Source: Candidatus Falkowbacteria bacterium | GTDB taxonomy: Bacteria > Patescibacteriota > Patescibacteriia > UBA11705 > JABHMO01 | DNA length: 64,000 bases | Direction of reading: 5' to 3' | NCBI GenBank assembly: GCA_016214755.1 | Contig: JACRNX010000031.1 | Location: 18,020-82,019 of the forward strand | Shown: positions 1 through 64,000 of the stretch, piece after piece | Position numbering within the stretch: position 1 is the first letter of the stretch | How the letters are laid out: each line of letters opens with the position of its first letter | Notes under the pieces: generated by a model | Told to the model about the DNA's origin: nothing | The model's input: only the letters and a program-made list of their open reading frames with translations | Databases searched by the model: none | Position numbers and translations under genes: made by a program

Positions 1-589
1 CTGATTTTTGAATTTGCTTAATTAAACGTTTTGTAAAATGCAAACTGGCTGTTGGCGCCGCGGAAGAACCAGTAAATTTAGCGAAGACACTCTGATATTG
101 TCTTTTTAGTTTTATCTGTTTTTCCCTTGATAGGATATATGGGGGTAAGGGCACAAGACCAATTTTGTCTAAAATTGAATAAAAAGACAACTGTTTGCCG
201 TTAAATCGCAATAACCATGTTTTTGCTGACAACTTTCTTATCAGCATTGCTTCCAATTCCCTCTTAAAACGCAATTTTAGGCCTGATTTAGGGTTCCTGC
301 ATTTGAGTAAACTCTCCCAATTATTATCCTCGAATTTACGCAATAAGAGGATTTCCGCTTTACCGCCGCTTTCTTTTTGTCCAAGTAAACGCGCGGGAAA
401 TACTTTGCTGTTATTAAAAACCAGAACATCGTTCGGCGTCAGATATTTAGTCAGATGAAAGAATTTATCGTGGATAATTTTATTACTTTTTTTATCGAAA
501 ATCATCAGCCGCGAATGATCGCGCGGTTTGGTGGGCGTTTGGGCGATTGATGATTTTAACAGAGCGTAGTCAAAAAGGGATAATTTCAT
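1..589 (-). CDS. queA: S-adenosylmethionine:tRNA ribosyltransferase-isomerase QueA (N-terminal part; C-terminus runs off the window start)
   Basis: Minus-strand ORF starts at ATG 589..587 (MKLSLFDYALLKSSIAQTPTKPRDHSRLMIF...) and stays open to position 1, so it is absent from the complete-ORF track. It contains QueA hallmark motifs: RDxSRL near the N-terminus, VFNNSKVFPARL, GLVPLPPYI, and YQSVFAKFTGSSAAPTASLHFT. Confidence 0.85.
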   Translation of the reverse strand, partial: MKLSLFDYALLKSSIAQTPTKPRDHSRLMIFDKKSNKIIHDKFFHLTKYLTPNDVLVFNNSKVFPARLLGQKESGGKAEILLLRKFEDNNWESLLKCRNPKSGLKLRFKRELEAMLIRKLSAKTWLLRFNGKQLSFYSILDKIGLVPLPPYILSREKQIKLKRQYQSVFAKFTGSSAAPTASLHFTKRLIKQIQKS

Positions 590-635
590 AATTTGTCTAA
601 ACGTAGGGACAGGGCATTGCCCTGTCCTATTGTTA

Positions 636-1118
636 TTACAATTCGTTAATTGTCTTTATGATATTTTTCGCTGACAGACGATCATCGTATTTTTTTCCGA
701 CATAAGAATAAAGTAATTTTTGCCGTTTGTCTATCATGAAAATTGAAGGTTTGGCAACGATTTTATTTTTATATTTGGTCTTTATGTTAAAGTATTTAAT
801 CAGCTCCATTTTTTCGTCCGCGATAACGGGAAAATTTAATTTTAAAAAACTCTTCAACAGGCTAGACTTTAGTTTATCGTCATTTGACACGGCCATAACG
901 CAAAAACTCGCTGTTTGAATTTTTTTTAAATAGCGCTGAACGTCAGCTAATTGTTTTTTGCAATGCTGGCACCAGGCGCCGCGGAAAAAAATCAACAGGA
1001 GATTTTTATTTTTTTGAAAATCTGTCAGCTTGAATTTTTCTCCGTTATTATTTTCAAGAATAAAATTTTTAATTGCTTTCATATCAACAGCATTTATCCC
1101 AGTTAATAATGGTGCCAA
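636..1118 (-). CDS. thioredoxin-fold redoxin, AhpC/TSA family (peroxiredoxin or thiol-disulfide oxidoreductase)
   Basis: FFRGAWCQHC carries the CxxC redox motif typical of AhpC/TSA/redoxin proteins. The true start is probably the internal Met at 1082..1080 (MKAIKNF...), which sits 1 nt after the stop of an upstream small ORF (TGA-N-ATG coupling). Confidence 0.6.
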   Translation of the reverse strand: MAPLLTGINAVDMKAIKNFILENNNGEKFKLTDFQKNKNLLLIFFRGAWCQHCKKQLADVQRYLKKIQTASFCVMAVSNDDKLKSSLLKSFLKLNFPVIADEKMELIKYFNIKTKYKNKIVAKPSIFMIDKRQKLLYSYVGKKYDDRLSAKNIIKTINEL

Positions 1119-1242
1119 GTTTTTCTATCTTCTCTTCGTATAATTTAACGCATTTTTCAGAACAAAAATGCACCTCGTATTTTTCAACTAATTCAATGTT
1201 GGTTATCTTTTGTTCACAGATTATGCATTTTTTTATTTTCAT
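1084..1242 (-). CDS. small Cys-rich TRASH/YHS-like zinc-ribbon protein (52 aa), not in the ORF track
   Basis: Own translation of the minus strand: MKIKKCIICEQKITNIELVEKYEVHFCSEKCVKLYEEKIEKLGTIINWDKCC. It has a C-x2-C ... HFCS-x2-C spacing like TRASH/YHS metal-binding domains. Its stop is 1 nt before the internal ATG of the redoxin gene. Confidence 0.35.
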   Translation of the reverse strand: MKIKKCIICEQKITNIELVEKYEVHFCSEKCVKLYEEKIEKLGTIINWDKCC

Positions 1243-1360
1243 AAGATTCAGGATTAAAGTTATAATACAAGATGTACAGATTTATACTGATTTACGGATG
1301 AGGGCGAGAAGATAAGGGATATACTAATATAAAAATAAAAATTTAAATTCGTTTGTGTTT

Positions 1361-1388
1361 ATTATAGCAGATTTGATGGAATTTTCAA
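1361..1388 (-). promoter_or_regulatory. candidate sigma70-type promoter (minus strand): -35 TTGAAA (1388..1383), 16-nt spacer, -10 TATAAT (1366..1361)
   Basis: Read directly from the reverse complement. Lies just downstream of the terminator hairpin and upstream of the small ORF and redoxin pair. Confidence 0.3.
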
Positions 1389-1395
1389 GCATAAC

Positions 1396-1434
1396 AAAAG
1401 AGTCCCGTTTCCGCGGGACTCTTTTTATCTTTTT
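1396..1434. terminator. bidirectional rho-independent terminator
   Basis: Perfect 12-bp stem aaaagagtcccg / cgggactctttt with a 6-nt loop. T-runs follow on the plus strand and a U-rich tail follows on the minus strand. It lies directly 3' of the stop of the minus-strand gene 1438..2580. Confidence 0.65.
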
Positions 1435-1437
1435 CAA

Positions 1438-2580
1438 CTATTTCTTGACTCCTGAATACGCGATTGCTCTCACGATCGCCCATTGATTCGAAGTACTTGG
1501 GTTCTTGCCATAGGTGGCTTTGAATTTGGATATGCCTGCTTTTTCTTTCGTTAAGTCTCTACTTACCGCTCTCAACTTATAAGCAATATAAGCGACACCA
1601 AGTTCATCTGCCGCGTTCTTCAGATTCGCCGATCTCTTAAAGACCTTAGTGAAGTCTTTAAGCGCGGCTGCTTCAGCTTTCGCGGATTTTTCAGCCGGCT
1701 TCTTACTGGACAAGATAGAATTCAATGTTGTCCAATCTTTTTCTGTCTTTGGCACGCCGCCATAAATTTCTTTATAATCCGCTAACACGCCTTTTCTATC
1801 ATTTACCGACAGCTTTCCAGACGCGCTTGTTCCATAGGCCACAAAATGTACTACTTTCCATCCATCACTGCTTGGCAGTGATTGAGTCAATTTCATGTAA
1901 GTTGTTAGGCCTTCTTTTTCTTTCGATACGTCTTTTACTGCTGGCGCGACTGGCACAACTTGTGCCGGAGCAACCGTAGTCGTAGTTGTCGTCGTCGTGG
2001 TCGTCGTGGTCGTCGTGGTTGCCGTCGGAGTTGTCGCCGGCGACGTTGTTGATGTGCCGCCGCCACTGCCGCCCGTGCCGCCGCCGCTTGATGACGCGAT
2101 TGTGAACGTCGCGTTGCTTGGCGTTGGCGTGTAACCTTCGCCGCCTAATGTTCGAACAGATACTGTCGCTGTCGCCGCCGCTGAGCCAGTAGTATAAGCG
2201 TATGTCCACGTTGTTCCACTACCACTCATATATGTAAAGTCGAGCGCGGTAGTAGACCCTTCAACAACTTTTAATTCTGGTGTTGCCGCTGGCGCTGAAC
2301 CGAATGTGGCAGTAATCGTCATGGCGGTAGATGGCGTAACTGAACAGCTTGACGTACAACTGCTATACATTAGCGCGACCGTCGGGCTTGCTTCTGTCCA
2401 ATAGCCGTATCCGTAGCCATATGCGCCGGTTGAATCATAACCATAACCATAACCATCGTTTTGTGTCGCGTACGCTGTTATGTCTGATAGCAAGACAGTT
2501 GATAATACTAAAATTAGGACAAATAATAGTTTGCTTAATTTTTGATTATCTCGTAAAAACAATTTAATCATTTTTTTCAT
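1438..2580 (-). CDS. secreted or cell-surface repeat protein (signal peptide, GYGYGY repeats, long poly-Thr linker, C-terminal globular domain); function unknown
   Basis: N-terminus is Lys-rich followed by a hydrophobic core and an AYA-TQ signal-peptidase-like site. Then YGYGY repeats and a beta-rich Ser/Thr/Ala domain. A tract of about 15 consecutive Thr is flanked by TSTTSPATTPTA. RBS-like aaagga lies about 10 nt upstream of the ATG. Confidence 0.55.
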   Translation of the reverse strand: MKKMIKLFLRDNQKLSKLLFVLILVLSTVLLSDITAYATQNDGYGYGYDSTGAYGYGYGYWTEASPTVALMYSSCTSSCSVTPSTAMTITATFGSAPAATPELKVVEGSTTALDFTYMSGSGTTWTYAYTTGSAAATATVSVRTLGGEGYTPTPSNATFTIASSSGGGTGGSGGGTSTTSPATTPTATTTTTTTTTTTTTTTVAPAQVVPVAPAVKDVSKEKEGLTTYMKLTQSLPSSDGWKVVHFVAYGTSASGKLSVNDRKGVLADYKEIYGGVPKTEKDWTTLNSILSSKKPAEKSAKAEAAALKDFTKVFKRSANLKNAADELGVAYIAYKLRAVSRDLTKEKAGISKFKATYGKNPSTSNQWAIVRAIAYSGVKK

Positions 2581-2726
2581 CTTAATATTCCTTTCACGAT
2601 ATTTCCCAACTTTATACCAGCCGACCTTTGTTTAACTGGTTATGATTTTATGAACTAATCTATTTTCTTAAGAATTTGGCCCAAACAGATTAATTCATTA
2701 CAGTTGGTTTAATTATTTATGTTTTA

Positions 2727-2735
2727 ATTATAGCA
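2727..2735 (-). promoter_or_regulatory. candidate extended -10 promoter (TGcTATAAT on minus strand) for the surface-protein gene
   Basis: The reverse complement reads tgcTATAAT about 145 nt upstream of the ATG at 2580. The -35 is weak. Purely sequence-based. Confidence 0.25.
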
Positions 2736-2802
2736 CAATTTTTTGTTTCGCGCTCCTGCGTTAACCATTCGCCTGTGGATAAAGTTAAAATTAAATTTTT
2801 AG

Positions 2803-2841
2803 AACTTAAAAATCGTTATATGCAATAACGATTTTTAAGTT
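2803..2841. repeat. 17-bp perfect inverted repeat with 5-nt spacer (aacttaaaaatcgttat-atgca-ataacgatttttaagtt); candidate terminator of the glycan locus or an operator site
   Basis: Seen directly. Located 24 nt 3' of the stop of the last locus gene (2865) and upstream of the promoter-like region for the surface-protein gene. Confidence 0.4.
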
Positions 2842-2864
2842 ATTCGACAAAATTCACTCGTCAA

Positions 2865-3851
2865 TCAGGCGTTTTTCAGTTTATGTTTGTATTTTTGGAA
2901 ATATTCAACGGCAAAAGCAGTTAAAAGTCCAAGAATGACGGCTAAACTAAAAGCGGCGATTACATTTCTTCGGCGGTTCGGCGCGATTTTCGCTTTCGGA
3001 GCGATTGGCGCGATTTCTATTTTTGTCTGATTTGTTTCATATTGCTTTTCAAATTCTTTTTGCTGCAACGCTTGATCATTGAGCGAAAGGGCCAGGTTTA
3101 ATTTTGAAATCTCAAATAAAATGCCTTCTTTTTCGGTTTTTAAGGAGGCGACTAGATTAATGTAGCTCTCCACTATTCGGCCCTGCGCTTCTGATTGGGC
3201 GTTGTCTTTTTCTTGAATTTTTGTTTCGTATTTAATAATATCTTTTTCAATTCGTTTTATCACCTCGTTAAGAGCTTTAATGTCAGCTAATGTTTTTTCC
3301 CTGTCTTCCTTTATTAAAATTATTTCGGTTTCAAAAGTTTTTTTGGCGGTGGAAAACAGCTTATCGTGCCGGTCAAAAAGGATTCCGATTATGGCGTTAG
3401 TGTTCTTAACGGCGATTTCCGGCGTCTTGCCTCGGCCTTTTATCATAAGGAAATCCGCGCCTTTGTCTTTTTCAATAGTAAAAAAATTCTTTGCCGTCGA
3501 GTAATCAGATCCTTCCAGCAGTGAGAGCGCCGACGCGATCTGTTTTAAGTATTCATCGCTGTTAAATATTGAAGTAATTTCATTAAAGGTCTCAATAGGT
3601 TTGTTTTTATAGCGTCCAATATAAATTAACGCCCGAGCTTCATAAGTCGAGGGCAGAAGCAGATTAAAAATTATCGCGGCAACCGTGATGATTAGGACGA
3701 TAGAGCCAATAATTATTTTTCTTTTGAGAATTATTTTAATGTAATCCATCAAAATTATGTTATCACTCTCTACCTTTTCTTGATTTTTGATTATTAGCTT
3801 GTCCGCTTCCGGCGACAGCGCTGGTTGATTTGATTCATTTAGGTTTTCCAT
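2865..3851 (-). CDS. polysaccharide co-polymerase / chain-length determinant (Wzz-like)
   Basis: N-terminal TM helix (IIIGSIVLIITVAAIIF), a long coiled-coil-rich soluble region and a C-terminal TM helix (VIAAFSLAVILGLLTAFAV). This is the classic PCP/Wzz topology. It is the last gene of the glycan locus. Confidence 0.55.
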   Translation of the reverse strand: MENLNESNQPALSPEADKLIIKNQEKVESDNIILMDYIKIILKRKIIIGSIVLIITVAAIIFNLLLPSTYEARALIYIGRYKNKPIETFNEITSIFNSDEYLKQIASALSLLEGSDYSTAKNFFTIEKDKGADFLMIKGRGKTPEIAVKNTNAIIGILFDRHDKLFSTAKKTFETEIILIKEDREKTLADIKALNEVIKRIEKDIIKYETKIQEKDNAQSEAQGRIVESYINLVASLKTEKEGILFEISKLNLALSLNDQALQQKEFEKQYETNQTKIEIAPIAPKAKIAPNRRRNVIAAFSLAVILGLLTAFAVEYFQKYKHKLKNA

Positions 3852-3859
3852 AAGCCGTT

Positions 3860-4591
3860 TTAATTAAATAATTTAATTTTATAATAAATAATTCCAATAT
3901 ATTCATGAATGGCAATGGCTGATATTTCAAGATTTTCTGCCGACGGAATTAAATCTAAGACGTTGAATCCGCTTTTTGTTTTATAATCAGAGACCGCGGC
4001 TATTGGTTGAGTATTGAAAGCTCGAAAGGCCATCATCGCTCGGGGCATGTGATAAGCAGAGGTTAACAAAAAAAACGGGTTTTGTCCAATCGCTGGCGCC
4101 AGGTTCCGCGCGCTCTCAAAAGTATTCCTTGATTGTTCGTCCAGTTGAATATACTCAGGTTCTATGCCCACCATTTTAAGCCAGTCGCAGAACTCCGTCA
4201 ATTCATCGTTTTCAGTATCGAACGGGCTTACTCCTGAAATAATGATTTGCACTGTTTGATTGTTTTTTTTATAAAAATTATATAAGCTTAATAATTTTTC
4301 CGCTCGCAATAAATCATTCTCATAGCCGCCGGTCAGAAAGACAATAGTTATTTTATCCTGACTAATATTTTCCTCGCTGATTGGTGGATAATATTTTTCC
4401 AAGGGTGAGATGATGGCCATGGCTATAGGCGTCGTGCTGAACAGATAATATAAAATGGCAACGATTATCAACAAGATTTTTCCTCGCCCGCGCGTTTTTT
4501 CCTTAAAGTTAAGAATTATCGCAATTATCAGGAAAACAAATATAAAAACAATCGGATTCAAAATTTGTTGGATGAGTTTTATGGCCGTCAT
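3860..4591 (-). CDS. DUF218 (YdcF/ElyC/SanA-like) membrane-anchored protein
   Basis: N-terminal TM helices plus the LTSAYHMPRA motif characteristic of DUF218. Confidence 0.55.
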   Translation of the reverse strand: MTAIKLIQQILNPIVFIFVFLIIAIILNFKEKTRGRGKILLIIVAILYYLFSTTPIAMAIISPLEKYYPPISEENISQDKITIVFLTGGYENDLLRAEKLLSLYNFYKKNNQTVQIIISGVSPFDTENDELTEFCDWLKMVGIEPEYIQLDEQSRNTFESARNLAPAIGQNPFFLLTSAYHMPRAMMAFRAFNTQPIAAVSDYKTKSGFNVLDLIPSAENLEISAIAIHEYIGIIYYKIKLFN

Positions 4592-6459
4592 TTTATCATG
4601 CTTAAGTTTGCGTTTGGTATGATTTCCTGAATCAGCTGGATTATCTTATTTTTTTCATTGGCCTCGGCCGCGTTTTTTAATTCGAAAAGTTGTCTCATGA
4701 ACATGTCATCGCCGACTGATTCAAATTTAGAAATGTAAATGCGGTTGTGTTTTGTCGGGCATTCTTCTTTAGTTAAAATTTCTTCAAATAATTTTTCGCC
4801 CGGCCGAATACCGGTAAAAACAATAGGAATGTCAATGTCTGGCTGGTATCCGGCGAGGCGAATCATCTCTTTCGCCAAATCAACAATTTTTATCGGCTCT
4901 CCCATATCCAAAACGAAAATTTCTCCGCCCTCGCCGAGAGCGCTGGCTTGCATTACCAAAAGGCAGGCCTCTTCGGTTACCATGAAGTATCTTTTCATTT
5001 CAGGATGGGTGATTTCAACAGGACCGCCCTTTTTTATTTGATTTTTAAAAATTCCAACGACATTGCCTTGGCTGTCAAGGACATTGCCGAATCGAACGGC
5101 GCAAAATTTCGTTATCCCCTTTTTATCAAGCGAAGTACAAACCATTTCCGCTACTCTTTTACTCGCGCCCATCATTGAAGTCGGATTAATCGCTTTATCG
5201 GTTGATATAAAAACAAATTTTTCCACATTGCTCTTTATCGCCTCCTCGGCCAAAATTAACGTACCAAAAATATTATTCTTTACCGCCTCATCCGGATGAT
5301 CTTCCATCAAGGGAACGTGCTTGTAAGCGGCCGCGTGAAAAACCACCTGCGGTTTATATTGATTTAAAATTGACGCCACTTTATTTCTGTCACCAATATC
5401 GCCGACGATAAATTTTTTATTGATATCCGGATATTGGGTTTTTAGTTCTGTCCAAAGATAAAAGCTTCCGGTTTCGTTATTATCAAGTGAAATTATAAAG
5501 TTTGGTTTAAATTTTAATAATTGCCGATAAAGATGCGAACCAATGGAGCCGGCGCCACCGGTGATAAGGACGTTCTTTCCTTTAATGAAATTATTTATCA
5601 TTTCAGTGTCAATTTCAACTTTGTCGCGGCCTAACAAATCATCAATTTGTATGTCGCGCAAATTGCTAAGCGTGACTTTATCATTCAGCAACTCGTCCGT
5701 GCCGGGAAGGATTTTTATGCTTTTTATTCCCGCTTCGCGCGCGATTTCAACCGCTCGGCAGATAATTTCTTTCGGCGCGGAAGGAGCGGCGATGATAAAT
5801 TCGTTAATGTTATATTTTTGATTGATTTTCGGCACTAAAGATAAATTTCCGATGACTTTTATCCCATGAATCAAAACCCCGCGTTTCATCGGGTTATCGT
5901 CAATTAGCCCGATTAGCTGATGACTGTTATGGCTTAACATGTAGCGAACAAGCTGCTCGCCGGCTTCGCCGGCGCCGAAAATAAGCGCTTTGTTTTTATC
6001 GCCGTTAAGCGGAACATGCTTCAATCCATGAATGTAAATTCTTTTGGCAAAACGCAAGCCACTAAGCATGATCAACGCCAGCAAACCGCTGATAAAAATA
6101 ATTGACCTTGGAAAACCGATGAACGTTTGATAATCTCGCAAAAGAAAAAGCGCGGCGCCAATTATCAGAAATCCAAGTGTTACCGCCCGCAATAAACGCA
6201 ATAATTCCTTCACGCTGACAAACGACCATGATATGTAATACAACCGCTCTCGCCATAGCAGAAAAATTATTATCGGAGCGGATAATAAAATAAAATATCC
6301 AATCATCGGATAATATTTTGGGATTATCTTGCCGTCAAAACGCAAAATAAAACCAAACAAGCAAGAAGCTGATATTATAAAAAAATCAGCTAACAAGAAA
6401 AACGCGGTTCTCTTCGCGGTTGTTCTTTGAAAAAGCCATTTCAGTGCCTTTTTTAACAT
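4588..6459 (-). CDS. membrane-anchored nucleotide-sugar 4,6-dehydratase, CapD/PglF/WbpM family (Polysacc_synt_2)
   Basis: Four N-terminal TM helices, then a Rossmann domain with LITGGAGSIGSHL and a second NAD-binding-like region. 623 aa, typical of the PglF/WbpM/CapD family. Confidence 0.8.
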   Translation of the reverse strand: MLKKALKWLFQRTTAKRTAFFLLADFFIISASCLFGFILRFDGKIIPKYYPMIGYFILLSAPIIIFLLWRERLYYISWSFVSVKELLRLLRAVTLGFLIIGAALFLLRDYQTFIGFPRSIIFISGLLALIMLSGLRFAKRIYIHGLKHVPLNGDKNKALIFGAGEAGEQLVRYMLSHNSHQLIGLIDDNPMKRGVLIHGIKVIGNLSLVPKINQKYNINEFIIAAPSAPKEIICRAVEIAREAGIKSIKILPGTDELLNDKVTLSNLRDIQIDDLLGRDKVEIDTEMINNFIKGKNVLITGGAGSIGSHLYRQLLKFKPNFIISLDNNETGSFYLWTELKTQYPDINKKFIVGDIGDRNKVASILNQYKPQVVFHAAAYKHVPLMEDHPDEAVKNNIFGTLILAEEAIKSNVEKFVFISTDKAINPTSMMGASKRVAEMVCTSLDKKGITKFCAVRFGNVLDSQGNVVGIFKNQIKKGGPVEITHPEMKRYFMVTEEACLLVMQASALGEGGEIFVLDMGEPIKIVDLAKEMIRLAGYQPDIDIPIVFTGIRPGEKLFEEILTKEECPTKHNRIYISKFESVGDDMFMRQLFELKNAAEANEKNKIIQLIQEIIPNANLSMIK

Positions 6460-6480
6460 AATGAAATGAATCTGTATAAA

Positions 6481-6924
6481 TTAATTGCTTTTTATCTTGA
6501 GTTTATAACTAAAAATATTTCCAATTATCGTTAAAATATTGATAATAGCAATGATTATAATTACTCTAGTAGCGCTTAGCTCTATTTTGAGGAAACGAAG
6601 AATAACCAAAGAAAGGACAACAACGCAAATTGACAGAAAAAGGCTAAATATTTGCCGCTCCATCGAATCAAGAGAGGTTATTTTGAAATCAGATTGGCCA
6701 TCACGAGCGAAAGAACGCGTCTCCGGAAAAAACATGAAACTGACGTTCAGTCCTGGAAAATATAAAGTAAAAAAGCCGCCGATGGCAATCGTTAAGGCGA
6801 CGACAAAATCGTACCAAGCCATAAGAAATATGACCATTGTTATGATAGATAATAAAATTATTATTATTTGACTTTGAAATTTATGCCAATCCAATTTTAT
6901 CATAATGATGGCGTGAATTTCCAA
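6481..6924 (-). CDS. small 4-TM membrane protein (possibly GtrA-like)
   Basis: 147 aa with four predicted hydrophobic helices. Overlaps the upstream gene by 25 nt. The GtrA assignment is only from size, topology and context, next to a GT-C-like protein. Confidence 0.3.
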   Translation of the reverse strand: MEIHAIIMIKLDWHKFQSQIIIILLSIITMVIFLMAWYDFVVALTIAIGGFFTLYFPGLNVSFMFFPETRSFARDGQSDFKITSLDSMERQIFSLFLSICVVVLSLVILRFLKIELSATRVIIIIAIINILTIIGNIFSYKLKIKSN

Positions 6925-8549
6925 ACATGCGGGCTGATATTAATGAATTTTTCGTTTTTTTCAATAAAAATTTGGAAAGGAAACCCTTGTTGCTGTTTTG
7001 CGCCGATAAAAAAATAGGTGGGGCTTGCAAAGGTTGAATTTATCATTTCCATTTTTGCTTCTTCATCACTGCCCCTCCAAAATTCCATCCAGCTATCATA
7101 TCCCCAAGGGTCTGGTCCCCAGCCAGGTCCATAGCTTTTCCGTCCGCCGAAGCCGTAAATCCAGGGAGTATAAAAGCTATTTGTCGCGATAATGAACGCG
7201 TCGGATTCCGCCGTCATTGATAAACTTTTTATTTCCTGAAGTTCTTCCGGCGGAATTTGCGGTTGTTTTTTCCAGGCCATAGCGCCAACGTTATAAAAAG
7301 CGCACGCAAGAAAAAGGAACATAATAATTTTTATAATTTTATCATTGGCGAAGCGGCTTATCAACAAATATAAAACAGGCGTGGCGAATATAATAATGAA
7401 TAAATCTAAAATAATCATGAAACGCTGTTGATAGATAACGGGGAAAATTACTAAGGGAAGCAAAATAAAAAACGAAACGTAAAGGAAAATAATGAACGAA
7501 CGCGAAACGTTGTCAGTGTTAAACGCCAATTTCCACAAAGACGGTTTAAGAAGTCCATAGACCGTGAAAGGCAATAGAACGATACTGGTAACGCTTAACG
7601 TTGAAACAGATAGAAACGCGCCCTTAAAGCGCACGATTTCCCAAAATGGAAACGTATTATATAATCCTTTGTGTTCAATAATATATTCATTGAAATATTG
7701 CCACAAAAGTGCGCCCTTAAAAACGATAATAATGATTGACAGGCAGGCGCCGATTATAAAAAGTTTAATCAGATAGCTATTGATTTCTTTTTTACGCGCG
7801 AAACAGTAGACGATATTTATCAACGAAAAAACGAAAAAGGACAACGCGAATAAGCCGAAAGTCGGCAAATGAAAAAGAAATCCGGCCGCGCCGGTAAAAA
7901 TAGCCAAAAGCGGATGGCGAAAGAGCAAAGCGATAGTGATTAACAGGAAAGCCGTGGCGATCATTTGTTGCCCTAACATCCACCAATAAGCGTAAAATTG
8001 CAGAGCGGAAATTGAAAACAGAAAAATCGCGATTGCCGCCAGCGCCGAGCTGTCTTTGGTTTTTGTCGAACGAAACAATATGTAAAGTCCGCCAGCGATA
8101 AGCAGTTGCGAAATCACATAAATGAAAGAAATAGCGTGTAGCGGCGAAAGTCCGAATATGTGCAATGGCACTAGATTTAAATAATAAGCGGATGAGGAGA
8201 GGAACGAGGAGTCGTTCACGTAAAAATTACGGAGATAAAATCCCGTGTCATAACCGAGCGGCGCTTCTCCAAACTGATAGAATGGAATTAATCGCGTAAT
8301 CAAAATGAAAATAAATGAGAATAACATCAAATATCCCCAGAGCGCCGTCTGTTTGTTTTCCGTTCGATTTTTATTGTCCGTCCGCCGGAGCAAAAAGTTA
8401 ATCGTAAAGAAAAGCAACAGAAAATACGCGAAGAACAATAGTTGCCTATTCCAAGCGAGTTCGCTCGGCCGTAAAAGCACGCCGATAAACACGTATATTA
8501 TAAACTGCCATTGTTGTCGGATCGCGGTTAGCCATTGGCGCAAACGCAT
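6900..8549 (-). CDS. large polytopic membrane protein with C-terminal soluble domain (GT-C-like glycosyltransferase candidate)
   Basis: About 12 hydrophobic helices followed by a 110-aa Trp/Gly-rich soluble tail. The architecture resembles ArnT/PMT-type GT-C enzymes. No motif could be confirmed by eye. Confidence 0.35.
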   Translation of the reverse strand: MRLRQWLTAIRQQWQFIIYVFIGVLLRPSELAWNRQLLFFAYFLLLFFTINFLLRRTDNKNRTENKQTALWGYLMLFSFIFILITRLIPFYQFGEAPLGYDTGFYLRNFYVNDSSFLSSSAYYLNLVPLHIFGLSPLHAISFIYVISQLLIAGGLYILFRSTKTKDSSALAAIAIFLFSISALQFYAYWWMLGQQMIATAFLLITIALLFRHPLLAIFTGAAGFLFHLPTFGLFALSFFVFSLINIVYCFARKKEINSYLIKLFIIGACLSIIIIVFKGALLWQYFNEYIIEHKGLYNTFPFWEIVRFKGAFLSVSTLSVTSIVLLPFTVYGLLKPSLWKLAFNTDNVSRSFIIFLYVSFFILLPLVIFPVIYQQRFMIILDLFIIIFATPVLYLLISRFANDKIIKIIMFLFLACAFYNVGAMAWKKQPQIPPEELQEIKSLSMTAESDAFIIATNSFYTPWIYGFGGRKSYGPGWGPDPWGYDSWMEFWRGSDEEAKMEMINSTFASPTYFFIGAKQQQGFPFQIFIEKNEKFINISPHVWKFTPSL

Positions 8550-8562
8550 ATAGTAGAATTTT

Positions 8563-9567
8563 TTAATTTTTCGTCGGCGGATAAACTTGAACCTTCGTGA
8601 TTTTATAAATTAAATACGCAATAAAAAATATTAATAAGAAAACGCCGCCCCAGAAAAAAATCATGTTTTGGCGAAAAAGTGAGACCGCCGTCGCTCCGCC
8701 GAGAATACTTAATAAATCTAATAACAGCACTGGTTTTTTTTCCGATTTTGTGATGACGGCCAGACGATGTGACGTGTGATCTCTTCCGCCCACGCTAATT
8801 TTTTGGTGATTTAATTTCCGCATTACTACAACGAAAGTCATGTCCAACAGCGGGATAAGAAATATAAGTAACGCGACGAATAACATTTTAAGCGGTGTTT
8901 CATTTGTCTGATTAATTGCGCTGATGGCGGCGGTTGCCAAATAAAATCCGATGAAAAGACTGCCAGCGTCGCCCATAAAAATTTTTGCCGGATTAGAATT
9001 GTAAAATAAAAAACCAATCATGGTGGAGAGGAAAATGGCATTGATTATAAAGGGATTTATTTGATTAAAATGAAAGTTTATGATTAGCAGAAATAAACTT
9101 GTGAGCGCGGCGATGCCGGCTGATAGTCCGTCCATGTTATCAATGAGATTAAACGCGTTCGTGATTCCGACAATCCATAAAATCATTATTATCGCGACAA
9201 GCAGAGATATCGGCGCCGAAAAATTAACGCTTAAAATAACAATTATCGCCGCGATTAATATTTGACCGATAAGCTTCGCCCGAGCGCTTATTTTAAATAA
9301 ATCATCAACCAGGCCTAACAAAAAAATTAATGCCAAGCAAAATAATAACGCCTTATTTTGTCCCGTCTGAAGCGCGAAAATGAAGCTTGGAACGATGAAG
9401 GCGATAAAAATTCCAAGCCCGCCCAACAGCGCGGTTTCTTTTTGATGCCATCGGTCAATTCGCGGTTTCGCCGTGAACCCGCTCTTGACCGTCATTTTTA
9501 TGATAACCGGCGTTAAAATCATTATTAACGCGAATGCCAGCGCTGAATAATAAATAGCATTCAACAT
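8563..9567 (-). CDS. UDP-HexNAc:undecaprenyl-phosphate HexNAc-1-phosphate transferase (WecA/TagO/WbpL family, GT4 MraY-like)
   Basis: VDDLFKISARAKLIGQ and NAFNLIDNMDGLSAG motifs with about 10 TM helices. These are the hallmark polyprenyl-phosphate N-acetylhexosamine-1-P transferase motifs. Confidence 0.8.
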   Translation of the reverse strand: MLNAIYYSALAFALIMILTPVIIKMTVKSGFTAKPRIDRWHQKETALLGGLGIFIAFIVPSFIFALQTGQNKALLFCLALIFLLGLVDDLFKISARAKLIGQILIAAIIVILSVNFSAPISLLVAIIMILWIVGITNAFNLIDNMDGLSAGIAALTSLFLLIINFHFNQINPFIINAIFLSTMIGFLFYNSNPAKIFMGDAGSLFIGFYLATAAISAINQTNETPLKMLFVALLIFLIPLLDMTFVVVMRKLNHQKISVGGRDHTSHRLAVITKSEKKPVLLLDLLSILGGATAVSLFRQNMIFFWGGVFLLIFFIAYLIYKITKVQVYPPTKN

Positions 9568-9580
9568 AATAGCTGATGCT

Positions 9581-10540
9581 TTAAGTTATCTGGGATTCTA
9601 TCAACTTATTTATTATATCATTGATTTTCATTGTTGGGGCATAACCAATCGCCGACGCGATTTTCTCGATTGATGGCAGTCGTCGCGCCATATCCTCATA
9701 TCCTTCCGCGTAAGCGTTTTGATATGGAATAAACACGATTTTAGAACTGCAGCCGGTCGCCTTGATCACGCGTTCAGCCAATTCTTTAATGCTAATTTCT
9801 TCTTGACTGCCGATATTATAAACATTGCCGACAGCCATTGGACAATTTATTAATTCAATTAACGCGTTCACGACGTCTTTAACGTAAGTGAAACAGCGCG
9901 TCTGCGTTCCGTCGCCGTAAATCGTAATGTCTTCGTTATTTAAAGCTTGCTTGATAAATCTGGGCAGAACCATGCCGTAGGCGCCGGTTTGGCGCGGACC
10001 GACGGTATTGAATAATCTGACTATTATTGTCGGAATTTTTTTTTCTTTCCAATACAAATACGCCATCACCTCGTCAACGGCCTTGGCGGTCGAATAACTC
10101 CAACGAATTTTTTGCGGGCAGCCCAGAACTCGGTCGCCATCTTCTTTTAATGGAAAATCTTGGCACTTTCCGTAAATTTCCGAGGTGGAAGTCAATAACA
10201 CTTTTTTGCCGAATTGGTTCGCGCTGTTTAACACGTTTTCAGTGCCGTGAATGTTTGTCTTTAACGATTCAAGCGGTTTCTCCATTATTAAATTAACGCC
10301 GACCGCCGCCGCCAGATGAAAAATAAAATCAGCGTCAGCCACGGCTTCATTTACCAATCTTTCATCAAGCACCGAACCTTGAATGAATTGAAAATCTTTG
10401 TTGTCCCGATGATGGGCGATATTTCGCAATGAACCAGTTGATAAATCGTCCAGCGCGACGATTTGGTTTCCTCTTAAAAGCAATTCATCCGCCAAATGAG
10501 AGCCGATAAAACCAGCTCCGCCGGTAATTAAAAATTTCAT
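9581..10540 (-). CDS. NAD-dependent nucleotide-sugar epimerase/dehydratase (UXS/ArnA-C-terminal-like SDR)
   Basis: MKFLITGGAGFIGSHL glycine motif; LLTSTSEIYG and YSTAKAVDE catalytic region resembling UDP-glucuronate decarboxylase family members. Confidence 0.7.
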   Translation of the reverse strand: MKFLITGGAGFIGSHLADELLLRGNQIVALDDLSTGSLRNIAHHRDNKDFQFIQGSVLDERLVNEAVADADFIFHLAAAVGVNLIMEKPLESLKTNIHGTENVLNSANQFGKKVLLTSTSEIYGKCQDFPLKEDGDRVLGCPQKIRWSYSTAKAVDEVMAYLYWKEKKIPTIIVRLFNTVGPRQTGAYGMVLPRFIKQALNNEDITIYGDGTQTRCFTYVKDVVNALIELINCPMAVGNVYNIGSQEEISIKELAERVIKATGCSSKIVFIPYQNAYAEGYEDMARRLPSIEKIASAIGYAPTMKINDIINKLIESQIT

Positions 10541-11682
10541 AATTTATAAAATAATGTTTTTTGATTAAATAGCGATTGATAGAGCGACAGCGTTTGTTCG
10601 TTTATCCGGCGCAGATCAAAGTTTTCGCGGATATGTTTGACGCCGCATTCGCCCATTTTTCTTCGCCGCTCTTTGTCAAACAATTTTATGGTCGCTTCAA
10701 CGAATTGAACGACGCTGTTTGGCGGGAACAGGAAACCAGAACAATTATCGGAAACGACTTCGTCTAATGGCGCGATTTTGCTGGAAATAACCGGAATACC
10801 GCAGGCTTGCGCTTCGGCGAAAACCACGCCAAAACCCTCTCGCCATGTCGGTAAAAAGAAAATATCAAACGCTTGCAAATATGGCAATACGTCGTTTATG
10901 TATCCAAGCAGATGAATTTTTTCATTCAGTCCGCGCGCGGTTATCATTTTTTCAAATTTTTCCCGCTGTTCGCCTTCGCCAAGAATCAAAAATTCCACGT
11001 TAAAATTAGTTTTAAGCGCGTCCGCGCATTCAATTATTGTTTCAATCCCCTTGTCGTTGACCAGTCTTGAAATCGCGCCGACGATGATTTTCTCAATCGG
11101 AATGTTGAGACGCCGGCGAAATTCCACTTTCTGCTCGTCGCCGCATGGCTTGAAGCGTTCAAGATCAATTCCCATGTAAATTTGATGAACCTTGCTTTCA
11201 GGCGCGACCTTGAACGATTGACCGTAACGTTTAACTTCCTTACTGTCAACGATTATCGCGTCGCATAGTTTCCCCGCCAGTTTTTCTAAATATAAATAGT
11301 ACTTTTTTTTCCAAAACGATAAAAATGGATGAAACGGCCAGGCGTGGGCGGTATGGATTATAATAGGCACCTTTTCCGTCCAGGCCGCTATGCGGCCGAT
11401 AAATCCAGCTTTCGCGGTTTGAGTGTGGACCAAATCAAAATTTCCATCCTGAATTATTTTTTTTATTTTGAAAAGAGAAATGATGTCTTTGATCGGATTG
11501 ATTCCGCGCGCGATTTCGATTTCATGGCATTTAAAACCTTGTTGCCGCACGAATTCAGCCTGGCTGCCAATCCCCGCGATTGCTTCAACATAAAATCCCC
11601 GATTCCTTATGAATCGCATGAAATCCAAACTAAATTCTTTTATGCTTGACGGAATAGTCGCGATGAAAAGCACTTTTTTCAT
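10537..11682 (-). CDS. glycosyltransferase family 4 (GT-B)
   Basis: C-terminal EGFGVVFAEAQACGIPVISS (E-x7-E) motif, 381 aa. 4-nt overlap with neighbours. Confidence 0.8.
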   Translation of the reverse strand: MKKVLFIATIPSSIKEFSLDFMRFIRNRGFYVEAIAGIGSQAEFVRQQGFKCHEIEIARGINPIKDIISLFKIKKIIQDGNFDLVHTQTAKAGFIGRIAAWTEKVPIIIHTAHAWPFHPFLSFWKKKYYLYLEKLAGKLCDAIIVDSKEVKRYGQSFKVAPESKVHQIYMGIDLERFKPCGDEQKVEFRRRLNIPIEKIIVGAISRLVNDKGIETIIECADALKTNFNVEFLILGEGEQREKFEKMITARGLNEKIHLLGYINDVLPYLQAFDIFFLPTWREGFGVVFAEAQACGIPVISSKIAPLDEVVSDNCSGFLFPPNSVVQFVEATIKLFDKERRRKMGECGVKHIRENFDLRRINEQTLSLYQSLFNQKTLFYKL

Positions 11683-12671
11683 ATAATTCCTGCGGACTTC
11701 ATGTAATTTATTGTTTCCGCGATACCGCGTTCGTGGCCAATTTTTTCAATTCCGCTTAATTGAAATTCCGCGTTTTTGGTACCGTAAACGCTTGGACATG
11801 TTAAAATTTTGTACGCGACATATGTTATTGGCGACGGCAATTTCAAATAACGAAATCCGCTGCCAACAATGGAAAGCGGCCAGGCGATTGCTTTCGGTAT
11901 AGTGTGAATCTTATTGCTTAATCCAAGCTGTTTTTGCACTAAAACGCAAAACTCACGCCATTCAATGGGCTCATTGATCGAGAATATTTTGTTGTTTTCC
12001 GAATTTTCAGTTTGGGCAAGGGCAAGAAGAGCGCGAATTACGTCGTGAATGTATATTATATTATAGAATGATTTTTGCTCGCCGACAAAACAAAAGTAGC
12101 CACGTTTAATCGCCTTGACGATTCTGAAAAAATTATTATTTTCTTTGGCGCCAGGGCCGTAAATAATGCTCGGTCTAATTATAACAGCCGGAAATCCCAG
12201 TGAAATTTGGTTTCTAATAAAAATCTCGGCCTCGTATTTTGTCTTTTCGTATTGATTTCGAGGGAGGCAAATTGCTTCTTCGCTAATAACTTTTTCTTTG
12301 TGCCTATTTCCAAAAACGCAAATGCTTGAAAGGAAGATGAATTTTTTTATTTTTGCGGAGTCCTTTAGACGCTCAACGATCTTTTTAGTGCCTATTACAT
12401 TAATTTGCGTCATTAGTTTTTTATTGAAATTTTCCACGGCCAAATGAAAGACATAATCGCTGTTTTGCCCAAAATTATTTAAACTAAAAAGGTCGCCATG
12501 GACAATGGTTGTTCTCGTTTGCCAATTAGAAGGCAACGAAGACATTGATTGGCGGGTAAGAATTTCAACGTTGGTGCCGGCGTCAATAAGAAGTTCCGTC
12601 AAGTGTTTACCGACGAAACCAGTCGCTCCGGTAATGGACACGGTTTTATTTTTAAATATTTGATTTAACAT
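11679..12671 (-). CDS. NAD-dependent epimerase/dehydratase family protein (SDR)
   Basis: VSITGATGFVGKHL Rossmann motif and a YxxxK region (YEKTKYEAE). Confidence 0.65.
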   Translation of the reverse strand: MLNQIFKNKTVSITGATGFVGKHLTELLIDAGTNVEILTRQSMSSLPSNWQTRTTIVHGDLFSLNNFGQNSDYVFHLAVENFNKKLMTQINVIGTKKIVERLKDSAKIKKFIFLSSICVFGNRHKEKVISEEAICLPRNQYEKTKYEAEIFIRNQISLGFPAVIIRPSIIYGPGAKENNNFFRIVKAIKRGYFCFVGEQKSFYNIIYIHDVIRALLALAQTENSENNKIFSINEPIEWREFCVLVQKQLGLSNKIHTIPKAIAWPLSIVGSGFRYLKLPSPITYVAYKILTCPSVYGTKNAEFQLSGIEKIGHERGIAETINYMKSAGII

Positions 12672-13955
12672 TTAAATGATTGAAATGTTTATTGTTTTTT
12701 TCTTTGTTAAAAAAGCGGCGTACGCCAAAAGAACAAAAAATATGAACGACGATTCAAGTTGTGGCGCGCTTGAAGTGCTGATAATATAAGACAAAAAACT
12801 TAATAATAAATAATATGGCAACATCTCTGTTTTGTGTTTTTCGTGGAATCGCCATAGCGACACGAGAAGAGAATAGATTAAACCTAAAAACGCTAGAAAA
12901 CCGAATACGCCGCTTTCAATGTAAAAAGCTATTGCCAACGGCAAATCTGAACGGAGTTCGAATTTTGATATTTGGGACATATGTTTCACCACGGCGCCCG
13001 TTCCGTATCCAAGAATTGGTTTTTTCGCGATGTCTTCCAATGTAATTTTCAACCCATCAACGCGTTTGAAAAATGTGCTTTGTTCGCGCTGGATTTTCGT
13101 TACGCTTTCTGAAAATGTGTATTGCCAAAATCCCGCCGGCACGGCCCGGTTGATTATTATGATGGAAACCAAAATTATTGTGGATGACAGTAAAATGTTT
13201 TTAATTTGCTGGCGGGAGAGTTTTTGCAGAAACAATGATATAACGAAAGAAACAGAAACCGCGATAATCGCCGCTCTGACTTGTGTGGTCAGTAACGCAA
13301 GCGCGACCATGATTGTCTCCATCAATTTATAAACTTTCGCTGATTTTTTTTTCTCGCGCAAAAAATCGTAAAGCACTAGAAAAAAAATAATCGAGAAAAA
13401 GAATCCAAATGATTGAGACCCTCCATACGGTCCCTTGCTGACCATAAGCCCTTCTATACGCCATAATTCAAAGTTCAAATTTAAACTCGGATTCGCCAGC
13501 CAAGCGAACCTGAACTGGTCGTAAATTCCGCGCTGTAAAATAAATTCTATTATGGCGACGATGGCCATGCCAACGCCGAGAAAAGTAATCGTCTTAAAGA
13601 TTTTTCGCCATTCTTCGTCTGTTTTAATTTGGTCGCTTAAAATGAAGAAGATTACATAATAATACAGTAAATATCCAATCCAAACAACGGTTGATTGAAT
13701 TAATTTATCCGCCGCGAAAATTGAAATGAATTGAGCGATGATTAATAACAGTAAAAAATTAGTGATGTTGCCTTTATATAAATGAAAGCATTCTCCATGC
13801 ACTGCTTTTTTTATAAGCCAGCTGAATATAAGGAGAATCATTAAAATTCGAGGCAAATCCAACGTGGGCACGCCGTGTCCGAAATAAAAACCTGTTCCTT
13901 GCGGCAAGAAAGGTATGGCAAATATGCAAAAATATAAAAAATATTTAAAAGACAT
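12672..13955 (-). CDS. O-antigen polymerase/ligase-family membrane protein (Wzy or WaaL/O-oligosaccharyltransferase-like)
   Basis: 427 aa, 10-12 TM helices with a larger extracytoplasmic loop in the C-terminal half. Assigned from topology and locus context together with Wzx, Wzz and WecA. Confidence 0.4.
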   Translation of the reverse strand: MSFKYFLYFCIFAIPFLPQGTGFYFGHGVPTLDLPRILMILLIFSWLIKKAVHGECFHLYKGNITNFLLLLIIAQFISIFAADKLIQSTVVWIGYLLYYYVIFFILSDQIKTDEEWRKIFKTITFLGVGMAIVAIIEFILQRGIYDQFRFAWLANPSLNLNFELWRIEGLMVSKGPYGGSQSFGFFFSIIFFLVLYDFLREKKKSAKVYKLMETIMVALALLTTQVRAAIIAVSVSFVISLFLQKLSRQQIKNILLSSTIILVSIIIINRAVPAGFWQYTFSESVTKIQREQSTFFKRVDGLKITLEDIAKKPILGYGTGAVVKHMSQISKFELRSDLPLAIAFYIESGVFGFLAFLGLIYSLLVSLWRFHEKHKTEMLPYYLLLSFLSYIISTSSAPQLESSFIFFVLLAYAAFLTKKKTINISII

Positions 13956-13956
13956 A

Positions 13957-15933
13957 TTATTGTTTCATCAATTTTTCCCAACGCGTCATCGCTTCGTCTA
14001 AATGCCAATACTGCTTGACGAAATACTGAATTTTCTCTCGGTTATTTTGTGACGATTTTAATACCAATTCATTAATTTTCTCTCTTAATTCATCAACGCT
14101 ATATGTTTTCGCATAAAATTCTTCGTGTCCTTTCAGCGGCGACATAAACATCCAAGCGCTTAATACTGGAATCACGACATAACAGCCGAGCGCCAGCGCT
14201 TCCAGCGCCACGGCTGAATCGCCGACTATAAGGATTTTCGCGTTTTGAAGCAATTCATTTATTGGCCTTTGTCTAATGCAAAAATTATTTTCAATGGACT
14301 CGATTTCTAATTTTTTAAAGACGCCATCGAGCGGAAGCGTTGGATGTCCTTTAAACCATATTTTAAATGAATTCGTACCATAAAACGCGCTTTTGACGAG
14401 CGAAATTATTTCTTCTGTCTCCGCGCGGCTGGCTGAAGTCGCGACAACGATTAAGTTATCTTTTGGAGGAAGAATTTGTCTCAACTTTTCATTAAGATAT
14501 AAAAACCGCGTCGCTTCGATTTCTTCCACGCGCGGATAATACGATTGCCTCAATAACGAAGCAGTAATTCCGCCATTGGCCGCGACAACATCATCGACAG
14601 GATAATCATATTTATTTTTTGAAATTTCAACTTGATCGCGGAAATAGAAAAAATAATTCGACGAAACGGAAGTGTGGACATAGCCGATTGTCTCCATCGT
14701 TGGCACGAACATCCGCTTGGCCGCGTTAAGAGCGATTTCCCACGTGTGCATTTCCGCGAAATGCAAGCATTTGCCAGAAAGGGGTAGTCGTTTAAAAGCG
14801 TTGCAAAATAATTCAAGATAGATCAAACTTTCCAATCCCTGCCAACCAACGAAAGAACGGTCGTTCATTTTTTTTATTATCACCGAATAGTCGTTTTGAC
14901 CGAATAACCGCGTGATTTCAGCGTTTAATTTTGTTTTAACCCTTAAATATCTATGTGCCAGCGATGCCCATTGTCGGCAAACGCGCAAAACGCCGGCAAT
15001 AGTTAAAAATTGTTCGAGCAAATAACCATTTTCACCTTTGCTTCGCAGTTGTTTCGCCAGATGAACCGCGTCGCCGTAAGTTCGATTATCAACATAAACG
15101 AACAGCCACAACCAAATAATTTTTTCTTTTATGCTTTTTATCAAGGGTTCGAGTTTCCCCAAAAATTTATTTTCTAATTGTCCATTCTTGACTTTAGCTG
15201 GATCCGCGCACGGAAAATAACTGCAGATTAATAACCCATTATCCTGACTGCCAGCGAATATGGGAATTCGGCCGAGAGCGATTCTTACCTGGATTGCCCG
15301 AATCATCCGGCAGACAAACGTTAAAAAAGCTCTGGCAAAAATTATCGGCAGTCGGTTAGATTGATGCAAGTATCGTTTGATAAGTTTCGATCTTGAAATG
15401 TTTTTCCGCTGTTTACTTTTTAACGCTATGTATTTAATTTTCCGTTGTTGACAAATCGCGCTGATCGCTTGTTTTAATTCCCTATCTTCAACAACGATAC
15501 AGCAATGACTAATATCATAAATGTCAATCGCGCTGGCGATTGCTTCCAGCTGGGCGATCTTAAATAATCCCGAGTTTTTTATCGTATTCTTTTCCGCCAA
15601 TTGCGAGAACCACCAGGCGGAAACATCTCTCCGCGCGATATAAAAATATTGTTTAACATTAACGCCATTGACTATAATTTCACCAGCCGCGCCGATTAAC
15701 TTGGCTATCCTTTCGCGCAGTTTATCAACTTCTCGGTCAATGCTGGCCGCTGTCGGCAGGACTTCCGGATTTATATTGTTTTTTTTAAATAACGCGGATT
15801 TAACAGAGTTAATTATGTCCGGATTCGAAGTCAACGGGAAAAGGAGGCCTTTGCTCTTTGGACAATCCGCTGATTTAATTTTCAATATTGACGACGCGTC
15901 AATCGCATTGTCAAAAATAAATAAATTTTTCAT
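13957..15933 (-). CDS. large soluble protein, possible GT-B-fold glycosyltransferase-like or surface-carbohydrate biosynthesis protein
   Basis: 658 aa. The C-terminal KILIVGDSAVALEALALGCYVVIP resembles the GT-B C-terminal EX7E-like region. No firm family assignment from sequence alone. Confidence 0.3.
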   Translation of the reverse strand: MKNLFIFDNAIDASSILKIKSADCPKSKGLLFPLTSNPDIINSVKSALFKKNNINPEVLPTAASIDREVDKLRERIAKLIGAAGEIIVNGVNVKQYFYIARRDVSAWWFSQLAEKNTIKNSGLFKIAQLEAIASAIDIYDISHCCIVVEDRELKQAISAICQQRKIKYIALKSKQRKNISRSKLIKRYLHQSNRLPIIFARAFLTFVCRMIRAIQVRIALGRIPIFAGSQDNGLLICSYFPCADPAKVKNGQLENKFLGKLEPLIKSIKEKIIWLWLFVYVDNRTYGDAVHLAKQLRSKGENGYLLEQFLTIAGVLRVCRQWASLAHRYLRVKTKLNAEITRLFGQNDYSVIIKKMNDRSFVGWQGLESLIYLELFCNAFKRLPLSGKCLHFAEMHTWEIALNAAKRMFVPTMETIGYVHTSVSSNYFFYFRDQVEISKNKYDYPVDDVVAANGGITASLLRQSYYPRVEEIEATRFLYLNEKLRQILPPKDNLIVVATSASRAETEEIISLVKSAFYGTNSFKIWFKGHPTLPLDGVFKKLEIESIENNFCIRQRPINELLQNAKILIVGDSAVALEALALGCYVVIPVLSAWMFMSPLKGHEEFYAKTYSVDELREKINELVLKSSQNNREKIQYFVKQYWHLDEAMTRWEKLMKQ

Positions 15934-16895
15934 CGGGTAAATAGTTTGTTCAATCGGAAACGAAAATATATTTTTTCTAAAAAATTTATAAAATTTTGCG
16001 GAAAAAATGAAATGACATAGGCGAGAAAAAATTTTATGCTCTTCTTGACATGGGGGCGAAGTGTCCGCCTCGCTTCATGACCGCGGCCTTCAAACCACAG
16101 ACCGAGCCCTTGATAATAGATAGCGACGTCTTCCAGCGCCCGCAATTCATCGCTATATTCAAGACCGATTCTAGAGTCAAGATTTTTTAGGATATCGATT
16201 ATCATTTTCGTTTCCGCGGAATAAAGCAAAAATTTTTTATGCGTCATGCTGTTCGGATTTATGCGCCATTTCGTCAGCGGCTCGGGGACGTATCCAGCGG
16301 AAAAATAATAACACAAACGCAACCACAGCTCCCAGTCCTCGCCAACATGGAAAAGCGGATTAAAGATTGAATTCAGCGAGAGCAAATGTTTTTTCCGGCA
16401 CATGGCCGAAGACAAGGTGATAAAATCTTTTTTTAATAAATGCTCAAAAATTCGTCCGCTTGGCGGCGGTTCATCGTTTTCGCGAAAATCAACGACTTCA
16501 TAATTGTTCTGAAATTTTACTGTGTTAGTGTAAACGAGCGCCAGGTTGTCGTCAGTGCTAAAAATTTGCAGCTGCTTTTCAAGCTTTTCAGGCAGCCAAA
16601 TATCGTCGCAATCAAGGAAGGCGATGAATTCGCCTCGCGCTTCGGCGACCGCTTTATTTCTCGCTTCGCCAAGCGGCAAGTTGATCGCGCCATGAAAATA
16701 TCGCAACCGGCTATCGTAATTTTTCGCAATGCCGGCGCTCGCGTCCGTTGACGCGTTATCCCAAAAAATAATTTCCCAGCCGCTGATTGTCTGCCGGTAA
16801 ACCGAATCAATCGCCTCTTTTAAAAATTCGGCGGAATTGTAGCAATTCATTATTACGCTGACTCTTGGCTGTGTCGCTTGTTTGATTGTTTCCAT
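15930..16895 (-). CDS. glycosyltransferase family 2
   Basis: VSVIMNCYNSAEFL ... WDNASTDAS ... AFLDCDDIW, the classic GT2 DxD-containing N-terminal domain. Confidence 0.85.
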   Translation of the reverse strand: METIKQATQPRVSVIMNCYNSAEFLKEAIDSVYRQTISGWEIIFWDNASTDASAGIAKNYDSRLRYFHGAINLPLGEARNKAVAEARGEFIAFLDCDDIWLPEKLEKQLQIFSTDDNLALVYTNTVKFQNNYEVVDFRENDEPPPSGRIFEHLLKKDFITLSSAMCRKKHLLSLNSIFNPLFHVGEDWELWLRLCYYFSAGYVPEPLTKWRINPNSMTHKKFLLYSAETKMIIDILKNLDSRIGLEYSDELRALEDVAIYYQGLGLWFEGRGHEARRTLRPHVKKSIKFFLAYVISFFPQNFINFLEKIYFRFRLNKLFTR

Positions 16896-16896
16896 G

Positions 16897-17337
16897 TTAT
16901 TTCCATTGATAAGGAATTATTGAGTTGTTGTTTATTTCCGAGGAAATCGCCTCGGTCGGATCATGGGGTTCGTTAATCAAGCTGGCAATCATGGCTGGAA
17001 ACTCGCTAAGACATTTCCATGAATACCAAACGCCAGCCGGCATTTTGATTAAATTGTAAGCGCTTTCCCCACATCCAATTTCCTGGATTTGGCCTTTAGT
17101 CAACGAATCAACACGATCATCAAAGACAACAAATTTAATCGCTCCGATCGGCACACTGAAAAGTTGCGTCGAGCGCGAATGTTTTTTCCATCCTTTGATA
17201 ACACCTGGGTTGATGAAAGAAAAATAAATTTCGCCAAAACGTTCAAAAAACGGCGTGTTTACGTCAGCCATCTTCATTACTTTGCCGCGATTGTCCGCCA
17301 TGATTCTGAGCGGCGCGATTTCAAGACCTTGAATCAT
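16897..17337 (-). CDS. cupin-fold sugar ketoisomerase/epimerase (FdtA/WxcM-like)
   Basis: 146 aa. The pattern D-RG-x-PF-xR-YxxF-GxxxG-H-H...DD parallels FdtA/WxcM-type NDP-4-keto-6-deoxyhexose 3,4-ketoisomerases. Located directly between rfbG and the aminotransferases. Confidence 0.55.
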   Translation of the reverse strand: MIQGLEIAPLRIMADNRGKVMKMADVNTPFFERFGEIYFSFINPGVIKGWKKHSRSTQLFSVPIGAIKFVVFDDRVDSLTKGQIQEIGCGESAYNLIKMPAGVWYSWKCLSEFPAMIASLINEPHDPTEAISSEINNNSIIPYQWK

Positions 17338-17369
17338 AAAAAAGTATTTAATTAAAAATCATTGAAAAA

Positions 17370-18488
17370 TTATTTCGTCCATTCAAGATTTTCGACAGCC
17401 GCCTTGTCAACATAATGGCTAATTTGCGAATTAGCGAAATCGAACATATTTACGCCGCCGAAATAAAAACGCCGATACCAATCCACTGTCAATTTGATTG
17501 TCTCTTCAAAGCCAAGAATCGCGCGCCAATGCAGTTCATTAAGCGCTTTGTCGCAATTTAATTTTAATAAAGTGCATTCTTTCTGTTCTAGGTTTTCCGT
17601 CTCTTGCCGAAAATTTCCTTGACCCCAATGCTTGATGATTTCTTTGACCATTTCAGAAACAGGTTGGATAACCTTATTGTCTGGTCCGAAATTATATGCT
17701 TGCCCGTCATGGCGCGTCGGCTCAATAATTAATTGACGTCCAAGCCATAAATAACCGCTAAGCGGTTCGAGAACATGTTGCCACGGCCGCGTCGCTCTCG
17801 GCGATCGAATGTTAATGATTTCATTCCGACTTAACGAACGTATGCAATCCGGCACGATGCGATCCTCCGCCCAATCGCCGCCGCCAATGACATTGCCGGC
17901 GCGCGTGGTAGCGATGTTCAAGTTCGGATTATTTTTAAAAAATGAGAATTGATACGAACGGCAAGCGATCTCAACGCACGCCTTTGACGCGCTGTACGGG
18001 TCGTCGCCGCCGAGCTCATCGTCTTCGCGATAGCCCCACGCCCATTCTTTATTACGATAGCTTTTGTCGCTCGTAATCACGACCACGGCTTTGATGCAGG
18101 GAGCGTCTTTAACGCATTCAAGCAAATTGACCGCTCCCATTAAATTTGATTCAAATGTCAAACGCGGTTCTTTGAAGGATTTTTTGACAATGGGCTGGGC
18201 CGCCAGATGGAAAATTATTTCCGGTTGGAATTCCATGATCGCGCGCCGTAAAGCGGCCAAATCGCGAGTGTCGTTTTCGTAATGTTTGATTTTATTTTGC
18301 AAATCTAAAACTTGGAAATTGCACGGCGACGACGGCAGGTAAGCCGAATAACCGGCTACCTTGGCGCCAAGCCCCAGCAACCATAAAGCCAACCACGAAC
18401 CTTTAAATCCAGTGTGGCCGGTGATCAGCACGCGCTTGTTTTGATAAATGCCGCCGAATAAATTCAATTGATTTACCATATTTTCCAT
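17370..18488 (-). CDS. rfbG: CDP-glucose 4,6-dehydratase
   Basis: VLITGHTGFKGSWLALWL, ITSDKSYRNKEWAWGYRE, AGNVIGGGDWAEDRIVPD and RPWQHVLEPLSGY are near-identical to RfbG/DdhB signatures. Confidence 0.9.
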   Translation of the reverse strand: MENMVNQLNLFGGIYQNKRVLITGHTGFKGSWLALWLLGLGAKVAGYSAYLPSSPCNFQVLDLQNKIKHYENDTRDLAALRRAIMEFQPEIIFHLAAQPIVKKSFKEPRLTFESNLMGAVNLLECVKDAPCIKAVVVITSDKSYRNKEWAWGYREDDELGGDDPYSASKACVEIACRSYQFSFFKNNPNLNIATTRAGNVIGGGDWAEDRIVPDCIRSLSRNEIINIRSPRATRPWQHVLEPLSGYLWLGRQLIIEPTRHDGQAYNFGPDNKVIQPVSEMVKEIIKHWGQGNFRQETENLEQKECTLLKLNCDKALNELHWRAILGFEETIKLTVDWYRRFYFGGVNMFDFANSQISHYVDKAAVENLEWTK

Positions 18489-19237
18489 TTGGCTTGATTA
18501 TTGTTCCAAAGGTCGTTTAAAAATTTATAGTCACGGTACGTATCCATGCATTGCCAAAATCCATCGTGTTTGTACATTGCCACTTGTTTTTCCGCGGCTA
18601 TTTTCTGCATCGGCTCAACTTCCCATTCGCAATCGCCGTCTATGTAATTTAACGCGTCGCGATTTATGACAAAAAATCCGCCGTTGATATATGATTCCAG
18701 TTGTTTTTTCTCGCTCCAGCCCACGATTTCGCCGTTGATGTCAGTTTCAATCGTAGCGAAACGGGAAATTGGATGAATGCCCGTGAAAGTTACTTTTTTC
18801 CCGTGCGCGTTGTGGAAATCAACTAGATTTTTAATGTTTATGTCAGCAACGCCGTCGCCATATGTCAGCATAAACTTATCAGTAGTAATGTGCGGAGCGA
18901 CGATTTTTAGCCGGCCGCCTTTTTTTGTTTCTTGTCCGGTGTTAACTAACGTTACATTCCAATTTTCCGAATGATTATCGTGATAATACAGCCCTTGCTG
19001 ATTCAGGTTAATCGTGAAACTGGAATTCAAATGCGCGTAACGCATAAAATAATCCTTGATAATTTCTTGCTTGTAGCCGAGGCATAAAATGAAATCATTA
19101 TAGCCATAATGGGCGTATAGTTTCATTATATGCCAGACAATCGGCCGATCGCCGATTTTAATCATTGGTTTCGGCTTGTCATCGGTTTCTTCGCGAATGC
19201 GCATTCCTTGGCCGCCGCATAAAATTACGACCTTCAT
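18473..19237 (-). CDS. rfbF: glucose-1-phosphate cytidylyltransferase
   Basis: MKVVILCGGQGMRIREETDDKPKPM, LTYGDGVADINI, INGGFFV and DGFWQCMDTYRD closely match RfbF/DdhA. Confidence 0.9.
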   Translation of the reverse strand: MKVVILCGGQGMRIREETDDKPKPMIKIGDRPIVWHIMKLYAHYGYNDFILCLGYKQEIIKDYFMRYAHLNSSFTINLNQQGLYYHDNHSENWNVTLVNTGQETKKGGRLKIVAPHITTDKFMLTYGDGVADINIKNLVDFHNAHGKKVTFTGIHPISRFATIETDINGEIVGWSEKKQLESYINGGFFVINRDALNYIDGDCEWEVEPMQKIAAEKQVAMYKHDGFWQCMDTYRDYKFLNDLWNNNQAKWKIW

Positions 19238-19238
19238 A

Positions 19239-20378
19239 TTAGTTTTGATTAAAAAATAATTTTATTTTCTCAATTATATAATTTTGCTGATCGTCTGAAA
19301 TGCCGGGATGAAGCGGAATACTTAAAAGTTCAGAGTAAATCTGTTCGGTCGCAGGCAATTTAGTGGCGCCAGCGCCGTAATATGTCAACAAATGATTGGG
19401 CAAATAATGGACGCCGCATTCAATGTTACAATCAATTAAGTATTGACGCAAATTATCTCGCTGACTATTTAAAATTCGTATTGGAAAAATGTGCGGGACA
19501 ATGGCGTCAAAATCGTTTTGGAATAATTTCACGCCGGGAATTTCTTTAAACGCATTAAAATAATTTTTTGCCAAAACTTGTCTCTTCGGTTTAAATTCAA
19601 GCTCCAGCCGTTCAAGCTGAACTAGTCCAATAGCGGCGAACAAATTGCTCATGTGATAACGGAATCCTTGATTTTTCACGTCAAATTCCCAACTGCGTTG
19701 GCCGGAATATCTTTTTTCCGTGTCTTTTTGCACGCCCAACAAGCGCGCGTCCTTGATGTATCGCAATACATTCCCGTCGTCGGTTACGATCGCGCCGCCT
19801 TCGCCGGACGTGATATTTTTTATGCCGTCAAAGCTGAAACAAATTATATCGCCGAATGAAGCGATTTTTTTATTGTTATAAATGGAGCCAAAAGCGTGCG
19901 CCGCGTCTTCCACCACGCGTAATTTATGTTTTTCCGCGAACTTATATATAACGTCGAGGTCGCCCGGCCGGCTGGCGTAGTGAACGGGCAAAATAACTTT
20001 GGTTTTTTCCGTTATCCTTTTTTCCGCGTCCGCTAAATCAATAGTGCACGTTTCTGGAACAATTTCACACGCGACTGGTTTGAGTCCGGCCGCGGTAATC
20101 GCCTGAAATGTCGCCACGAATGTCAATGACTGCACCAGCACTTCGCTATCAGGCGCCAATCCAAGCGCGGCCAGTCCCAAATGAATGGCGGCGGTGCCGG
20201 AATTAACGCAAACAACTTCTTTTTTTGTTTCAAGATATTCTTGAATTTTTCGTTCAAAGGACTGGACGTGCTTGCCCATGCCGAGATAGCCGTCTTCAAT
20301 TATAACACGCCTCACCGCCTCTGCTTCCTGTTCGCCGACAATAGATTTTGACAAACGGATTTTATCTGCTTCGTTCAT
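19239..20378 (-). CDS. DegT/DnrJ/EryC1/StrS-family PLP-dependent sugar aminotransferase
   Basis: Fold-type I aminotransferase with SFDGIKNITSGEGGAIV (PLP lysine present), 379 aa. Confidence 0.85.
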   Translation of the reverse strand: MNEADKIRLSKSIVGEQEAEAVRRVIIEDGYLGMGKHVQSFERKIQEYLETKKEVVCVNSGTAAIHLGLAALGLAPDSEVLVQSLTFVATFQAITAAGLKPVACEIVPETCTIDLADAEKRITEKTKVILPVHYASRPGDLDVIYKFAEKHKLRVVEDAAHAFGSIYNNKKIASFGDIICFSFDGIKNITSGEGGAIVTDDGNVLRYIKDARLLGVQKDTEKRYSGQRSWEFDVKNQGFRYHMSNLFAAIGLVQLERLELEFKPKRQVLAKNYFNAFKEIPGVKLFQNDFDAIVPHIFPIRILNSQRDNLRQYLIDCNIECGVHYLPNHLLTYYGAGATKLPATEQIYSELLSIPLHPGISDDQQNYIIEKIKLFFNQN

Positions 20379-21669
20379 ATATATATGTTCCTCGCGAGGT
20401 TTTATTAAGCCGCTGTAAAGCGTTAAGCAAAATATGTTTTGGCTTTACGCGGCTATGGGTTGGGATGCTGACAATTTGTTTAGTAATTCTTTCGGCATTT
20501 GGACAGGAGCCAACAGTATAGCCGATGTCTGCAAAATTTGATGAGCGACAGCCGGCGACCGTGGTGAACCAAATACCAAAATCATAGTATTTCTCCAAGT
20601 CGCGGATAAAATCGTCACGATTTTCAACTAATATCGGATAGCGGAGCCAAACACAGTCAAGCTCTTCGTTTTTGAATAATTTTTCATTGACTTCGGTTAT
20701 ATTTTCAAACTCATTGGCGATTCTTTTTCGATCAGCGAGATTTTCAGTTAAGCTGTCCAATTGAGAAATTCCAATTTGACTATGAACATTGGATAAACGC
20801 GCTGGAAACGGATAAGCCGTTGGTTTGGTCAATTTTAAATAATCCGTAATGAACATCGCTATTTTGGTTTTTACCAAAAGAGACAAAAACGACTTACTTA
20901 ACCAATAAACTCGCGGGTGCGTTAAACAATGAAAAATCGCGTATGTGAGAATTTGTCGTCTAATTTGCCAAGAAGATAAAAATTTTGATTCATTATATAT
21001 AATTTCTAATTTTTGCGTTAATGCCGCATCATTACTGACGGCCAGGCCGCCGATGCCAGTGGAGATTACTTTAGTATGGTCGGTGGAAAAGAATGAGGCG
21101 TATCCAAGCGTCCCAACCGGACGGCCTTTTTCTTTCCCGCCGAGCGCGTGCGCACAATCTTCAATTACGGGAATGCCATATTTTTTCCCGATTTCAATTA
21201 TTTCATCAATTAGACACGGAACGCCAAAAGTATGTTGCGCGATGACGGCTCTGGTTCTGGGCGATATTTTCGCCTCCAAATCCTTGGGCTCGGGTCCGAA
21301 CCGTTCCGACTCAATATCGCAGTAAATCGGTTTAGCGCCGGCGTAAATAATCGCGTTCGGAACCACCACGCAGGTGAACGCGGGAATAATGACTTCATCG
21401 CCTGGTCCAATGTTTAGCACTTTCAAAATCGCGTAAAGCGCCATTCGGCCGGTGGAAAAGCTAAAGCATTTTCGAACACCAAGATATTCGGCAAATTTTC
21501 TTTCGTAAACGTCAATTTCAGGGCCGATAGTTAAGCGTTTGCTGAACACGGCGCGCAAGGCGTCGCGAATTTCTCTGTTTGACGTGGTGCCGGAGAAAAT
21601 ATTTGTTTGGAAAAAGCGCTTACGAATAAAAATTTCATTTAATAAATTCAAGGTCGTTTTTACGAACAT
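20362..21669 (-). CDS. DegT/DnrJ/EryC1/StrS-family PLP-dependent aminotransferase with C-terminal extension
   Basis: FFSTDHTKVISTGIGGLAV lysine motif. The ORF track extends to 21753, but the internal ATG at 21669..21667 (MFVKTT...) is preceded by GAGGAAG about 5 nt upstream and leaves a 16-nt gap to the upstream stop. It is therefore preferred. Confidence 0.8.
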   Translation of the reverse strand: MFVKTTLNLLNEIFIRKRFFQTNIFSGTTSNREIRDALRAVFSKRLTIGPEIDVYERKFAEYLGVRKCFSFSTGRMALYAILKVLNIGPGDEVIIPAFTCVVVPNAIIYAGAKPIYCDIESERFGPEPKDLEAKISPRTRAVIAQHTFGVPCLIDEIIEIGKKYGIPVIEDCAHALGGKEKGRPVGTLGYASFFSTDHTKVISTGIGGLAVSNDAALTQKLEIIYNESKFLSSWQIRRQILTYAIFHCLTHPRVYWLSKSFLSLLVKTKIAMFITDYLKLTKPTAYPFPARLSNVHSQIGISQLDSLTENLADRKRIANEFENITEVNEKLFKNEELDCVWLRYPILVENRDDFIRDLEKYYDFGIWFTTVAGCRSSNFADIGYTVGSCPNAERITKQIVSIPTHSRVKPKHILLNALQRLNKTSRGTYIYERSR

Positions 21670-21685
21670 AATATCTTCCTCGTCA

Positions 21686-24109
21686 TTATTGAAAAAACAG
21701 TTCTCGGTAGCGCGCTTGGTATTCGACAAACACCCTGTTACCTTTCTCGTCAAATTTTTCAGCGCGTTTTATGTTTTCCCATTCATCCCTGGAAAATTTA
21801 ACATATAACGGAAATGTTCGCTGAAGACCTTTTAACTCTTCGTAGCTTAACGGTTGATTTCTTAACGGCACGCTGTCAAGCAGTTGATAAACTTTGTCTT
21901 GCGGCGTTAAATAACCTTTCTCAAGACAAAATTTATGTATTTGCGTCCCTTTGTACGGCGTCATTAAATAGCAATTCATCGTACGCGGATTGATTAAACG
22001 GTTGAATTCTATGGTGTCAAATATCAGCTCGCGCGTCTCTTCAGGAAATCCAATGATATTATTAACAGTGTATGATAGGCCGAATTTTTCGACGATTTTC
22101 AGCGCGTTTAGCATTAATTCGTTCGTGCAATGCCGATTAAGCATTCTGGCGCGAAATTGTTCATTGCCGTGCTCAACGCCAAATTGCATGCTGTCGCAAC
22201 CCATCTCCTTCAATATTTTTATTTTTTCTTCGGTGACCGTCTCTGGTCTTGATTGGCACCAAAATGGAATTTTGATTTCTTGATATAAATCAGAAATTTC
22301 TTTCAATTCTTCAACTGTCCTGGCGAGAAAAGATTCAGCGTTGAAATTAACATAGTCCGGATTATATTTGTGTACGAGATGTTTCATCTCGTCAATAATT
22401 TTTTTAGCGGATTTTTTGCGGTAGTATGCGCCGCATTGATTTTGTTGAAATAATTCTCTTAAACGCGGCGCTTCGCAATAAGTGCACGCGTACGGACAGC
22501 CGCGATCAAGTTCAAGATGGACCATGGTGTAGATTTTCCCGAACATCGGCCGGTAAAGCCGCTCTTTGCCGAATATATCAAAATCAATGACTGCGAGTTT
22601 GTCTAAATCAACAAGCGGCCGCAGCGGATTCTTTATAATTTCGCCGTCTGGCCGTTTTATCCATAAATTTTTAATATCGCAATAATTTTGCCCTCGCGCC
22701 ATTCGTTCGCAAAGTTCAACCAGCGCCTCCTCGCCCTCGCCGAGGCAGACGATATTAACAGAGTCGAGATTTATCACCTCTTCCGGCGAAAAGGTGGCAT
22801 AAACGCCGCCGGCGATAACAGGGACATGAAAATCTTTGATGGAATTGAGCAGCGCGCGGCCAAGTTCAAAAGTATCTTCAACTAACGTAATAGCGATTAA
22901 ATCTGGTTTATAATTTTCAACTTTCTGTTTCAAATCATCGCTGATATTCGTCTCTTTTAATTTTATGCCTGTCTTTTCATAGCTAAACGGTTTGACCTGC
23001 AACAACTCAACTTTTTTTAATTCAAAATTGATATTCTCGGTTTTATAAAAAGTGGTGTCAAAGACATCGGTCTCGATTCCCTTTTCTCTAAGGCAGGCGG
23101 ATAATTGACTGATATGCAGTGGAATTAGCGTCGCCATCATTGTGTTTGGATAAATAAACAAAACTTTGAATTTTTTTGAAGCTAAATTTGACTCGTTAAT
23201 ATTTACTGGCTGACTGGTTTTTATCAGCGGTTCTTGACAGCCAGATAATTCATGATGTATCTCTTCAAAACATTGGAGCAATCCCTGTCCCATATCCAAA
23301 TAAAACGAACTGATGTATTTTCGTCCAATCTTCGGATTGTATGAATACGGCGTCACCTGATAATGGTCTTCAGGGTTTTCCTGTCTGAACTCCATCGGGA
23401 ATTTATTGCCCAGCGCTTCATTAATCATGGTCAACATTTCTTTTGATTTTATCGGATGATGGCCGGACAAAATCACATGCTGGTTGATAAAGTTTTGTTC
23501 CAAAATTTCCACCGAGCACCTAGCCGCGTCTTCGACATGAATATATTCCCTCGTTTCTTCACCGCTGCCCCAGTATGAAATTTTTTGTTCTTGAATTATC
23601 TGCTTCAGCAAACGATAAATCGGATTGCTGTCGTCCGCGCGCGGACCGTACAATGAACCATAGCGCACGATCGTGTAAGGGATATTATATTTTTTTGAAT
23701 ATTCCTCAATATACGCCTCGCAGGCCTGTTTGCTGCTTTTATAAAATGAGCCGGCTTTACTATAAACGTAAACCGAAGAAGCAAAAATATAGCGCTCGAT
23801 TTCTTCGTCTTTTATGGATTCAAGAATATGAGCGTTTCCCAAAATATTGCTTTTTATCGTTTCGAGCGGCAAATTTGAAGCCCTGTCTAAATCGGCCAGT
23901 CCGGCGAAATTATAAACAGCCTTGGCTCCGCTGACAGTTTGCTTCACTTTTTCCAAATCCAAAATGTCGCCGATTATCATTGCTTGCCCTGATTTTAAAT
24001 ATTTTGATTCTTTTAAATCGAAAATCACTACCTGATGACCTTTATCGGTCAGCGCATCGGCGACATGGCTGCCGAGAAATCCAGAACCGCCGAAAACAAT
24101 CGCTTTCAT
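21686..24109 (-). CDS. fusion protein: NAD-dependent epimerase/dehydratase (SDR) domain + cobalamin-binding radical SAM domain
   Basis: N-terminal MKAIVFGGSGFLGSHV ... YKSSK is an SDR. The centre has a B12-binding-like Rossmann domain (KVLFIYPN...DLIAITLVEDT). Downstream is ELDRGCPYACTYCEAP, a CxxxCxxC radical SAM cluster motif. The track ORF begins at a TTG (24154); the ATG at 24109 is used here. Confidence 0.75.
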   Translation of the reverse strand: MKAIVFGGSGFLGSHVADALTDKGHQVVIFDLKESKYLKSGQAMIIGDILDLEKVKQTVSGAKAVYNFAGLADLDRASNLPLETIKSNILGNAHILESIKDEEIERYIFASSVYVYSKAGSFYKSSKQACEAYIEEYSKKYNIPYTIVRYGSLYGPRADDSNPIYRLLKQIIQEQKISYWGSGEETREYIHVEDAARCSVEILEQNFINQHVILSGHHPIKSKEMLTMINEALGNKFPMEFRQENPEDHYQVTPYSYNPKIGRKYISSFYLDMGQGLLQCFEEIHHELSGCQEPLIKTSQPVNINESNLASKKFKVLFIYPNTMMATLIPLHISQLSACLREKGIETDVFDTTFYKTENINFELKKVELLQVKPFSYEKTGIKLKETNISDDLKQKVENYKPDLIAITLVEDTFELGRALLNSIKDFHVPVIAGGVYATFSPEEVINLDSVNIVCLGEGEEALVELCERMARGQNYCDIKNLWIKRPDGEIIKNPLRPLVDLDKLAVIDFDIFGKERLYRPMFGKIYTMVHLELDRGCPYACTYCEAPRLRELFQQNQCGAYYRKKSAKKIIDEMKHLVHKYNPDYVNFNAESFLARTVEELKEISDLYQEIKIPFWCQSRPETVTEEKIKILKEMGCDSMQFGVEHGNEQFRARMLNRHCTNELMLNALKIVEKFGLSYTVNNIIGFPEETRELIFDTIEFNRLINPRTMNCYLMTPYKGTQIHKFCLEKGYLTPQDKVYQLLDSVPLRNQPLSYEELKGLQRTFPLYVKFSRDEWENIKRAEKFDEKGNRVFVEYQARYRELFFQ

Positions 24110-24160
24110 ATTAATGATTTTAAAATATTTTCCGAAGGATATAGTCCTGCCCAATTGTTT

Positions 24161-26086
24161 CTATCGTTCGCGTAATACTTTTAATAACTCATCGCTATCA
24201 TTTATTAATCCGCCGCCTGTCGGATTGCCAAGCGTTTGCTTCAACGCGTTAATAAATATTTTCATCTGCTCGACATTGCCAATGCTGACGCGAATGCAAT
24301 CGCTGAGTGGGCAGTTCGCGACGCCGGATTTTATCAGGATTTTTTGTTCGCGCATTTTTTGTTCTAGCTGAACGCTTTTTTCATGACTGCCAACCTTGAT
24401 ATTGATAAAATTCGCGTAGCTTTTATGAAACGGCAGATTCATTTCCGCGAGCGACTTTTCCAAATATTCTTTTCCGGCGGCTGTCTCGCGCAAATTATTT
24501 TCGACGATCCGCGGATGATCAATAATATATTCCGCGAAACGGACGCCGAATGCGTTCGCTTCGTACATTGGCCGGACTTTGTGCAAGCATTCAATTATTT
24601 TTTCATTGCTGACGACAAAACCCAAACGGCCGGCGGCCAGCCCTTGAGCTTTGGAAAATGTTCTAGTTATCATTAAATTCGGATACTTCTTTATTAAATG
24701 AATCGCGGTTTGACTATAATATGGATAATACGCTTCATCTATTAAAACAATTACTCTGTTTGCGGCCGCGCGATTAATAATTTTTTCAAGCTCGGCCGGA
24801 GACAGGACCGTCCCGGTCGGACTGTTCGGATTCGCCAGACAAATTAATTTTGGCTTTTGAATTTCAATTTGATTGATGATTTTTTCCGTGTTAATGCACA
24901 ATCCGTCTTCATAATTAATCAAAATCGCTTTCGCCTGAAACATTTTTGTGTAAACGTCGTACATCGCGTATGTCGGCCAAAGCGTCATTACTTTATCATC
25001 CGGTTCCACAAAAATTTCAAAAGCCGCCTTTATTCCCGCGTCCGAGCCGGCCGTGATATATAAATATTCTTGGGCGACGCCTAAACTCTTGGCTGTCTTT
25101 TTATACAGCGCGTCTAGCTCGGGATAGGCGGAAATAAATTCCGGACTGATTAATCGTTTTATTTCGTCTAAAAATTCAGACGACATTGGTATTAAATTTT
25201 CGTTTTTGTCTAATCTTAAGTATTCTAAACGGCTTTGTTGAGGGTTTCCAACCCGAGTTAAATCCAGCAAATGTTTTTTTGTCGGCAATTTAAAATTTTT
25301 AAAATCGTATGGCGTCGCGCGTTCCGTAAAACCATGTTTATTCAACCAATAAACCACGCCCGGGATTTGCCATTCAAAATCAACATCGCAGCCACCCCAT
25401 TGTTTGAGAGGATAAATTTTTTGCCCCATCCATTTTTGCGGCAATAATCCGCTCGCGAGATTTTCCAAACAACGCGGCCGAACGATGGACACGCCCATAT
25501 CCGCGAACCAAACATCGCCTTGCGAATCGCGGTCGCAATTCAATGTTCTGGGGTCGCCGAATGTTTCAAACGCCACGAACGGCTCCAGCAATCCCTGGGA
25601 ATTTTCCCGGCGCGCGCGCAATGGGCTCCACATGTTGTATGGCGAAACCGTGACCGCTGAATCAAAATCCGGACGTTCCTTTAATACTGCGATCCCCTGG
25701 TCAATTGTTTCTGATAAAATTGTCGCTGCATTGCAAAAAAACAAAACAAGCAATTCAACTTCTTTGCCTTGTTGCCGATAAAATTCCTTGATGATTTGAT
25801 ACCCGTGCGCGAACGCGTCTTCGCCCAGCGCCTGCTTAGTCGCTAATTCAGCCGGCCGATTGATTATTTCCAGCCCATATTTTCGTCCAATCTCTTTGTA
25901 TTCCTCTGAATCAGTGGAAAAAAATATTTTGTCAACGTATTTTGAATTTAATCCAGCTATCATTGGATAAACCATAAGCGGCCGGCCTAACACTTGATAG
26001 GTATTTTTCCCGGGAAACCCGACACTGCCGGCTCTTCCGAGTAAAAGTCCGGCAATAATTCTATTGTTTTCTTTACTGTCCGACAT
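24161..26086 (-). CDS. fusion protein: NeuA/KdsB-like CMP-sugar cytidylyltransferase domain + class I/II (HisC/CobD-like) PLP-dependent aminotransferase/decarboxylase domain
   Basis: N-terminal LLLGRAGSVGFPGKN ... FFSTDSEE matches the acylneuraminate cytidylyltransferase family. The C-terminal half has LRLDKNENLIP and ITRTFSKAQGLAAGRLGFVV, the HisC/CobD-type PLP lysine motif. Confidence 0.7.
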   Translation of the reverse strand: MSDSKENNRIIAGLLLGRAGSVGFPGKNTYQVLGRPLMVYPMIAGLNSKYVDKIFFSTDSEEYKEIGRKYGLEIINRPAELATKQALGEDAFAHGYQIIKEFYRQQGKEVELLVLFFCNAATILSETIDQGIAVLKERPDFDSAVTVSPYNMWSPLRARRENSQGLLEPFVAFETFGDPRTLNCDRDSQGDVWFADMGVSIVRPRCLENLASGLLPQKWMGQKIYPLKQWGGCDVDFEWQIPGVVYWLNKHGFTERATPYDFKNFKLPTKKHLLDLTRVGNPQQSRLEYLRLDKNENLIPMSSEFLDEIKRLISPEFISAYPELDALYKKTAKSLGVAQEYLYITAGSDAGIKAAFEIFVEPDDKVMTLWPTYAMYDVYTKMFQAKAILINYEDGLCINTEKIINQIEIQKPKLICLANPNSPTGTVLSPAELEKIINRAAANRVIVLIDEAYYPYYSQTAIHLIKKYPNLMITRTFSKAQGLAAGRLGFVVSNEKIIECLHKVRPMYEANAFGVRFAEYIIDHPRIVENNLRETAAGKEYLEKSLAEMNLPFHKSYANFINIKVGSHEKSVQLEQKMREQKILIKSGVANCPLSDCIRVSIGNVEQMKIFINALKQTLGNPTGGGLINDSDELLKVLRER

Positions 26087-26148
26087 AACTTTTTATTATC
26101 TAATCTTACACCTTTTTGCTTTTTTTCAAAAATAATTATCAACAGGCG

Positions 26149-28044
26149 TTATTTAATGGATTTTGACCCCGCTGAACTAATTTTCCCAGCGTAAAAATAG
26201 ACAAAACGGTTTTTCATTGGAATCAAAACTTTTTCAAAATATTCAATCATTATTTGTCCATCTTTCGGCCTCCTCGGCATATAATACACGCCGATTTCTC
26301 TGGATGGAATTTCGTTTAATGAGACAACCTTTCCGATTGAAAATAAATTGGCCAATTCTGACGCTTTTTCAGACGGCATATCCGCGGAAATGCCAATTAT
26401 CATCGTATTAGCCGAGCCATAAGTTTCATCGTAATCCCAATGATTTTTCAAATTAGGAAAAGCGTATTCGCGAAGTGGCATTGGGCCGTCAATAATGACT
26501 TTTGCCGGCAAATAGTAATAATCGCTGAAATCGAAATATAAAGCACGATTCTTCGCATTTTGTTGCGACCATTCAATTAAATTGCGATAGGCGCCATATT
26601 CAGGCCGGCGCGCCGGCGTGATAATTTCGCGATTAACTTGGAAAGAAACAGACAACAACGCGAAGATAGTCAAATAAATTAAGACGCTGATTTTTCTTCT
26701 GTCGCTTATCAAATGATTATCTGCGATAAACATGCCAATGATGGCGAAAAACGGCGCCATCAGGCCATAACGCGCGTATGGTTCGCATTCAATTCTAAAA
26801 AAAACAAATAAATACATTAAAAAATATATGGCTAACAATTTTAAAACGAATCGTTTAGCTTCAGTTTGCTCGCGATACCACTGTCGTATTTTCGCGAAAC
26901 GAAACGCGCTCCAACTTTTACGCGAAAAAACATTCAATCCGACGAAAACAAATGATAATAGCAAAAGTAATGCCACTTGAGTAATAAAACCAACGGCCGC
27001 TAATTGATAGCGGTACCAATTATTGTCGCCGTGCAAGGTTGACCAGCGCGTCCATTTTAACCCTAATGCCTCGCGCGCCTTGACAAAATTTTCAGGCAAC
27101 GGAGGAACAACGCTGGTGGTTAAATCGCTTAACATGTTCGGGACGAGACCATGCAAATTCAAATGAAATTGCGTTTTCCCCAGCGAAGCGAGCGTAATTA
27201 TTTGCCACGTTTTAAACCAAGTTTTCGTGTAACGAATTATATGTGAAAATCCTGTTTCTGTCGTTCGAAGTTTGTCATATTCTTTTGAGTAATAATAGAC
27301 CTGCGCCATCTGCAAGAAACCGCCGACGATCGCCAATAAGAGCAGCAGAGCGACAACCTTCTTCCGCTGCCAGCGGGAAATAAGCAAGATAAAACTTACG
27401 GCCAAAGCGAAAACAATGCCGAAGAAATGAATCGCGGACAATAAAAACAACGCGACAGCGGCCATAATTAAATTAAAAATCTGGAAACCGGCTAATAATT
27501 TTGAGGCGTGATACAAAGAGACGCAAAATAATAAAATCAAAAGCGGCATCCAGCGGCTGACTTCGAGATAACTGAAAATCGGCCAAGATAAAAAGAATAA
27601 AAGGCAAATTACGCGCGCGCTGGATTTTTTTTCCGGGAAAATTAAAATTAATAGACGATAGAGAGAATAAAAAGCCAAGCAATTAATTAATATCATCAGT
27701 AATTTTGAGCAAACGAGAAACACGAAAGTGTTATTTAAATTTAAAAACCAAGAAATGCATTTTAATGGCGCGAGATAAAAAAATTGAAAAAGATTACTGA
27801 CGGAAGTGTAAATATAATCATAGCCGTTGACTGGCGCCGATGCCAACGGCGCGGCCAGATTTGACAAATCATTTAAACGCAGAAAAGTCGAGCGCAAGGT
27901 TAAATCAAACCAATGATAATCCGGCGCGTACTCTTCATAATTAAATGGGTGGGGAAATCGGAAAGCAAGCGAAACGGAAATCGCGATTATTATAATGATA
28001 ATCGTCGCCAGCCAAATTTTTTCTAATTTCAAAAACTTATTCAT
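26149..28044 (-). CDS. large polytopic membrane protein with C-terminal soluble domain (GT-C-like or unknown function)
   Basis: 631 aa, about 13 hydrophobic helices, then a 150-aa soluble tail. No recognisable motif. Confidence 0.3.
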   Translation of the reverse strand: MNKFLKLEKIWLATIIIIIIAISVSLAFRFPHPFNYEEYAPDYHWFDLTLRSTFLRLNDLSNLAAPLASAPVNGYDYIYTSVSNLFQFFYLAPLKCISWFLNLNNTFVFLVCSKLLMILINCLAFYSLYRLLILIFPEKKSSARVICLLFFLSWPIFSYLEVSRWMPLLILLFCVSLYHASKLLAGFQIFNLIMAAVALFLLSAIHFFGIVFALAVSFILLISRWQRKKVVALLLLLAIVGGFLQMAQVYYYSKEYDKLRTTETGFSHIIRYTKTWFKTWQIITLASLGKTQFHLNLHGLVPNMLSDLTTSVVPPLPENFVKAREALGLKWTRWSTLHGDNNWYRYQLAAVGFITQVALLLLLSFVFVGLNVFSRKSWSAFRFAKIRQWYREQTEAKRFVLKLLAIYFLMYLFVFFRIECEPYARYGLMAPFFAIIGMFIADNHLISDRRKISVLIYLTIFALLSVSFQVNREIITPARRPEYGAYRNLIEWSQQNAKNRALYFDFSDYYYLPAKVIIDGPMPLREYAFPNLKNHWDYDETYGSANTMIIGISADMPSEKASELANLFSIGKVVSLNEIPSREIGVYYMPRRPKDGQIMIEYFEKVLIPMKNRFVYFYAGKISSAGSKSIK

Positions 28045-28765
28045 ATTCGTCGTCCTTTTTCCCTTTGGACAAATTTAGTTTAGATATAAAATGTAAATTT
28101 TTGTTAAAAAGAAAGCTTGTCAATCGCGGATAAATATTTAACTGATTGATTGTTTCTTGATTGACAAGATTATTTTTTTGAAATAGTAATTTCCATCTCT
28201 GACGCGACAAATAGTTAAAAGGCAGCGGTATATTGTAAAAATAATTGCCAATCCAGTCCATAAGACGGAGCCGGACAATGTCCCAGTGCGTTTCCGCGAA
28301 ATGATCCTTGATTAATAAAAATTGACGCGCGACTCGGCTACATTCAGCTAATAATTTTTCAGGCGATTCAACGTGATGAAGAACATCAACCAGCATAACA
28401 AAATCAAAAGAATCATTCGAGAACGGCAGGTTTTGTCCGTTAAATTCAACTACTTCTATTAACGTGCCTTTTCGGAGATTAATTTCCGCGCCTATTATAT
28501 TGACTGGCGGTTTTTGCGTTCGCATGCGATGGCTGATCTCGCCGGTGCCGCAGCCAACGTCCAGCCCGCTCATTCGCTGATTGTCCGGCAATAATCGGCA
28601 AAGATATCGCGAAATCGAGCGGACGCGGTACTGGTTGATAAAGCGTTGATGCAGTTTTTGACTGATTTTATTTATCATCTTAAATAGTTTATTATCAAGC
28701 GAGTGAGTGAAATGTCCCGCTTTGGCGGGATCATTTCCGAGCGAGCGCAGATAATACAGGTTCAA
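28037..28765 (-). CDS. class I SAM-dependent methyltransferase
   Basis: LDVGCGTGEIS motif I and downstream acidic motif II (VMLVDVLHHV). Confidence 0.75.
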   Translation of the reverse strand: MNLYYLRSLGNDPAKAGHFTHSLDNKLFKMINKISQKLHQRFINQYRVRSISRYLCRLLPDNQRMSGLDVGCGTGEISHRMRTQKPPVNIIGAEINLRKGTLIEVVEFNGQNLPFSNDSFDFVMLVDVLHHVESPEKLLAECSRVARQFLLIKDHFAETHWDIVRLRLMDWIGNYFYNIPLPFNYLSRQRWKLLFQKNNLVNQETINQLNIYPRLTSFLFNKNLHFISKLNLSKGKKDDEYE

Positions 28766-28844
28766 TACCGCGTAGCCTTGCTACGAAATAAAATGGACGA
28801 AGCGAGTTCCTACAAATACCTCGGAACTCTGCTCCGAGGAACCT

Positions 28845-29996
28845 TTATTTTTTCATTGACATGGCGGAAATAAACAACGAAGCGAAAACAACATTGCATC
28901 CAATGATAACGAGTGTCGCGGCGAAAGAAACCCATTCAGGATGCGGTAAAGGCATAAAGGACAATTTAATCCATTGGCTCACGCTCCAAGCGATTATCAC
29001 GGCGCCGCTTAAAAATAAACCGCTGCCACACATGATGCCTGTTTCCAGTTTAAAATATTTATAAAATTTTTCTAGAAACGTATTTTCTTTTTCAAAGCGT
29101 ATGCTCCACGAATAACTTTTCGCGTATAATCCAAGCAAAATGATTTGAAATCCAATAACGCTGAAAATCGTGGCGAAGATTGCCGTCACCGCGCCAAGAA
29201 ACGGGCCACGATAGAGAAACGGCACAATGATTAGACCAAGATGAATTAACAAGCCAGCGGCCAATAAAAATAAGCCGGGCAGGAAAAATACTTTATTCGG
29301 CAAATAAACAAGCATCAATCGCAAACTCCGCCAACCATCGCGAATTGTTCGTAATTTTGAATTCCCTTTTCTTAGCCCAAGCGAAATCGGAATTTCGATT
29401 ATTTTTAGGCCTGATTTCCAAGCATTGATCGCCAGTTCAAGATTAAATTCCATCCCTGGACTAATCGGAACGATTTGTTCGTAAGCTTTTCTGGTGAAAG
29501 CGCGATAGCCGCAATAAACATCAGTGTATTTAACGCCGAAAAAATAGTTTAACATCGTCGTAATCAGCGGATTACCTATAATTCTATGTGAAAACGTAAT
29601 ATTTTTCTTATCGTTCAAAGACAAATATCGGCTGCCGGTCACGAAATCATAACCATCCCGCAGTTTCGTTAGAAAAATCGGGATTTGCGTAAGGTCATAA
29701 GTGTCATCAGAATCAGCCATGATGATAAAATCACCTTTAGCGTTATTAAAACCGATTTTATAAGCATTGCCATAGCCGCGGCAGGGTTCGCGAACAACGC
29801 GCGCGCCCAACGATTCAGCGATTTCCACCGATTTATCTGTTGAACCATTATCGCAAACAACAATTTCTCCATTGAGATTTAATTTCTCGAAAGAAATTTT
29901 AATTTTTCTGATGCACTCGCCAATCGTCTCTTCTTCATTTAAGCACGGCATGACGACCGAGAGAAGCGGTTTTGAAGTTATGTTTTCTTCCGGCAT
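28845..29996 (-). CDS. polyprenyl-phosphate glycosyltransferase (GT2, GtrB/DPM1/ArnC-like) with C-terminal TM helices
   Basis: LSVVMPCLNEEETI ... VVCDNGSTDKS ... IIMADSDDTYD GT2 domain followed by 3-4 TM helices. This is the architecture of Und-P-sugar synthases. Confidence 0.75.
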   Translation of the reverse strand: MPEENITSKPLLSVVMPCLNEEETIGECIRKIKISFEKLNLNGEIVVCDNGSTDKSVEIAESLGARVVREPCRGYGNAYKIGFNNAKGDFIIMADSDDTYDLTQIPIFLTKLRDGYDFVTGSRYLSLNDKKNITFSHRIIGNPLITTMLNYFFGVKYTDVYCGYRAFTRKAYEQIVPISPGMEFNLELAINAWKSGLKIIEIPISLGLRKGNSKLRTIRDGWRSLRLMLVYLPNKVFFLPGLFLLAAGLLIHLGLIIVPFLYRGPFLGAVTAIFATIFSVIGFQIILLGLYAKSYSWSIRFEKENTFLEKFYKYFKLETGIMCGSGLFLSGAVIIAWSVSQWIKLSFMPLPHPEWVSFAATLVIIGCNVVFASLFISAMSMKK

Positions 29997-29997
29997 T

Positions 29998-30903
29998 TTA
30001 TTTTTTTATTATGAAATTTATTATGCCTGTTTTTTTAAATATTTTCGCGATAAAGTTTATTGGAATGAAAACAATCAAAAGTAGATTGTAATATTTCGTT
30101 CTTCCATAGCGCAGTTTGCTCTTGAATAATTTAGTTGACTGAAAATAATTTTGCGCGGACAGCGCCCAGTGTGAAGTATTTAAATTATAAGTTATTTGAC
30201 AATTGTCAAAACCAGCTTGCTGAACTGTTAAGCTCAAAGACGCGGGCGTGAAATCGTACAAATGGCGGGGCGCGTGAAGTCCGCCCCAATATTTTTTAGA
30301 TAAAATAAAATCCCACGACGCGATGTTTGGCAGTTCGCCGATGACGTAACCGCCGGGCTTTAATTTTCTTTTCGCTTTTTTTAATAGTTCGACGGGCGAA
30401 GACACATGTTCAAGCAAATGGTCCATTATCACGAGATCGAAATAATCATCGGGGAAATCAGCGTTCTCAAAAGTGCCAATGTAAATACTTCGCCCTTCGC
30501 TAATGCCGACGTTCGCGATTTCACTGTTAAATTCAACGCCGACGAAATGCCAATTTGTCCTTTTCGCGAAATAATCCATGTAATGTCCGTCTCCACAGCC
30601 GATATCAAGTATCCGGGCATTGTCGCCAATCAACGATTTATAAAAAGCCAATCGTTTTTTTAATCGGAGACGCTGTAATGTATTAAAAATTTTTGATTTT
30701 ACGCGCGCGTAATTATAACCATGATATTCCTTCGGATAAGCTCTAAGTAATTCACCGGTCATGAGTTTCGGCTCGAGTTCGCCTAAGCCGCAGCGCGGGC
30801 ATTGGTAAAGCGAAAAAAATCCCGGGTATTCATATTCGAAATCCTGACAGTTGCTTTCAAGGCGAACCTGTTCATGATTACAGACAGGACAATTATTATT
30901 CAT
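29998..30903 (-). CDS. SAM-dependent methyltransferase with N-terminal zinc-ribbon
   Basis: CPVCNHE...CPRCG four-Cys ribbon followed by ILDIGCGDGHYMDYF (class I MTase motif I). Confidence 0.7.
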   Translation of the reverse strand: MNNNCPVCNHEQVRLESNCQDFEYEYPGFFSLYQCPRCGLGELEPKLMTGELLRAYPKEYHGYNYARVKSKIFNTLQRLRLKKRLAFYKSLIGDNARILDIGCGDGHYMDYFAKRTNWHFVGVEFNSEIANVGISEGRSIYIGTFENADFPDDYFDLVIMDHLLEHVSSPVELLKKAKRKLKPGGYVIGELPNIASWDFILSKKYWGGLHAPRHLYDFTPASLSLTVQQAGFDNCQITYNLNTSHWALSAQNYFQSTKLFKSKLRYGRTKYYNLLLIVFIPINFIAKIFKKTGIINFIIKK

Positions 30904-30914
30904 AAAAAAGACGG

Positions 30915-31943
30915 CTATAAATTTCTATAATAAACCGGCGATTCGTTTGCTTGGTTTATTTTTTTTGTCACGCCATTTATGTAAGCGGCTTCTCCAGCCG
31001 GACGGCAGTATTTATAAGAAGTTTGAAAATATGAAAAGCGAGTCATCTCGCGCCATATATCCTTTATCTCTTCTTGGCGGATATTGCCGAAACTGACATG
31101 ATTTAGGGAACAACCCATGACATCGCCGTACGGCGAAAGGCAAAATTTTTCTCGGCCGGCCGGACATTGCGACCGGCCTTCATAATTCAAAGAAAAACAT
31201 AATCTCATCCGCGGATATTTTTTTATCAAAGCGTCGAGCTGGCGCCAGTCCTCGTCGCTTAATAACACGTCTTCGTTATTTTCCCAATTCCCTACTGGCA
31301 CGGCTGGCGCCGGATTTAGCAGTAGTCCGTTTATCGAAGCGAACTCGCAAATGTCAGCGAGGCGGTTAATGTTTTTATGGGTTATGGTAAAAGAAATCGC
31401 CGTCAATAAAGAATATTTTTTCGCGTATCCAATTACATTCATGGCTTTGTCGAAATGGCCTTGGACGCCCCTTAGTTCATCATTTTCTTCGGCTGTTAAT
31501 CCATCTAAACTGACTTGCAGATAATCAATCATTGATTCTTTAAGCCGGTGAACATCATTTTCGTTGACTGACAAACAATTTGTCAGTAAGCCGATAATCG
31601 TCTTCCGCGGCTGAAGCGCGGCGATGATTTCAAACAAATCCGGCCTCATGAAAGGCTCGCCGCCCGTGATAACAGCGCAAAACGCGTCTAAGCGCAAGCA
31701 TTTTTCCCAGAATAATTTTACTTCCTCGGGCTGAATAAGCGTTTTGCCGCCGCATTTTAATTTGCTGGAAAAACACATTTCGCATTTTGAATTGCAATCC
31801 GGCGTGATTTGAATCTCCACGTTGCGAAGAGGTTTTCGCTTAAGAAATTTGCTTTTTATCACGCCATTAACTAAGCGCTTTGCGGCCAGAGGTTTGCGTC
31901 GCAATAATTCACAATAAGAAATGATTTTTTTTATCGGCAACAT
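30915..31943 (-). CDS. radical SAM enzyme with C-terminal SPASM/twitch-like Cys-rich domain
   Basis: ITPDCNSKCEMC (CxxxCxxC) near the N-terminus. The C-terminal auxiliary cluster region is SQCPAGREKFCLSPYGDVMGCS. Confidence 0.75.
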   Translation of the reverse strand: MLPIKKIISYCELLRRKPLAAKRLVNGVIKSKFLKRKPLRNVEIQITPDCNSKCEMCFSSKLKCGGKTLIQPEEVKLFWEKCLRLDAFCAVITGGEPFMRPDLFEIIAALQPRKTIIGLLTNCLSVNENDVHRLKESMIDYLQVSLDGLTAEENDELRGVQGHFDKAMNVIGYAKKYSLLTAISFTITHKNINRLADICEFASINGLLLNPAPAVPVGNWENNEDVLLSDEDWRQLDALIKKYPRMRLCFSLNYEGRSQCPAGREKFCLSPYGDVMGCSLNHVSFGNIRQEEIKDIWREMTRFSYFQTSYKYCRPAGEAAYINGVTKKINQANESPVYYRNL

Positions 31944-31962
31944 AATTCCGTAATCAGCTCTA

Positions 31963-32634
31963 TTATGTTTTTATAATCAGCATTAAATTACTCGTCATCG
32001 CGGCTAGTTTGAATTTTTTAACCGCTATGGACGCGCCAGCCGGGACTAAATTTAAAAATTTTTTCTTTGACAGCAGATTCAGATTTTCTTTATCGGCGAA
32101 AAAATTTTTTCCAAAAAGACGGCAAATAGCGCGGAACCAGGCGGACGGAAGCCAATGCGCGAGAGGAACCAGAGTGTGAAATTCCAAAGGAAACCAACGA
32201 TTTGGGGTTGAAACGCAAATGGTCTTTCCAACGCGGCACAACTCGCGCATGAACATTTTCTGATTTTCGTTATCGCCGACATGTTCAATGGTGGCAAAAC
32301 TGACTACCAGATCAAAACTATTATCCTTAAAAGGAAGCCGCCGGCCATCAGCTTGAATAAATTTCAACCCGGGAAAATCATGTTCCAAAAAACTCGCGTC
32401 TTGCGCGCCAACCGCGGTTATTTGATTGGCGAAAGGATATAATTTTTCAAAAAAATTACAATCAGCCCGCTCGTCAGAAGTCACGCCGACATCCAACACG
32501 GTCGCTCGCACTGAAGGATTCACGGTTGAAATTATCGTGTCAAACATCTGCCGGCGAACTTGCCATGAAATTTTTTCAATAATCCGATTAAGCCAAGGCT
32601 GGTACTGATGGTAATTGCTGTTGGTCTGGACCAT
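31963..32634 (-). CDS. class I SAM-dependent methyltransferase (Methyltransf_11-like)
   Basis: VLDVGV...DLVVSFATIEHV pattern; 223 aa. Confidence 0.5.
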   Translation of the reverse strand: MVQTNSNYHQYQPWLNRIIEKISWQVRRQMFDTIISTVNPSVRATVLDVGVTSDERADCNFFEKLYPFANQITAVGAQDASFLEHDFPGLKFIQADGRRLPFKDNSFDLVVSFATIEHVGDNENQKMFMRELCRVGKTICVSTPNRWFPLEFHTLVPLAHWLPSAWFRAICRLFGKNFFADKENLNLLSKKKFLNLVPAGASIAVKKFKLAAMTSNLMLIIKT

Positions 32635-32637
32635 AAT

Positions 32638-33606
32638 TTAGACAATGGACTTTTTTATTTCACTATCGCGCAAGAAACAGCCGTCGCAACCAGGAATCGT
32701 GTGCGCCAATCCGGCTTTATGTTTTTCGCGGATTTCGTTTAATCGCGTAGAATGCCACATATCAAAAATTGAAGCGTTTCTGACGTTGCCAAGCGCGATT
32801 AGTTTTTCCTCGTCATGATTGCACGGCAAAAAGGTCCCGTCCCACATCACGGCCGCTCTTTGCCATATTTGCGGGCAAGTCCAATCAGCGCTAATTCCAA
32901 GATGTTTATTTTTCATATCTTTAAAATCAAGGTAGGCGACCTCGTCAGCGCCGTTATCAAGCCAGAAATCCTTGTATTGCTCGTAAACGTCTTTCAATTC
33001 AGGCACGGCGACGGTTTGAATTCTTATTTTCGGATAATCAACTGACAGCGCTTTTTTTCTGGCGACAAGGTTACGTATATTTTGAACCACAATTTCAAAA
33101 TTTGAACCCACGCGATGCTTCTCATATATTTCCTTCGTGTATCCCTCGAAAGAAATTGAAATCCTGTCCAATCGAGCGTCAATCAATTTCCGCGCCATAT
33201 CGTCATTTAACAACAAACCATGCGAATTAAAATAAACATCAATTAATCCCCTGTCTTTCGCGTATCGAACAAATTCGTGAATTTGAGGATGAAGAAGCGG
33301 TTCGCCGCGGAAATTGAACTTAACGCCGCACAATCCTTTGTCCGCGCCTTCGTCAATAATTTTTTTAACTAAGTCGAAGGTTATAAATCCGCCGATGATT
33401 CTCTCTCTATTGTAGCAGAAAGTACACTTTAAGTTGCACGCGCTTGTTGATTCAATATCAATGAACAAAGGAAAACCCCCGACATAAAATGATTTTGGCC
33501 ACTCTTCCCAATGACGGCGATATTGCTTGAATTTTTCGTCATCCTTATCTAAAACGTTTTTTCCGCCCAAAGAATGAAAGTTCGAATTTACGCTGATTGT
33601 CGGCAT
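32638..33606 (-). CDS. radical SAM enzyme with C-terminal SPASM domain
   Basis: ESTSACNLKCTFCYN (CxxxCxxC). The C-terminus has CPQIW...CNHDEEKLIALGN...GCDGCF, a typical SPASM auxiliary-cluster Cys pattern. Confidence 0.75.
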   Translation of the reverse strand: MPTISVNSNFHSLGGKNVLDKDDEKFKQYRRHWEEWPKSFYVGGFPLFIDIESTSACNLKCTFCYNRERIIGGFITFDLVKKIIDEGADKGLCGVKFNFRGEPLLHPQIHEFVRYAKDRGLIDVYFNSHGLLLNDDMARKLIDARLDRISISFEGYTKEIYEKHRVGSNFEIVVQNIRNLVARKKALSVDYPKIRIQTVAVPELKDVYEQYKDFWLDNGADEVAYLDFKDMKNKHLGISADWTCPQIWQRAAVMWDGTFLPCNHDEEKLIALGNVRNASIFDMWHSTRLNEIREKHKAGLAHTIPGCDGCFLRDSEIKKSIV

Positions 33607-33615
33607 AATATTTTA

Positions 33616-35238
33616 TTACATATCTATTTTGTCTGATGAAACGCCGCTCGGCGCCAACGGCGGCTTTTGATAAATTGATTTAATTTTCGCGAGAAACATT
33701 CGAACATAAAAAAGCGTTCTCGGGCGGTCAAAACCAACGGTCAGCCGCGGAACGAAGAAAACAAGTACGACGACGAAAGCGCAGTATAAAATTCCGGAAG
33801 GAAAAATAATCCAAACGCCTAAATCCAGCCCGAACAATGAAAATACTGTTTTAATAATAGTTTTTCCGACTGACATCGAAGCAAGCAATATCAAAACAGA
33901 AATGACTTGATGCCAGACAAATTCCCGATATTTTAATTTTAAATATCGGCAATTGAATAACAGTTGAATGTTGGTAGAAAAAATCACGACCAACACTCCG
34001 GCCATCGCCGCCCCAACCGCGCCCAAACCTAAACCCGGCAAGAAAAAATTTCGAGGCGCCACAAAAAAATAATTCGCGATAATGCCGACTAAAATAAAAC
34101 CAATGCCGATATTCCTGTACAGTTTCGTCCTTTCAGTTGAATAATAAACGGCGCCGTTCATTTGCGCGTATGTCTGATACATCGGATAAAAAGCCATGAT
34201 GGCGATCGGCAATATCGCTCCGCTAAATTCATCGCCGGCGAATAATCGCGTTATCTCCGGCGTGTGAAAAACGAAAAAAATCGCGAGCACGCTGGCTAAA
34301 AAATAAAATAATTTAGCGTTGTCTCGAAAAAGTTTTCGCATGGTTTCAAAATCAGAATTGCCATGCGCTTTGGAAAATTCGCTCATGAAAATCGGCACCA
34401 TTGAAACAGTAAAAATTAAACTGATTGAACTGATTTTATCGGATAAGCCGAAAAAACCTTGCTCCGTTGATCCGCCGACGACCTGCAAAAACCAACGCCC
34501 CCAAAGACCGGCCAAAAGAACTACCACTGAATACAAAAAAAGAGGCGAACTATATTGATAAAAATATCGCGTAAGCGCGGTCGCACTTTTTTTAAATTCC
34601 GTCCAGGAATATTCCGAATGGTCTGCGTCCTTAGCGCAGTAAATAATCGTGTAAACAACAAAGCCAATAGTTTCAAGAATGCAAAAAATAAGAAAAGTGG
34701 TAAGGTCAAGGTATTGGAAGATAAAAAGCGCGACCAAAACCAAAGTGAAAAATACGCGCACTTTTAAGCGAACTATTTCAGAAACAACGGTCAATCCCTT
34801 GGCGTCGGAATAACCAAAAACAATGTTACTAAGCCAAAGCAGCCAACCGAATAACGCGGCCAAATACACGTATTGCATTCGCTGGTCGGGAAAAAAAGTT
34901 TGCTCATAACCAAAAATATTCACTGCAACGATAAAGATTATCAAAATTATCGGAATCGCTAATGAATAAAGTGTGTAAAAAATTACCGCCGCGCCTGATT
35001 TACGATTTTTCGCGCTGTAATTTAAAAAAGCGTTAGACGTGCCTAATTCAAAGAAATTCGTGATCGAAGTAAAAATGCCGGACAAAAACGTAAAATCGCC
35101 ATAATGAGTCGGACCCAGCGCCCGCGGCACCAAGCTTACTTTTGCCGCGTATAAAAACAAACTGACAATACGGACGAACAGCTTGTAAAAATATCTTTTT
35201 TTTATTGAATCACTTCTTTCCATGGCCGATTTTCTCAA
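33616..35238 (-). CDS. oligosaccharide flippase (Wzx-like, MOP/polysaccharide biosynthesis protein family)
   Basis: 540 aa, about 12-14 TM helices, N-terminal basic segment. Assignment from topology plus the Wzy/Wzz/WecA context. Confidence 0.5.
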   Translation of the reverse strand: MRKSAMERSDSIKKRYFYKLFVRIVSLFLYAAKVSLVPRALGPTHYGDFTFLSGIFTSITNFFELGTSNAFLNYSAKNRKSGAAVIFYTLYSLAIPIILIIFIVAVNIFGYEQTFFPDQRMQYVYLAALFGWLLWLSNIVFGYSDAKGLTVVSEIVRLKVRVFFTLVLVALFIFQYLDLTTFLIFCILETIGFVVYTIIYCAKDADHSEYSWTEFKKSATALTRYFYQYSSPLFLYSVVVLLAGLWGRWFLQVVGGSTEQGFFGLSDKISSISLIFTVSMVPIFMSEFSKAHGNSDFETMRKLFRDNAKLFYFLASVLAIFFVFHTPEITRLFAGDEFSGAILPIAIMAFYPMYQTYAQMNGAVYYSTERTKLYRNIGIGFILVGIIANYFFVAPRNFFLPGLGLGAVGAAMAGVLVVIFSTNIQLLFNCRYLKLKYREFVWHQVISVLILLASMSVGKTIIKTVFSLFGLDLGVWIIFPSGILYCAFVVVLVFFVPRLTVGFDRPRTLFYVRMFLAKIKSIYQKPPLAPSGVSSDKIDM

Positions 35239-36049
35239 AAATTAAATTGACGGCGGCGGCAATCGCCCCGCCGCTATTATACCGAGGAATGATATATTTC
35301 ATTAAATACTCTCTATTGTTTGACAATTTGTCTTGATTAACGGTGCAATATAGACGGATTATTTTCTTTAATTGTTTAGTTTTGGACACGATGTGAATTC
35401 TTTTTTTTAATAAATTAATATCTTGGGGCAGTGGTTTTAAATAATCATCGTATAAAATAATTGTTTTATCCGTCGCCATCGCCTCAAACATCGCGGTTGA
35501 ACCAAAATCAAAAATATAAGCGTCGGCGCGATTCATGATATTGATGAATTTTCCGCTTCGGACGTATTGACAATTAGAATATCCTTTATCGCGTATATAT
35601 TCCGGCAAAGGATTATAGGCCGCGTCAGACGCTTGCAATCCTTTGATAATAAACTTTATTTTGGGAAAGAATTTAAAAACATCCACTATTCTTTGTTGTA
35701 GTTTAAATGTTTGAATGTCAGTCCAATTGCTTCTGTGCGAATTCCCATAAAGCAAACTAACGACAAATATTATCGTTGAAAATCTTTTTCTCGGAGAATG
35801 AAGGCGTTGACTTTTTTTAAATAAAGATTCGATTTTCGCCGAACCGACGCTATAAGCGTTTTGCTTTGTTTGTCGTTTAGAATAAAAATTATTTGCTTTT
35901 TTCGCTAACTCTTTATCATATGTTAAAAAAATATCTGCCGTTTTCATGTCAGTTTGTTGCGGGATAGCGTCTTCGCATAATAACGACTTACATTCCTCCA
36001 TGTTCATAGATAACTGTTGGAATATTATTGCTTTTACAAACAGCGGCAA
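35210..36049 (-). CDS. C-terminal half of a GT-B/TagF-like glycosyl- or glycerophospho-transferase (apparently split from 35988..37070)
   Basis: Begins with TTG rather than ATG. Overlaps the upstream ORF by 62 nt in the +1 frame. IFDFGSTAMFEAMATDKTIILYDDY resembles the CDP-glycerol glycerophosphotransferase / GT-B C-terminal region. Confidence 0.4.
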   Translation of the reverse strand: MPLFVKAIIFQQLSMNMEECKSLLCEDAIPQQTDMKTADIFLTYDKELAKKANNFYSKRQTKQNAYSVGSAKIESLFKKSQRLHSPRKRFSTIIFVVSLLYGNSHRSNWTDIQTFKLQQRIVDVFKFFPKIKFIIKGLQASDAAYNPLPEYIRDKGYSNCQYVRSGKFINIMNRADAYIFDFGSTAMFEAMATDKTIILYDDYLKPLPQDINLLKKRIHIVSKTKQLKKIIRLYCTVNQDKLSNNREYLMKYIIPRYNSGGAIAAAVNLIFEKIGHGKK

Positions 36050-37070
36050 TCGCCTGGCTGTTAATATTATAAACGCCGGTGGTTAATAAAATGCGGAAAT
36101 TGAATTTTGCGATTAGCTCTTTCGCTTGCGCGTGAATTTCCAACGCGCGCGGGACTGATTTAATCAGATGTTCTTTGAACGCATTTGCCACTATCGGCCA
36201 GAAATTAACAGCGCAATATGAAAATTGGTTTATGAAATTGTCATCGCGCGTTAACTTTTGCCAGACCTGTTCCCATTCCTCTTGTCGAAACGGGTTTATC
36301 GTTTTGAGTTTAATTGTCCTAAACATATTTGATAAATAAAACGGATATCGCCAATTGGCCGTATCCCAAACAATCAGTTGCTTATTTTGTTTCAAAAGAT
36401 CATTAAGAACGTATTTAAGGTCAAATGTGTAATTTAATGCCAATATTTGCGGTTTTCGCCAGCCGGACAATATGTTTTTTATTGACAAAAATTGTCGCTG
36501 AAAATAAATTTTTCTGACGATTTTATTTTGTTTCATTCTGGAAATTAGATCAGGCAACAAATTTTTTTTTCTCCGACGCGCTTTTTGCGTAATTACCGTC
36601 GGCATGGATAAACTATATTTTTTCGCAATCAACGGAACAAGGGCGCAATCATTGGTTTCTCCATTTGAAAAAAGATATATTTTTTTGATTTGGCCGCGCT
36701 TGTTGGCGAGATAGTTGTCCAATAATTTTATTCTTGTCATGACGCAAGCCAGATTTGAATAGAAATGGACGAATTCGCTTTTGTACGGGGAAAGATTCGT
36801 ATCTTTTAATGAACTTATATTGTCAATTAAATAATTATCAATGTACTCGATAATTCCCTGAAACTTTAAATAATAAAACGCTTTTTCTTTGTCAGTTAAA
36901 ATGATTTGGGAATAATTTTCAAGCGTTTCATATTTAATTTTATGGCGCTCGAGAAAATGACAGGCCTCGGCCGTTAGCGCTATCATTTGGTAACGATCTG
37001 AATCTTCGTCGTTCATTATTTTTACGGCCGATTGAATCTGTTGTTCGTTCTCGACAAAAAATATATTCAT
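35988..37070 (-). CDS. N-terminal half of the same putative GT-B/TagF-like protein (frameshifted relative to 35210..36049)
   Basis: 360-aa ORF ending ...IPTVIYEHGGM at 35988. No independent motif recognised. Paired with the downstream TTG-initiated ORF. Confidence 0.35.
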   Translation of the reverse strand: MNIFFVENEQQIQSAVKIMNDEDSDRYQMIALTAEACHFLERHKIKYETLENYSQIILTDKEKAFYYLKFQGIIEYIDNYLIDNISSLKDTNLSPYKSEFVHFYSNLACVMTRIKLLDNYLANKRGQIKKIYLFSNGETNDCALVPLIAKKYSLSMPTVITQKARRRKKNLLPDLISRMKQNKIVRKIYFQRQFLSIKNILSGWRKPQILALNYTFDLKYVLNDLLKQNKQLIVWDTANWRYPFYLSNMFRTIKLKTINPFRQEEWEQVWQKLTRDDNFINQFSYCAVNFWPIVANAFKEHLIKSVPRALEIHAQAKELIAKFNFRILLTTGVYNINSQAIAAVCKSNNIPTVIYEHGGM

Positions 37071-38971
37071 AAAGAATTTTTTCCTGCCTCTATCCGCAAG
37101 CCGAACCTTTTTTTAAAAACGTCCCGTTGCTTATAAGTGTCATCAACTTCCTGCAATGAGTGATACAGGCGAAACAAATACAGGTCATCAACATTATTAA
37201 ATTGAATCATCGGCGCGTTATAGCCTTCGCTTTTGTCTGAATATATTTTTATAAATTTATTTTTATCGCCGATTTCCATCCACTGCTCTGTCGCACCTGA
37301 ACAATGGCTGGACGTAATTAAGCTATTGGTTAAATTGTGGTGGTTTATTTCGCTTCTATTTATTTTGAATGTTTCAGCTCCGCCGCCGTTATTTGTTTTG
37401 TAATATAACGAACTTATGTCAAAACTTGTCGGAATAACTGTAATAATTCCCGAACGGATTGAACAGGGCTGATCGATAGTCAAATCAAAATCATAAATTA
37501 ATTCGATCATTGGCTCTTCCGAAGATATTCTGATTTCTTTTTTAATCCGGCCGAGCCGTGTCTTTATATCCGCTTGGATTGAATAATAGTTTATCCCGTT
37601 TATTTTAATTTGATTTGCTGTGGGAAAAATAATTTCCAAATCAGTAATCTTAGACGAGCCGAGTGGTTCAATTATCGTTCCGGCGCTGAAAAAATCCGCG
37701 GCGTATGAAATATCGTCGAAGTAGCCATGTTCTATTGTTCCAAATAGCGGTTCCTCGCTAATTTGTTTATAAATAATTTTTTCAATCGCCAGCCCCTTTC
37801 TCGCGTTCATAATCAGTTTAATAAAATCATTTTCAAATTCTAATCTGAACTTATTACGCGATAGGCGCGCGGAATTATCTTCAACGGGAATATATTTGGC
37901 GTTTTCAACTTTCGGCGTAAAAATATTTGCTGTTTTGTCCAGTTCTTCGTTAAATTGGTTCCAACGTCCTTCCTCTATGTGAGTTCTAAAATCGCTGCTC
38001 CAAAGCCAACATAATTTTCTCCAATATTCAGTGTCAACACTGTTCTTTTGCCGCAAATAATTATAAATTTTATAACATCGAGCGTTTATGTCAGCGTCAT
38101 TTCTGCCGCTTACCGCCCAGCGCGTGATATTATATTTGTCTTGTTTTTTAACCGGAATGGGAATACTTGCTGATTCTAGCGACAGGACATTATCGGCATT
38201 TAGATTTATACTCTTTTGCAAGACATCTGACGGCAGAACTAGATTAAAATTTTTAACAGAAAGAATTTGATTGAATAATTGGCTGATTCTATTCCATTCG
38301 CCGTCAGTGTGAATATTTAACTCTGTCATATATCTTCCCGGACGGAAATCAAATATCTCCGCGTCATTGCAGTACAAAGAGAAAAATCTATCTTCATCAC
38401 CCACGTTGCTTGTCAGATATTGAATATATTGGTCAAGCTCGATGTCTCCGTGCGCGTATCTTTGAAATTTTTGAAAAGCAATGCAATTATTCCAAATAAC
38501 GAGCATTGATTGTCCGGATTGATTCATTGCTCTCTGCGGATAATAGCGCCAATTTTTATCCCATTCTTTATGATTGCTATACGGATTATTCCACTCCATC
38601 ACAATCGCCTGATATCCTGTTTTAATATAATGCTCAATTAATCCGCTTGAATACGCCTGTTCGTTAACCAGCGCTGGTGCCGGAACAAGCGGCGCGATTA
38701 CCTGGGAATACCCGCTGCCAATAATTTCAACTAATCCCAAATTAACTAATTTTTTTATTTTTTCAACCAAAGTCGGCGCCAAGTTTAATAATAATTCCAA
38801 TGTTATACCGGAAAATTCGATCCCTGTCGGAATCTTGCTTTCTTCACAAAGATTGACCAGCGGCCAATAACAATTTTCAATAATCTTAATTCTGTCCTGC
38901 TCGGCAATTGACGAATACATTAAGTTCAGATGAAAAATTGTGTATAAATTTAAACGACTCATAAAGTTCAT
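37067..38971 (-). CDS. glycoside hydrolase family 57-like domain protein
   Basis: N-terminal IFHLNLMYSS...EFSGITLELL...GLVEIIGSGYSQVIAPLVP mirrors the GH57 pattern (HNHQP...HFSGPLLEW...GQLEIV..FYEPIL). The canonical HQP is replaced by LNL here. 634 aa. Confidence 0.45.
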   Translation of the reverse strand: MNFMSRLNLYTIFHLNLMYSSIAEQDRIKIIENCYWPLVNLCEESKIPTGIEFSGITLELLLNLAPTLVEKIKKLVNLGLVEIIGSGYSQVIAPLVPAPALVNEQAYSSGLIEHYIKTGYQAIVMEWNNPYSNHKEWDKNWRYYPQRAMNQSGQSMLVIWNNCIAFQKFQRYAHGDIELDQYIQYLTSNVGDEDRFFSLYCNDAEIFDFRPGRYMTELNIHTDGEWNRISQLFNQILSVKNFNLVLPSDVLQKSINLNADNVLSLESASIPIPVKKQDKYNITRWAVSGRNDADINARCYKIYNYLRQKNSVDTEYWRKLCWLWSSDFRTHIEEGRWNQFNEELDKTANIFTPKVENAKYIPVEDNSARLSRNKFRLEFENDFIKLIMNARKGLAIEKIIYKQISEEPLFGTIEHGYFDDISYAADFFSAGTIIEPLGSSKITDLEIIFPTANQIKINGINYYSIQADIKTRLGRIKKEIRISSEEPMIELIYDFDLTIDQPCSIRSGIITVIPTSFDISSLYYKTNNGGGAETFKINRSEINHHNLTNSLITSSHCSGATEQWMEIGDKNKFIKIYSDKSEGYNAPMIQFNNVDDLYLFRLYHSLQEVDDTYKQRDVFKKRFGLRIEAGKNSL

Positions 38972-40254
38972 TTGCTTGAATATTCAATCGGAGCGGCTGA
39001 AAAATATTTTCCGTTGATTTTAAATCGTATCGTGCTATAAATCTTGTCTACCAACGCTTGCGCCGCTTCACGATTCGCGCTAACGACGACAATCACGCCA
39101 GCGCGTTGGCCATGATTTTGAATCACCGGGATGTTGTCGCCAACTTTGTAAAAAAAATTCATTTTTACCACCTCCGGCATTTTTTCAATTTCCTCAACAC
39201 CAACGATTCCCTCCAACGCGCCGGCCGGAGGGAAAAAGTAACGGTTGGCCACTGCTAAATTTTTTGTTGGTTTTAATTTCTCAAAATCAACCGGTTCATC
39301 AAGCGCTATTCGCAATGCGGCTTCAACGTAATTTACGCCCGTGCCCAGCGGCACTAAACTTTCGCAAAAATCGCCGCCGCTAAGGCGCGCCGCCATTTCA
39401 ATCATCATCGGCCCTCGCGATGGATGCAGAACTACATCGCCCTTGGATACTCCTTTAACTATGCCAAACGCTCGAGCGGCTTTTTCCACTAAATCGTTCA
39501 CTTCGGCCCGCGCGCTGCTATTTAAAACGGTCGGCACCCAGCCGCCATTTTCCATAATTTGCGGCCAAAATGCTTGCATATTTTCATAAACCCTGTCGGC
39601 AAAACCCGGCGTGACGCATTTGTCTTTCGTTAAAATTGATTCTGTGCTGATTTGCAATCCGTCAAGATATTCTTCTAATTGCACTTGGCCGATTTTGGAA
39701 TTGCTTAGCGCGTATTGAAACGCTTCTTCAACTTCTTCCTGTTTTTCAATTAAGCGCACGCCGCGCGATCCCGCGCGATCAGTCGGTTTTATGATAACTT
39801 TTTTACAATTCCATTTTTGCCAGCGGTCTTTAATTTCTTGCGCTGAATTTACTAAACTAAATTGGGGAATCGGTATTCCTTTGTCGCGGAAGCGGCATTT
39901 CATTTCATATTTGTTAGTCGCAATCCGCCCCGTCTCTTCGCTCGGACCAACCCAATTAAATGCTTTCGCGATTTTCGCGATAATATGAGGAACGTCGCTT
40001 CCCATCGTCGTCACGCCGCAAACGTTGACCCCTTTATTTTTTAAATCATTGACAAATTCAATAACCTTAGGAATATCGCTAAAATTTATCGGCGCGCTGT
40101 AAGTGGCTAATTTTAAACCTGGCGCGTCGGGATTCGCGTCCAACACCGCTGTTTCGACGCCTAATTCATGCGCTGTTTTGATGATAAACAATTGATCATT
40201 GCTCGCTCCCAGCAATAAAACGCATTTGGGTTTGTTTAAAATAACTCCTGCCAT
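38968..40254 (-). CDS. ATP-grasp domain ligase (carboxylate-amine ligase-like)
   Basis: N-terminal pre-ATP-grasp Rossmann (VLLLGASNDQLFIIKTA). The central region has K/E-rich ATP-binding motifs (KVIIKPTDRAGSRGV). 428 aa. Confidence 0.6.
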   Translation of the reverse strand: MAGVILNKPKCVLLLGASNDQLFIIKTAHELGVETAVLDANPDAPGLKLATYSAPINFSDIPKVIEFVNDLKNKGVNVCGVTTMGSDVPHIIAKIAKAFNWVGPSEETGRIATNKYEMKCRFRDKGIPIPQFSLVNSAQEIKDRWQKWNCKKVIIKPTDRAGSRGVRLIEKQEEVEEAFQYALSNSKIGQVQLEEYLDGLQISTESILTKDKCVTPGFADRVYENMQAFWPQIMENGGWVPTVLNSSARAEVNDLVEKAARAFGIVKGVSKGDVVLHPSRGPMMIEMAARLSGGDFCESLVPLGTGVNYVEAALRIALDEPVDFEKLKPTKNLAVANRYFFPPAGALEGIVGVEEIEKMPEVVKMNFFYKVGDNIPVIQNHGQRAGVIVVVSANREAAQALVDKIYSTIRFKINGKYFSAAPIEYSSK

Positions 40255-42059
40255 ATTGATCTTATTTTGTTTAATGATGATTCAGCGTCAATTTTAGTAT
40301 AAAAACTTAAATAAGTTTTCGGACCAGGTTTGACAAATGCGTCAGGAATGGCAATCCTTATCAGCTTGCACGGATAATTATTGTCGCAAATCATTTCACT
40401 TATTATTGAACCGAATCCAGCGTCAATAACATTTTCTTCCATTGTAATGACATATTTTGTTTTTTGAAAAATGTTTCGCAAACTATTTTCCGGTATTGGT
40501 TTTAACCAACGGATATTAATTATGCCGAAGTTTAAATTATGAATTGCCAGCATTTTTTTTAATTCTATGGCAGTTTCCAAGCGGTTGCCAACTGCTAAAA
40601 TATAACCGACATCTCCTGGACAAATTTCTTGTAAGTCGTTTATATCCAGATTATTTGGACGATATTCATTTTCGCTTGCTGGAATATTTTCATACGGATA
40701 AAAAATAATCATCGGCCCTTGCGGATTTGTCGCTCGTTTTTCAAGAATATATTCCAAATCAAAGCTATGCCCAGGATAGAACATTTTTAAATTTGGAACG
40801 CACCTTAAATATGAAATATCATAAATACCATGGTGAGTGTGGCTGTCCAAACCGGCGAAACCCGACCGCGCCGCCAGAATGGTGACTGGCAGATTCATAA
40901 AACAAATATCATGGATAATTTGGTCAAAAGCTCTCTGCATGAAAGTTGATTGATAGCATACGAAAGGTTTGGCGCCGCTTAGCGCTAAACCGCAAGCCAT
41001 GCCGATGGCGTGCTGTTCGGCCATGCCAACGTCAATGGTTCGTTCAGAAAAATCGGCTAAGCAATTATCCAGGCCAGAAGCATAAGGCGTTGAAGGCGTT
41101 ATGACGATAATATCTTTATCTTGCCGCATCAATTTGCGCAGTTGGTCTGCCGCGACCGTCGCGTAGGTTTTTCCCGCTGGCACGGGCGAGCTGCCCTCAC
41201 CAGTCGCGGGATTAAAAGGCATAGAAAAATGCATTTTATATTTATGATTTTTGGCGATGGCCAATCCTTTTCCTTTTTCGGTTTTAACGTGAACCATGAC
41301 ACAGCCATTTTGAGACATGTCGGACGCTTGTTTAAAAGAAATTATTAAATCGCCAATATTATGGCCGTCGGGCACGGCAATATATTGATGGCCTAATCCT
41401 TCAAAATACGCGCGTGATTTTTCATGCCAGTCATCGCCTGAAAATAAATTCTTTATCCCGCCGACATTAGGCGGAATAGCCATGCCATTATCATTGATAA
41501 CCACAATCATCGACAGTTTGTCAGCTACCGTAAAATTTAGTCCTTCGGCTGACATGCCCTCGACTAATGCGCCGTCGCCGACTATCACCACTACCAGCTC
41601 CTTTTTTTGTTTTATCTTATTATTTAAAGCCATTCCGCTGGCGATTGATATGGCGGTACCGGCGTGCGAGGCGTCAATAATGTCATACTCGCTTTCTTCG
41701 CGGCAGAGAAAGCGCGACAAGCCGCCAGTTTGATTCAATGTTTTAAAAAGCTCCAGGCGGCCAGTTAACAATTTTTGAGTATATCCTTGATGCCCGGTGT
41801 CAAAAATAATTTTATCTTTTGGCGCGTCAAAAACATAATGCAAAGCAACGGTTAATTCGATTACGCCCAAATTCGCCCCGATATGGCCGCCGGTTTTAGA
41901 AATCGTTTCAATGAGAAAACAGCGAATCTCTCCGCAAAGCGCGATAAGTTCGTCAATCGCTAATTTTTTTAAATCAGCTGGATTTTGAATTTTTTCTAGA
42001 ATTGAATACATAAATAATCGCTTCAAATTTTTAGCCAAAATACATTCCTCCATTAACAT
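40236..42059 (-). CDS. 1-deoxy-D-xylulose-5-phosphate synthase-like thiamine-diphosphate-dependent enzyme (DXS/transketolase family)
   Basis: GGHIGANLGVIELTVALHYVFDAPKDKIIFDTGHQGYTQKLLTGR matches the DXS N-terminal signature almost residue for residue. ThDP-binding GDGAL...NDN motif present. ASHAGTAISIASGMA present. 607 aa. Confidence 0.8.
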   Translation of the reverse strand: MLMEECILAKNLKRLFMYSILEKIQNPADLKKLAIDELIALCGEIRCFLIETISKTGGHIGANLGVIELTVALHYVFDAPKDKIIFDTGHQGYTQKLLTGRLELFKTLNQTGGLSRFLCREESEYDIIDASHAGTAISIASGMALNNKIKQKKELVVVIVGDGALVEGMSAEGLNFTVADKLSMIVVINDNGMAIPPNVGGIKNLFSGDDWHEKSRAYFEGLGHQYIAVPDGHNIGDLIISFKQASDMSQNGCVMVHVKTEKGKGLAIAKNHKYKMHFSMPFNPATGEGSSPVPAGKTYATVAADQLRKLMRQDKDIIVITPSTPYASGLDNCLADFSERTIDVGMAEQHAIGMACGLALSGAKPFVCYQSTFMQRAFDQIIHDICFMNLPVTILAARSGFAGLDSHTHHGIYDISYLRCVPNLKMFYPGHSFDLEYILEKRATNPQGPMIIFYPYENIPASENEYRPNNLDINDLQEICPGDVGYILAVGNRLETAIELKKMLAIHNLNFGIINIRWLKPIPENSLRNIFQKTKYVITMEENVIDAGFGSIISEMICDNNYPCKLIRIAIPDAFVKPGPKTYLSFYTKIDAESSLNKIRSIWQELF

Positions 42060-42801
42060 TCAAAGTGTGTCCCGTGATAAAAGAAGCGTCGTCAGAAAGT
42101 AAAAATAACACAGCATCCGCCACTTCCTCCGGTCTGCCCATTCTACCTAACGGAATTTTTGTTTTAGCTTCCAGTTTCAATTCTTCAATCCTTTTATCAT
42201 TGAAAATTGGTGTTTCAATCCAGCCGGGCGCCACCGCGTTAGAGCGAACGCCTTGTTTGCTGGCGATCCGAGCGAGTGAACGCGTCAGACTAATAAGTGC
42301 GGCTTTGCTGGCTGCGTAATCTGACGCCAAATCGCCGCCAGTTTGTCCGCCAACGGACGAAATATTAACAATCGCATCGCCGAATTGCATTTTTGGCAAG
42401 CATTCTTGCGCCAAAATGAAAGCGCTTTTTAAATTCACCGCCAAAGTGCGATCCCATTGTTCATCCGACAGCTCAAAAAAATTACCTTGCTTTAATATGC
42501 CGGCGTTGTTGATCAAATAAGCCACCTGTTGATGCCATTTATCTTCAATCGCGCGCAACAATTCCCGAACCTGTCCGCGCGAGGAAATGTCTTTTTGCAA
42601 AATCAAAAAATCAAATAGCCCTTGTTCTTTAAGCGACTGCTCCATGTCTTTAGCCGCGAACGTGTCTTGGTTAAAACAAACAACCACTTTGGCGTTGTTT
42701 TTTAAAAGCGCGATGGCGATGGCGCGGCCGATTCCCTTGATGCCGCCGGTAACCAAGGCCACTTTGGCATTGAAATTATATTGTTTCATAGTTTTTATCA
42801 A
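42031..42801 (-). CDS. short-chain dehydrogenase/reductase (FabG-like ketoreductase)
   Basis: KVALVTGGIKGIGRAIA glycine motif, NNAG, and the YAASKAAL catalytic motif. Confidence 0.85.
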   Translation of the reverse strand: MIKTMKQYNFNAKVALVTGGIKGIGRAIAIALLKNNAKVVVCFNQDTFAAKDMEQSLKEQGLFDFLILQKDISSRGQVRELLRAIEDKWHQQVAYLINNAGILKQGNFFELSDEQWDRTLAVNLKSAFILAQECLPKMQFGDAIVNISSVGGQTGGDLASDYAASKAALISLTRSLARIASKQGVRSNAVAPGWIETPIFNDKRIEELKLEAKTKIPLGRMGRPEEVADAVLFLLSDDASFITGHTLNVNGGMYFG

Positions 42802-43957
42802 TGTTCAAAATTTTATCTGTTTGTTCTCGGCTGGCACCGTACGCCCAGGCCAAACCGGCGATCTCATCGTTGTTTTTGACAATAGAGTTCTTTTGTTCAT
42901 TATTTTTAACGAATACGCCTTCTACCGCGGCGCTTTTTAATCCGAGTAGTTCAGCCGGATTAAAAATCGTTTTCCAAGCGCCGACTTTTTCGGCTGAATA
43001 AATTTTATATTCGGCATTTGACATGTCGGCACTCACCCATTTGAAAAACTGACGCAGCGGATTAAATTCTCCGAGAAACCCCATTGTACGAACAGTAAAA
43101 ATATCACCGTGAAACCGATTAGTAATTTCATAAACGTAACATTCATTGTCGCGAATGACACAATCGGCCTTGACCGGCCCGTGCGTAATGCCTATGGCGC
43201 GCGCGCCTTGTTCAAGCAGATTATACAACGTCTGCCAGACCGCCAGCGCTAATTGCGAGGGAAAATAACCGTGATGCGGCACAAAGTATGGGAGTTGTGT
43301 AAAAAATCTGTCTCCGATGCCAGCGGGGAAAAATTTTCCCTGCCAAAAAATTCCGTTTACATCATGATGCGTGCCGCGAATATATTGTTCAACGATAACT
43401 TTTCCGTCTCTGGCATAATTGCTAGCTTGATTGAATGCCGCCTCAATTTCAAACGACTCTTTTGCCAACCCGACGCCTTGACTGCCTGAAGCGGCCGTCG
43501 GCTTGATAATGATCGGCCAACCAAAATTGACAGCAAACTTTCTGGCCTCATCTGGTTTTTGGATCACGGCCGAACGCGGACAATTGATTTTATCTAACCA
43601 TCTCTGCTTCATGAGTGCCTTATCAAGACTGCCAAGCACAGCTTCAATTGGTGAATGAAGCAAACCGAGCGCGTCAGATACGATAGCCGCTGTCAACAAG
43701 CCAAAATCACTACCGCAATGGCAGAGGCGGATATTATATTTGACATTATTTTGCAATGCCCAAGTGGTTATTCCACGAACATTCGTCGCATCAAAACTTA
43801 ACGTCAAATCAGCTTTTGCTTTACCGGGCGCATCCGCTTTTTTATCGCTGACAATAACGTGAAAACCAAGTTGTTTGGCCCAGTCAATCGCGGGCATTCC
43901 CAATTCCCCGCCGCCTAAAAACAAAATTGATTTTATGTTTTGCATGCTGATAGCCAA
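42776..43957 (-). CDS. ATP-grasp domain ligase (second paralogue)
   Basis: ILFLGGGELGMPAIDWAKQLGFHVIVSD pre-ATP-grasp domain; 393 aa. Confidence 0.6.
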   Translation of the reverse strand: MAISMQNIKSILFLGGGELGMPAIDWAKQLGFHVIVSDKKADAPGKAKADLTLSFDATNVRGITTWALQNNVKYNIRLCHCGSDFGLLTAAIVSDALGLLHSPIEAVLGSLDKALMKQRWLDKINCPRSAVIQKPDEARKFAVNFGWPIIIKPTAASGSQGVGLAKESFEIEAAFNQASNYARDGKVIVEQYIRGTHHDVNGIFWQGKFFPAGIGDRFFTQLPYFVPHHGYFPSQLALAVWQTLYNLLEQGARAIGITHGPVKADCVIRDNECYVYEITNRFHGDIFTVRTMGFLGEFNPLRQFFKWVSADMSNAEYKIYSAEKVGAWKTIFNPAELLGLKSAAVEGVFVKNNEQKNSIVKNNDEIAGLAWAYGASREQTDKILNIDKNYETI

Positions 43958-45066
43958 TGTTTGTGTAATGGATTTATCTTCAATCTTTGTTTGGCGATGA
44001 ACTTCTCCGCCGCGCGCAGATTAGCCGTGACCGTGGCGCGTTGAAAAATTTTATTTTTGGGTTGAGCGTAAATCAAAGTTGTTGGTTTGAATTTCAACGC
44101 GGTTCGTCTCAGCCTACCTTCAACGGCAAAATCAACAGCCAACTGGAAAAAATTAAATTGCGTATTTGCTTTTGGCCAGAGAACATCGGCGATCAAATCG
44201 CCGCCTAAGTCGGAGTGCAATTCAATAATATATGGTCGGCCGTCTTGATTAACGCGAAACGATAAAATTAAAATGGCGGACAGGCACGGGAATAATTTTC
44301 CAAATCGCTCGACGATTTCTATTATATCTTGCTTGACCTTAGTCTTCTCAATTATTGAAGGCACACTGACGCCAACGCCCTTGATTAAATCGTCACGAGT
44401 TACTCCCACCAGCTCATCGCAAAAACCAATGATTCGCACGCGCCCTTTTCGTACGGTAAAAAAGCAAGAAACATCAAAGCCCTCAATGTATTCTTCTATC
44501 TCAACGAAATGATTGCCAGATGCCTTTGCCGCGGCGGTAAAAGCGGCGGCTAATTGAGTTTGATTGTAAACAATCTTAACTGACTTTTTACCGACCACTG
44601 GAAAGTCCGGTTTGACGATTAACGGAAACTTTAAGGTCGTCAGATGTTCGGGATATCGTTTTGTCCTTATGTTACCGGGCATGCGCAGGCCATGCCGGCG
44701 ACAAAATATTTTCAACTTCGATTTTTCCGTGGCGAGCGGGACTATTTCCGGCGACAGGCCAACCAATTTGTATTGTTTTGCGATCCGCGCGGCTGTTTTC
44801 AAAGCAAAACCAGAGGTGCGTGCGCTCAAACCGACAAGCTGATATTTTTTCCGTAATTTTTCCAATTCTTTAATTATGCCAACGGCGTCGCGAGTGCTTT
44901 TGACGATTTTCTCAGAGGCAAAAGCGAATCCTTGCGCTTCAGGATTGCGATCAATGGCGATAACTTTATATTTCTTCGCGGCTGTTTTGACAAAAGGCAA
45001 CTGTCCGCGCCCGGCGCCAAGACAAATTATTGTTTTAGGCAATTTTTTAGTATCCGACATTCTCAT
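43933..45066 (-). CDS. ATP-grasp domain ligase (third paralogue)
   Basis: IICLGAGRGQLPFVKTAAKKYKVIAIDRN pre-ATP-grasp domain; 377 aa. Confidence 0.55.
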   Translation of the reverse strand: MRMSDTKKLPKTIICLGAGRGQLPFVKTAAKKYKVIAIDRNPEAQGFAFASEKIVKSTRDAVGIIKELEKLRKKYQLVGLSARTSGFALKTAARIAKQYKLVGLSPEIVPLATEKSKLKIFCRRHGLRMPGNIRTKRYPEHLTTLKFPLIVKPDFPVVGKKSVKIVYNQTQLAAAFTAAAKASGNHFVEIEEYIEGFDVSCFFTVRKGRVRIIGFCDELVGVTRDDLIKGVGVSVPSIIEKTKVKQDIIEIVERFGKLFPCLSAILILSFRVNQDGRPYIIELHSDLGGDLIADVLWPKANTQFNFFQLAVDFAVEGRLRRTALKFKPTTLIYAQPKNKIFQRATVTANLRAAEKFIAKQRLKINPLHKHWLSACKT

Positions 45067-46285
45067 AAATTGAAATTATTCTATCTTGCGCAACGCCTAA
45101 ATTGATTAAGGTTTTTCGCATGTCATTTTCAAACGATTGAGACGAAAGTAAAATTTTTCCGAACTCTAAACTTGATATTTGCGCTGGCGAATACACGAGA
45201 TAGCCCATTCTTTTTTTGCCATGATAATATGAATTTTTATCAATTAAGCCGCAAATAACATTTTCAAAATCAATCTGACATAACAATTCCTGCGTGTGGC
45301 AACCAGCGCCGAATATAATTAACTTTTTGCCTTTTCGTTTAAGTTCCGCCACTTCTTTTTCAATCAACAAAATTATTTTTCCCCTGACATCGTTGTTTTT
45401 TCTAAATTGACGACCGATTAACTCATTGACTTTAGATTTTGCGGAAATTATGTCTAACTTTACAGAATCATCGCCTGTTCTTTTCGGGCGGATTAAGCAG
45501 GTCAGCCATTTGCCATAATCATACCTCAGAAGATGAAAACCGGATTGATCAATTAACCAATTAAAATTTTCTAATAGATAATTGCTGGGATGGCCGGCGA
45601 ACATATCAACGAAGCCAGTTGGCGTTAAAAGAATATTGGGAATGGCAATATAGATTTGGCCATCCATTGTTAATATCTGCTTTAATCTGTTTAACTCCTC
45701 GCGCGGAAAGTCAAAATGTTCAAAAACATTATCAAGAATTATAAAATCGTATTTTCTTGACAAATCCAATTGGTCAAAGCGAATATTTTCAAATTCAAAA
45801 TAATTGTTTCCAGACAACGCTCTACCAAGCGGAAGCGAAGGGTCAATTCCTTTGGCTTGTTTAATTTTATCATGATAACAGACACAAATTTCTTTTAACA
45901 TCTTGCCGTTGCCGCAGCCTATTTCTAAAACAGAAATCGGTTCTTGCGATTCAGAAAAAAATTCATTCGCCAATTTGATAAAGGCGTTAAAATGCTGCGC
46001 CGCGCGGGCATCATTTTCTTCGGCGGATGTCTCGGCGGCGTCTATCATCGCCGAGCGATATAATTCATTAAACTGCTCGGAATCTGGATTCGGATTTTTG
46101 TAAATATGCGCGCAATCATCGCAAACAACATAATGCAGTGGCGCGCGATAAATTTCCCCGTTCGCGTCAATATATTTATAGTCAGAGTTAGAATAAAGAG
46201 ATTTAGATTTTAATGAATCGCAAACCGGGCAGTTTCGCTGGTTCATTGTGAATGTGATTTCATTATTTAATACTCTATTACTCAT
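45047..46285 (-). CDS. NDP-hexose C-methyltransferase-like (TylCIII-type three-domain architecture: Zn-ribbon + class I MTase + C-terminal domain)
   Basis: CPVCDS...CDDCAHIY zinc ribbon, VLEIGCGNGKMLKEI motif I, and a C-terminal LIIFGAGCHTQELL Rossmann-like domain. 412 aa, matching the size and organisation of sugar C-3 methyltransferases. Confidence 0.55.
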   Translation of the reverse strand: MSNRVLNNEITFTMNQRNCPVCDSLKSKSLYSNSDYKYIDANGEIYRAPLHYVVCDDCAHIYKNPNPDSEQFNELYRSAMIDAAETSAEENDARAAQHFNAFIKLANEFFSESQEPISVLEIGCGNGKMLKEICVCYHDKIKQAKGIDPSLPLGRALSGNNYFEFENIRFDQLDLSRKYDFIILDNVFEHFDFPREELNRLKQILTMDGQIYIAIPNILLTPTGFVDMFAGHPSNYLLENFNWLIDQSGFHLLRYDYGKWLTCLIRPKRTGDDSVKLDIISAKSKVNELIGRQFRKNNDVRGKIILLIEKEVAELKRKGKKLIIFGAGCHTQELLCQIDFENVICGLIDKNSYYHGKKRMGYLVYSPAQISSLEFGKILLSSQSFENDMRKTLINLGVAQDRIISIYENVGY

Positions 46286-46833
46286 ATTTGATCTTTCACT
46301 CGGATGTCTTCAAGGCCGCATTTCCACGGCTGGCCAGCGGTTTGTTTGATTTTAAATATTTTTTCAGTCGCGAATAAATATACAAATGCGCACAAAACAA
46401 GCGGCAATAAAGTTAAAAATAATGGGAGTGCTAATGCTTGTACGAGACCGATTTTAAACAAATAAAATTTGCTAATACGCTTCAGTTTCCAATCAATCGT
46501 GCAATGAAGCCAATTTTTTATGCCGAAGAATGTTAATAATAAAATTACGTTTTCAAATCCATTAATGTCAAATTGTTTATGCGGAATAATGGCGCTGTCA
46601 TAATGTTGACGTCGTATTTCCAAAATTGTCTTAATACTGATATTGCCAAAGCCGTAATCATCCTTTTCCTTGGTGCAATAAATCCGGCGGATGTTCTTTT
46701 GCGCCTGCAAAAAAGATGTTTGTTTTTTATTGTCCAACAAACAGATATCTGCTTGCGGAAATTCATTCGGCAAACTGCGCAAAAGTAGACCAAGTAAATC
46801 GCATTGAATTGTTCGAATAATCAAAATTTTCAT
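46282..46833 (-). CDS. GT9 (heptosyltransferase)-like N-terminal domain protein, truncated
   Basis: MKILIIRTIQCDLLGLLLRSLPNEFPQADICLL resembles the MKILIIRxxxxGDxxLxxP...FPxAxIdxL start of ADP-heptose:LPS heptosyltransferases. Only 183 aa with a hydrophobic C-terminus. Confidence 0.35.
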   Translation of the reverse strand: MKILIIRTIQCDLLGLLLRSLPNEFPQADICLLDNKKQTSFLQAQKNIRRIYCTKEKDDYGFGNISIKTILEIRRQHYDSAIIPHKQFDINGFENVILLLTFFGIKNWLHCTIDWKLKRISKFYLFKIGLVQALALPLFLTLLPLVLCAFVYLFATEKIFKIKQTAGQPWKCGLEDIRVKDQI

Positions 46834-47787
46834 TTATTTGCCTTTAAAATTAAAGCCAATCGTAATTTTTTCTGCTTGTTCTGGCGTTAGAGCAATTCTC
46901 TCGTTGTATAATCTTGGCGTTTTGGCGAGGCCACTCAACAGCGCCTTTAACAAAACGCTTCGCCGCCGCGAAACGCAATCAACCGCAACGCACCAAGAAT
47001 ATTTTATCAACCAGATTAAGGTTTTTATGTTAAGCGGATAATATTTTAAAACGAACATTAAGCTGCTTCTGGCGGAAGTAAAATTTGCGATTGGATTGCC
47101 GGTTCTATAATTAAACGAGCTGTCAACCGCAAAGCCCCATTTGTTGTCATTTTTTTCAGTGTCGTCCGAGGCAAACGCATGAAAGACATAAAGGTCGCTA
47201 AAATTTTTTGCGATCATGCCCGCTTTCATTACTTTTGCCGAAATTCCCAATTCATACGGCGAAGTGTGCCCCCATTCCTCCCAATAGCCGTATTGTTCTA
47301 CGATTTCCTGGCGATATCCGCCGCCGCAACCAGACCAATAGTAATTTTCTGATTCGCTTTTTGATTCGGCCAAGTGAGCCTCGTCGTAATAATTGGCAAT
47401 AAACGCTTTCTGGTTATAGACATTGAATGCAATCAAGCCAAGCCGCGGATCGCATTCAAATTCCTTTACCATTCGGGTAACGCACTCCCTGCCTGGGAAA
47501 GAATCATCATCCAGCGATACCAAATATTTTCCAGTTGCTTCTCGGCAGGCCATGTTTCTCGCCGCGACTCCGCCGATATTTTCCATCGTTCTTAGACATT
47601 TCACTTGGGAAAATTTTTCTTTAATCGCTTCACTGCTTCCGTCCGAAGAACAATTATCAACGACAATTACTTCAATTGGCCGATAAGATTGTTCGTATAT
47701 TTTTCCCAGAGTTTTTAGTATTTCATCCTTTCGATTGTAGGTCGAGAGAAAGAAGCTGACTAGGGGATTATTCATCGTTGCCACCAT
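46834..47787 (-). CDS. glycosyltransferase family 2
   Basis: LVSFFLSTYNRKDEI ... VVDNCSSDGS ... SLDDDS motifs. Confidence 0.85.
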   Translation of the reverse strand: MVATMNNPLVSFFLSTYNRKDEILKTLGKIYEQSYRPIEVIVVDNCSSDGSSEAIKEKFSQVKCLRTMENIGGVAARNMACREATGKYLVSLDDDSFPGRECVTRMVKEFECDPRLGLIAFNVYNQKAFIANYYDEAHLAESKSESENYYWSGCGGGYRQEIVEQYGYWEEWGHTSPYELGISAKVMKAGMIAKNFSDLYVFHAFASDDTEKNDNKWGFAVDSSFNYRTGNPIANFTSARSSLMFVLKYYPLNIKTLIWLIKYSWCVAVDCVSRRRSVLLKALLSGLAKTPRLYNERIALTPEQAEKITIGFNFKGK

Positions 47788-48367
47788 AAAAATATTTATT
47801 TATCTCTGTTTGTCGCAGATATTTGGCGCGGAACAGCTCCTTAACCATATGCACGATAATCAAATGAGCGTCCTCAATTCGCTCCATGGATTGCGTGTTC
47901 ACCACAATCGCCAAATCAGCTAGTTGCGAAAGTTTTCCGCCCATCTGTCCTTTATAATTGCCAGTTAATCCGATTGTAAAAACTCCTTTGCTTTTGGCGT
48001 ATTCTATGCCGCGTAAAACATTTTCCGAGTTACCGCTGCCGCTAAATCCGATTACTAAATCACTTTCATTCAAGAAAATTTTGAGTTGTCCCTCAAAAAT
48101 ATGTCCATAAGAATCATCGTTGGCGAATGCGGTCACGGCGGCGATATTATCAGTCAAGCAAAGCGTTTTTACTTCCAGGGACTTTGACCAATCGCCAGCG
48201 GCATGCACAGGCGTCGCGGCCGAACCGCCGTTGCCGATGACATAAACGGTTTTCTGCTTTTGCTTAATCTCAAACAATTTCGTGGCGATCGTGTCAATGT
48301 CATTATGACGCAAATTCGTGATCGCTGAAATTAAATCAAGTTGATATTCTTTAGTGTGCGCCTCCAT
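47768..48367 (-). CDS. gmhA: D-sedoheptulose-7-phosphate isomerase (SIS domain)
   Basis: VYVIGNGGSAATPVHAAGDW and IGFSGSGNSENVLRGIEYAKSKGVFTIGLTG match the GmhA SIS-domain signatures. Confidence 0.8.
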   Translation of the reverse strand: MEAHTKEYQLDLISAITNLRHNDIDTIATKLFEIKQKQKTVYVIGNGGSAATPVHAAGDWSKSLEVKTLCLTDNIAAVTAFANDDSYGHIFEGQLKIFLNESDLVIGFSGSGNSENVLRGIEYAKSKGVFTIGLTGNYKGQMGGKLSQLADLAIVVNTQSMERIEDAHLIIVHMVKELFRAKYLRQTEINKYFYGGNDE

Positions 48368-48381
48368 ATGATTTTAGTTTA

Positions 48382-51024
48382 CTAATTTAAATTCCCGTGA
48401 AATTCATTTAAGAAATTTGCTACCATGAGCGGTATCCTTTTACCGTTAAAGAAGGAATATTCCAAACTGTCTTGTTCGCTCTGCGTTGTTCTTGGATGTT
48501 TATAATATCTCATTGCCCACCAAAGGTCATTCAAGCGCGGGAGGTCATCTTCCGTGTACGTCCAAATTTTCTTTTTTAATTCTGGAATTATAAACGGCCA
48601 TTCTACTGCCATAGAAAAAATTTTATGGAGATAGTTTATTTGTCTTGCGTGAGGCACATTAAGAACAGTTCGATCGTGAAAACTAGGCGCCATTGAATCA
48701 AGAAAATCATCAGGGAGCTCTCCCGCCTCCCTCGCGATAGTATTTAAATGCGTTCCAGGATAAGGTGTGCAAATGCCAACCCAGGCAAAATGTGGCTGAA
48801 TTTCCGCATTTAATTCAATAGAATCAAAATCATTTTCCAGCTTTGTTGTAGGAATGCCAACCATGCTATGGGTAGTCAAATTAATTCCGTATTTCATTGC
48901 CGAGCGGCATCCCTGAATAATTCTATCATTTGATATTATCCGGCATAAGACATTTTTTCTAACATTTTCATTGCCGCTTTCCAAACCAACAAAAATCGCT
49001 TCGCAGCCATGCTTTGCCATTTGCTCAAAACTTTCATCATCGCGCGTTTCGAGTCGGCATGAACAGATGAAAGGTTTCGTGATTTTTCTTTTATATTCAT
49101 CAAGAAATAAATAGAGGGTTTCCTTGTTAGGAAAAAATAAATCATCGTGAAAATTAAATTTAGGCGGATCATATTTATCATTAAGATACTGAAGCTCTTC
49201 AATTGTATTTTTAATGCTTACATTCCATTGCTTGCCCTTGCCGGCATAAATTTCATTGTATTTCGAATTAAAACAATATGAACAATGATACAGACAGCCG
49301 CGCGATGCCATAATATTCATCGGCCCGGTTTTATCTTCGTGACGAATGAATAATTCGCGATCAGCCCAAGGAATTTGTTCAGATGGAATTTTATTGCCGA
49401 CAGGATTTTTTACTATTCTCCCGTTGTTTTTTATATGAAGGTTGGGAATGTCATTAAAATCCATTCCCTTTTGAACTCGCTTAGCAAGCTCGGCCATGGC
49501 AATTTCACCTTCGCCAATACAAATAATATCAATTCCGTCCTGTTCAAGTTCTTCGGGGAAAAAGGTTGGATGAGAGCCGCCAACAACGCAAAGGAAATTA
49601 AATTTCTCTTTTAATTTTTTAATAAGACGCCGACACTGAATATGTTCGTGAGCCGTGATATTAAATCCAACGATGTCAGGTTTAAAAGCCATCATTATTT
49701 TTTCTATGTCGTCTCCTAGATTAATCAACGCTCCTTCAACAATATGCCCGTCTTTCTTCAATACAGTTGATAAAATTTGCAATCCTAAGGGAATTTCCTT
49801 TGAAGCGCTTGCAAGCAATATTTTTACAGGGCCTTTTTCCTGCATGCTAAATTGCACTGTCGCTGGTACCTTTTTTTGTTTTGATTGTTTTAATGAGTCA
49901 ACCACATAATGCACTTGAGTTTCATCTAAATATAGGTGTAATGGCAATGACAAAATTTTTTCGTAGGCGTTTTCTGCAATTGGAAAATCGCCCATCCTGT
50001 AGCCCAACGTTTGATACGGCGCAAAATAATGCAGCGGCGTGTAATGAACGCTCGTTTGCACTCCGAGTTCGTTTAATTTATGATAGACGGCATCGCGCGC
50101 TAAACCAAAATCTTTTTCGATCTTTATCACGTAGAAATGCCAAGATGATTTGGCGTAATCTTTTTCATTCGGAATAGTGATGCCCTCAATGTTTTTTAAT
50201 AACTCAGAATATAGTCCGGCCAATTTTTTCCTAATCGCATTGAATCTTTCAACTTTTTTTAATTGAGTGATGCCGACGGCCGCTTGTCCTTCGCTCATTC
50301 GGCAATTATAGCCGACTTGAACGCAATCCCTGAACCATGGTTTCTCCAAAACTGCTGAACCGGCGTAATTGCTCAAATATTTGATTCCATGATTTTGAAA
50401 AAGTTTAATTTTCTCCATCGCCTCGACGGTTGAAGCAGTGACTATGCCGCCTTCGCCCAGCGTTGAAATGTTTTTTTGAGTGTAAAAACTATAGGCCGCG
50501 AAATGCTCAAACGAACCGATTCGTCGAGATTTATGCTCGGCGCCGATTGCGTGGGCCGCGTCGCTGATTACAGGCAAATTGTAATGAGCGGCTAAGTCCA
50601 TTATTTTATCCATATTAGCTGGATGACCTGAATAATGAACTGGCAAAATCGCTTTTGTTTTAGCGGTTATTTTTTCTTCTATCTTATCAGCGTCAATATT
50701 TAAAGTGTCAGGTTCGACATCAACAAAAATTGGTATCGCCTTTTCCAGCATAATGACATTGGCGGTTGCCACCCAGGTGATCGGCGTGGTGATAATTTCG
50801 TCTCCGGGTTGAATGTCAATTCCTTTCAAAGCAAGGTGGAGCGCGGTCGTACAACTGGAAGTTGAAAGCGCGTATTTAGCGCCTGCAAACGCGCTAAACT
50901 CGCGTTCGAATTGCTTAATCACGTCCCATTTATTGTATTCGATCGGTTTTTCCAATAGATCAATGATCGCTTTCTTATCATCATCTTCGTAAATGTTACC
51001 TCGCTGAGCAAAATAAACTTTCAT
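48382..51024 (-). CDS. fusion protein: DegT/DnrJ/EryC1-family aminotransferase domain + cobalamin-binding radical SAM domain
   Basis: N-terminal 390 aa are a fold-type I sugar aminotransferase (ITTPITWVATAN..., SFYTQKNISTLGEGG). Next is a B12-binding-like domain (VKILLASASKEIPLGLQILST...DIVGFNITAHE). Then IMASRGCLYHCSYCFNS (CxxxCxxC). 880 aa. Confidence 0.75.
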   Translation of the reverse strand: MKVYFAQRGNIYEDDDKKAIIDLLEKPIEYNKWDVIKQFEREFSAFAGAKYALSTSSCTTALHLALKGIDIQPGDEIITTPITWVATANVIMLEKAIPIFVDVEPDTLNIDADKIEEKITAKTKAILPVHYSGHPANMDKIMDLAAHYNLPVISDAAHAIGAEHKSRRIGSFEHFAAYSFYTQKNISTLGEGGIVTASTVEAMEKIKLFQNHGIKYLSNYAGSAVLEKPWFRDCVQVGYNCRMSEGQAAVGITQLKKVERFNAIRKKLAGLYSELLKNIEGITIPNEKDYAKSSWHFYVIKIEKDFGLARDAVYHKLNELGVQTSVHYTPLHYFAPYQTLGYRMGDFPIAENAYEKILSLPLHLYLDETQVHYVVDSLKQSKQKKVPATVQFSMQEKGPVKILLASASKEIPLGLQILSTVLKKDGHIVEGALINLGDDIEKIMMAFKPDIVGFNITAHEHIQCRRLIKKLKEKFNFLCVVGGSHPTFFPEELEQDGIDIICIGEGEIAMAELAKRVQKGMDFNDIPNLHIKNNGRIVKNPVGNKIPSEQIPWADRELFIRHEDKTGPMNIMASRGCLYHCSYCFNSKYNEIYAGKGKQWNVSIKNTIEELQYLNDKYDPPKFNFHDDLFFPNKETLYLFLDEYKRKITKPFICSCRLETRDDESFEQMAKHGCEAIFVGLESGNENVRKNVLCRIISNDRIIQGCRSAMKYGINLTTHSMVGIPTTKLENDFDSIELNAEIQPHFAWVGICTPYPGTHLNTIAREAGELPDDFLDSMAPSFHDRTVLNVPHARQINYLHKIFSMAVEWPFIIPELKKKIWTYTEDDLPRLNDLWWAMRYYKHPRTTQSEQDSLEYSFFNGKRIPLMVANFLNEFHGNLN

Positions 51025-53087
51025 AAATTAATTTTATTTAAATTTCGCACTTGATAAAATAAATTTTCTGGTGCGATTTGTTCCGACATCTTTCGGAGCG
51101 ATAGATTTTTCGAGTGGGATTTATATTGGTCGAATAAACTTTTAATTAAACTTTCCTGCGTGTCTGATAAATAGAATTCATATTGAAAGTTTCCGCAAGG
51201 CAAATCGTCTTTATGGCCAGATAAGCGCCAGGTTAAAATATCAAATTCAAACATTTTGATTTTTGAACGAATAAAATCATCGTTTGTTAAGTTAATTTGT
51301 AAGTTATTTGAAAAATCCAAGACATTTTGGCATTGTTTTAAAAATAAATCCGATTGTTTTGTCGCGGCTTCGCTAAAAATTTTCTTAGCGACTTGATAAA
51401 GGAAATCATTAAAAGCGGGTTGTTTTTCCAATAAAATCTTGTAAGTGTACAAATAATTTAATTTGCCGTAATCGCCGCTTCGGAGCCGCGCGAAATTTTC
51501 CTCACGCCGCCAATAATCAAAAAGTTCTTCTTTGGTATCAAACAATTCCAAATTATGATCGCGCGAAAAATCTTTATATAATTCGTTTATTTCATGCTCT
51601 GGCGATGTAATTATCTGACTGGCTCTTAGAATTACTTCTAGCGGATGAACATTTATTTTTTTAAATAAATTCAGGAAATCATAATACCATTTTTTTGACC
51701 ACATAAATTGAATCAAAAAATGGATGAAACGAAATGAACGTAAATCAGCCATTGACATGGTGCTTGTTTCCATAACATTCTCTTCGGCGTCGAACACTTT
51801 TCTGCCCTCATAAATGCCAAAGCTCATATCAAACAATCTCCAAGCCGTGCGGCGAACAAATCTATTTCTTGACTCCTGACTGTCTAAAACCGTTCCTGGC
51901 AGTAAATGCAAATTGTAATTGAAAATTTCCGTTTCCAAATCCATCATCCTTTTGTTTGTCTCAATATGGCTCTCTTTAGTTTCCAAAGGCAGTCCCAAAA
52001 TCAGTTCCGTGGACATACCCAGTTCAGCTTTCTTAAGTTCTTGATGCAGTTTAAGTAGCTCCGACCAAGAAATATTTTTCCTTTTGACCACATCTAGCGT
52101 CGGCTGATGCAGTGTTTGCATTGAGGCGCAATATTTTGTCAATTTGCCGAATTTTTTAATAATTTTCAAAAGCAATTCTGGATTTGATTTATTCCAACAT
52201 ATGTCCACATATCCTGGATAGCTGTATTTTTGACTGCATTCATAAATCTTGTCCGCGATATCAGCGTCTCTTGGGAAAAGACCAAAATTTGCGTCTGCTA
52301 ATTCCAATATTTTGGTTTTTGTGCAACGTTGGCCAATGTATTCAATCTCCAAAATAACGCGTTCCTTACTGAAAGTCGTCACCCTTTTTGATTTTTTCCC
52401 CCAAGCGCAAAAGGCGCATTCATAAGGACAGGAACGATTTGTTTCAATAATCGGAATGTACGGCTGATTGAAAAATTCATCCAACAATCCGGAAAGATAC
52501 GGTGAAGGAATGGAATCAAGATTAACGAATCCGTCAATCAATCCGCCAATCTGAACCGCATTTTCATTAAAGATGTTGTTGACAAGACATCCTGCAATCG
52601 TCTGCTGTCTAAATTTGTTCAAATCTAAATCACATTTTAAGAATTTATCAATAATATTCTTAAATCCAATTTCGCCGGAATCAACCACAAAAGCGTCGCA
52701 ATCTTGATGTTTAGAGAAAAATTTTTTTGCTCCTTCTTCGTTGGCGTTCAGGGAGCTAAATTCTGGACCGCCGCCGACAGTGAGCGTGTCCGGAGAATAT
52801 TGTTTGGTTATTTCAAAAATTCTTTTATTTAATTGATTGACCCAGCAGTAATAAGAGAGTCCGACAACTGTCGGTTTTTCGGCTTTGATGGCGCTGATAA
52901 TTTCAGCCGGACTTTTGAAAAGTTTAATTTCTGTTTTCGGATAAAATTTAAACAAATACGCCGCCACGCTCGCCACGCCCAGCGGGAAAGCCCAGGTGCC
53001 GACTTTTTCCCAATCATGTTCCAAACTGCCTAAAAATATTTTCATCTTTAATATTATTTTATTTGTCAGTCCACCGCAAAAAATCAT
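51021..53087 (-). CDS. cobalamin-binding radical SAM enzyme with about 400-aa C-terminal extension
   Basis: N-terminal B12-binding-like domain (KIFLGSLEHDW...TVVGLSYYCWVNQ), ETNRSCPYECAFCAWG rSAM motif. 688 aa. Confidence 0.7.
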   Translation of the reverse strand: MIFCGGLTNKIILKMKIFLGSLEHDWEKVGTWAFPLGVASVAAYLFKFYPKTEIKLFKSPAEIISAIKAEKPTVVGLSYYCWVNQLNKRIFEITKQYSPDTLTVGGGPEFSSLNANEEGAKKFFSKHQDCDAFVVDSGEIGFKNIIDKFLKCDLDLNKFRQQTIAGCLVNNIFNENAVQIGGLIDGFVNLDSIPSPYLSGLLDEFFNQPYIPIIETNRSCPYECAFCAWGKKSKRVTTFSKERVILEIEYIGQRCTKTKILELADANFGLFPRDADIADKIYECSQKYSYPGYVDICWNKSNPELLLKIIKKFGKLTKYCASMQTLHQPTLDVVKRKNISWSELLKLHQELKKAELGMSTELILGLPLETKESHIETNKRMMDLETEIFNYNLHLLPGTVLDSQESRNRFVRRTAWRLFDMSFGIYEGRKVFDAEENVMETSTMSMADLRSFRFIHFLIQFMWSKKWYYDFLNLFKKINVHPLEVILRASQIITSPEHEINELYKDFSRDHNLELFDTKEELFDYWRREENFARLRSGDYGKLNYLYTYKILLEKQPAFNDFLYQVAKKIFSEAATKQSDLFLKQCQNVLDFSNNLQINLTNDDFIRSKIKMFEFDILTWRLSGHKDDLPCGNFQYEFYLSDTQESLIKSLFDQYKSHSKNLSLRKMSEQIAPENLFYQVRNLNKINL

Positions 53088-54099
53088 CTAAACGCTTATC
53101 GCTTTGCAGCCGCTTTAATTGCAACAAGCGGTGGCAATGATAATCGCGAAACATTTGTTCGCTAAAATTTACTTCTCGAAAAAAATTAACCAGTTCTTCT
53201 CCACCTCGTTCCAAATTCCAAGCCGGTTTATAATAATCTTTTAACTGGTTTAAAATTTTTTTGAAACTGACGCGGTATGTTCGTGAATCGCGGCCGTGCT
53301 CACCGGTAAAAACCAATTCGCTCCCTTTAACAGCCTTTTGAGCAGCTTCAGCCAAATCGCGGACAGTGTAATTGCCATTTTCAATTCCCACATTAAATGA
53401 TTGTCCGGATATTAGCTCTCGCGGCGCCGTTAATCCGGCGATAAACGCGTTGCTCACATCTTGGACGTGAACAACCGGCCGCCATGGCGTGCCGTCGCTT
53501 TTGATTTCAATCTTATGAGTGGTATAGGCGCAAGCAACTAAATTATTAAACACAATGTCGCAACGGAGCCGCGGACTGGCGCCAAAAACCGTTGATGGTC
53601 TCATGCAGACGACAGTAAAATTTTCTGAACAGATTCCTTTTATTGCGCACTCTGCCTGCCATTTTGTTTTCGCGTACGCCGTCAAAGGATTTTTTTCACT
53701 ATTATCCTCATCCAGTTCCTCGCCGCTGTTTGCTATCCCGTACATACTTTGAGAAGACGAATAAACAAATCTTTTAATCCCATTTGCTTTTGCCAATTCG
53801 GCCAGTTTGACTGTTGCTCGAAAATTTATTTCTTCGGTTAATGCGGGATTTAATTCTCCGAGAGGATCGTTAGACAGAGCGGCGAGATGAATAATCGCGT
53901 CAATGCCCCGCAAATCTTCGGCGCAAACATCGCGAATATCTTTGATAATTTGTTTTACCGGATAATCAATTTTTTTCAATCCGCAATCCTGATAAAAATC
54001 CGAGTCATAGCCGATTACATTAAAACCGCCTTCTAAAAGTTTTTTAGACAAGATCGAACCAATATAACCAAGATTGCCAGTGAGCAAGATGTTTTTCAT
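53059..54099 (-). CDS. NAD-dependent nucleotide-sugar epimerase/dehydratase (candidate GDP-heptose dehydratase/epimerase)
   Basis: MKNILLTGNLGYIGSIL Rossmann motif and YAKTKWQAE (YxxxK). It sits immediately next to the heptose activation genes. Confidence 0.7.
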   Translation of the reverse strand: MKNILLTGNLGYIGSILSKKLLEGGFNVIGYDSDFYQDCGLKKIDYPVKQIIKDIRDVCAEDLRGIDAIIHLAALSNDPLGELNPALTEEINFRATVKLAELAKANGIKRFVYSSSQSMYGIANSGEELDEDNSEKNPLTAYAKTKWQAECAIKGICSENFTVVCMRPSTVFGASPRLRCDIVFNNLVACAYTTHKIEIKSDGTPWRPVVHVQDVSNAFIAGLTAPRELISGQSFNVGIENGNYTVRDLAEAAQKAVKGSELVFTGEHGRDSRTYRVSFKKILNQLKDYYKPAWNLERGGEELVNFFREVNFSEQMFRDYHCHRLLQLKRLQSDKRLDDFLRWTDK

Positions 54100-54109
54100 A
54101 AAATTAATT

Positions 54110-55303
54110 TTATTTGATTATCTCGACGGCTATTTGCCATAAATCCTTATCTGACGACACCAAAAAGGTTTTTACCTCGGCCGCTTCACCTGCCTGCCGG
54201 TCGGTTTCATCGTCACCGATATAAATCGCCTCGCTTAAATTAAGATGATGCTCTCGCGCTGCTTGGAAAAACATTCCTGGTTTTGGTTTCCGGCATTCGC
54301 AGTCATCGTCGCTTGAGTGGGGACAATAATAAATGGCGTTTACCTCGATATTGTTTTTCATCAGTTCCTCGTTCATGCGGCGATGAATGTCGTTCAAATC
54401 CTCTATGGTCATCAAGCCACGGCTGATACCCCGCTGATTTGTGACAATGTAAAAAACATATCCGTTTGATTTGAGCAGTTTTAACGCCGGGATAACCGAC
54501 GGCAAAAACTCAAACTCTTCCCATTTTTTGACATAATCATGGCTGGGCATTTTTTTATTAATTACGCCATCGCGGTCGAGAAAAATTACTTTTTTATGAG
54601 CTAAAAAGCTTTCCGCTCTCTTCAGATATTCAATGTTTGTTATCGGATAATAGGGATGGTCCGTTCGATAGCCGATTAATTGATTCTGTTCTATCAATTT
54701 TGGGAAGATAACAGTTTGAAACGAAAAGTTATCAGCCGGCATCATCTCCAGCACTTTCTTGTTTAGGATAAAAAAACCGATTTCCGTTCCGTTTAATCTT
54801 TCGTCTTGACGCGTTTGGTCATAAAAAATAACGCGTCCATCAGCGCCAACCGCAATATTGTTTTCAAATCCGTACTCTCCCGCGCCGTCTTTGTTATTAT
54901 AAACAGTTGTCATCGCCAACACGTTTTTTGAACGATAAAAATTCAGCATCTTCGGCAGATTCATCGGCCAATAATTATCGCCGTACATCACGAGAAACTC
55001 GTCGTGAAGCATGTCAGCAGCATTGTGTATCCGAGCGCCGGTTTCATCTTCAACCGTTCCAATGGAGTATTTTATTAGCAAGCCGAATTTGCTGCCGTCG
55101 CCAAAATATTCAGTGATTTTTTCCGCCAAATATCCCGACAAAATTACGACTTCTTCAATGCCATTTTTTTTAAGCAACTCAATTAAATACTCCAAAAAAG
55201 GTCTTCCGTTTATTGGAATCATCGGCTTCGGAATTGTCTCAGTTAGCGGCCTTAATCTTGCGCCTAATCCGCCAGCTAAAATCACTGCCTGTTTAACGCT
55301 CAT
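54110..55303 (-). CDS. bifunctional D-glycero-D-manno-heptose-1-phosphate nucleotidyltransferase (HddC-like) / D,D-heptose 1,7-bisphosphate phosphatase (GmhB-like HAD)
   Basis: N-terminal AVILAGGLGARLRPLTETIPKPM (sugar-phosphate nucleotidyltransferase). C-terminal VIFLDRDGVINKK ... YYCPHSSDDDCECRKPKPGM ... YIGDDETD are GmhB HAD motifs. The start is placed at the internal ATG 55303 (MSVKQAVILAGG), which leaves a 7-nt gap to the upstream stop; the track ORF begins at 55363. Confidence 0.75.
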   Translation of the reverse strand: MSVKQAVILAGGLGARLRPLTETIPKPMIPINGRPFLEYLIELLKKNGIEEVVILSGYLAEKITEYFGDGSKFGLLIKYSIGTVEDETGARIHNAADMLHDEFLVMYGDNYWPMNLPKMLNFYRSKNVLAMTTVYNNKDGAGEYGFENNIAVGADGRVIFYDQTRQDERLNGTEIGFFILNKKVLEMMPADNFSFQTVIFPKLIEQNQLIGYRTDHPYYPITNIEYLKRAESFLAHKKVIFLDRDGVINKKMPSHDYVKKWEEFEFLPSVIPALKLLKSNGYVFYIVTNQRGISRGLMTIEDLNDIHRRMNEELMKNNIEVNAIYYCPHSSDDDCECRKPKPGMFFQAAREHHLNLSEAIYIGDDETDRQAGEAAEVKTFLVSSDKDLWQIAVEIIK

Positions 55304-55310
55304 ACATGAA

Positions 55311-56309
55311 TTAAAAATGTCTGGAATTATAAATAATTTCACTGCCGTGAGACGAGAGTTCAACTTGCAATTCCTTTAAATCCGCTAATGCTTTCCTCAC
55401 ATTTTCATGATTTTCTGGCTTGCAATAGAAAAGTAAAAAACCGCCGCCGCCTGAACCAAGCAATTTCCCGCCTATCGCGCCCGCCTTGATTGCTCTTTCG
55501 TAATAATCATTAATTGCGTCATTGCTTATTTTACTCGCCAATTCTCTTTTTGCCAGCCAGCCCTGATGCAGAGTATTGCCGATATTATCTAAATTATTTT
55601 GCTTTAATTCTGAACGCAATTGTTCGGCATATCCAACCATTCTGATTAATTTATTTCTAGTTTCTTCTTTAGTTAAAGTATTGGCTTTCTGCTCGCTTAA
55701 AACTGCTTTTGAGTCAGAGTTCATGTTTGTATTGAAAAGAAGCAAATTTTGATTTAAATAGCGCCTGCTTTTATCATCAAGATGAATTGGTTCGGCGATT
55801 ACATTGTCGTCGGCATTGAAACGAAAATAATTCAGTCCGCCAAAAGCGGCCGCGTATTGGTCTTGTTTACCAATCGGCTGGTCCAGCAACTCAATCTCTA
55901 TTTTGCAAGCTTGTTCAGCCAGCATCTCCGGCGAAACTTGAACACCTTTGTACGCGTAAAGAGCGTTTAACACGCCAACGGCAATACTGCTGGAAGAACC
56001 CAACCCTGTTCCCCAATCGTACGGCTGAACATCAGCCATATAAACAATATCTATTCCCTTATTAATGCCGCCAACAAGTTTGAGCGCTTCTCTGATTATA
56101 TTGTGCTGAATTTTTTCTATATCGTAAACCAATTCTGTTTGCGAATAGCTGACGCGGATGTAATCATCAAATTTTTTATTGACAATCACATAAACATATT
56201 TATTAATCGTCGTGCTGACCACGGCGCCGTATCCTGTTTGATAAAAGGCCTTAAGGTCAGAGCCGCCGCCGCTAAAACTCATTCTAAGGGGTGTGCGCGA
56301 AATAATCAT
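55311..56309 (-). CDS. GHMP-family sugar kinase (D-glycero-D-manno-heptose 7-phosphate kinase HddA-like)
   Basis: MIISRTPLRMSFSGGGSDL N-terminus, PxGxGLGSSSS ATP-binding motif (DWGTGLGSSSSIAV), and the GHMP C-terminal GAIGGKLLGSGGGGFLLFY. Confidence 0.8.
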   Translation of the reverse strand: MIISRTPLRMSFSGGGSDLKAFYQTGYGAVVSTTINKYVYVIVNKKFDDYIRVSYSQTELVYDIEKIQHNIIREALKLVGGINKGIDIVYMADVQPYDWGTGLGSSSSIAVGVLNALYAYKGVQVSPEMLAEQACKIEIELLDQPIGKQDQYAAAFGGLNYFRFNADDNVIAEPIHLDDKSRRYLNQNLLLFNTNMNSDSKAVLSEQKANTLTKEETRNKLIRMVGYAEQLRSELKQNNLDNIGNTLHQGWLAKRELASKISNDAINDYYERAIKAGAIGGKLLGSGGGGFLLFYCKPENHENVRKALADLKELQVELSSHGSEIIYNSRHF

Positions 56310-56322
56310 ATTTAATAAATTT

Positions 56323-57075
56323 TCAATTTAAATTTGGCCGATTGTTGACGCAGATAGCAATAAAAGAATAAGCGTCGCGCAGTTCTGTCGTAATTGGGTA
56401 ATTATCGGGCGATAACTCGTTTTGACCTGGAATGTAAAAAATTTTTCTCGTTAAACTGCAAATTGTTTTTGGCAAGTAATTCCTAATTTTAAATGGGTCA
56501 AAATGCCAAAGAAACCGCAGCCGCGCCGAACCGTCATTTTTTAACAAGCCTAGGACATTCAAGACCTTAAATTGCCTGGATAATTCTTCAACCAGCGTGA
56601 TTTTGTCATATTCGCGATAATGAACGGGATTTGTGTTTTTCGTTTTGGCAATGTTCGGCGTAATTACAATCAATGCGCCATTTTCTTTAAGGTGTTTTTT
56701 TATTGTTATTAAATATCTCTGGGGGTCAACCATTTGCTGAATCACGTCCACGGAAATTGCCGCCTCAAAATTTTTATCCGCCAAATCAAAATCATGCAAA
56801 TCCGTCAAAACGAACGAAGTATTGGCGATATTCAAACTATGCGCGATTTCAATCGCTTTTGCGTTTCCGTCTAATCCAACCGCTGACTGAAAATAGGGCT
56901 CTAACAATTTTATTGACCAGCCCGCGCCGCAGCCAGCATCTAATATTTTTTTTCCAAAGACAAACGGTATCAAAAAATTATGCTTTGCTTTATGGATATT
57001 AATTACAACGCTGTCGGTTGTTGCTTTGCCAACGCGCGTTTGTTCGTCTGATTTGGGGTCAATGATTTTCTTCAT
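56323..57075 (-). CDS. class I SAM-dependent methyltransferase
   Basis: ILDAGCGAGWSI motif I; 250 aa. Confidence 0.75.
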   Translation of the reverse strand: MKKIIDPKSDEQTRVGKATTDSVVINIHKAKHNFLIPFVFGKKILDAGCGAGWSIKLLEPYFQSAVGLDGNAKAIEIAHSLNIANTSFVLTDLHDFDLADKNFEAAISVDVIQQMVDPQRYLITIKKHLKENGALIVITPNIAKTKNTNPVHYREYDKITLVEELSRQFKVLNVLGLLKNDGSARLRFLWHFDPFKIRNYLPKTICSLTRKIFYIPGQNELSPDNYPITTELRDAYSFIAICVNNRPNLN

Positions 57076-57151
57076 GGGTTAATGTGGAATAATTATTGAC
57101 TTTTCACAATTAGATTGACAAGATTATCTCTTGGCGAGATAATGGAAGCAT

Positions 57152-57652
57152 ATGAACCATGCTCATACTCTTTCATTATCCCATCGGGATAGAACGGCCA
57201 TGGAGCGCCGGCGGCTTAAAGCCGCGAAGCTCTTCGCCAAAGGTCGTAGACAGGCTGATGTGGCCAGAACCCTCGGAGTTAGCCGTGAGGCGGTTCGCCA
57301 GTGGCATGATATCTGGAAAAAGAAGGGGAAGATTGCTTTGCAAAGCGCCGGCAAACCAGGTCCCAAGTCTCAACTAACGCCCGAAAAATTAAGATTAGTG
57401 AAGAAAGCATTGTTAAGAGGTCCGACGGCCCATGGATTTGCCACTCAGCTGTGGACACTTGAACGGATCGCGGCCATGATCAGGAAAGTGGCCGACGTTT
57501 CTCACGGTACGACGCGGGTGTGGCAGGTGTTACAATCTCTTAATTGGTCGTGCCAAAGGCCTGAAACACGCGCCCATGAACGAAATGAGGCGGCCATCCG
57601 CCGCTGGCAAAACACCGCCTGGCCGCGCATTAAAAAAAAGCAATGCGAATAG
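57152..57652 (+). CDS. IS630-family transposase OrfA (HTH DNA-binding part)
   Basis: RRRLKAAKLFAKGRRQADVARTLGVSREAVRQW helix-turn-helix. Ends just after the A8G slippery run at 57632..57640. Confidence 0.8.
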   Translation: MNHAHTLSLSHRDRTAMERRRLKAAKLFAKGRRQADVARTLGVSREAVRQWHDIWKKKGKIALQSAGKPGPKSQLTPEKLRLVKKALLRGPTAHGFATQLWTLERIAAMIRKVADVSHGTTRVWQVLQSLNWSCQRPETRAHERNEAAIRRWQNTAWPRIKKKQCE

Positions 57653-58206
57653 GCGCAAAATTGGTCTTCTGGGACGAATCCGGCATTTCGCAAAAAGCGA
57701 GCGTCCGGCGAACATGGTCTCCCAAAGGGCGCACGCCGGTTATTGTTTCGACCGGCTCATGGCGGTCGCGGTCGGTTATCGGCATTATTACCTGCACACC
57801 GCGCGGCAGAAAGCCGAAACTGTTTCTAAGGATTTTCAAACACGCCATCAAATATCCGGATATCATTCGATGCCTCAAAGAGCTGCACCGTCATGTCAAA
57901 GAACGAATAATTTTAATGTGGGACGGTTTGCCCGGTCATCGGGCACGCGCTACTCGTTTGTTTCTGATAACGCAGAGACACTGGCTCGAAACGCATCGTT
58001 TCCCCGCCTATGCGCCGGAGTTAAATCCGCCGGAATATCTGTTTTCCGCACTAAAATCCCGCAATCTTACCGGCCTACATGTGGCCACCATCGATGAAAT
58101 TGATGCCCACATTAAAATCGGCAAGCGTCGTCTCCAAAGGCGACCGGATATTCTGAATGGTTTTTTAAAAGAGTCGAGATTGTTTGATAAAGAGTTGTCA
58201 ATCTAA
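57643..58206 (+). CDS. IS630-family transposase OrfB (DDE catalytic part; probably expressed as OrfAB via -1 frameshift)
   Basis: VFWDESGIS ... LMWDGLPGHRA ... PAYAPELNPPEYLFSALK, the DDE/D motifs of the IS630/Tc1 superfamily. This frame is open from 57634, inside the A-run. Confidence 0.8.
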   Translation: MRIGAKLVFWDESGISQKASVRRTWSPKGRTPVIVSTGSWRSRSVIGIITCTPRGRKPKLFLRIFKHAIKYPDIIRCLKELHRHVKERIILMWDGLPGHRARATRLFLITQRHWLETHRFPAYAPELNPPEYLFSALKSRNLTGLHVATIDEIDAHIKIGKRRLQRRPDILNGFLKESRLFDKELSI

Positions 58207-59241
58207 TTGTGAAAAGTCAATAGAGCCGGGCAAATTCTGGTTGACAAGTTCTAATATGCGTTTTTCAATCAGCTCATCAATGGCCTTAACTTCGCCCGGC
58301 CAGCCCTGGCTGTAATCATGAAATATGATCGGCGCGCCATTATTTAAGTGCGGTTGAATATGCTGAAAAATTTCCATGATTTCATCGTAAGTGTGAAATA
58401 AATCAATAAAGGCAAAATCATATATTTCCTTGTTATCCCGCAGAAAATCTTGATATAACATTTTTTGAGGAATTATTACGGCCTTATATTCAGAATTAAA
58501 AGAAATATTCTTAATGAATTCGTCGTAAAAGCTCTCTCCGTATGTTTGCGCAAATTTTTCTTCTATGGCGATGCCTTCCCAACCAAAGGTATCAACTGAA
58601 GTGACTGAACCGCCGTTGTTTTTTAGTACGCCTTTGGCTAAAAAATGTGTGCTTTTGCCACAGGCCGGACCAAGCTCAAGAATTTTTTTGCCTTTTGTCG
58701 CCATAACAGCTTTTTCCAAATATTTTCCCTCTTCTAAAATAAATTGCCCCCGCCGGCTGGAAAAATAATCATACAACGCCAGCTCGCCCAAATCGTTGAC
58801 AGTCGCCATACCGTTTTTGCGGATCGGTTTGAATGCGTTGTAATAATAATTGTCAAAATACCAATCAAATTCAATCGGCGAGTACGACTCGCAATATAAA
58901 CCAATCTCGATAAAATCCTGTGGCTCGCTTAACCCGGAAGCGATCAATGCCTGCGATATTTCTTCCCAATGTCTGGAGGCGATGACAATCAGACATTGAT
59001 TTGACCTGTTGACGCTTTCTTTACGAAATTCTTCAAAGCGAACAATTTTGATTTTGTCAAGATGACAATTTTGGGCATTCTGGTCAATAAATCCTTGAAT
59101 TTGAACATTTAATTCACTTTGCAGAGCTGACTGCAATCGTCCACCCATAAACCCGGCGCCGTAGATCCAAATCGGTCTTTTATTCAAATCAAAAAATGAA
59201 TTTAAAATTTTTAATACACTATCACCGTTTTCGTTTGTCAT
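58198..59241 (-). CDS. SAM-dependent methyltransferase (class I, O-methyltransferase-like C-terminal domain)
   Basis: KKILELGPACGKSTHFLAKG motif I and acidic motif II region (IDLFHTYDEI). The last six codons plus the stop (DFSQLD*) are encoded inside the IS right inverted repeat. Confidence 0.6.
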   Translation of the reverse strand: MTNENGDSVLKILNSFFDLNKRPIWIYGAGFMGGRLQSALQSELNVQIQGFIDQNAQNCHLDKIKIVRFEEFRKESVNRSNQCLIVIASRHWEEISQALIASGLSEPQDFIEIGLYCESYSPIEFDWYFDNYYYNAFKPIRKNGMATVNDLGELALYDYFSSRRGQFILEEGKYLEKAVMATKGKKILELGPACGKSTHFLAKGVLKNNGGSVTSVDTFGWEGIAIEEKFAQTYGESFYDEFIKNISFNSEYKAVIIPQKMLYQDFLRDNKEIYDFAFIDLFHTYDEIMEIFQHIQPHLNNGAPIIFHDYSQGWPGEVKAIDELIEKRILELVNQNLPGSIDFSQLD

Positions 59242-59249
59242 AATTTACT

Positions 59250-61016
59250 TTATGTTATGGCTGAAATAATTCTCTCGGCTACTCTGGTCGCGCCGTTCGC
59301 ATCTATGGCGCCAACTAAACCTTTTTCAATTTGAGACATTTTTGCAAACGCGTTAAAGGTTTTGTGAAATTGTTCTTGGTCAATCTCGCCAATCAGGCCA
59401 AAATATTTAAAATTTTTTGTCTTCAAAAAATTTTTATTTAGTTTTTCTTCGTGTTGCGCTATCGCCAAAACCGGAACCTGCAAATAAAACGCTTCGTAGA
59501 TTGATTGGCCGAATCCCAATATCACGAAATGACAGCCAGCCAGCGCTTCGGCGAACGATTTGTTGTCGCCGAGAACAAAGGTATTCAGATTTAATTTATT
59601 GATTTGCCTTTTCACCTGCGATCTTTTTTTATTAAACGGGCCCAGATATACGCCGAATGGCTGTTTGAATCCCCCGTTATCCAAAAACTTTAGAATTTTC
59701 CAAGTTATGTTTTTAGGGTCAGCGCCGCCACCGCAAATTAAAACATATTTCCCCTTTTTTCTTTTTTGCCTTTTAATCTCGTTTCGGATGATCGCGTATT
59801 GCGCGCCGAAAATTATATTTTTCCATTTAAATGGAATCACGCTGTGGCCATTGGGAATAATGTACAAATCCGCGCCATTTACTTTTTTGTCTAGCCGATC
59901 AATGACAATAACCTTTCTCGCGCCACGCCTGATTTGTTTAATGCTGACATCAAACAGCGTATCAATTATTACTCCAGTAGCGTTGTTTGACTTCAAAAAA
60001 TTATAAAAATCATTTTCTGAATCTATGACAAAATAATTAAAATTATTTTCAGACAATGTCTTTTCCGTCTGTTTGTTTCGTCGGGCGACAAAAGTTATTC
60101 CGCAAAAATATTTGTCTTGCAATTCCTTGGCCAGCGCCATCATTCTTTGCAAATGGCCCAGCCCGATTTTTTCAGAAGCGTCAGTTCTGATTATAAATTT
60201 ATGACTAACGTCTATTTTTGATTTTTGCTTTACTTCCGCGTTGATCAACCACAATTTTTTGTCCTTTTTATAAAGCGCGATTACTTTATTCAGATTAATA
60301 AGCTCTTTTCGATTTTTCCATAAACGATTGTAAATTTCCCTCATAAATCGCAAGTCGGAAATTGTATCAACCGAGAGTCGGAGCATATGTTTATTAAAAG
60401 GAGCGCGCAAATTCACTTCAAACCATTTGAATTTCTCAGAATTTTCTTTTAAATAAATATTCAAATGTTCTTTATGATAGGGCTGACTCGCATTCTGATA
60501 CTGGACTTCAAGCGCGGACATCTTGCAGACATCAAGCCCTTCGTGCTGGCATTGCTGGCCACTTTTTAATTTGGCTGAATCAGCTTTTGTCTTTATCATT
60601 CCCGTGACTACATCGTCAACAAATTTTGGGTCAATCAGCGGACAATCGCCGCAAATGCCGGCAATGATGTCCGCCTTTACCCATTTCGCCGCGGCCAGAA
60701 CGCGACCGACGACATCGTTGATATCGCCGTGATAACGAAAAACTCTGTAACCTATATTTTTGACATATTTTGCCAGCGGATTATCGGTTTTATCGCTCGA
60801 AGTAGCTAAAATTATTTCATCAATCGTTTTAGTTCTTTTTAAACGATCAAAAATATGCCAAATCATCGGTCGGCCGTTGATATCAATTAATGCTTTGCCC
60901 GGCAAGCGCGAGGATGACATTCTCGCCCTGACGATAGCTACAACCCGTGTTCTTTTTTCCATATGTCTCTTGTTTTTAACAATGGCCGCAATCCATCGCT
61001 CGGGTCTGCCCGCCAT
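59250..61016 (-). CDS. fusion: SpsF/PseF-like cytidylyltransferase + PseG-like UDP-sugar hydrolase (UDP-2,4-diacetamido-2,4,6-trideoxy-L-altropyranose hydrolase family)
   Basis: N-terminal VVAIVRARMSSSRLPGKALIDINGRPMIWH (CTP_transf_3 family). Central-to-C-terminal IIRTDASEKIGLGHLQRMMALAKEL resembles the PseG signature (IRADAS..G.GH..RC..LA). Overlaps the upstream NeuB-like gene by 79 nt; the alternative internal Met at 60962 reduces this to 25 nt. Confidence 0.65.
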   Translation of the reverse strand: MAGRPERWIAAIVKNKRHMEKRTRVVAIVRARMSSSRLPGKALIDINGRPMIWHIFDRLKRTKTIDEIILATSSDKTDNPLAKYVKNIGYRVFRYHGDINDVVGRVLAAAKWVKADIIAGICGDCPLIDPKFVDDVVTGMIKTKADSAKLKSGQQCQHEGLDVCKMSALEVQYQNASQPYHKEHLNIYLKENSEKFKWFEVNLRAPFNKHMLRLSVDTISDLRFMREIYNRLWKNRKELINLNKVIALYKKDKKLWLINAEVKQKSKIDVSHKFIIRTDASEKIGLGHLQRMMALAKELQDKYFCGITFVARRNKQTEKTLSENNFNYFVIDSENDFYNFLKSNNATGVIIDTLFDVSIKQIRRGARKVIVIDRLDKKVNGADLYIIPNGHSVIPFKWKNIIFGAQYAIIRNEIKRQKRKKGKYVLICGGGADPKNITWKILKFLDNGGFKQPFGVYLGPFNKKRSQVKRQINKLNLNTFVLGDNKSFAEALAGCHFVILGFGQSIYEAFYLQVPVLAIAQHEEKLNKNFLKTKNFKYFGLIGEIDQEQFHKTFNAFAKMSQIEKGLVGAIDANGATRVAERIISAIT

Positions 61017-61828
61017 TCACGGTCAATTGATTCGCTTTCCTTGCAACGTTTCACTCCGTCGCCGTCGCTAAGGGTGTAATCAGCTGTCAAATTAACATCT
61101 GCCTTGATGTCTCGGATAACTTTTTCAATTTGTTCCGGAAGCCAATTATATCCGCGCGCGAATTCTTCCCCTTTTCCGTCCAAATCCAAATGGAATTCTA
61201 TGCTTGAGGCCTGCCATCTAAACGCGGCGCGCGACAAAACTTTTTCATCAACGCTGTGATCTGACCAGCCGGCCAAACAGTTAAACATTTTTCTGTATGT
61301 TTCCAAGACCGACAAATTGCATTCAGCCGCCGGCGCGGGATAACTGGACACGCAATGGTACAAGGTGATTTCTTTGGCGTCGGATTTTTTTAAAATATTA
61401 ACTGCCTTAGCCACTTCTTCAGTATTGGCCATTCCTGTCGCGAGTTTAATCGGTTTTCCTGTCCACGCGCATTTTTTCAACAATCCCTCCCAAAGAATTT
61501 CGTATGACGCGATTTTAAAATAATCAACATAAGGCGCGAGAATATCCACTGCTTTCTGATAAAACGGCGTGCAGGCGAATTTCAATCCCAACCCGTGGCA
61601 TTCATCAGCCAATTTTGGAATAAATTCAACGGGCAATTCCCATTTTTTCCGGCTGCGATGCTCCTCGCTTGTGGCCAATATCTCGGACGCGAAAAGTTCG
61701 TCAATTTTAAATAATTGGAATTTAACGCCGTCGCAGCCGATTTTTTTCGCGATTTGGATAAATTCCAGACAGCGGCCGAGATTCTGGCTGTGATTGCTTG
61801 AAACTTCGGCGATGAATTCAACATTCAT
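60938..61828 (-). CDS. NeuB-family nonulosonic acid synthase (pseudaminic acid synthase PseI-like), lacking an obvious C-terminal SAF domain
   Basis: IAEVSSNHSQNLGRCLEFIQIAKKIGCDGVKFQ matches the NeuB/PseI/SpsE N-terminal TIM-barrel signature (AE.S.NH.G....A..MI..A...GADAVKFQ). Confidence 0.7.
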   Translation of the reverse strand: MNVEFIAEVSSNHSQNLGRCLEFIQIAKKIGCDGVKFQLFKIDELFASEILATSEEHRSRKKWELPVEFIPKLADECHGLGLKFACTPFYQKAVDILAPYVDYFKIASYEILWEGLLKKCAWTGKPIKLATGMANTEEVAKAVNILKKSDAKEITLYHCVSSYPAPAAECNLSVLETYRKMFNCLAGWSDHSVDEKVLSRAAFRWQASSIEFHLDLDGKGEEFARGYNWLPEQIEKVIRDIKADVNLTADYTLSDGDGVKRCKESESIDREWRADPSDGLRPLLKTRDIWKKEHGL

Positions 61829-61832
61829 AAAA

Positions 61833-63002
61833 TTAACAAAACTTTTTTATTATTGATTTCACATTCTCAATCAAATAACCTTGCTCATCGTCAGTCAATG
61901 AATAATAAATCGGCAAGCTAACGCATTCAGAATAATATCGGTCGGCGTTAATATATTTTTCAGCGTCATAACCTAATTTTTGGTAATACGAATTGCGATT
62001 GATCGGACGATAATGAATTTGCACTTTTATATTTTTCTCATGCAATTCGTCAAAAATTTGGCGGCGCTTGCTGATTAAATAATCATCGGCCAAACGCAAT
62101 ATATAAAGATGCCAAGCCGGATTGTATTTGCCTAAATCATAAAACGGCAATTTTATTCTAGGCTGTAATTCTGCAAAGGCCTCATTATATCGTTCGGCTA
62201 TCATCCGCCGTCTATTTAAAAACAATCCGACTTTTTTTAATTGGGAAATGCCCAGCGCGCACTGAAAATCAGTTAACCGATAATTGAATCCCAATTCGCG
62301 CATATCATAGCACCAAGCGCCTTCAGCCGCTGTCTCCTCATCTTTATAAATACCGTGACTGCGCAGCGCGCATAATTTTTCATATAATTTTTCACCATTG
62401 GTTGTAATCATTCCACCCTCACCGGTTGTCATGAGTTTCACCGGATGAAAACTAAACACCGCCATGTCTGAATGTTCGCAACTGCCGACTTTATGCCATT
62501 TCCCGTCCGCGAAATAATCCGCGCCCAGCGCGTGGCAAGCGTCTTCAATCACGATTAATTTATTCTTTTGGGCGGTTTCATAAATGCTGGGCAAATCAGC
62601 GGGCAATCCAGCAAAATGGACAGGAATAACCGCTTTGGTTTTTTCAGTGATTTTGTTTTGAATCTGCTTCGGGTCAATATTTATATTATTATAATCAATA
62701 TCAGCGAATATCGGCTTAGCGCCGACGTATAAAAGGCAATTCGCGGTCGCGACAAAACTGATCGGCGTGGTAATCGCTTCGTCGCCATACTCGAAACCAG
62801 CGGCTAACGCGGCGAGATGGAGCGCCGCCGTGCCCGATGAGACCGCAATCGCGAATTTTACGCCGCAATATTCAGCGAACGCGTTTTCAAATTCTTTAAC
62901 CCTTGGCCCTTGGGTCAGCCAATCTGAACGGATAACTTCAATCGCGAAATTAACATCCGAATTATCAATAAATTGTTTGCCGTACGGTATTATTTTGTCC
63001 AT
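61833..63002 (-). CDS. pseC: UDP-4-amino-4,6-dideoxy-N-acetyl-beta-L-altrosamine transaminase (PseC-type DegT aminotransferase)
   Basis: IPYGKQFIDNSDVNFAIEVIRSDWLTQGPRVKEFE near the N-terminus is the PseC-type signature. Fold-type I aminotransferase, 389 aa. Overlaps pseB by 38 nt. Confidence 0.8.
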   Translation of the reverse strand: MDKIIPYGKQFIDNSDVNFAIEVIRSDWLTQGPRVKEFENAFAEYCGVKFAIAVSSGTAALHLAALAAGFEYGDEAITTPISFVATANCLLYVGAKPIFADIDYNNINIDPKQIQNKITEKTKAVIPVHFAGLPADLPSIYETAQKNKLIVIEDACHALGADYFADGKWHKVGSCEHSDMAVFSFHPVKLMTTGEGGMITTNGEKLYEKLCALRSHGIYKDEETAAEGAWCYDMRELGFNYRLTDFQCALGISQLKKVGLFLNRRRMIAERYNEAFAELQPRIKLPFYDLGKYNPAWHLYILRLADDYLISKRRQIFDELHEKNIKVQIHYRPINRNSYYQKLGYDAEKYINADRYYSECVSLPIYYSLTDDEQGYLIENVKSIIKKFC

Positions 63003-63972
63003 TTTCGTATTTGTAAATAATATGCCTCAATTCTTCATCAGAAAGCCAGCGATCGTTATTGTTGCTGTGATATCCCTCAAAATCTTCGGGCAAAGATTTT
63101 TCATCATTGGCAACCGGACCGAAATGAGCCGCCAACGGCCTCATAACGAACCGATCTGCTTTTTCAAACGTGTATCTCGCGTCATCCGCGGTCACAAGCG
63201 TCTCGTGCAATTTCTCGCCCGGTCTTATGCCCGTGATTTTAATTTCCGAATTAGGCGCGATCGCTTTGGCGAGATCAACGACGCGCATGCTCGACAATTT
63301 AGGCACGAAAACCTCTCCTCCGCTCATCATGCCCAAACAATTAATCACAAATTCAACTCCTTGCTCCAATTGTATCCAAAATCGCGTCATTCTAACGTCA
63401 GTCACGGGAATGGGCAATCCTTGCATTTTACATTCGTGAAAAAATGGAATCACGCTGCCGCGCGAACCGAACACATTGCCATAGCGTACGACGCTGAACA
63501 TCGTTCTGTTTGGACAAAATTTATTGGCCGCGATGAATATCTTTTCAGCGCACAATTTCGTCGCGCCATACAAATTCACCGGACTCGCCGCTTTGTCAGT
63601 GCTGATGGCGATAACCTTTTCAACATTTTTATCAATGGCGGCGTTAATTACATTTTGCGTGCCGATTATATTTGTCCTAACCGCTTCAAACGGATTATAT
63701 TCCGCGGTTGGAACTATTTTAAAAGCCGCCGCGTGAATCACAATGTCAACATCATCAAAGGCGCGATGCAATCTTTCCGGATCGCGGATGTCGCCGATGA
63801 AAAATCTCACGTCAGCGTGTTTGAATTTTTCCGCCATTTCATACTGTTTCATTTCGTCGCGGCTGAAGATAATGAGTTTCTTCGGGCGATACTTGGACAG
63901 GACAATTTCCGTGAATTTTTGTCCGAACGAACCGGTCCCGCCGGTTATTAGTACGACCTTATGGTCAAGCAT
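62965..63972 (-). CDS. pseB: UDP-N-acetylglucosamine 4,6-dehydratase (inverting), PseB/FlaA1
   Basis: VLITGGTGSFGQKF, RFFIGDIRD, HAAAFKIVPTAEYNPFEAVRTNIIGTQNVI and ISTDKAASPVNLYGATKLCAEK are near-canonical PseB/FlaA1 motifs. Confidence 0.9.
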   Translation of the reverse strand: MLDHKVVLITGGTGSFGQKFTEIVLSKYRPKKLIIFSRDEMKQYEMAEKFKHADVRFFIGDIRDPERLHRAFDDVDIVIHAAAFKIVPTAEYNPFEAVRTNIIGTQNVINAAIDKNVEKVIAISTDKAASPVNLYGATKLCAEKIFIAANKFCPNRTMFSVVRYGNVFGSRGSVIPFFHECKMQGLPIPVTDVRMTRFWIQLEQGVEFVINCLGMMSGGEVFVPKLSSMRVVDLAKAIAPNSEIKITGIRPGEKLHETLVTADDARYTFEKADRFVMRPLAAHFGPVANDEKSLPEDFEGYHSNNNDRWLSDEELRHIIYKYENGQNNTVRQTIY

Positions 63973-64000
63973 TTTTTTGTAATTATTTATTAAGTTTGGT

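Follow-up and report, generated by a model that had tools for sequence, protein, structure and literature searches.

Most of what is known of cobalamin-dependent radical SAM enzymes comes from antibiotic, cofactor and RiPP pathways. Two of these enzymes, GenK and GenD1 of gentamicin biosynthesis, C-methylate unactivated sugar carbons; in that pathway the methylated carbon is next oxidised and transaminated. In DesI/DesII, a DegT-family aminotransferase works with a radical SAM deaminase, and in AprD4/AprD3, a radical SAM diol dehydratase works with an SDR. We know of no radical SAM step in the characterised legionaminic and pseudaminic acid pathways. In the literature collection searched, no paper tied cobalamin-dependent radical SAM enzymes to nucleotide-sugar or nonulosonic-acid (NulO) biosynthesis. 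The GDP-heptose pathways of C. jejuni, for which the function of Cj1427 has been described, rely on epimerases, reductases and a PLP 3-dehydratase (PMC10680097); that paper describes no aminotransferase or radical SAM step, and the words aminotransferase and radical each occur 0 times in it. In the septacidin route, the oxidase SepI and the aminotransferase SepG oxidise and then transaminate C4 of the heptose, giving 4-amino-4-deoxy-heptose (PMC9978623).

The window analysed here is a stretch of 64,000 nucleotides, and the locus in question is a giant surface-sugar cluster in an uncultured groundwater bacterium, Candidatus Falkowbacteria. Gene A of this cluster is one genuine reading frame, with an N-terminal DegT half and a C-terminal B12-binding/radical SAM half joined by a linker of about 15 residues. 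The gene and its parts are as follows.

48382..51024, minus strand: gene A, 880-aa DegT / B12-binding / radical SAM fusion (MBI5077314.1, Candidatus Falkowbacteria; exact match P0001)
49891..50928, minus strand: DegT-type PLP aminotransferase domain, aa 33-378 (PF01041, E 7.8e-112)
49843..49890, minus strand: junction/linker, aa 379-394, KQSKQKKVPATVQFSM, with an A7 run and Met394, which resembles a former radical SAM start
49486..49815, minus strand: B12-binding (Rossmann-like) domain, aa 404-513 (PF02310, 65 bits, E 7.5e-18)
48844..49305, minus strand: radical SAM core, aa 574-727 (PF04055, E 5.3e-17)

These three Pfam matches within one 880-aa ORF bear out the domain reading that an earlier note on this DNA had given for 48382..51024. 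The PF01041 match scores 374.5 bits (gathering score 19.8) and covers profile positions 23-359 of 360. The Schiff-base lysine is kept as K184 (50473..50475, minus strand) in YSFYTQK(184), and it pairs in the alignment with the lysine of the orthologous DegT protein of a syntenic locus, L012. We take the motif SFYTQK-NISTLGEGG to mark the PLP lysine and to be of the aminotransferase type, not the ColD/E1 dehydratase type. The top PDB matches of the DegT half are sugar aminotransferases. Its score against the PseC equivalog TIGR03588, 329.2 bits, misses the cut-off of 423.5. The B12-binding domain is well above the Pfam cut-off of 32.1 bits. It carries GGSHPT and GEGE motifs with the family-invariant residues G98, G99, T103, G120, E121 and G122 (alignment A2), and a PDB search matched this region to the corresponding domains of OxsB and TokK. 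The cluster cysteines C577, C581 and C584 (49273..49296) lie within GCLYHCSYC (aa 576-584) and are invariant across alignment A2, so that the CxxxCxxC motif is intact.

The junction holds the A7 run at 49871..49877 and an in-phase A_AAA_AAG heptamer; a stimulatory RNA structure 3' of the heptamer was looked for, and none was found. One extra A in the run would give a DegT protein ending in ...KQKKGTSDSAI; its TAG stop would lie 1 nt ahead of the Met394 ATG, as at a typical gene boundary. The fusion could then be unreal, with a 1-nt error or a population variant at the run merging adjacent DegT and radical SAM genes. This would also fit the absence of the fusion from every other genome and the occurrence of the orthologous DegT as a stand-alone protein. 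We nevertheless regard it as very unlikely. The Logan assembly of SRR12113407, built from raw reads by an independent assembler, contains an 8643-nt stretch that spans the junction and is 100% identical, which indicates that the fusion is not the assembler artefact the earlier note had warned of. The 15-codon linker is in frame and stop-free with intact domains on either side, and the locus has a second radical SAM fusion, which involves a different partner and lacks a junction Met. Base composition is even throughout the region of gene A.

The earlier note had proposed looking for further DegT-radical SAM fusions, and A stands alone among 1.84 billion representative proteins. With the full-length query no second protein matched both halves, and two word-indexed searches agree that A is a singleton fusion. 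The next-best matches are a 387-aa stand-alone DegT (58% identity), DegT-DegT tandems and stand-alone radical SAM proteins of about 440-560 aa. The orthologous DegT is free-standing in a syntenic cassette (58-61% identity to A). In L012, where the gene order is MTase-HddA-HddC/GmhB-SDR-B-DegT(386 aa)-SDR, it is 61% identical to A over 380 aa and ends 6 residues past A residue 380. The fusion is therefore a lineage-specific event and not a conserved system. No A-type radical SAM gene is visible in the L012 cassette, which makes the fused radical SAM step an add-on. The architecture is unique so far and, judged by sequence comparison, is a DegT gene joined to a neighbouring radical SAM gene in this lineage.

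Two further genes of the window encode B12-binding radical SAM proteins.

51021..53045, minus strand: gene B, 674-aa TokK/CysS-like B12-binding radical SAM protein (Pfam, NCBIfam, PDB; MBI5077315.1)
21686..24154, minus strand: SDR epimerase/dehydratase + B12-binding + radical SAM fusion, closest paralog of the radical SAM half of A (Pfam; MBI5077292.1)

Pfam thus agrees that two of the radical SAM proteins are fused to sugar-tailoring enzymes, a DegT (48382..51024) and an SDR (21686..24154), and B12-binding and Radical_SAM matches with an intact CxxxCxxC were found in the C-terminal half of A and in B. The three are not, however, the uniform set of class-B paralogs that had been supposed. Between the radical SAM halves of A and of the SDR fusion, identity is 31% (E 5e-52), whereas B belongs to a different subfamily and matches A weakly and in the B12 domain only (22%, E 0.004).

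The relatives of A's radical SAM half are all free-standing or have other fusion partners, and stand-alone relatives are found in glycan loci. The two closest both lie within ADP-heptose clusters: in L002 (38% identity) the gene comes right after GmhA, a PfkB kinase and HldC/GmhB, and in L033 (35% identity) it stands alongside GT2, HldE and GmhB. Another relative, P0466, is fused to a GT9 heptosyltransferase. In the clade as a whole the heptose association is a minority, with GmhA-like genes in 6 of the 53 loci.

For A and B the likely chemistry is cobalamin-dependent C-methylation of nucleotide-sugar intermediates. For A, the predicted model of the radical SAM half (pLDDT 89) matches MgmA, TsrM, AprD4, OxsB, CysS and TokK in fold, and it is equally distant from the methylases (MgmA, TsrM, TokK, CysS) and from the non-methylating AprD4 and OxsB. 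The radical SAM domain of A might instead catalyse a radical lyase or rearrangement reaction, in the manner of AprD4, DesII or HpnJ/OxsB, that feeds or uses the carbonyl or amine of its partner. By one route, radical dehydration of the heptose C6-C7 glycol would yield a keto or aldehyde group for amination by the DegT domain. By another, the 4-amino sugar made by the DegT domain would undergo radical deamination, with net deoxygenation as in DesI/DesII. The SDR fusion would by the same logic be an AprD4+AprD3-like dehydratase-reductase. In keeping with this, the best PDB sequence match of A's core is AprD4 (E 1.1e-9; fold TM 0.64-0.66), both fusion partners in the locus process carbonyls, other loci (L067, L073) have an SDR gene and a radical SAM gene side by side but separate, in the order SDR->rSAM, and HpnJ ranks first among the NCBIfam families for each of the fused radical SAM proteins. 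For A's C-terminal half the HpnJ match (TIGR03471) reaches 88.8 bits and misses the cut-off of 577.6. AprD4, which is not known to bind cobalamin, shows that a B12-like domain need not do so. The AprD4 similarity is, however, confined to the radical SAM core: the family model NF033070 covers aa 185-386 of the half and scores 44.2 bits, missing its cut-off of 500. The B12-binding domain, at 65 bits, matches the cobalamin-binding domains of OxsB and TokK, no DesII-type family is among the NCBIfam matches to the C-terminal half, and the orthologous DegT obtains its keto substrate without an A-type radical SAM enzyme. We consider a lyase or rearrangement role rather unlikely. Against cobalamin-dependent methylation itself counts that, to our knowledge, CPR bacteria generally do not make cobalamin.

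The longest ORF of gene B is 51021..53087 (688 aa). The true start is probably Met15 (53045), to judge from the NCBI call and its agreement with homologs; the overlap with the SDR gene then disappears. The B12-binding Pfam match (aa 29-116, 32.8 bits, E 6.7e-8) is borderline against the cut-off of 32.1. The Radical_SAM match covers aa 215-377 (E 5.5e-8). The motif RSCPYECAFC lies at aa 218-227, and its cysteines C220, C224 and C227 (688-aa numbering) are invariant in alignment A1; among the 42 aligned B-family sequences the C-terminal domain is conserved as well. PDB sequence searches matched TokK (E 1e-35) and CysS (E 7.5e-34). The predicted model (pLDDT 91.2) superposes on Cbl-bound TokK, and Foldseek aligned it over its whole length with TokK 7kdx/7kdy (TM 0.76-0.79) and with 9n1b-d (TM 0.72-0.78); the alignments span 705-720 columns, about 720 for TokK. 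The earlier note was right about the B12-binding radical SAM assignment, but its 400-aa tail of unknown function is about 265 aa long, conserved in all homologs and equivalent to the TokK/CysS C-terminal domain. The best NCBIfam match is the KedN5 family NF033712 at 175.7 bits, which misses the cut-off of 700 and marks B as a sister family of KedN5, not a member. At least 639 homologs exist, and the best 120 of the 639 align over 92-98% of the length with 41-68% identity. Judging from the model, the product of gene B is structurally homologous to the cobalamin-dependent methylases TokK and CysS from end to end and represents a large, conserved, unstudied family.

Genes A and B are flanked by the following.

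47768..48367, minus strand: SIS-domain sedoheptulose-7-P isomerase-like (GmhA-like) gene (SIS_2, 4e-14)
53059..54099, minus strand: extended SDR, closest to 6vo6/6vo8 (Pfam Epimerase, 2e-40)
54110..55363, minus strand: NTP-transferase + HAD phosphatase fusion, HddC-GmhB-like (Pfam)
55311..56309, minus strand: GHMP kinase, HddA-like heptose-7-phosphate kinase (GHMP_kinases_N and _C)
56323..57075, minus strand: class I SAM methyltransferase, first gene of the cassette MTase-HddA-HddC/GmhB-SDR-B-DegT (Pfam)
58198..59241, minus strand: MTase_24, upstream nonulosonic-acid-type gene (Pfam)
59250..61016, minus strand: CMP-synthetase-like 588-aa protein, upstream nonulosonic-acid-type gene (Pfam)
60938..61828, minus strand: NeuB, upstream nonulosonic-acid-type gene (Pfam)
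61833..63002, minus strand: DegT, upstream nonulosonic-acid-type gene (Pfam)
62965..63972, minus strand: PseB-like SDR, upstream nonulosonic-acid-type gene (Pfam)

ORF coordinates and Pfam agree with the earlier placement of A and B between the gmhA-like gene and the SDR, HddC-GmhB and HddA genes. The SIS, GHMP kinase, HAD phosphatase and NTP-transferase domains encode the four heptose activities together. Each falls short of its NCBIfam equivalog cut-off: the GmhA-like gene scores 93 bits against TIGR00441 gmhA (cut-off 209), the HddA-like kinase 153.9 against its top family, NF049969 HddA (cut-off 600), and the fused gene 171.9 against GmhB (cut-off 178) and 102.9 against HddC (cut-off 300). 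GmhB is the top family of its stretch, and the HddC model is out-scored by other sugar-1-phosphate nucleotidyltransferase models. The heptose assignment therefore rests on the co-presence of all four activities. The HddC-GmhB-like gene, listed as an ORF with a TTG start, probably begins some 70 nt further in. The best PDB match of the SDR is 6vo6 (E 7.9e-32, 30 bits over the next), with YxxxK aligned. We take 6vo6/6vo8 to be C. jejuni Cj1427, a GDP-heptose C4-dehydrogenase, and a nearest solved relative of this kind fits a keto-then-amino route. The same cassette is found in L008, as far as B. The SDR is 64-72% identical to its counterparts in L008 and L012, the methyltransferase has counterparts there at the equivalent position with 50-56% identity, and in both loci the nonulosonic-acid-type genes (here 58198..63972) stand upstream of the cassette in the same order.

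Homologs of B are widespread in SAR11, magnetospirilla, sulfate reducers and CPR bacteria. An SDR gene, a DegT gene and nonulosonic-acid genes recur beside them, far more often than heptose genes do. It is therefore possible, if doubtful, that B, and perhaps the radical SAM half of A, acts on the nonulosonic-acid branch, on a CMP-NulO, a 6-deoxy-hexose precursor or an N-acyl group, while the heptose genes supply a different sugar of that glycan. Of the 23 B-family loci, 12 have CMP-synthetase-like genes, 9 have NeuB, 8 have NeuC and only 3 have HddA. In L013 and L020 the gene directly before B is the CMP-synthetase gene, and in the present locus, as in L008 and L012, NulO genes lie 5-11 kb upstream of B. 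Fom3, a related methylase, takes a CMP-linked substrate. Against a NulO substrate, heptose genes and a Cj1427-like SDR directly flank B in three CPR-type cassettes and in L021, and the SDR-B-DegT order common to L024 and the present locus points to the NDP-sugar stage. The earlier proposal that the heptose is aminated and radical-modified thus gains from the Cj1427-like SDR and from the relatives of A's radical SAM half near heptose genes; the mostly NulO-linked B family makes modification of heptose by B only one reading.

In what we consider the best explanation of the whole, with about even chances of being right, A and B would tailor nucleotide-activated sugars destined for a cell-surface glycan, A by amination and a radical step and B by C-methylation. 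The Cj1427-like SDR (53059..54099) would oxidise C4, and the DegT domain of A would convert the 4-keto sugar into a 4-amino sugar. The fused radical SAM domain would act on the same nucleotide-heptose, most likely by cobalamin-dependent C-methylation at an unactivated carbon, and the fusion would pass the intermediate between its two active sites. B would most likely C-methylate an NDP-4-keto or 4-amino sugar intermediate from the SDR/DegT pair. The SDR/DegT/B trio is directly adjacent in L009, L012, L014, L015, L024 and here, and it recurs in legionaminic-acid-type operons of Proteobacteria. In Paramagnetospirillum kuznetsovii the B-family gene lies within a complete Leg-type operon. Since the trio is found in both settings, the heptose cassette may stand in as a variant front end for a nonulosonic-acid-like pathway. 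More speculatively, and with clear reservation, the SDR / B-family radical SAM / DegT(-rSAM) cassette could make undescribed C-methylated amino-heptoses, with extended or branched chains, or nonulosonic-type acids of at least 10 carbons. The fusion would then work as a two-step module with channelling, and the B family would be the first cobalamin radical SAM enzymes to act on nucleotide-activated surface-glycan sugars.

The DegT-rSAM fusion and its SDR-rSAM sibling act as a Rosetta stone, showing which enzymes pass substrates to orphan radical SAM proteins, and they suggest a concrete substrate: GDP-4-keto- or GDP-4-amino-heptose. Environmental bacteria, among them Pelagibacteraceae and the cultured Paramagnetospirillum kuznetsovii, carry B-family genes in abundance, and these lie within sialic-acid-like pathways, which implies that very common organisms make C-alkylated surface sugars not yet known. 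A CPR bacterium with a reduced genome spends more than 55 kb on this glycan locus, three B12-type enzymes included.

Compared with TokK, CysS and KedN5, B shares the B12 Rossmann domain, the radical SAM barrel, the helical C-terminal domain and CxxxCxxC. The full-length fold match to TokK and CysS has TM 0.73-0.79. B is 18-21% identical to TokK/CysS in the structural alignment and lies in glycan/NulO loci, whereas theirs are antibiotic clusters with carrier-linked carbapenem or benzoate substrates, not nucleotide sugars. GenK and GenD1, compared with A and B by description only, act on pseudo-oligosaccharides and have no aminotransferase fusion. The C. jejuni GDP-heptose pathway has the same four precursor activities, GmhA/HddA/GmhB/HddC, but here HddC and GmhB are fused. 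The septacidin route is a precedent for the keto-then-amino order at heptose C4; it differs in using a nucleoside-linked L-glycero heptose for a Streptomyces antibiotic and no radical SAM enzyme (PMC9978623). Like legionaminic/pseudaminic operons (LegB/C/H/G/I/F), B-family operons contain SDR, DegT, NeuC, PglD-like acetyltransferase, NeuB and CMP-synthetase genes, and the present window has PseB-like, DegT, NeuB and CMP-synthetase-like genes upstream. In DesI/DesII and AprD4/AprD3, a radical SAM enzyme is paired with a PLP aminotransferase or an SDR in the same sugar carbon neighbourhood. The two fusions in the window join these very partner types, but the known pairs are separate proteins, and A keeps a well-scoring B12-binding domain.

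Gene A (48382..51024, minus strand) encodes a protein of 880 residues, which the earlier note had read as a DegT aminotransferase joined to a B12-binding domain and a radical SAM (rSAM) core. All three domains were matched in Pfam.

Domains of gene A (minus strand)
Residues 33-378, DegT_DnrJ_EryC1 (E 7.8e-112)
Residues 404-513, B12-binding (E 7.5e-18)
Residues 574-727, Radical_SAM (E 5.3e-17)

The catalytic motifs are present, with K184 as the PLP lysine and C577-x3-C581-x2-C584 as the cluster motif. The DegT domain extends to approximately residue 380 and the B12 domain opens with its first strand at approximately residue 402; the junction reads ...DSLKQSKQKKVPATVQFSM(394)QEKGPVKILL.... The junction DNA holds a run of seven adenines (A7). 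With one extra A, the frame would end at a TAG 1 nt ahead of the Met394 ATG, a perfectly ordinary gene boundary, so an indel artefact joining two adjacent genes had to be weighed. We consider this improbable: run SRR12113407 was assembled independently by Logan, and the resulting 18.6-kb contig matches the window without a difference over 8643 nt that include the junction. The same identity rules out an assembly chimera, the artefact that the earlier note had considered.

An A_AAA_AAG heptamer, which is a dnaX-type slippery motif, lies in phase exactly at the domain junction (49870..49877, minus strand; codons 383-385). The -1 frame runs for 7 codons and then meets TAG 1 nt before the ATG of Met394. 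Such in-phase heptamers occur 9 times in the 20,626 codons of the window, which gives a chance of ~0.7% of finding one inside a 15-codon linker. RNA folding revealed no structure downstream of the heptamer beyond that of shuffled sequence (z -0.5), and programmed -1 frameshifting is therefore not proposed.

When full-length A was searched with phmmer against 1.84 billion cluster representatives, both halves were matched by A itself alone (2063 bits). The next matches were a stand-alone DegT of 387 aa (58% identity, 521 bits), DegT-DegT tandems, and stand-alone rSAMs mostly of 440-510 aa and at most 40% identical. No second DegT-B12-rSAM protein was found with the full-length query or with the rSAM half alone, and two word-indexed searches of 5.8 billion clusters agree with phmmer. 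The architecture is new and is a singleton. Two groups of apparent fusions were discarded: the high-scoring 780-aa homologs P0002-P0009 are DegT-DegT tandems, and the long matches to the rSAM half are intein-containing rSAMs or an rSAM-GT9 fusion.

The syntenic locus L012 has the order CMP-synthetase-like, methyltransferase (MTase), MTase, HddA, HddC/GmhB, SDR, B homolog (55%), DegT, SDR. Its DegT is free-standing (386 aa), is 61% identical to the N-terminal half of A and ends six residues past A residue 380. The closest syntenic contig, L008, carries the same cassette (B 68%, SDR 72%, HddA 68%) and ends 36 nt after B. Since A is a singleton in the searches and its DegT counterpart stands free in L012, the fusion appears to be a recent, lineage-specific joining of the conserved cassette DegT to an extra rSAM gene.

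The model of the rSAM half consists of a B12-Rossmann domain and an rSAM barrel (pLDDT 89), and its fold is about equidistant from MgmA, TsrM, AprD4, OxsB, CysS and TokK (TM 0.60-0.68). By sequence, the rSAM core is nearest AprD4 (1.1e-9), and the B12 domain matches those of OxsB and TokK. No NCBIfam cut-off was reached by this half: HpnJ scored 88.8 bits against a cut-off of 577.6, followed by ladderane rSAM (79), MJ_1487 (78.5), HpnR (74.6), PhpK (72.9) and AprD4 (44). A DesII-like identity was rejected, with no DesII-type NCBIfam model matched even at E <= 1. The closest paralog is the rSAM half of another fusion in the window (31% identity, E 5e-52).

21686..24154, minus strand, SDR epimerase/dehydratase + B12-binding + radical SAM fusion (822-aa ORF; 807 aa at NCBI)

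There is no Met in the junction of this SDR fusion. Relatives of its rSAM half (36-40% identity) recur beside GmhA and/or DegT genes (L061, L069, L097, L103), and separate, adjacent SDR->rSAM gene pairs are seen in L067 and L073.

The relatives of A's rSAM half are free-standing and lie in polysaccharide loci with flippases, GT4/GT2 glycosyltransferases, deacetylases and SDRs. In L002, an rSAM 38% identical to the A half lies near a GT9 gene and directly follows HldC/GmhB, GmhA and a PfkB heptose kinase; in L033, one with 35% identity is grouped with GT2, HldE and GmhB. The homolog P0466 (855 aa) is fused to a C-terminal GT9 heptosyltransferase and is an independent Rosetta-stone link of A's rSAM clade to heptose. 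In 53 related loci, each 6 kb or longer, genes were GmhA-like in 6, DegT-like in 10 and SDR in 12; the GmhA-like count is a strong enrichment for a roughly single-copy gene, yet a minority of loci. L002, L033, P0466 and the GmhA-like counts connect this clade with heptose. For the best homolog of the rSAM half, the contig (L011) is too short for the neighbourhood to be read.

In L002 (8001..17356; GCA_043956695.1, JBINOA010003470.1), a 9-kb stretch immediately downstream of ADP-heptose genes and GT9 contains four genes for B12-binding radical SAM proteins, with an AsnB-like amidotransferase and a flippase alongside. Several other loci (L079, L098) have 3-5 such paralogs in a row. In two homologs of A's rSAM half, P0405 (906 aa) and P0492 (621 aa), an intein separates the B12 domain from the radical SAM core: in one case a mini-intein, in the other an intein with a LAGLIDADG homing endonuclease.

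Gene B (longest ORF 51021..53087, minus strand) probably starts at Met15 (53045; 674 aa), a start backed by the NCBI call and all homologs.

Domains of gene B (minus strand)
Residues 29-116, B12-binding (Pfam, just above cut-off)
Residues 215-377, Radical_SAM (Pfam; C220/C224/C227)

The best 120 of its 639 homologs, 658-716 aa long, share 41-68% identity with B across 92-98% of the length. The C-terminal part, described in the earlier note as a tail of unknown function, is conserved to its end in a 42-sequence alignment, and the model of B (pLDDT 91.2) superposes over the whole chain on TokK and CysS (TM 0.72-0.79, 705-720 columns). The sequence matches are 1e-35 for TokK and 7.5e-34 for CysS. 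The nearest NCBIfam entry is the KedN5 methylcobalamin C-methyltransferase family, at 175.7 bits against a cut-off of 700. Because this score is far below the cut-off despite the full-length TokK/CysS match, B is assigned to a sister family of the characterised methylases (TokK/CysS/KedN5).

A scan of GTDB species genomes, a set to which the window's own genome and its CPR relatives are external, located the B family in Paramagnetospirillum, other Rhodospirillales, Pelagibacteraceae, Desulfovibrio and relatives, and Magnetococcales. Within 10 kb of B at 23 loci, tblastn identified SDR (12/23), DegT (10/23), CMP-nonulosonic acid (NulO)-synthetase-like (12/23), NeuB (9/23) and NeuC (8/23) genes, and HddA in only 3/23 (L008, L012, L021). 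SDR, DegT and B are directly contiguous in L009, L012, L014, L015, L024 and the window. New, too, is the family itself, which is TokK-like, large and conserved but uncharacterised, and is associated with operons for sialic-acid-like sugars. A cultured bacterium carries one of these loci.

L013, 1900..14300, B-family locus of Paramagnetospirillum kuznetsovii LBB-42 (NZ_PGTO01000001.1)

Here B follows a complete legionaminic-type operon: SDR, DegT, NeuC, PglD-like acetyltransferase, NeuB, an uncharacterised 433-aa protein and CMP-synthetase. A NusG-like protein precedes the SDR, and B is followed by an uncharacterised 446-aa protein and an Antibiotic_NAT-like acetyltransferase. The 433-aa protein recurs at 59-69% in four other B-family loci and at 29% in a fifth; no homologs of it or of the 446-aa protein were found in the 64-kb window.

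The window itself, from ~64 kb down to ~1.4 kb, is one very large glycan locus with nearly all genes on the minus strand. The G+C content is 38-44%, with no compositional break at the A/B region. Exact protein matches are Candidatus Falkowbacteria MBI5077314.1 (A) and MBI5077315.1 (B), from an 87-kb contig.

Flanks of A and B, GmhA-like SIS protein, extended SDR, HddC-GmhB fusion and HddA-like GHMP kinase (Pfam and NCBIfam)

These are the genes the earlier note had named. None reaches its NCBIfam equivalog cut-off, and the heptose assignment therefore depends on finding all four activities together. Upstream of the cassette, Pfam identified PseB-like, DegT, NeuB and CMP-synthetase-like genes, as in L008 and L012.

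Several other genes of the locus were recorded. An IS630-like element on the opposite strand (57152..58206, plus; HTH ORF 57152..57652 overlapping DDE_3 transposase ORF 57643..58206) separates MTase_24 (58198..59241) from the cassette MTase (56323..57075), interrupting the glycan operon; no insertion is present at the equivalent site in L008 or L012. A 588-aa CMP-NulO-synthetase-like protein (59250..61016, minus) has a ~350-aa C-terminal extension that is conserved in L008 (48%) and L012 (25%) and has no Pfam match. A 1-deoxy-D-xylulose-5-phosphate synthase (40236..42059, minus), flanked by ATP-grasp ligases (38968..40254, 42776..45066) and a FabG-like SDR, exceeds its equivalog cut-off (TIGR00204, 528 bits vs 466); it could perform a TPP-dependent two-carbon branching step instead of serving isoprenoid metabolism. 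Two radical SAM/SPASM-domain genes (30915..31943 and 32638..33606, minus) alternate with genes for class I methyltransferases (29998..30903, 31963..32634); it is uncommon for a polysaccharide cluster to contain SPASM enzymes. At 24161..26086 (minus), a CTP_transf_3 cytidylyltransferase is fused to a class I/II aminotransferase (641 aa).

For A and B, the intact catalytic motifs, domain order, synteny and neighbourhood statistics are direct observations; the pathway set out here is a proposal. The SDR (53059..54099) would oxidise C4. Among solved structures its nearest relative is 6vo6/6vo8 (E 7.9e-32, YxxxK aligned), which we take to be Cj1427. The function of Cj1427 is described in PMC10680097. 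The DegT domain of A would then aminate the 4-keto sugar, and B and the rSAM domain of A would add radical modifications. Methylation is the best-supported chemistry for B because of its full-length TokK/CysS homology. B may act on an NDP-heptose or on an intermediate of the NulO branch; conservation of the SDR-B-DegT order favours an NDP-4-keto or 4-amino sugar.

For the rSAM domain of A, a radical lyase or rearrangement activity is an attractive alternative to methylation: DegT and SDR, the fusion partners in the locus, both process carbonyls and mirror DesI/DesII and AprD4/AprD3, precedents that pair a radical SAM enzyme with an aminotransferase or SDR, and heptose offers a 1,2-diol in its C6-C7 glycol. 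However, the AprD4 resemblance is confined to the rSAM core, and the cassette in which the orthologous DegT works shows no rSAM of this kind. We place cobalamin-dependent C-methylation slightly ahead.

The locus merits experimental follow-up. It is less singular than the earlier note suggested in proposing a new biosynthetic system: the fusion is limited to a single genome, and there are many B12-rSAM orphans. Each domain of A and B is a member of a well-known superfamily. The papers searched contain nothing about B12-rSAM enzymes in pathways for heptose, NulO or CPR glycans, and none of them places class-B-type rSAMs in nucleotide-sugar, heptose or NulO pathways; that placement is new. Among known systems, TokK and CysS resemble B in sequence and along the whole modeled chain, although B misses the KedN5 cut-off. 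DesI/DesII and AprD4/AprD3 resemble A and the SDR fusion in their carbonyl-processing partners. The septacidin route, a precedent for amination of a 4-keto sugar, resembles the step proposed for the DegT domain of A (PMC9978623).

Follow-up and report, generated by a model that had tools for sequence, protein, structure and literature searches.

The window, which is the whole 64,000-nucleotide stretch of DNA analysed here, lies in the chromosome of a Candidatus Falkowbacteria (Patescibacteria) and carries a glycan-biosynthesis cluster of more than 60 kb encoded on a single strand, all open reading frames (ORFs) of at least 150 aa between 636 and 57075 being located on the minus strand. Two methyltransferase genes of this cluster are parted by an element of 1,125 bp (57096..58220), which is oriented opposite to the host genes, terminated by 26-bp inverted repeats without a mismatch, and flanked by a TA on either side (Table 1). 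The two arms (57094-57121 and 58195-58222) are 100% complementary over 28 nt, consisting of the TA and the 26-nt repeat TTGACTTTTCACAATTAGATTGACAA. With up to three mismatches allowed, this 26-mer occurs at only two sites within the window, where 0 were expected from 100 shuffles. OrfA and OrfB are the sole cargo of the element, no passenger genes being found, and its length lies within the range of about 1.0-1.4 kb typical of IS630.

A sequence-only reading of this DNA had described the perfect repeats, the A8G run, the end of the upstream methyltransferase gene inside the right repeat, and the start of the next gene (57075) at a distance of 20 nt from the left repeat, all of which were reproduced (26/26 identical positions in the case of the repeats). 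It had also called the element strikingly GC-rich; the direction is correct (50.3% versus 40.5% elsewhere, and above the maximum of 48.5% among all other 1,125-nt stretches of the window; z = 3.5), and the wording is generous. This GC excess is the one feature that would point to a horizontal arrival of the element.

Table 1. Features of the element, its junctions and the neighboring genes
Feature	Position or sequence	Strand	Remarks
Downstream methyltransferase gene, 250 aa	56323..57075	-	Now parted by the IS from its upstream neighbor
Outward promoter-like site	57092..57121	-	-35 TTGTCA in IRL, 18-nt spacer, 10/12; consensus match only
Left flanking TA	57094..57095		Belongs to the stop codon TAA of the methyltransferase gene in the empty allele
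IRL, left terminal inverted repeat, 26 bp	57096..57121	+	TTGACTTTTCACAATTAGATTGACAA
Transposase promoter-like site	57115..57143	+	TTGACA, 17 nt, GATAAT, 11/12; -35 within IRL; consensus match only
OrfA, 166 aa, helix-turn-helix DNA-binding part	57152..57652	+	Annotated as MBI5077320.1
A8G run	57632..57640	+	Heptamer A_AAA_AAG at 57634-57640 in OrfA register; sole overlap of both frames
OrfB frame (-1), DDE catalytic part	57634..58206	+	Annotated as MBI5077321.1; ATG at 57643
IRR, right terminal inverted repeat	58195..58220	-	Identical to IRL
Chimeric methyltransferase gene, 347 aa	58198..59241	-	MBI5077322.1; native form 351 aa
Right flanking TA	58221..58222		34 bp of the empty allele absent directly past 58222/58223
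Left junction in the window	GTCAA/TAATTATTCC		Shared left model GTCAATAATTATTCC
Right junction in the window	GGCTC/TATTGAC, 58223/58222		W-right model GGCTCTATTGAC
Alternative right junction			D-right model GGCTCATTATTGAC
Empty-allele junction			Model E, GGCTCATTAATCC...CAACTAATTATTCC

An IS630 transposase split over two frames

When OrfA and OrfB are joined by a -1 shift (...WPRIKKKAMRIGAKLVFWDESG), the fused 351-aa protein scores 179.1 bits on the NCBIfam profile NF033545 (transpos_IS630), whose cut-off is 100 (E 1.3e-52), in a single unbroken stretch that crosses the junction and aligns residues 20-322 with positions 1-292 of the 299-position profile. The Pfam domains DDE_3 (90 bits), HTH_33 (98-155) and HTH_23 (18-59) were also recognized, which together with the profile match bears out the earlier assignment to IS630. 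The catalytic triad is composed of D175 (FWDESG), D258 (MWDGL) and E295 (NPPEY) with a D-82-D-36-E spacing, and the DES and NPxEY motifs are kept in the relatives. The nearest proteins among 5.8 billion share 47% identity over the full length and 61% over OrfB, while full-length relatives encoded by a single ORF are 40-47% identical. The terminal TTGACTTTT is common to the repeats of the element and of its relatives, of which L004, L005 and L007 have TA flanks on both sides and L003 a TA at both ends. Judged by these comparisons, the element is an intact IS630 (IS630/Tc1/mariner) insertion sequence of an ordinary kind with no close relative on record. Members of this family target TA, and their cleavage sites lie at the 3' ends and 2 nt within the 5' ends (PMC2170065). 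An exact search for the 26-nt repeat, as a trace of a second copy or donor, gave 0 matches in 596 Gb of genomes and likewise 0 in the JGI metagenomes, so mobility has to be judged from one polymorphic site; literature searches yielded no specific account of IS elements from Patescibacteria.

OrfB (57643..58206 from its ATG) lies in the -1 frame relative to OrfA, and this frame is open only from 57634, so the shift must fall within the 17-nt overlap 57634..57650, inside which the slippery motif A_AAA_AAG (57634-57640) stands in the register of OrfA. The single-ORF relatives are colinear over the junction (...WPRIK(K/R)KA...), and five further relatives with an OrfB identity of 51-61% all possess the same 0/-1 layout at a homologous A/G run (A5G5 in L003 and L005, A6G4 in L004, A7G4 in L006, and A6G5 in L007). 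An organism could be assigned to two of the five, and both reside in other Patescibacteria. In L006, the first listed start codon of the OrfB frame appears about 275 nt into the frame. Because five diverged relatives retain the -1 layout, the split looks like programmed recoding rather than decay, in agreement with the junction at the A run that had been proposed from the sequence. MBI5077320.1 and MBI5077321.1, which are annotated apart, would accordingly represent two halves of one recoded transposase, and the elements compared make up a small IS630 clade in which a -1 recoding site at an A/G run is conserved.

The active enzyme would be the 351-aa OrfAB fusion produced by a -1 event at the A8G run, either through ribosomal slippage on A_AAA_AAG or through RNA-polymerase slippage that adds one A, and OrfA by itself may act as a regulator. 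Both frameshifting and transcriptional realignment are known among IS630 members, and the latter has been documented in a Roseiflexus IS630 element, which provides a precedent for the polymerase route (PMC5009743). That the fusion arises by transcriptional slippage, with one A added on A8, instead of by ribosomal -1 frameshifting, is a quite possible alternative for this step, at somewhat less than an even chance. The relatives conserve a pair of purine homopolymers (A5-8 G1-5) rather than an in-register X_XXY_YYZ heptamer: L003, L005, L006 and L007 carry A_AAA_AGG, a poor ribosomal slip site. The window and L004 have the classical A_AAA_AAG, correctly in register, which speaks for the ribosome. 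Moreover, for polymerase slippage to be efficient, 5-6 A make a short run. A search for conserved RNA structure round the slip site in six sequences found none (RNAalifold consensus -4.15 kcal/mol, 0 compensatory pairs), which favors the polymerase insofar as a downstream stimulatory structure was expected and counts against it insofar as an upstream hairpin was; neither a stimulatory structure nor an upstream SD-like element is obligatory for recoding.

A dead copy, in which a recent frameshift mutation split a single-ORF transposase gene and abolished self-mobility, would be suggested by the full-length single-ORF relatives at 40-47% identity, by the mutability of homopolymer runs, and by the single known copy. 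It is nevertheless very improbable, since the five closest relatives for which DNA was retrieved are all split in the -1 frame at an identical codon position, notwithstanding 51-61% protein identity and differing runs, OrfA and OrfB are otherwise unbroken, the repeats are perfect, and the insertion is recent, with flanks free of substitutions.

An empty site and the loss of 34 bp

The empty site was encountered in Logan contig L001 of run SRR12113407, which is identical to window 58223..64000 (0 differences in 5,778 nt), continues past this shared flank with 34 allele-specific nt, and then returns to 30 nt shared with the window. L001 ends exactly 30 nt beyond the allele-specific base, which fits a branch in a k=31 graph (k assumed). 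A second contig of the same run, L033, corresponds to window 56937..44110 (12,828 nt at 100%), demonstrating that the strain of the window is present in SRR12113407; it was located via another gene, exact contig-index look-ups of the chimeric methyltransferase, the downstream methyltransferase and a GHMP kinase having produced no match. Where the empty allele has these 34 bp, the window has 1,127 bp, made up of the element and one TA.

The element is thus recently inserted, its flanks showing no substitutions against the empty allele, and the site seems to be polymorphic, with empty and occupied alleles apparently coexisting. Recent arrival had been proposed before on the basis of the perfect repeats and the GC content; the repeats stand, yet they are weak evidence alone, and the real evidence is the empty site. 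As to the claimed TA/TA duplication, a TA is found on both sides, whereas a simple target duplication is not what the alleles display, and the duplication is not provable because 34 bp are absent beside the right-hand TA.

By analogy with the family, we infer a cut-and-paste insertion by the encoded enzyme into the TA within the stop codon of the methyltransferase gene, with the 34 bp lost right after or right before it; the empty-site allele is the lone direct sign of movement. Removal of the IS and one TA would yield an ancestral gene ending in ...PGSNYSTLTHEENH followed by a stop, which is refuted by the actual empty allele, and a hypothetical deletion-first allele with this end is absent from the 90%-identity cluster of the methyltransferase. 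Two candidate routes to the deletion, namely recombination between two insertion alleles and attack of an IS end on ATTAAT TA, were rejected for the window allele, as each predicts GGCTC-AT-TA-[IS], a sequence that exceeds the junction of the window by 2 nt; both fit the flank of another assembly of the element, the Logan unitig L002.

This unitig ends on the right with ...GTCAA-TA-AT instead of the ...TA-GA of the window and is bounded on both sides by one 30-mer, ATTA plus the inverted repeat. Because L002 ends in TA-AT, the right junction of the window is without an independent view, and another junction or copy is present in SRR12113407.

The chimeric methyltransferase

The 34 bp that were lost encode the last 11 residues of an O-methyltransferase-like protein. 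Their place is now taken by 7 residues, the TA and IRR supplying codons 341-347 together with the stop codon (58198-58221), which results in the end ...NLPGSIDFSQLD (...PGSIDFSQLD). The native protein of the empty allele (P0127) ends in ...PGSLIHCRLIKDSN, in line with its homologues, four of which, at 36-50% identity, contain an invariant P-G-S-L. The IS-derived C-terminus suggested by the sequence-only reading was substantiated by the very comparison it had proposed, here with an allele lacking the IS, whose flank is identical over 5,778 nt.

In a structure model built on a 5-sequence alignment (mean pLDDT 71.5), residues 342-346 fall in the last strand, in a region with pLDDT values of 86-95. 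A fold search matched family-3 O-methyltransferases, sugar O-methyltransferases among them, while a PDB sequence search with the native methyltransferase returned insignificant matches only (E 0.3-0.6). Since the replaced segment is predicted to form the last beta-strand of the methyltransferase fold, the chimeric enzyme is probably impaired, and the public record MBI5077322.1 should be regarded as that of an IS-chimeric, probably impaired methyltransferase.

Consequences for the cluster and alternative explanations

In the empty allele, the stop codon of the upstream methyltransferase precedes the ATG of the downstream gene by 17 nt. With the element in between, expression of the downstream genes would depend on read-through of the element or a weak hybrid promoter at its left end, where the -10 hexamer AATAAT of the outward promoter-like site is made up of the IS end, the TA and the host AT and faces the downstream methyltransferase gene. 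Promoter-like matches are not enriched (10 versus 6.1 +/- 2.6 in shuffles), and a terminator scan of the element on the strand of the host genes detected one weak 5-bp stem, which is below the shuffle expectation and was given no weight in favor of polarity. Gaps of 285-475 nt among the downstream ORFs could hold promoters of their own. The earlier idea of polarity over 55 kb combined with an on/off state of the glycan is speculation.

In its stronger form, this idea regards the insertion as a functional switch that turns the glycan on or off or remodels it, the polymorphism being kept by selection. Such a switch would be in keeping with the apparent co-occurrence of both alleles in an otherwise identical background, the position within a co-directional cluster, the altered last beta-strand predicted for a sugar-O-methyltransferase-like enzyme, and the outward promoter-like site as a consensus match. 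Nevertheless, it is judged quite improbable, because promoter-like matches do not exceed the shuffle expectation and terminator-like ones fall short of it, exact reversal is impossible with 34 bp lost, and a neutral or mildly deleterious recent insertion fits the data equally. The arrangement of the window might also stem in part from an assembly artefact or from a minority allele, with the real occupied allele perhaps reading GGCTC-AT-TA-[IS]-TA-ATTATTCC, derived from an insertion after a 32-bp slip between TAAT repeats or from an IS-end-mediated deletion to ATTAAT TA. Both ends of L002 (ATTA plus the repeat, with TA-AT instead of TA-GA on the right) are consistent with this possibility, for which standard events suffice, involving either a TA target or the direct repeat TAAT...TAAT; in addition, with the window allele alone, the repeat of 28 nt would fall short of k-1 = 30 (k = 31 assumed), so the unitig should have entered both flanks. 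It appears unlikely all the same, as no simple assembler error converts CATTATTGAC to CTATTGAC, the two junctions of the window map to one locus 34 bp apart, and the TA-AT flank is equally explicable by another copy elsewhere in the community.

A recent IS630 insertion with a -1 recoded transposase, a 34-bp loss and a chimeric methyltransferase is, as a whole, the highly probable explanation of the locus. The more far-reaching joint reading, in which an autonomously active element is now moving in a natural Patescibacteria population and generates cell-to-cell heterogeneity at the glycan locus, with the methyltransferase disabled and expression rewired by a hybrid promoter, seems distinctly unlikely. 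If it held, the presence of several junction variants at one 36-bp spot (those of the window and of the L002 type) would hint at a local insertion hotspot or repeated IS-end-mediated rearrangement. Biologically, this is a routine IS insertion, and its value is practical: a very recent transposition is resolved to the base in an uncultivated, small-genome episymbiont lineage, the ancestral allele is available in a public run, and the insertion can serve as a marker with which to follow a surface-glycan locus at strain level in groundwater communities over time.

Comparison with known systems

Hybrid promoters generated by IS elements and deletions adjacent to them belong to general IS biology. 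The window resembles the former in having an outward -35-like hexamer in the repeat and a -10-like hexamer at the junction, here as a 10/12 consensus match only. It resembles the latter in that host DNA is missing at one IS end, seen here as a difference between alleles; unlike an adjacent deletion made by a transposase, the end point lies 2 nt off any TA of the empty allele. In the Roseiflexus IS630 element, one nucleotide is reportedly lost on a T5C5 motif accompanied by a hairpin in the nascent RNA, in contrast with the -1 change (equivalent to one nucleotide gained) at A8G in the window, at A5-7G4-5 in the relatives, and with no conserved hairpin found. In common with the Roseiflexus element, the transposase would be expressed only when the frame changes at a short homo- or heteropolymeric run that separates the DNA-binding part from the catalytic one (PMC5009743). 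The OrfA/OrfAB systems of IS3 and IS1, which slip on the A-rich heptamers A_AAA_AAG or A_AAA_AAC, share with the window element a DNA-binding ORF upstream and a catalytic ORF downstream in the -1 frame, the fusion being the transposase, as predicted for the window element (PMC5009743); they differ in transposase family and transposition chemistry, and the window element has an overlap of 17 nt with no stimulatory structure detected. In architecture, the window element resembles IS630 of Shigella sonnei and ISY100 of Synechocystis, which are likewise about 1.1 kb long, with inverted repeats of about 25 bp, a TA at both ends, and a transposase with an N-terminal paired helix-turn-helix and a C-terminal DDE domain (PMC2170065). 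Each of these two elements has one ORF, whereas the transposase of the window element is split over two frames; moreover, its host is a Patescibacteria genome, in which 34 bp of target DNA were lost alongside the insertion.

Structure and Family Identity of the Element

The insertion sequence lying between the two methyltransferase genes is bounded by repeat arms that are identical at 26 of 26 bases and diverge directly inside, and the 26-mer is absent elsewhere in the 64-kb window with up to 3 mismatches allowed, none being expected by chance. Its GC content is 50.3% versus 40.5% for the remaining window, which is higher than in all other 1,125-nt stretches of the window (maximum 48.5%; z = 3.5). 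The two transposase frames overlap only within 57634..57650, because the TAA at 57631-57633 closes the OrfB frame. The OrfA-frame codons at the A8G run read ATT AAA AAA AAG CAA, which puts the classical A_AAA_AAG heptamer in register.

The -1 fusion is a 351-aa protein reading ...WPRIKKK/AMRIGAKLVFWDESG... at the junction, which scored 179.1 bits against the NCBIfam profile NF033545 "IS630 family transposase" (cut-off 100) in one stretch, residues 20-322, uninterrupted over the junction. The Pfam domains HTH_23, HTH_33 and DDE_3 are present in the fusion, together with an acidic triad of D175, D258 and E295. Profile, HTH and DDE architecture, repeats, size and the TA at both ends place the element in the IS630 family; all coordinates of the sequence-only reading were correct on re-check, and its account of the element was borne out in every testable part. 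Among 5.8 billion proteins, identity reaches only 40-47% for the closest full-length relatives and 59-61% for the closest OrfB-only ones, so the element appears to be new, rather than a copy of any described one. The transposase halves are annotated as two separate genes in the public record.

Coordinates of the element and of features in the surrounding gene cluster
Feature	Position	Strand	Remarks
Perfect inverted repeat	57094-57121 and 58195-58222		28 nt; TA + 26-nt TTGACTTTTCACAATTAGATTGACAA
Element proper	57096..58220		1,125 bp
OrfA	57152..57652	+	166 aa
OrfB	ATG at 57643, end 58206	+	-1 frame
A8G run	57632-57640	+	within OrfA/OrfB overlap
Outward promoter-like site			TTGTCA in left repeat, 18 nt, AATAAT; 10/12 consensus match
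Transposase promoter-like site			TTGACA-17-GATAAT; 11/12 consensus match
GTG-initiated ORF	62767..63951	+	394 aa; overlaps minus-strand PseB-like and DegT genes
DegT aminotransferase + B12-binding + radical SAM fusion	48382..51024	-	880 aa, unusual
NAD epimerase/dehydratase + B12-binding + radical SAM fusion	21686..24154	-	822 aa, unusual
Cytidylyltransferase + class I/II aminotransferase fusion	24161..26086	-	641 aa, unusual
ORFs without Pfam match	26149..28044, 13957..15933, 33616..35238, 35210..37070, 46282..46833	-	
Start-codon difference	54110..55363		417 vs 397 aa
Start-codon difference	51021..53087		688 vs 674 aa
Start-codon difference	45047..46285		412 vs 399 aa
Start-codon difference	55311..56309		332 vs 323 aa
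Start-codon difference	59250..61016		588 vs 556 aa

Empty Site and Reconstruction of the Insertion

The flanking proteins have been deposited as Candidatus Falkowbacteria MBI5077319-22 on an 87-kb contig, and the upstream methyltransferase clusters at 90% identity with a further protein, P0127 (351 aa), which was assembled by Logan from run SRR12113407. Its contig, L001, matches the window at 58223..64000 over 5,778 nt with zero differences, continues with 34 nt that occur nowhere in the window (ATTAATCCATTGTCGTCTAATCAAAGACAGCAAC), and rejoins it at 57095 (TAATTATTCCACATTAACCCATGAAGAAAA). A contig of the same run from downstream of the insertion, L033, is 100% identical to window 56937..44110 over 12,828 nt, so this strain is present in the run. 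The end of L001 falls exactly 30 nt past the last allele-specific base; taking the Logan assembly graph to be built at k=31, this is what a branch at that base would produce, and from this reading we infer that the empty and occupied alleles are both present in the run. A second break in the Logan assembly of this strain lies some 130 nt beyond the insertion site on its downstream side (window 56937..57066), and L033 begins at 56937, inside the downstream methyltransferase, at a GC-rich SAM-binding motif (GCTGGCTGCGGCGCGGGCTGG); a k-mer shared with other methyltransferase genes, a drop in coverage or another polymorphism could have caused this break.

In methyltransferase sense, the empty allele reads ...CCC GGC TCA TTA ATC CAT TGT CGT CTA ATC AAA GAC AGC AAC TAA TTATTCCACATTAACCC ATG..., and the occupied allele reads ...CCC GGC TC-TA-[IRR...IRL]-TA-ATTATTCCACATTAACCC ATG..., where IRR and IRL are the right and left repeats. 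The window is thus the empty allele with 1,127 bp in place of 34 bp. The TA on the IRL side is that of the native stop codon, a normal target for the IS630 family, which inserts exclusively at TA and duplicates it (PMC2170065). The TA on the IRR side is followed on the plus strand by GAGCC, which lies 34 bp farther along in the empty allele; the 34-bp loss adjoins the right-hand TA, and because of it the two TAs count as only a possible target duplication. Simple insertion alone would leave the methyltransferase nearly intact (...KDSNY*), so the damage to the gene comes from the deletion.

The allele could have arisen in two events, insertion at a TA and loss of 34 bp with 1 nt of microhomology, either of which may have come first, or alternatively by a single aberrant integration. 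A transposase-made adjacent deletion and a recombination of two insertion alleles were both rejected for the window allele, because each predicts GGCTC-AT-TA-[IS], with two bases more than the window has. L002, the Logan unitig that carries the element in the same run, agrees with the window at 100% over 57092..58222 and has the same 30-mer (ATTA plus repeat) at both bounds, and its terminus reads ...GTCAA-TA-AT (positions 1130-1133) against TA-GA in the window (58221-58224). This end would imply a second junction variant at the locus or another copy in the run, and it fits either a GGCTC-AT-TA-[IS] variant or a copy elsewhere in an AT-TA-AT site. The same disagreement is the main reason for considering that the junction as deposited represents a minority form or contains a small error, which we regard as improbable. 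A further Logan contig with OrfA/OrfB exists beyond L002. The most useful products of the analysis are this base-level reconstruction, the correction of three public annotations and the recoding site described below.

Fate of the Upstream Methyltransferase

The native methyltransferase ends in ...NLPGSLIHCRLIKDSN, and four homologues (36-50% identity) end in PGSL(I/V)(H/E)..., with P-G-S-L invariant. The window protein ends in ...NLPGSIDFSQLD; the proposal that its C-terminus is derived from the element was confirmed by the empty allele, residues 341-347 and the stop codon being supplied by TA and IRR. In an AlphaFold model of the native enzyme (mean pLDDT 71.5, built on a shallow alignment of 5 sequences; 86-95 in the final 30 residues), residues 342-346 (IHCRL) form the last beta-strand, paired with strand 330-334. 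The top PDB matches of the model are family-3 O-methyltransferases (E ~1e-9 to 1e-7, probability 1.0), among them MeT1, SpnH and CalS11, which are sugar O-methyltransferases. On this model, replacement of the core strand has probably impaired the enzyme.

Recency and Origin

Recent arrival is well supported: neither the 5.8-kb flank shared with the empty-allele contig nor another 12.8 kb of this strain on the downstream side shows a single substitution, the element's ORFs are intact, and its Logan unitig matches the window copy exactly. The repeats, earlier taken as a sign of recency, are indeed perfect, which by itself says little; in relatives the two repeats agree through the first 9 to 24 positions from the terminus. 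Horizontal arrival of a GC-rich element, also proposed, is upheld as to the 10-point GC excess, on which foreign origin rests, but not as to a source: a search of genome and metagenome contig collections with the 26-nt repeat returned no donor or second copy. The relatives have 40 to 55% GC; L006 and L007, two relatives in named organisms, lie near their flanking host DNA, and L004, on a Logan contig, about 10 points below it. Both organism-assignable relatives are Patescibacteria, and transfer from a higher-GC member of this group is plausible.

Glycan Gene Cluster and Downstream Expression

The window from 636 to 63972 is one co-directional minus-strand run of about 50 glycan-related genes; all ORFs of at least 150 aa in 636-57075 and 58198-63972 follow it, save the element and one plus-strand ORF (62767..63951), which is probably a spurious shadow ORF. 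The genes specify a very large pathway of sugar modification and assembly, including nonulosonic-acid-type genes (PseB-like/Polysacc_synt_2 dehydratase, DegT aminotransferases, NeuB, CTP_transf_3 cytidylyltransferases), heptose-type genes (GHMP kinase, NTP-transferase-HAD, SIS isomerase), at least seven methyltransferases, B12-radical-SAM and SPASM radical-SAM enzymes, three ATP-grasp ligases, a DXP-synthase-like protein and GT2, GT4 and GT1 glycosyltransferases, with a weak Wzy_C (O-antigen ligase) match under Pfam's cut-off. Patescibacteria genomes are typically about 1 Mb, and the cluster is a very large investment for one. Long cluster ORFs of 631, 658, 540, 279, 360 and 183 aa gave no Pfam match at E <= 1e-5. 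Several gene starts are uncertain, because start codons are placed differently in the public NCBI record, in the gene calls from Logan and in the longest ORFs.

The two methyltransferase genes were presumably co-transcribed before the insertion, given their 17-nt spacing in the empty allele; in the occupied allele, minus-strand transcripts have 1.1 kb of antisense IS to cross. A scan for terminators inside the element found one weak terminator-like stem only, fewer than in shuffles. The AATAAT of the outward promoter-like site is composed of the IS end, TA and host AT, and the site ends 16 nt ahead of the ATG at 57075; promoter-like consensus matches are not significantly enriched in the region of the element. 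The suggestion that the element cuts 55 kb off from promoters is unproven, because independent promoters could lie in gaps of 285-475 nt farther downstream, such as 16895-17370 and 6459-6900. We judge it unlikely that the insertion has a regulatory role beyond an incidental effect.

Split Transposase and Comparison with Known Systems

The position of the frame change is fixed by single-ORF relatives that are colinear through the junction, such as P0014 (WPRIKKKAAAEGRTIVFVDESG). The DNA of the closest three relatives was obtained as Logan contigs L003-L005, each about 1.13 kb long, and a genome scan added L006, at 54% identity, from Patescibacteria group bacterium UBA2591 and L007, at 51%, from a Candidatus Liptonbacteria groundwater MAG, after which the best matches were Spirochaetia, Terriglobales and Streptomyces at 33-40%. 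The L007 element (contig JACRFR010000027.1) also has TA flanks, and within about 30 nt beyond it (L007 1102..1200) lies what by appearance is a tRNA-gene-like sequence on the opposite strand.

OrfA and OrfB are in 0/-1 frames in all five relatives, joining at a homologous purine run (A5G5, A6G4, A5G5, A7G4 and A6G5 in L003-L007), and in L006 the first listed start codon of the OrfB frame comes about 275 nt in. The split would not be a recent lesion, since the layout is kept across such divergence. The canonical A_AAA_AAG is present in the window and L004, and A_AAA_AGG, on which tRNAs slip poorly, in the remaining relatives; the feature conserved throughout is the homopolymer pair. A search for RNA structure conserved at the slip site came out negative (consensus -4.15 kcal/mol, 0 compensatory pairs), and the frame change may be either ribosomal or transcriptional. 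A conserved A/G-run recoding site is thus shared by a small IS630 clade, and those of its members that could be assigned to an organism are Patescibacteria. The two-ORF layout corresponds to the OrfA/OrfAB design known in the IS1, IS3, IS5 and IS630 families (PMC5009743), and in its mode of working the element resembles the recoding subgroup of IS630 and the OrfAB elements of IS3 and IS1.

Follow-up and report, generated by a model that had tools for sequence, protein, structure and literature searches.

A PseH-less gene set for a sialic-acid-like sugar in a surface-polysaccharide locus of a putative Falkowbacteria genome

The window, i.e., the whole stretch of 64,000 nucleotides analysed here, contains a genuine, if rather unremarkable, set of genes for a surface sugar that has nine carbons and resembles sialic acid. 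This module is a fresh example of a known, biochemically uncharacterised pathway type; in this putative Falkowbacteria genome it belongs to a Wzx/Wzy polysaccharide locus. From its sequence, we consider it probable (roughly 60%) that the module forms the central part of an "Sfm-type" pathway that works without PseH and leads to a CMP-activated 5,7-diamino-3,5,7,9-tetradeoxy-nonulosonic acid, whose C4 amine would most likely be acylated via an ATP-grasp ligase. Such a pathway, of which Shewanella flagella provide the best-known case, does without an acetyltransferase and probably adds an acyl group other than acetyl.

The core module

Gene identities, homologies, synteny and co-occurrence are reported below as they were observed. 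Five intact minus-strand ORFs (335, 389, 296, 588 and 347 aa in the ORF listing) make up the region, and the ORF coordinates and the Pfam/NCBIfam domains agree with the gene content and order of the original prediction. The domain matches in these long ORFs have strong HMM scores, far above chance expectation. The features are as follows:

62965..63972, minus strand: pseB, inverting-type UDP-GlcNAc 4,6-dehydratase, 335 aa (TIGR03589, 473.5 bits; cut-off 407.75)
61833..63002, minus strand: pseC, PLP-dependent C4 aminotransferase, 389 aa (TIGR03588, 472.1 bits, cut-off 423.5; PF01041, 389 bits)
60938..61828, minus strand: SfmA-type SAF-less NeuB-family nonulosonate synthase, 296 aa (PF03102 NeuB at residues 24-243, 184.5 bits)
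59250..60962, minus strand: fused spsF-spsG, 570 aa from M19 of a 588-aa ORF (59250-61016)
60333..60941, minus strand: SpsF-type cytidylyltransferase domain of the fusion (residues 26-228 of the 588-aa ORF; CTP_transf_3 PF02348, 97.8 bits)
59457..60200, minus strand: PseG/SpsG-like GT-B UDP-sugar hydrolase domain of the fusion (residues 273-520; TIGR03590, 107.5 bits; cut-off 153.55)
58198..59241, minus strand: Methyltransf_24-domain protein, 347 aa, following the fusion gene (PF13578 at residues 188-310, 58.8 bits)
57094..58222, plus strand: IS630-family insertion sequence with perfect 28-nt terminal inverted repeats and an HTH + DDE_3 transposase over two ORFs

The near-canonical nature of PseB and PseC is confirmed, as both exceed the NCBIfam equivalog cut-offs; their genes overlap by 38 nt. 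PseB matches the structure of the H. pylori UDP-GlcNAc C6 dehydratase (PDB 2gn4, E 1e-109) and conserves the STDKAAxPxNLYGATK motif, with its Tyr-xxx-Lys, as in H. pylori PseB. Retaining dehydratases of the SpsM/PglF type have a Met at the position of this PseB motif. The aminotransferase obtains 234.8 bits with the LegC model, for which the cut-off is 420. At the other end of the module, the 347-aa protein has a homologous neighbour in Kuenenbacteria locus L003 and a faint PglD_N match (E 0.11) in its N-terminal region, and the IS630 element, which is outside the five genes, separates the core from the remainder of the operon.

The fused cytidylyltransferase-hydrolase

The fusion of a cytidylyltransferase to a hydrolase was correctly recognised from the start, with CTP_transf_3 and PseG-like regions in one ORF, both of SpsF/SpsG type. 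Because the N-termini of 14 of 14 homologues lie 5-10 residues ahead of the VVAIxxARMSSSRLPGK motif, the start was assigned to M19 (ATG at 60962). The overlap with the synthase gene, originally given as 25-79 nt, is therefore present but narrowed to 25 nt.

The SpsF-type domain, which we predict to be a CMP-nonulosonate synthetase, matches the cytidylyltransferase PDB 6oew (E 2.5e-28); KdsB structures also match, and the KdsB-like subfamily is among the best matches. Of the earlier "SpsF/PseF-like" description, only the first half holds, since the score with the PseF model TIGR03584 is 24.9 bits against a cut-off of 205.7, so that the domain is not a PseF orthologue. The hydrolase domain aligns with PseG (PDB 3hbm, E 3.5e-9), with IGLGH placed on IGFGH and the catalytic His of GxGH kept, and it has diverged far: matches at E <= 1e-30 came from just 2 of 1.84 billion representatives. 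Fusion homologues of about 570-600 aa are present in Clostridium, Shewanella and many metagenomes. Moreover, a natural NeuB-SpsF-SpsG triple fusion (P0005), a single polypeptide of 853 aa encoded in a syntenic locus, ties the three activities together.

A full-length synthase without a SAF domain

The predicted absence of the C-terminal SAF domain from the 296-aa synthase was borne out: PF03102 was the only Pfam domain found, and a separate scan of the last 60 residues yielded no Pfam family. The label "short PseI", on the other hand, has to be abandoned. With the PseI model TIGR03586 the protein scores 156.1 bits (cut-off 340.25; model positions 4-253 of 327), marginally above the 149.8 bits obtained with the NeuB model, and it is no truncated PseI: it has the full length of the large SAF-less family to which it belongs. 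Its identity to the homologue from Syntrophotalea is 60%, and that to the SfmA homologue from Shewanella khirikhana 54.5%; the best PDB match is B. subtilis SpsE (1vli). All the catalytic and metal residues are kept (E8, N12, H13, K36, Q38, K105, S108, E110, S189, D190, H191, E211 and H213), and so is the WRADPxDGLRP tail at the C-terminus; neither the catalytic residues nor this tail vary among 20 members of the family.

This family (about 285-296 aa, with the invariant tail) was found in at least 469 species genomes of many phyla and in one archaeal MAG, and the 120 best synthase matches are all 280-300 aa long. A survey of 53 loci that surround a family member and span 15 kb or more revealed the usual neighbours of the short synthase: PseB/PseC, SpsF plus SpsG, ATP-grasp ligases, an SDR, a TPP enzyme and a GH57-like protein. 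By BLAST, PseB was found in 33, PseC in 31 and SpsF in 42 of the 53 loci, while HMMs detected SpsF in 43 (fused to SpsG in 23, separate in 16 and alone in 4); ATP-grasp, SDR and GH57-like genes were counted in 40, 29 and 23, respectively. The SpsF-SpsG fusion with a short gene overlap is the commonest arrangement in the family and, consequentially, not distinctive. Maf, present in just 13 of the 53, is therefore not a constant part of the biosynthetic module. The PseH-less gene set is, then, coherent, very widespread and not confined to flagellar glycosylation islands.

Absence of an acetyltransferase and the accessory genes

As originally noted, there is no PseH-type gene in the window: Pfam scans covering every minus-strand ORF of 120 aa or more, 52 altogether, identified neither a GNAT nor a hexapeptide acyltransferase. 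It had been suggested that pseH might lie just upstream, beyond the window end; this fails for the next 10 kb of the public contig, which contain genes for a UDP-sugar dehydrogenase, a PF04199 cyclase and a HAD hydrolase and no acetyltransferase (about 74 kb of the genome were searched in total). Similarly, the 53 related loci had 320 ORFs with no other assignment, and these included no recurrent GNAT or hexapeptide family.

The other suggestion, a non-acetyl substituent introduced by ATP-grasp ligases, is the alternative favoured by the evidence, which consists of the sfm homologues in the window and the composition of the Shewanella product. In S. oneidensis MR-1, sfmABCDE (SO_3261-3265) are flagellin modification genes (Bubendorfer et al. 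2013, PMC3765264). Together with the adjacent GH57-like, SpsF/G-fusion, pseC and pseB genes, they are required for a flagellin glycan that consists of a 274-Da mono-N-acetyl Pse-like sugar and a 236-264 Da O-methylated moiety; the authors pointed out that PseH/G/I/F have no clear orthologues there (PMC3765264). Without sfmA the flagellin modification is lost entirely (PMC3765264), and deletion of SO_3261 (in a construct named pseI) was likewise reported to abolish glycosylation (bioRxiv 10.1101/2023.12.03.569772). The window genes concerned are the following:

45047-46285, minus strand: SfmD-like methyltransferase (Pfam)
43933-45066 and 42776-43957, minus strand: two ATP-grasp ligases (Pfam)
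42031-42801, minus strand: FabG-like, SfmC-like SDR (Pfam; 35.6% identity to Shewanella SfmC)
40236-42059, minus strand: DXP-synthase/transketolase-type TPP enzyme (Pfam)
38968-40254, minus strand: SfmE-like ATP-grasp ligase with a LAL_C2 domain (37.7% full-length identity to a S. khirikhana gene)
37067-38971, minus strand: GH57/GH38-fold protein (35.8% full-length identity to the adjacent S. khirikhana gene)

The block at 42776..46285, comprising the methyltransferase and two of the ATP-grasp ligases, has syntenic counterparts in Kuenenbacteria locus L003 at 47-50% identity. The match of the methyltransferase to Shewanella is weak (20% identity), and the TPP enzyme is not homologous to Shewanella SfmB; the TPP enzymes that accompany the SAF-less family fall into two types, IlvB and transketolase/DXPS. 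In its predicted structure (AF2 model, pLDDT 89), the GH57-like protein best resembles GH57 4-alpha-glucanotransferase and GH38 mannosidases. The ATP-grasp genes are 12-20 kb from the core, with the IS element and heptose and radical-SAM genes between them. These ligases could serve another sugar, for instance in the amidation of a uronic acid, as a UDP-sugar dehydrogenase gene lies upstream.

Proposed pathway

In our model, PseB would dehydrate UDP-GlcNAc at C4/C6 with inversion of C5, and PseC would aminate C4. The SpsG-like domain would then hydrolyse the UDP-sugar, the SAF-less SfmA-type enzyme would condense the free 6-deoxy-hexosamine with PEP and the SpsF-like domain would produce the CMP-sugar. 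The C4 amine (N7 of the nonulosonate) would escape GNAT acetylation and most likely be acylated by an ATP-grasp carboxylate-amine ligase, with an acid that the co-conserved TPP enzyme, SDR and methyltransferases would make or modify; the genes for these lie about 12-20 kb downstream and belong to the same operon-like array. The finished sugar would enter a Wzx/Wzy-type surface polysaccharide. We infer the order of these reactions, the Pse (L-glycero-L-manno) stereochemistry, which acyl group is attached and which ligase attaches it. Additionally, the scores with the PseG, PseI and PseF models do not reach the curated cut-offs, so the substrate preferences of these proteins may not be those of the Pse enzymes.

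A broader proposal is more tentative, namely that SfmA-type synthases, having lost SAF and gained the WRADPxDGLRP tail, form with the SpsF-SpsG fusions a distinct branch in which the 4-amino sugar is never acetylated, carrying either a free amine or a bulky acyl installed by an ATP-grasp ligase. The Falkowbacteria cell, a member of the Patescibacteria, would, according to this proposal, put an elaborately N-acylated Pse-type sugar into its Wzx/Wzy polysaccharide and not onto flagellin.

Alternative explanations

Two established pathways deserve consideration. The module might belong to the canonical Pse5Ac7Ac pathway, with a PseH gene at some other place in the genome and with fused and short enzymes that are just divergent versions of PseF, PseG and PseI. 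The canonical PseB and PseC, the slight preference of the synthase for the PseI over the NeuB model and the fact that only about 74 kb were covered are compatible with this idea, which we nevertheless regard as unlikely: an acetyltransferase is absent from every related locus inspected and from the 53-locus survey, the Shewanella product contains only one N-acetyl group (PMC3765264) and the PseI, PseG and PseF models remain well under their cut-offs. We find it very unlikely that the product is legionaminic acid, made, likewise from UDP-GlcNAc, by a pathway of the B. subtilis Sps type (SpsM/C/D/G/E/F). Although the fused domains are of the type that B. subtilis uses for CMP-Leg (PMC7439481) and SpsE is the closest structure to the synthase, the dehydratase passes the PseB cut-off and is close to H. 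pylori PseB, including the Tyr-xxx-Lys, the aminotransferase passes that of PseC and falls far short of that of LegC, there is no SpsD acetyltransferase and SpsE has the SAF domain that the window synthase lacks.

The remaining alternatives concern the synthase itself. It is highly improbable that it makes a 2-keto-3-deoxy acid that is then reduced, methylated and ligated as a side chain, instead of the nine-carbon core. In most loci its gene sits between pseC and spsF/spsG, in P0005 it is fused to SpsF-SpsG, and it is the sole NeuB-family gene in nearly all loci, even in those without ATP-grasp or SDR genes; the total loss of the Shewanella modification in the absence of sfmA also argues against a side-chain role. 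This role would fit the position of the Shewanella gene at the head of the sfm operon, beside the TPP enzyme, SDR, methyltransferase and ATP-grasp genes, and, by our own arithmetic, the 236-Da moiety, C9H16O7 (PMC3765264), would suit a reduced 3,9-dideoxy-nononic acyl group. Finally, that the locus was inactivated by the IS insertion and the synthase is a truncated pseudogene is hardly credible. The IS630 element is indeed directly downstream, and the protein is about 50 residues shorter than PseI, but the conservation data already contradict decay: the synthase has the normal length of its family and an invariant C-terminal tail, and the element leaves the five ORFs intact.

Implications

That a PseH-less route exists has been clear from genetics since 2013, while its steps after PseC are biochemically uncharacterised: at stake are the acylator of the amine, its acid and the stage at which it acts, as well as how the synthase works without SAF. 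The route can be recognised by a simple sequence signature and includes a triple fusion of the Rosetta-stone kind, and such loci, which should not be annotated as "incomplete Pse pathways", supply compact candidates for biochemical reconstitution. For the window, the practical conclusion is a small one: its module is intact and typical of the family, and the surface-polysaccharide locus, a very large one, probably receives a single unusual acidic sugar from it.

Comparison with known systems

With the canonical PseB-PseC-PseH-PseG-PseI-PseF pathway of Campylobacter jejuni and Helicobacter pylori, the window shares orthologous PseB and PseC and homologous or analogous enzymes for the hydrolase, synthase and cytidylyltransferase steps. 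It differs in that PseH is missing, the synthase has no SAF domain, the cytidylyltransferase is SpsF-type and the hydrolase is divergent and fused to it.

In B. subtilis, SpsM/SpsC/SpsD/SpsG/SpsE/SpsF lead to CMP-legionaminic acid (Dubois et al. 2020, PMC7439481). The UDP-linked route, the SpsG-like and SpsF-like enzymes and the NeuB-family synthase are similar in the window, whereas B. subtilis has separate spsF and spsG genes, a SAF domain in SpsE and the SpsD acetyltransferase. The dehydratases also differ, being PseB-type in the window and PglF-type in B. subtilis, where SpsM was grouped with PglF-type enzymes and not with PseB, and where an M146A allele of SpsM was built (PMC7439481).

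At the level of the product only, a parallel is offered by the flagellin of T. denticola, with a Pse-configured sugar bearing a 2-methoxy-4,5,6-trihydroxyhexanoyl group (PMC13439194), which demonstrates that such N-acyl Pse variants exist. Its second amine has a methylated polyhydroxy-acyl and not an acetyl group, the kind of product predicted for the window, where the sugar would be destined for a polysaccharide.

The closest system is that of Shewanella. The window differs from it in lacking a Maf glycosyltransferase, GlfM and flagellin genes (Pfam scans of the window ORFs found no MptE-like PF01973 transferase or flagellin domain) and in having a Wzx/Wzy polysaccharide locus instead, a DXPS/transketolase-type and not an IlvB-type TPP enzyme, three ATP-grasp genes instead of one, and accessory genes at a distance of 12-20 kb and not adjacent to the core. 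The S. khirikhana locus (L007) encodes a short NeuB, a TPP enzyme, an SDR, a methyltransferase, an ATP-grasp ligase, a GH57-like protein, the SpsF/G fusion, PseC and PseB, and no acetyltransferase; eight of these nine genes have homologues in the window (54.5, 35.6, 20, 37.7, 35.8, 26, 42.7 and 52.9% identity). Both systems thus combine a SAF-less NeuB (286-290 aa in Shewanella), an SpsF-SpsG fusion, PseB and PseC with a FabG-like SDR, a LAL-type ATP-grasp ligase, a GH57-like protein and a SAM methyltransferase, and both do so without PseH.

Core genes of the module

Five ORFs were found on the minus strand at exactly the positions of the original prediction:

62965-63972, minus strand: pseB
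61833-63002, minus strand: pseC
60938-61828, minus strand: NeuB-like synthase, 296 aa
59250-60962, minus strand: SpsF-SpsG fusion, with its start revised as described below
58198-59241, minus strand: Methyltransf_24 gene

The near-canonical character proposed for pseB and pseC was confirmed, as both products exceed the NCBIfam equivalog cut-offs (473.5 vs. 407.75 bits for PseB and 472.1 vs. 423.5 bits for PseC). Additionally, PseB aligned across its whole length with that of H. pylori (PDB 2gn4, E 1e-109), and STDKAAxPxNLYGATK, with the Tyr-xxx-Lys motif, is present in both sequences. The gene after the fusion, expected to be methyltransferase-like, indeed carries a Methyltransf_24 domain (Pfam). 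Its N-terminal 130 residues (58687-59241) bear a resemblance to the small N-domain with which PglD/NeuD acyltransferases bind nucleotide sugars. They were considered as a domain of this kind, and this assignment was discarded because the PglD_N match was not significant (E 0.11).

A family of synthases lacking the SAF domain

In the Pfam search (PF03102/PF08666), NeuB (residues 24-243) was the sole domain of the 296-aa synthase, and a separate scan of its last 60 residues matched no Pfam family; the absence of SAF was thus correctly anticipated. The protein scores far under the equivalog cut-offs of both PseI (156 vs. 340 bits) and NeuB (150 vs. 400 bits). It is not, however, a truncated PseI, since its best 120 database matches (55-80% identity) are 280-303 aa long, except for two of 308 and 513 aa, with NeuB as their only synthase domain, and since an alignment of 20 family members keeps all catalytic and metal-binding positions together with an invariant C-terminal tail, W272-R-A-D-P-x-D-G-L-R-P282. 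When one genome per species was scanned, relatives with the WRADPxDGLRP tail were found in at least 469 genomes, including those of Desulfuromonadota, Desulfovibrionia, Shewanella, Marinobacter, Kordiimonas, Verrucomicrobiota, Firmicutes, Acidobacteriota, Nitrospinota, a Methanothrix MAG and Ca. Kuenenbacteria. It has been reported that SAF is missing from ~30% of 13,941 nonulosonate synthases, chiefly from environmental bacteria (PMC8208679). The contig binned as the archaeon Methanothrix (L042) carries its family member, with a WRADPxDGL tail, at 10001-10861, next to genes for PseB, PseC, SpsF, SpsG, SDR, TPP, ATP-grasp and GH57-like proteins.

The SpsF-SpsG fusion and its overlap with the synthase gene

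The fusion of a cytidylyltransferase with a hydrolase was also verified, as the 588-aa ORF contains CTP_transf_3 (residues 26-228) and a PseG-like region (273-520), the latter with 107.5 bits against TIGR03590, under its cut-off of 153.55. The first half matched the cytidylyltransferase 6oew in the PDB (E 2.5e-28) and the second the PseG of C. jejuni (PDB 3hbm, E 3.5e-9), with the catalytic histidine kept (IGLGH vs. IGFGH in 3hbm). As 14 homologues start 5-10 residues ahead of the VVAIxxARMSSSRLPGK strand, we place the start at M19 (ATG at 60962), giving 570 residues and an overlap of 25 nt with the synthase gene. From the predicted range of 25-79 nt, therefore, the lower value holds and the upper one, which corresponds to the longest ORF (M1), does not; the homologue N-termini likewise argue against M33, used in the public gene calls P0001 and P0003.

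This overlap carries GGAAAAAAG, and SpsF is read in the -1 frame with respect to NeuB. These features, together with a natural triple fusion, P0005 (853 aa), which joins a short NeuB, SpsF and SpsG in one chain and whose locus is syntenic with the window, led us to consider a programmed -1 frameshift. It was rejected because the synthase/next-gene junctions in 36 related loci are ordinary (overlaps of 1, 4, 8 or 19 nt, or short gaps) and share no slippery motif. Judging from these junctions, simple translational coupling is the favoured explanation. SpsF-SpsG proteins of ~570-600 aa are encoded by Clostridium botulinum, C. beijerinckii, Shewanella and many metagenomes, and, of 53 family loci of 15 kb or more, 23 have SpsF fused to SpsG and 16 have the two as separate genes. 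The fusion, the small overlap and the short synthase are the norm for this type of pathway rather than peculiarities of the window.

Search for PseH

None of the 52 minus-strand ORFs in the window that reach 120 aa matched a GNAT or hexapeptide acyltransferase in Pfam, in agreement with the prediction that no PseH was in view. It had also been suggested that pseH could lie past the window end. L001, a public contig that is identical to the end of the window, reaches 10 kb upstream of pseB without any acetyltransferase, so this suggestion is not supported over that span. On the opposite side, the one public contig retrieved terminates at window position 1. Directly before pseB and on the same strand, L001 carries a conserved trio of genes (6351-9983) coding for a 2-hydroxyacid dehydrogenase/UDP-sugar dehydrogenase fusion, a PF04199 "cyclase" (kynurenine-formamidase-like amidohydrolase family) and a HAD hydrolase. 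A trio of this type also precedes pseB in the related loci L002 and L004 and in Kuenenbacteria (L009); Shewanella and Syntrophotalea lack it at this place.

Two candidates for a cryptic enzyme were discarded. A conserved 183-aa ORF (46282-46833), considered as a PseH and with a hydrophobic C-terminal segment, matched no Pfam family, even with the threshold relaxed to E = 1. The GH57-like protein (37067-38971; 634 aa), considered as an acyltransferase or deacetylase, is predicted by AF2 (pLDDT 89.3) to have an N-terminal barrel, a helical region and a C-terminal beta-sandwich; the model matches GH57 4-alpha-glucanotransferase and GH38 mannosidases, and its fold is not that of an acyltransferase. 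The Shewanella GH57-like gene sits between those of the ATP-grasp ligase and the SpsF/G fusion.

A survey of the 53 loci around short-synthase family members found core genes for PseB (33), PseC (31) and SpsF (42), and accessory genes for an ATP-grasp ligase (40), an SDR (29) and a GH57-like protein (23). IlvB- or DXPS-type TPP enzymes occur in 17 loci, a split transketolase in 16 that partly overlap those 17, and Maf in 13. The unassigned ORFs of 110-330 aa (320, in 176 clusters) were also inspected: the twelve largest clusters, identified by eye, are methyltransferases, transketolase halves, flagellar proteins, HAD, SIS and similar, and, among 150 further cluster representatives, no GNAT/hexapeptide family was matched by two or more, while the N-acetyltransferase family PF02522 had two matches. 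Because no GNAT or hexapeptide family recurs in these loci, the absence of PseH is a property of the family and not an accident of the window.

The surrounding glycan locus

The window is one continuous glycan locus with Wzz, a PglF/WbpM-like dehydratase, a WecA-like initiating transferase, Wzy and a Wzx-type flippase. It also encodes five DegT aminotransferases, several B12/radical-SAM fusions, many methyltransferases, three ATP-grasp ligases and a heptose module. Among its features are:

57094-58222: IS630-family insertion sequence, perfect 28-nt terminal inverted repeats
57152-57652 and 57643-58206: split IS630 transposase (HTH and DDE_3, respectively)
55311-56309: HddA-like GHMP kinase
54110-55363: nucleotidyltransferase fused to a GmhB-type phosphatase
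51021-53087: B12 + rSAM, 688 aa
48382-51024: DegT aminotransferase + B12 + rSAM fusion, 880 aa
47768-48367: SIS-domain isomerase
24161-26086: CTP_transf_3 fragment (residues 13-85) + class I/II aminotransferase, 641 aa
21686-24154: SDR epimerase/dehydratase + B12 + rSAM fusion, 822 aa

The genes at 47768-48367 and 54110-56309 probably form a nucleotide-heptose module, and the unusual B12-binding radical-SAM fusions hint that sugars are C-methylated or otherwise modified by radical chemistry. The gene at 24161-26086 is a second cytidylyltransferase-like gene of the locus. The IS630 element interrupts the long minus-strand gene array, and its right repeat overlaps the region of the Methyltransf_24 stop codon. 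L001, the only Logan contig over the window end, stops within ~30 nt of that codon, as would be consistent with a repeat present in several copies. Together with at least 4 kb upstream, positions 1-64000 form a single co-directional locus of ~50 genes. Provided that the binning is correct, this would be a very large commitment for a Patescibacteria genome of small size. Ca. Kuenenbacteria are the source of the nearest relatives of several window genes.

Proposed pathway and alternatives

The analysis establishes the identity and conservation of the five core enzymes, and shows that the three late activities are physically coupled and accompanied by ATP-grasp, SDR, TPP and methyltransferase genes. 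We propose that PseB and PseC would convert UDP-GlcNAc to UDP-4-amino-4,6-dideoxy-beta-L-AltNAc, whose amine would not be acetylated. Instead, an ATP-grasp ligase would at some stage attach to it an acid that the accessory enzymes have tailored. The SpsG-like domain would remove UDP, the SAF-less synthase would add PEP and the SpsF-like domain would form the CMP-sugar. Treponema denticola offers a structural precedent, a Pse-configured sugar with a 2-methoxy-4,5,6-trihydroxyhexanoyl group (PMC13439194). As L002, the triple-fusion locus, carries genes for a phosphopantetheinyl transferase, an FkbH-like protein, an acyl carrier protein and a MaoC dehydratase at 18469-20936, the attached acyl group may differ between loci and sometimes be derived from a carrier protein. 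Since there is no Maf or flagellin gene in the window, its product would be expected to enter a Wzx/Wzy polysaccharide.

Pseudogenisation of the module is excluded by its conservation. A canonical Pse pathway with pseH elsewhere in the genome is unlikely given the family-wide pattern. The legionaminic acid route of Bacillus employs SpsF/SpsG-like enzymes (PMC7439481), but it requires a retaining dehydratase and the acetyltransferase SpsD, neither of which was found here, making it a distinctly improbable reading. A role of the short NeuB in making the side-chain acid, and not the nine-carbon core, is contradicted by the location of its gene between pseC and spsF, by its fusion to SpsF-SpsG and by the lack of any other NeuB-family gene in nearly all loci. 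The module is intact and belongs to a known, biochemically uncharacterised pathway type. Our literature search surfaced no paper linking Patescibacteria with nonulosonic acids, which is weak negative evidence.

Comparison with the sfm genes of Shewanella

The locus of Shewanella khirikhana (L007), in which no acetyltransferase was found, has the order Maf-2, GlfM, short NeuB (286 aa), TPP enzyme, SDR, methyltransferase, ATP-grasp, GH57-like, SpsF/G fusion, pseC, pseB and Maf-1. Its first five biosynthetic genes are the counterparts of sfmABCDE of S. oneidensis MR-1, which are required for flagellin modification (Bubendorfer et al., PMC3765264); our search found no newer work on them. [quoted passage not shown] All of sfmA-D were required for any modification, which the authors took to mean that the complete donor is assembled before transfer (PMC3765264).

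Window homologues were found for eight of nine Shewanella genes:

Window genes and their identity to Shewanella homologues
NeuB, 60938-61828: 54.5%
PseB, 62965-63972: 52.9%
PseC, 61833-63002: 42.7%
ATP-grasp, 38968-40254: 37.7%
GH57-like, 37067-38971: 35.8% (E 7e-130)
SDR, 42031-42801: 35.6%
SpsF/G fusion, 59250-60962: 26%
Methyltransferase, 45047-46285: 20%

In Kuenenbacteria, locus L003 shares synteny with the fusion gene as well as with the 38968-47787 block, showing that core and accessory block remain associated within this lineage. Compared with Shewanella, only the TPP enzyme belongs to another family, that of the window being of the DXPS/transketolase type (40236-42059).
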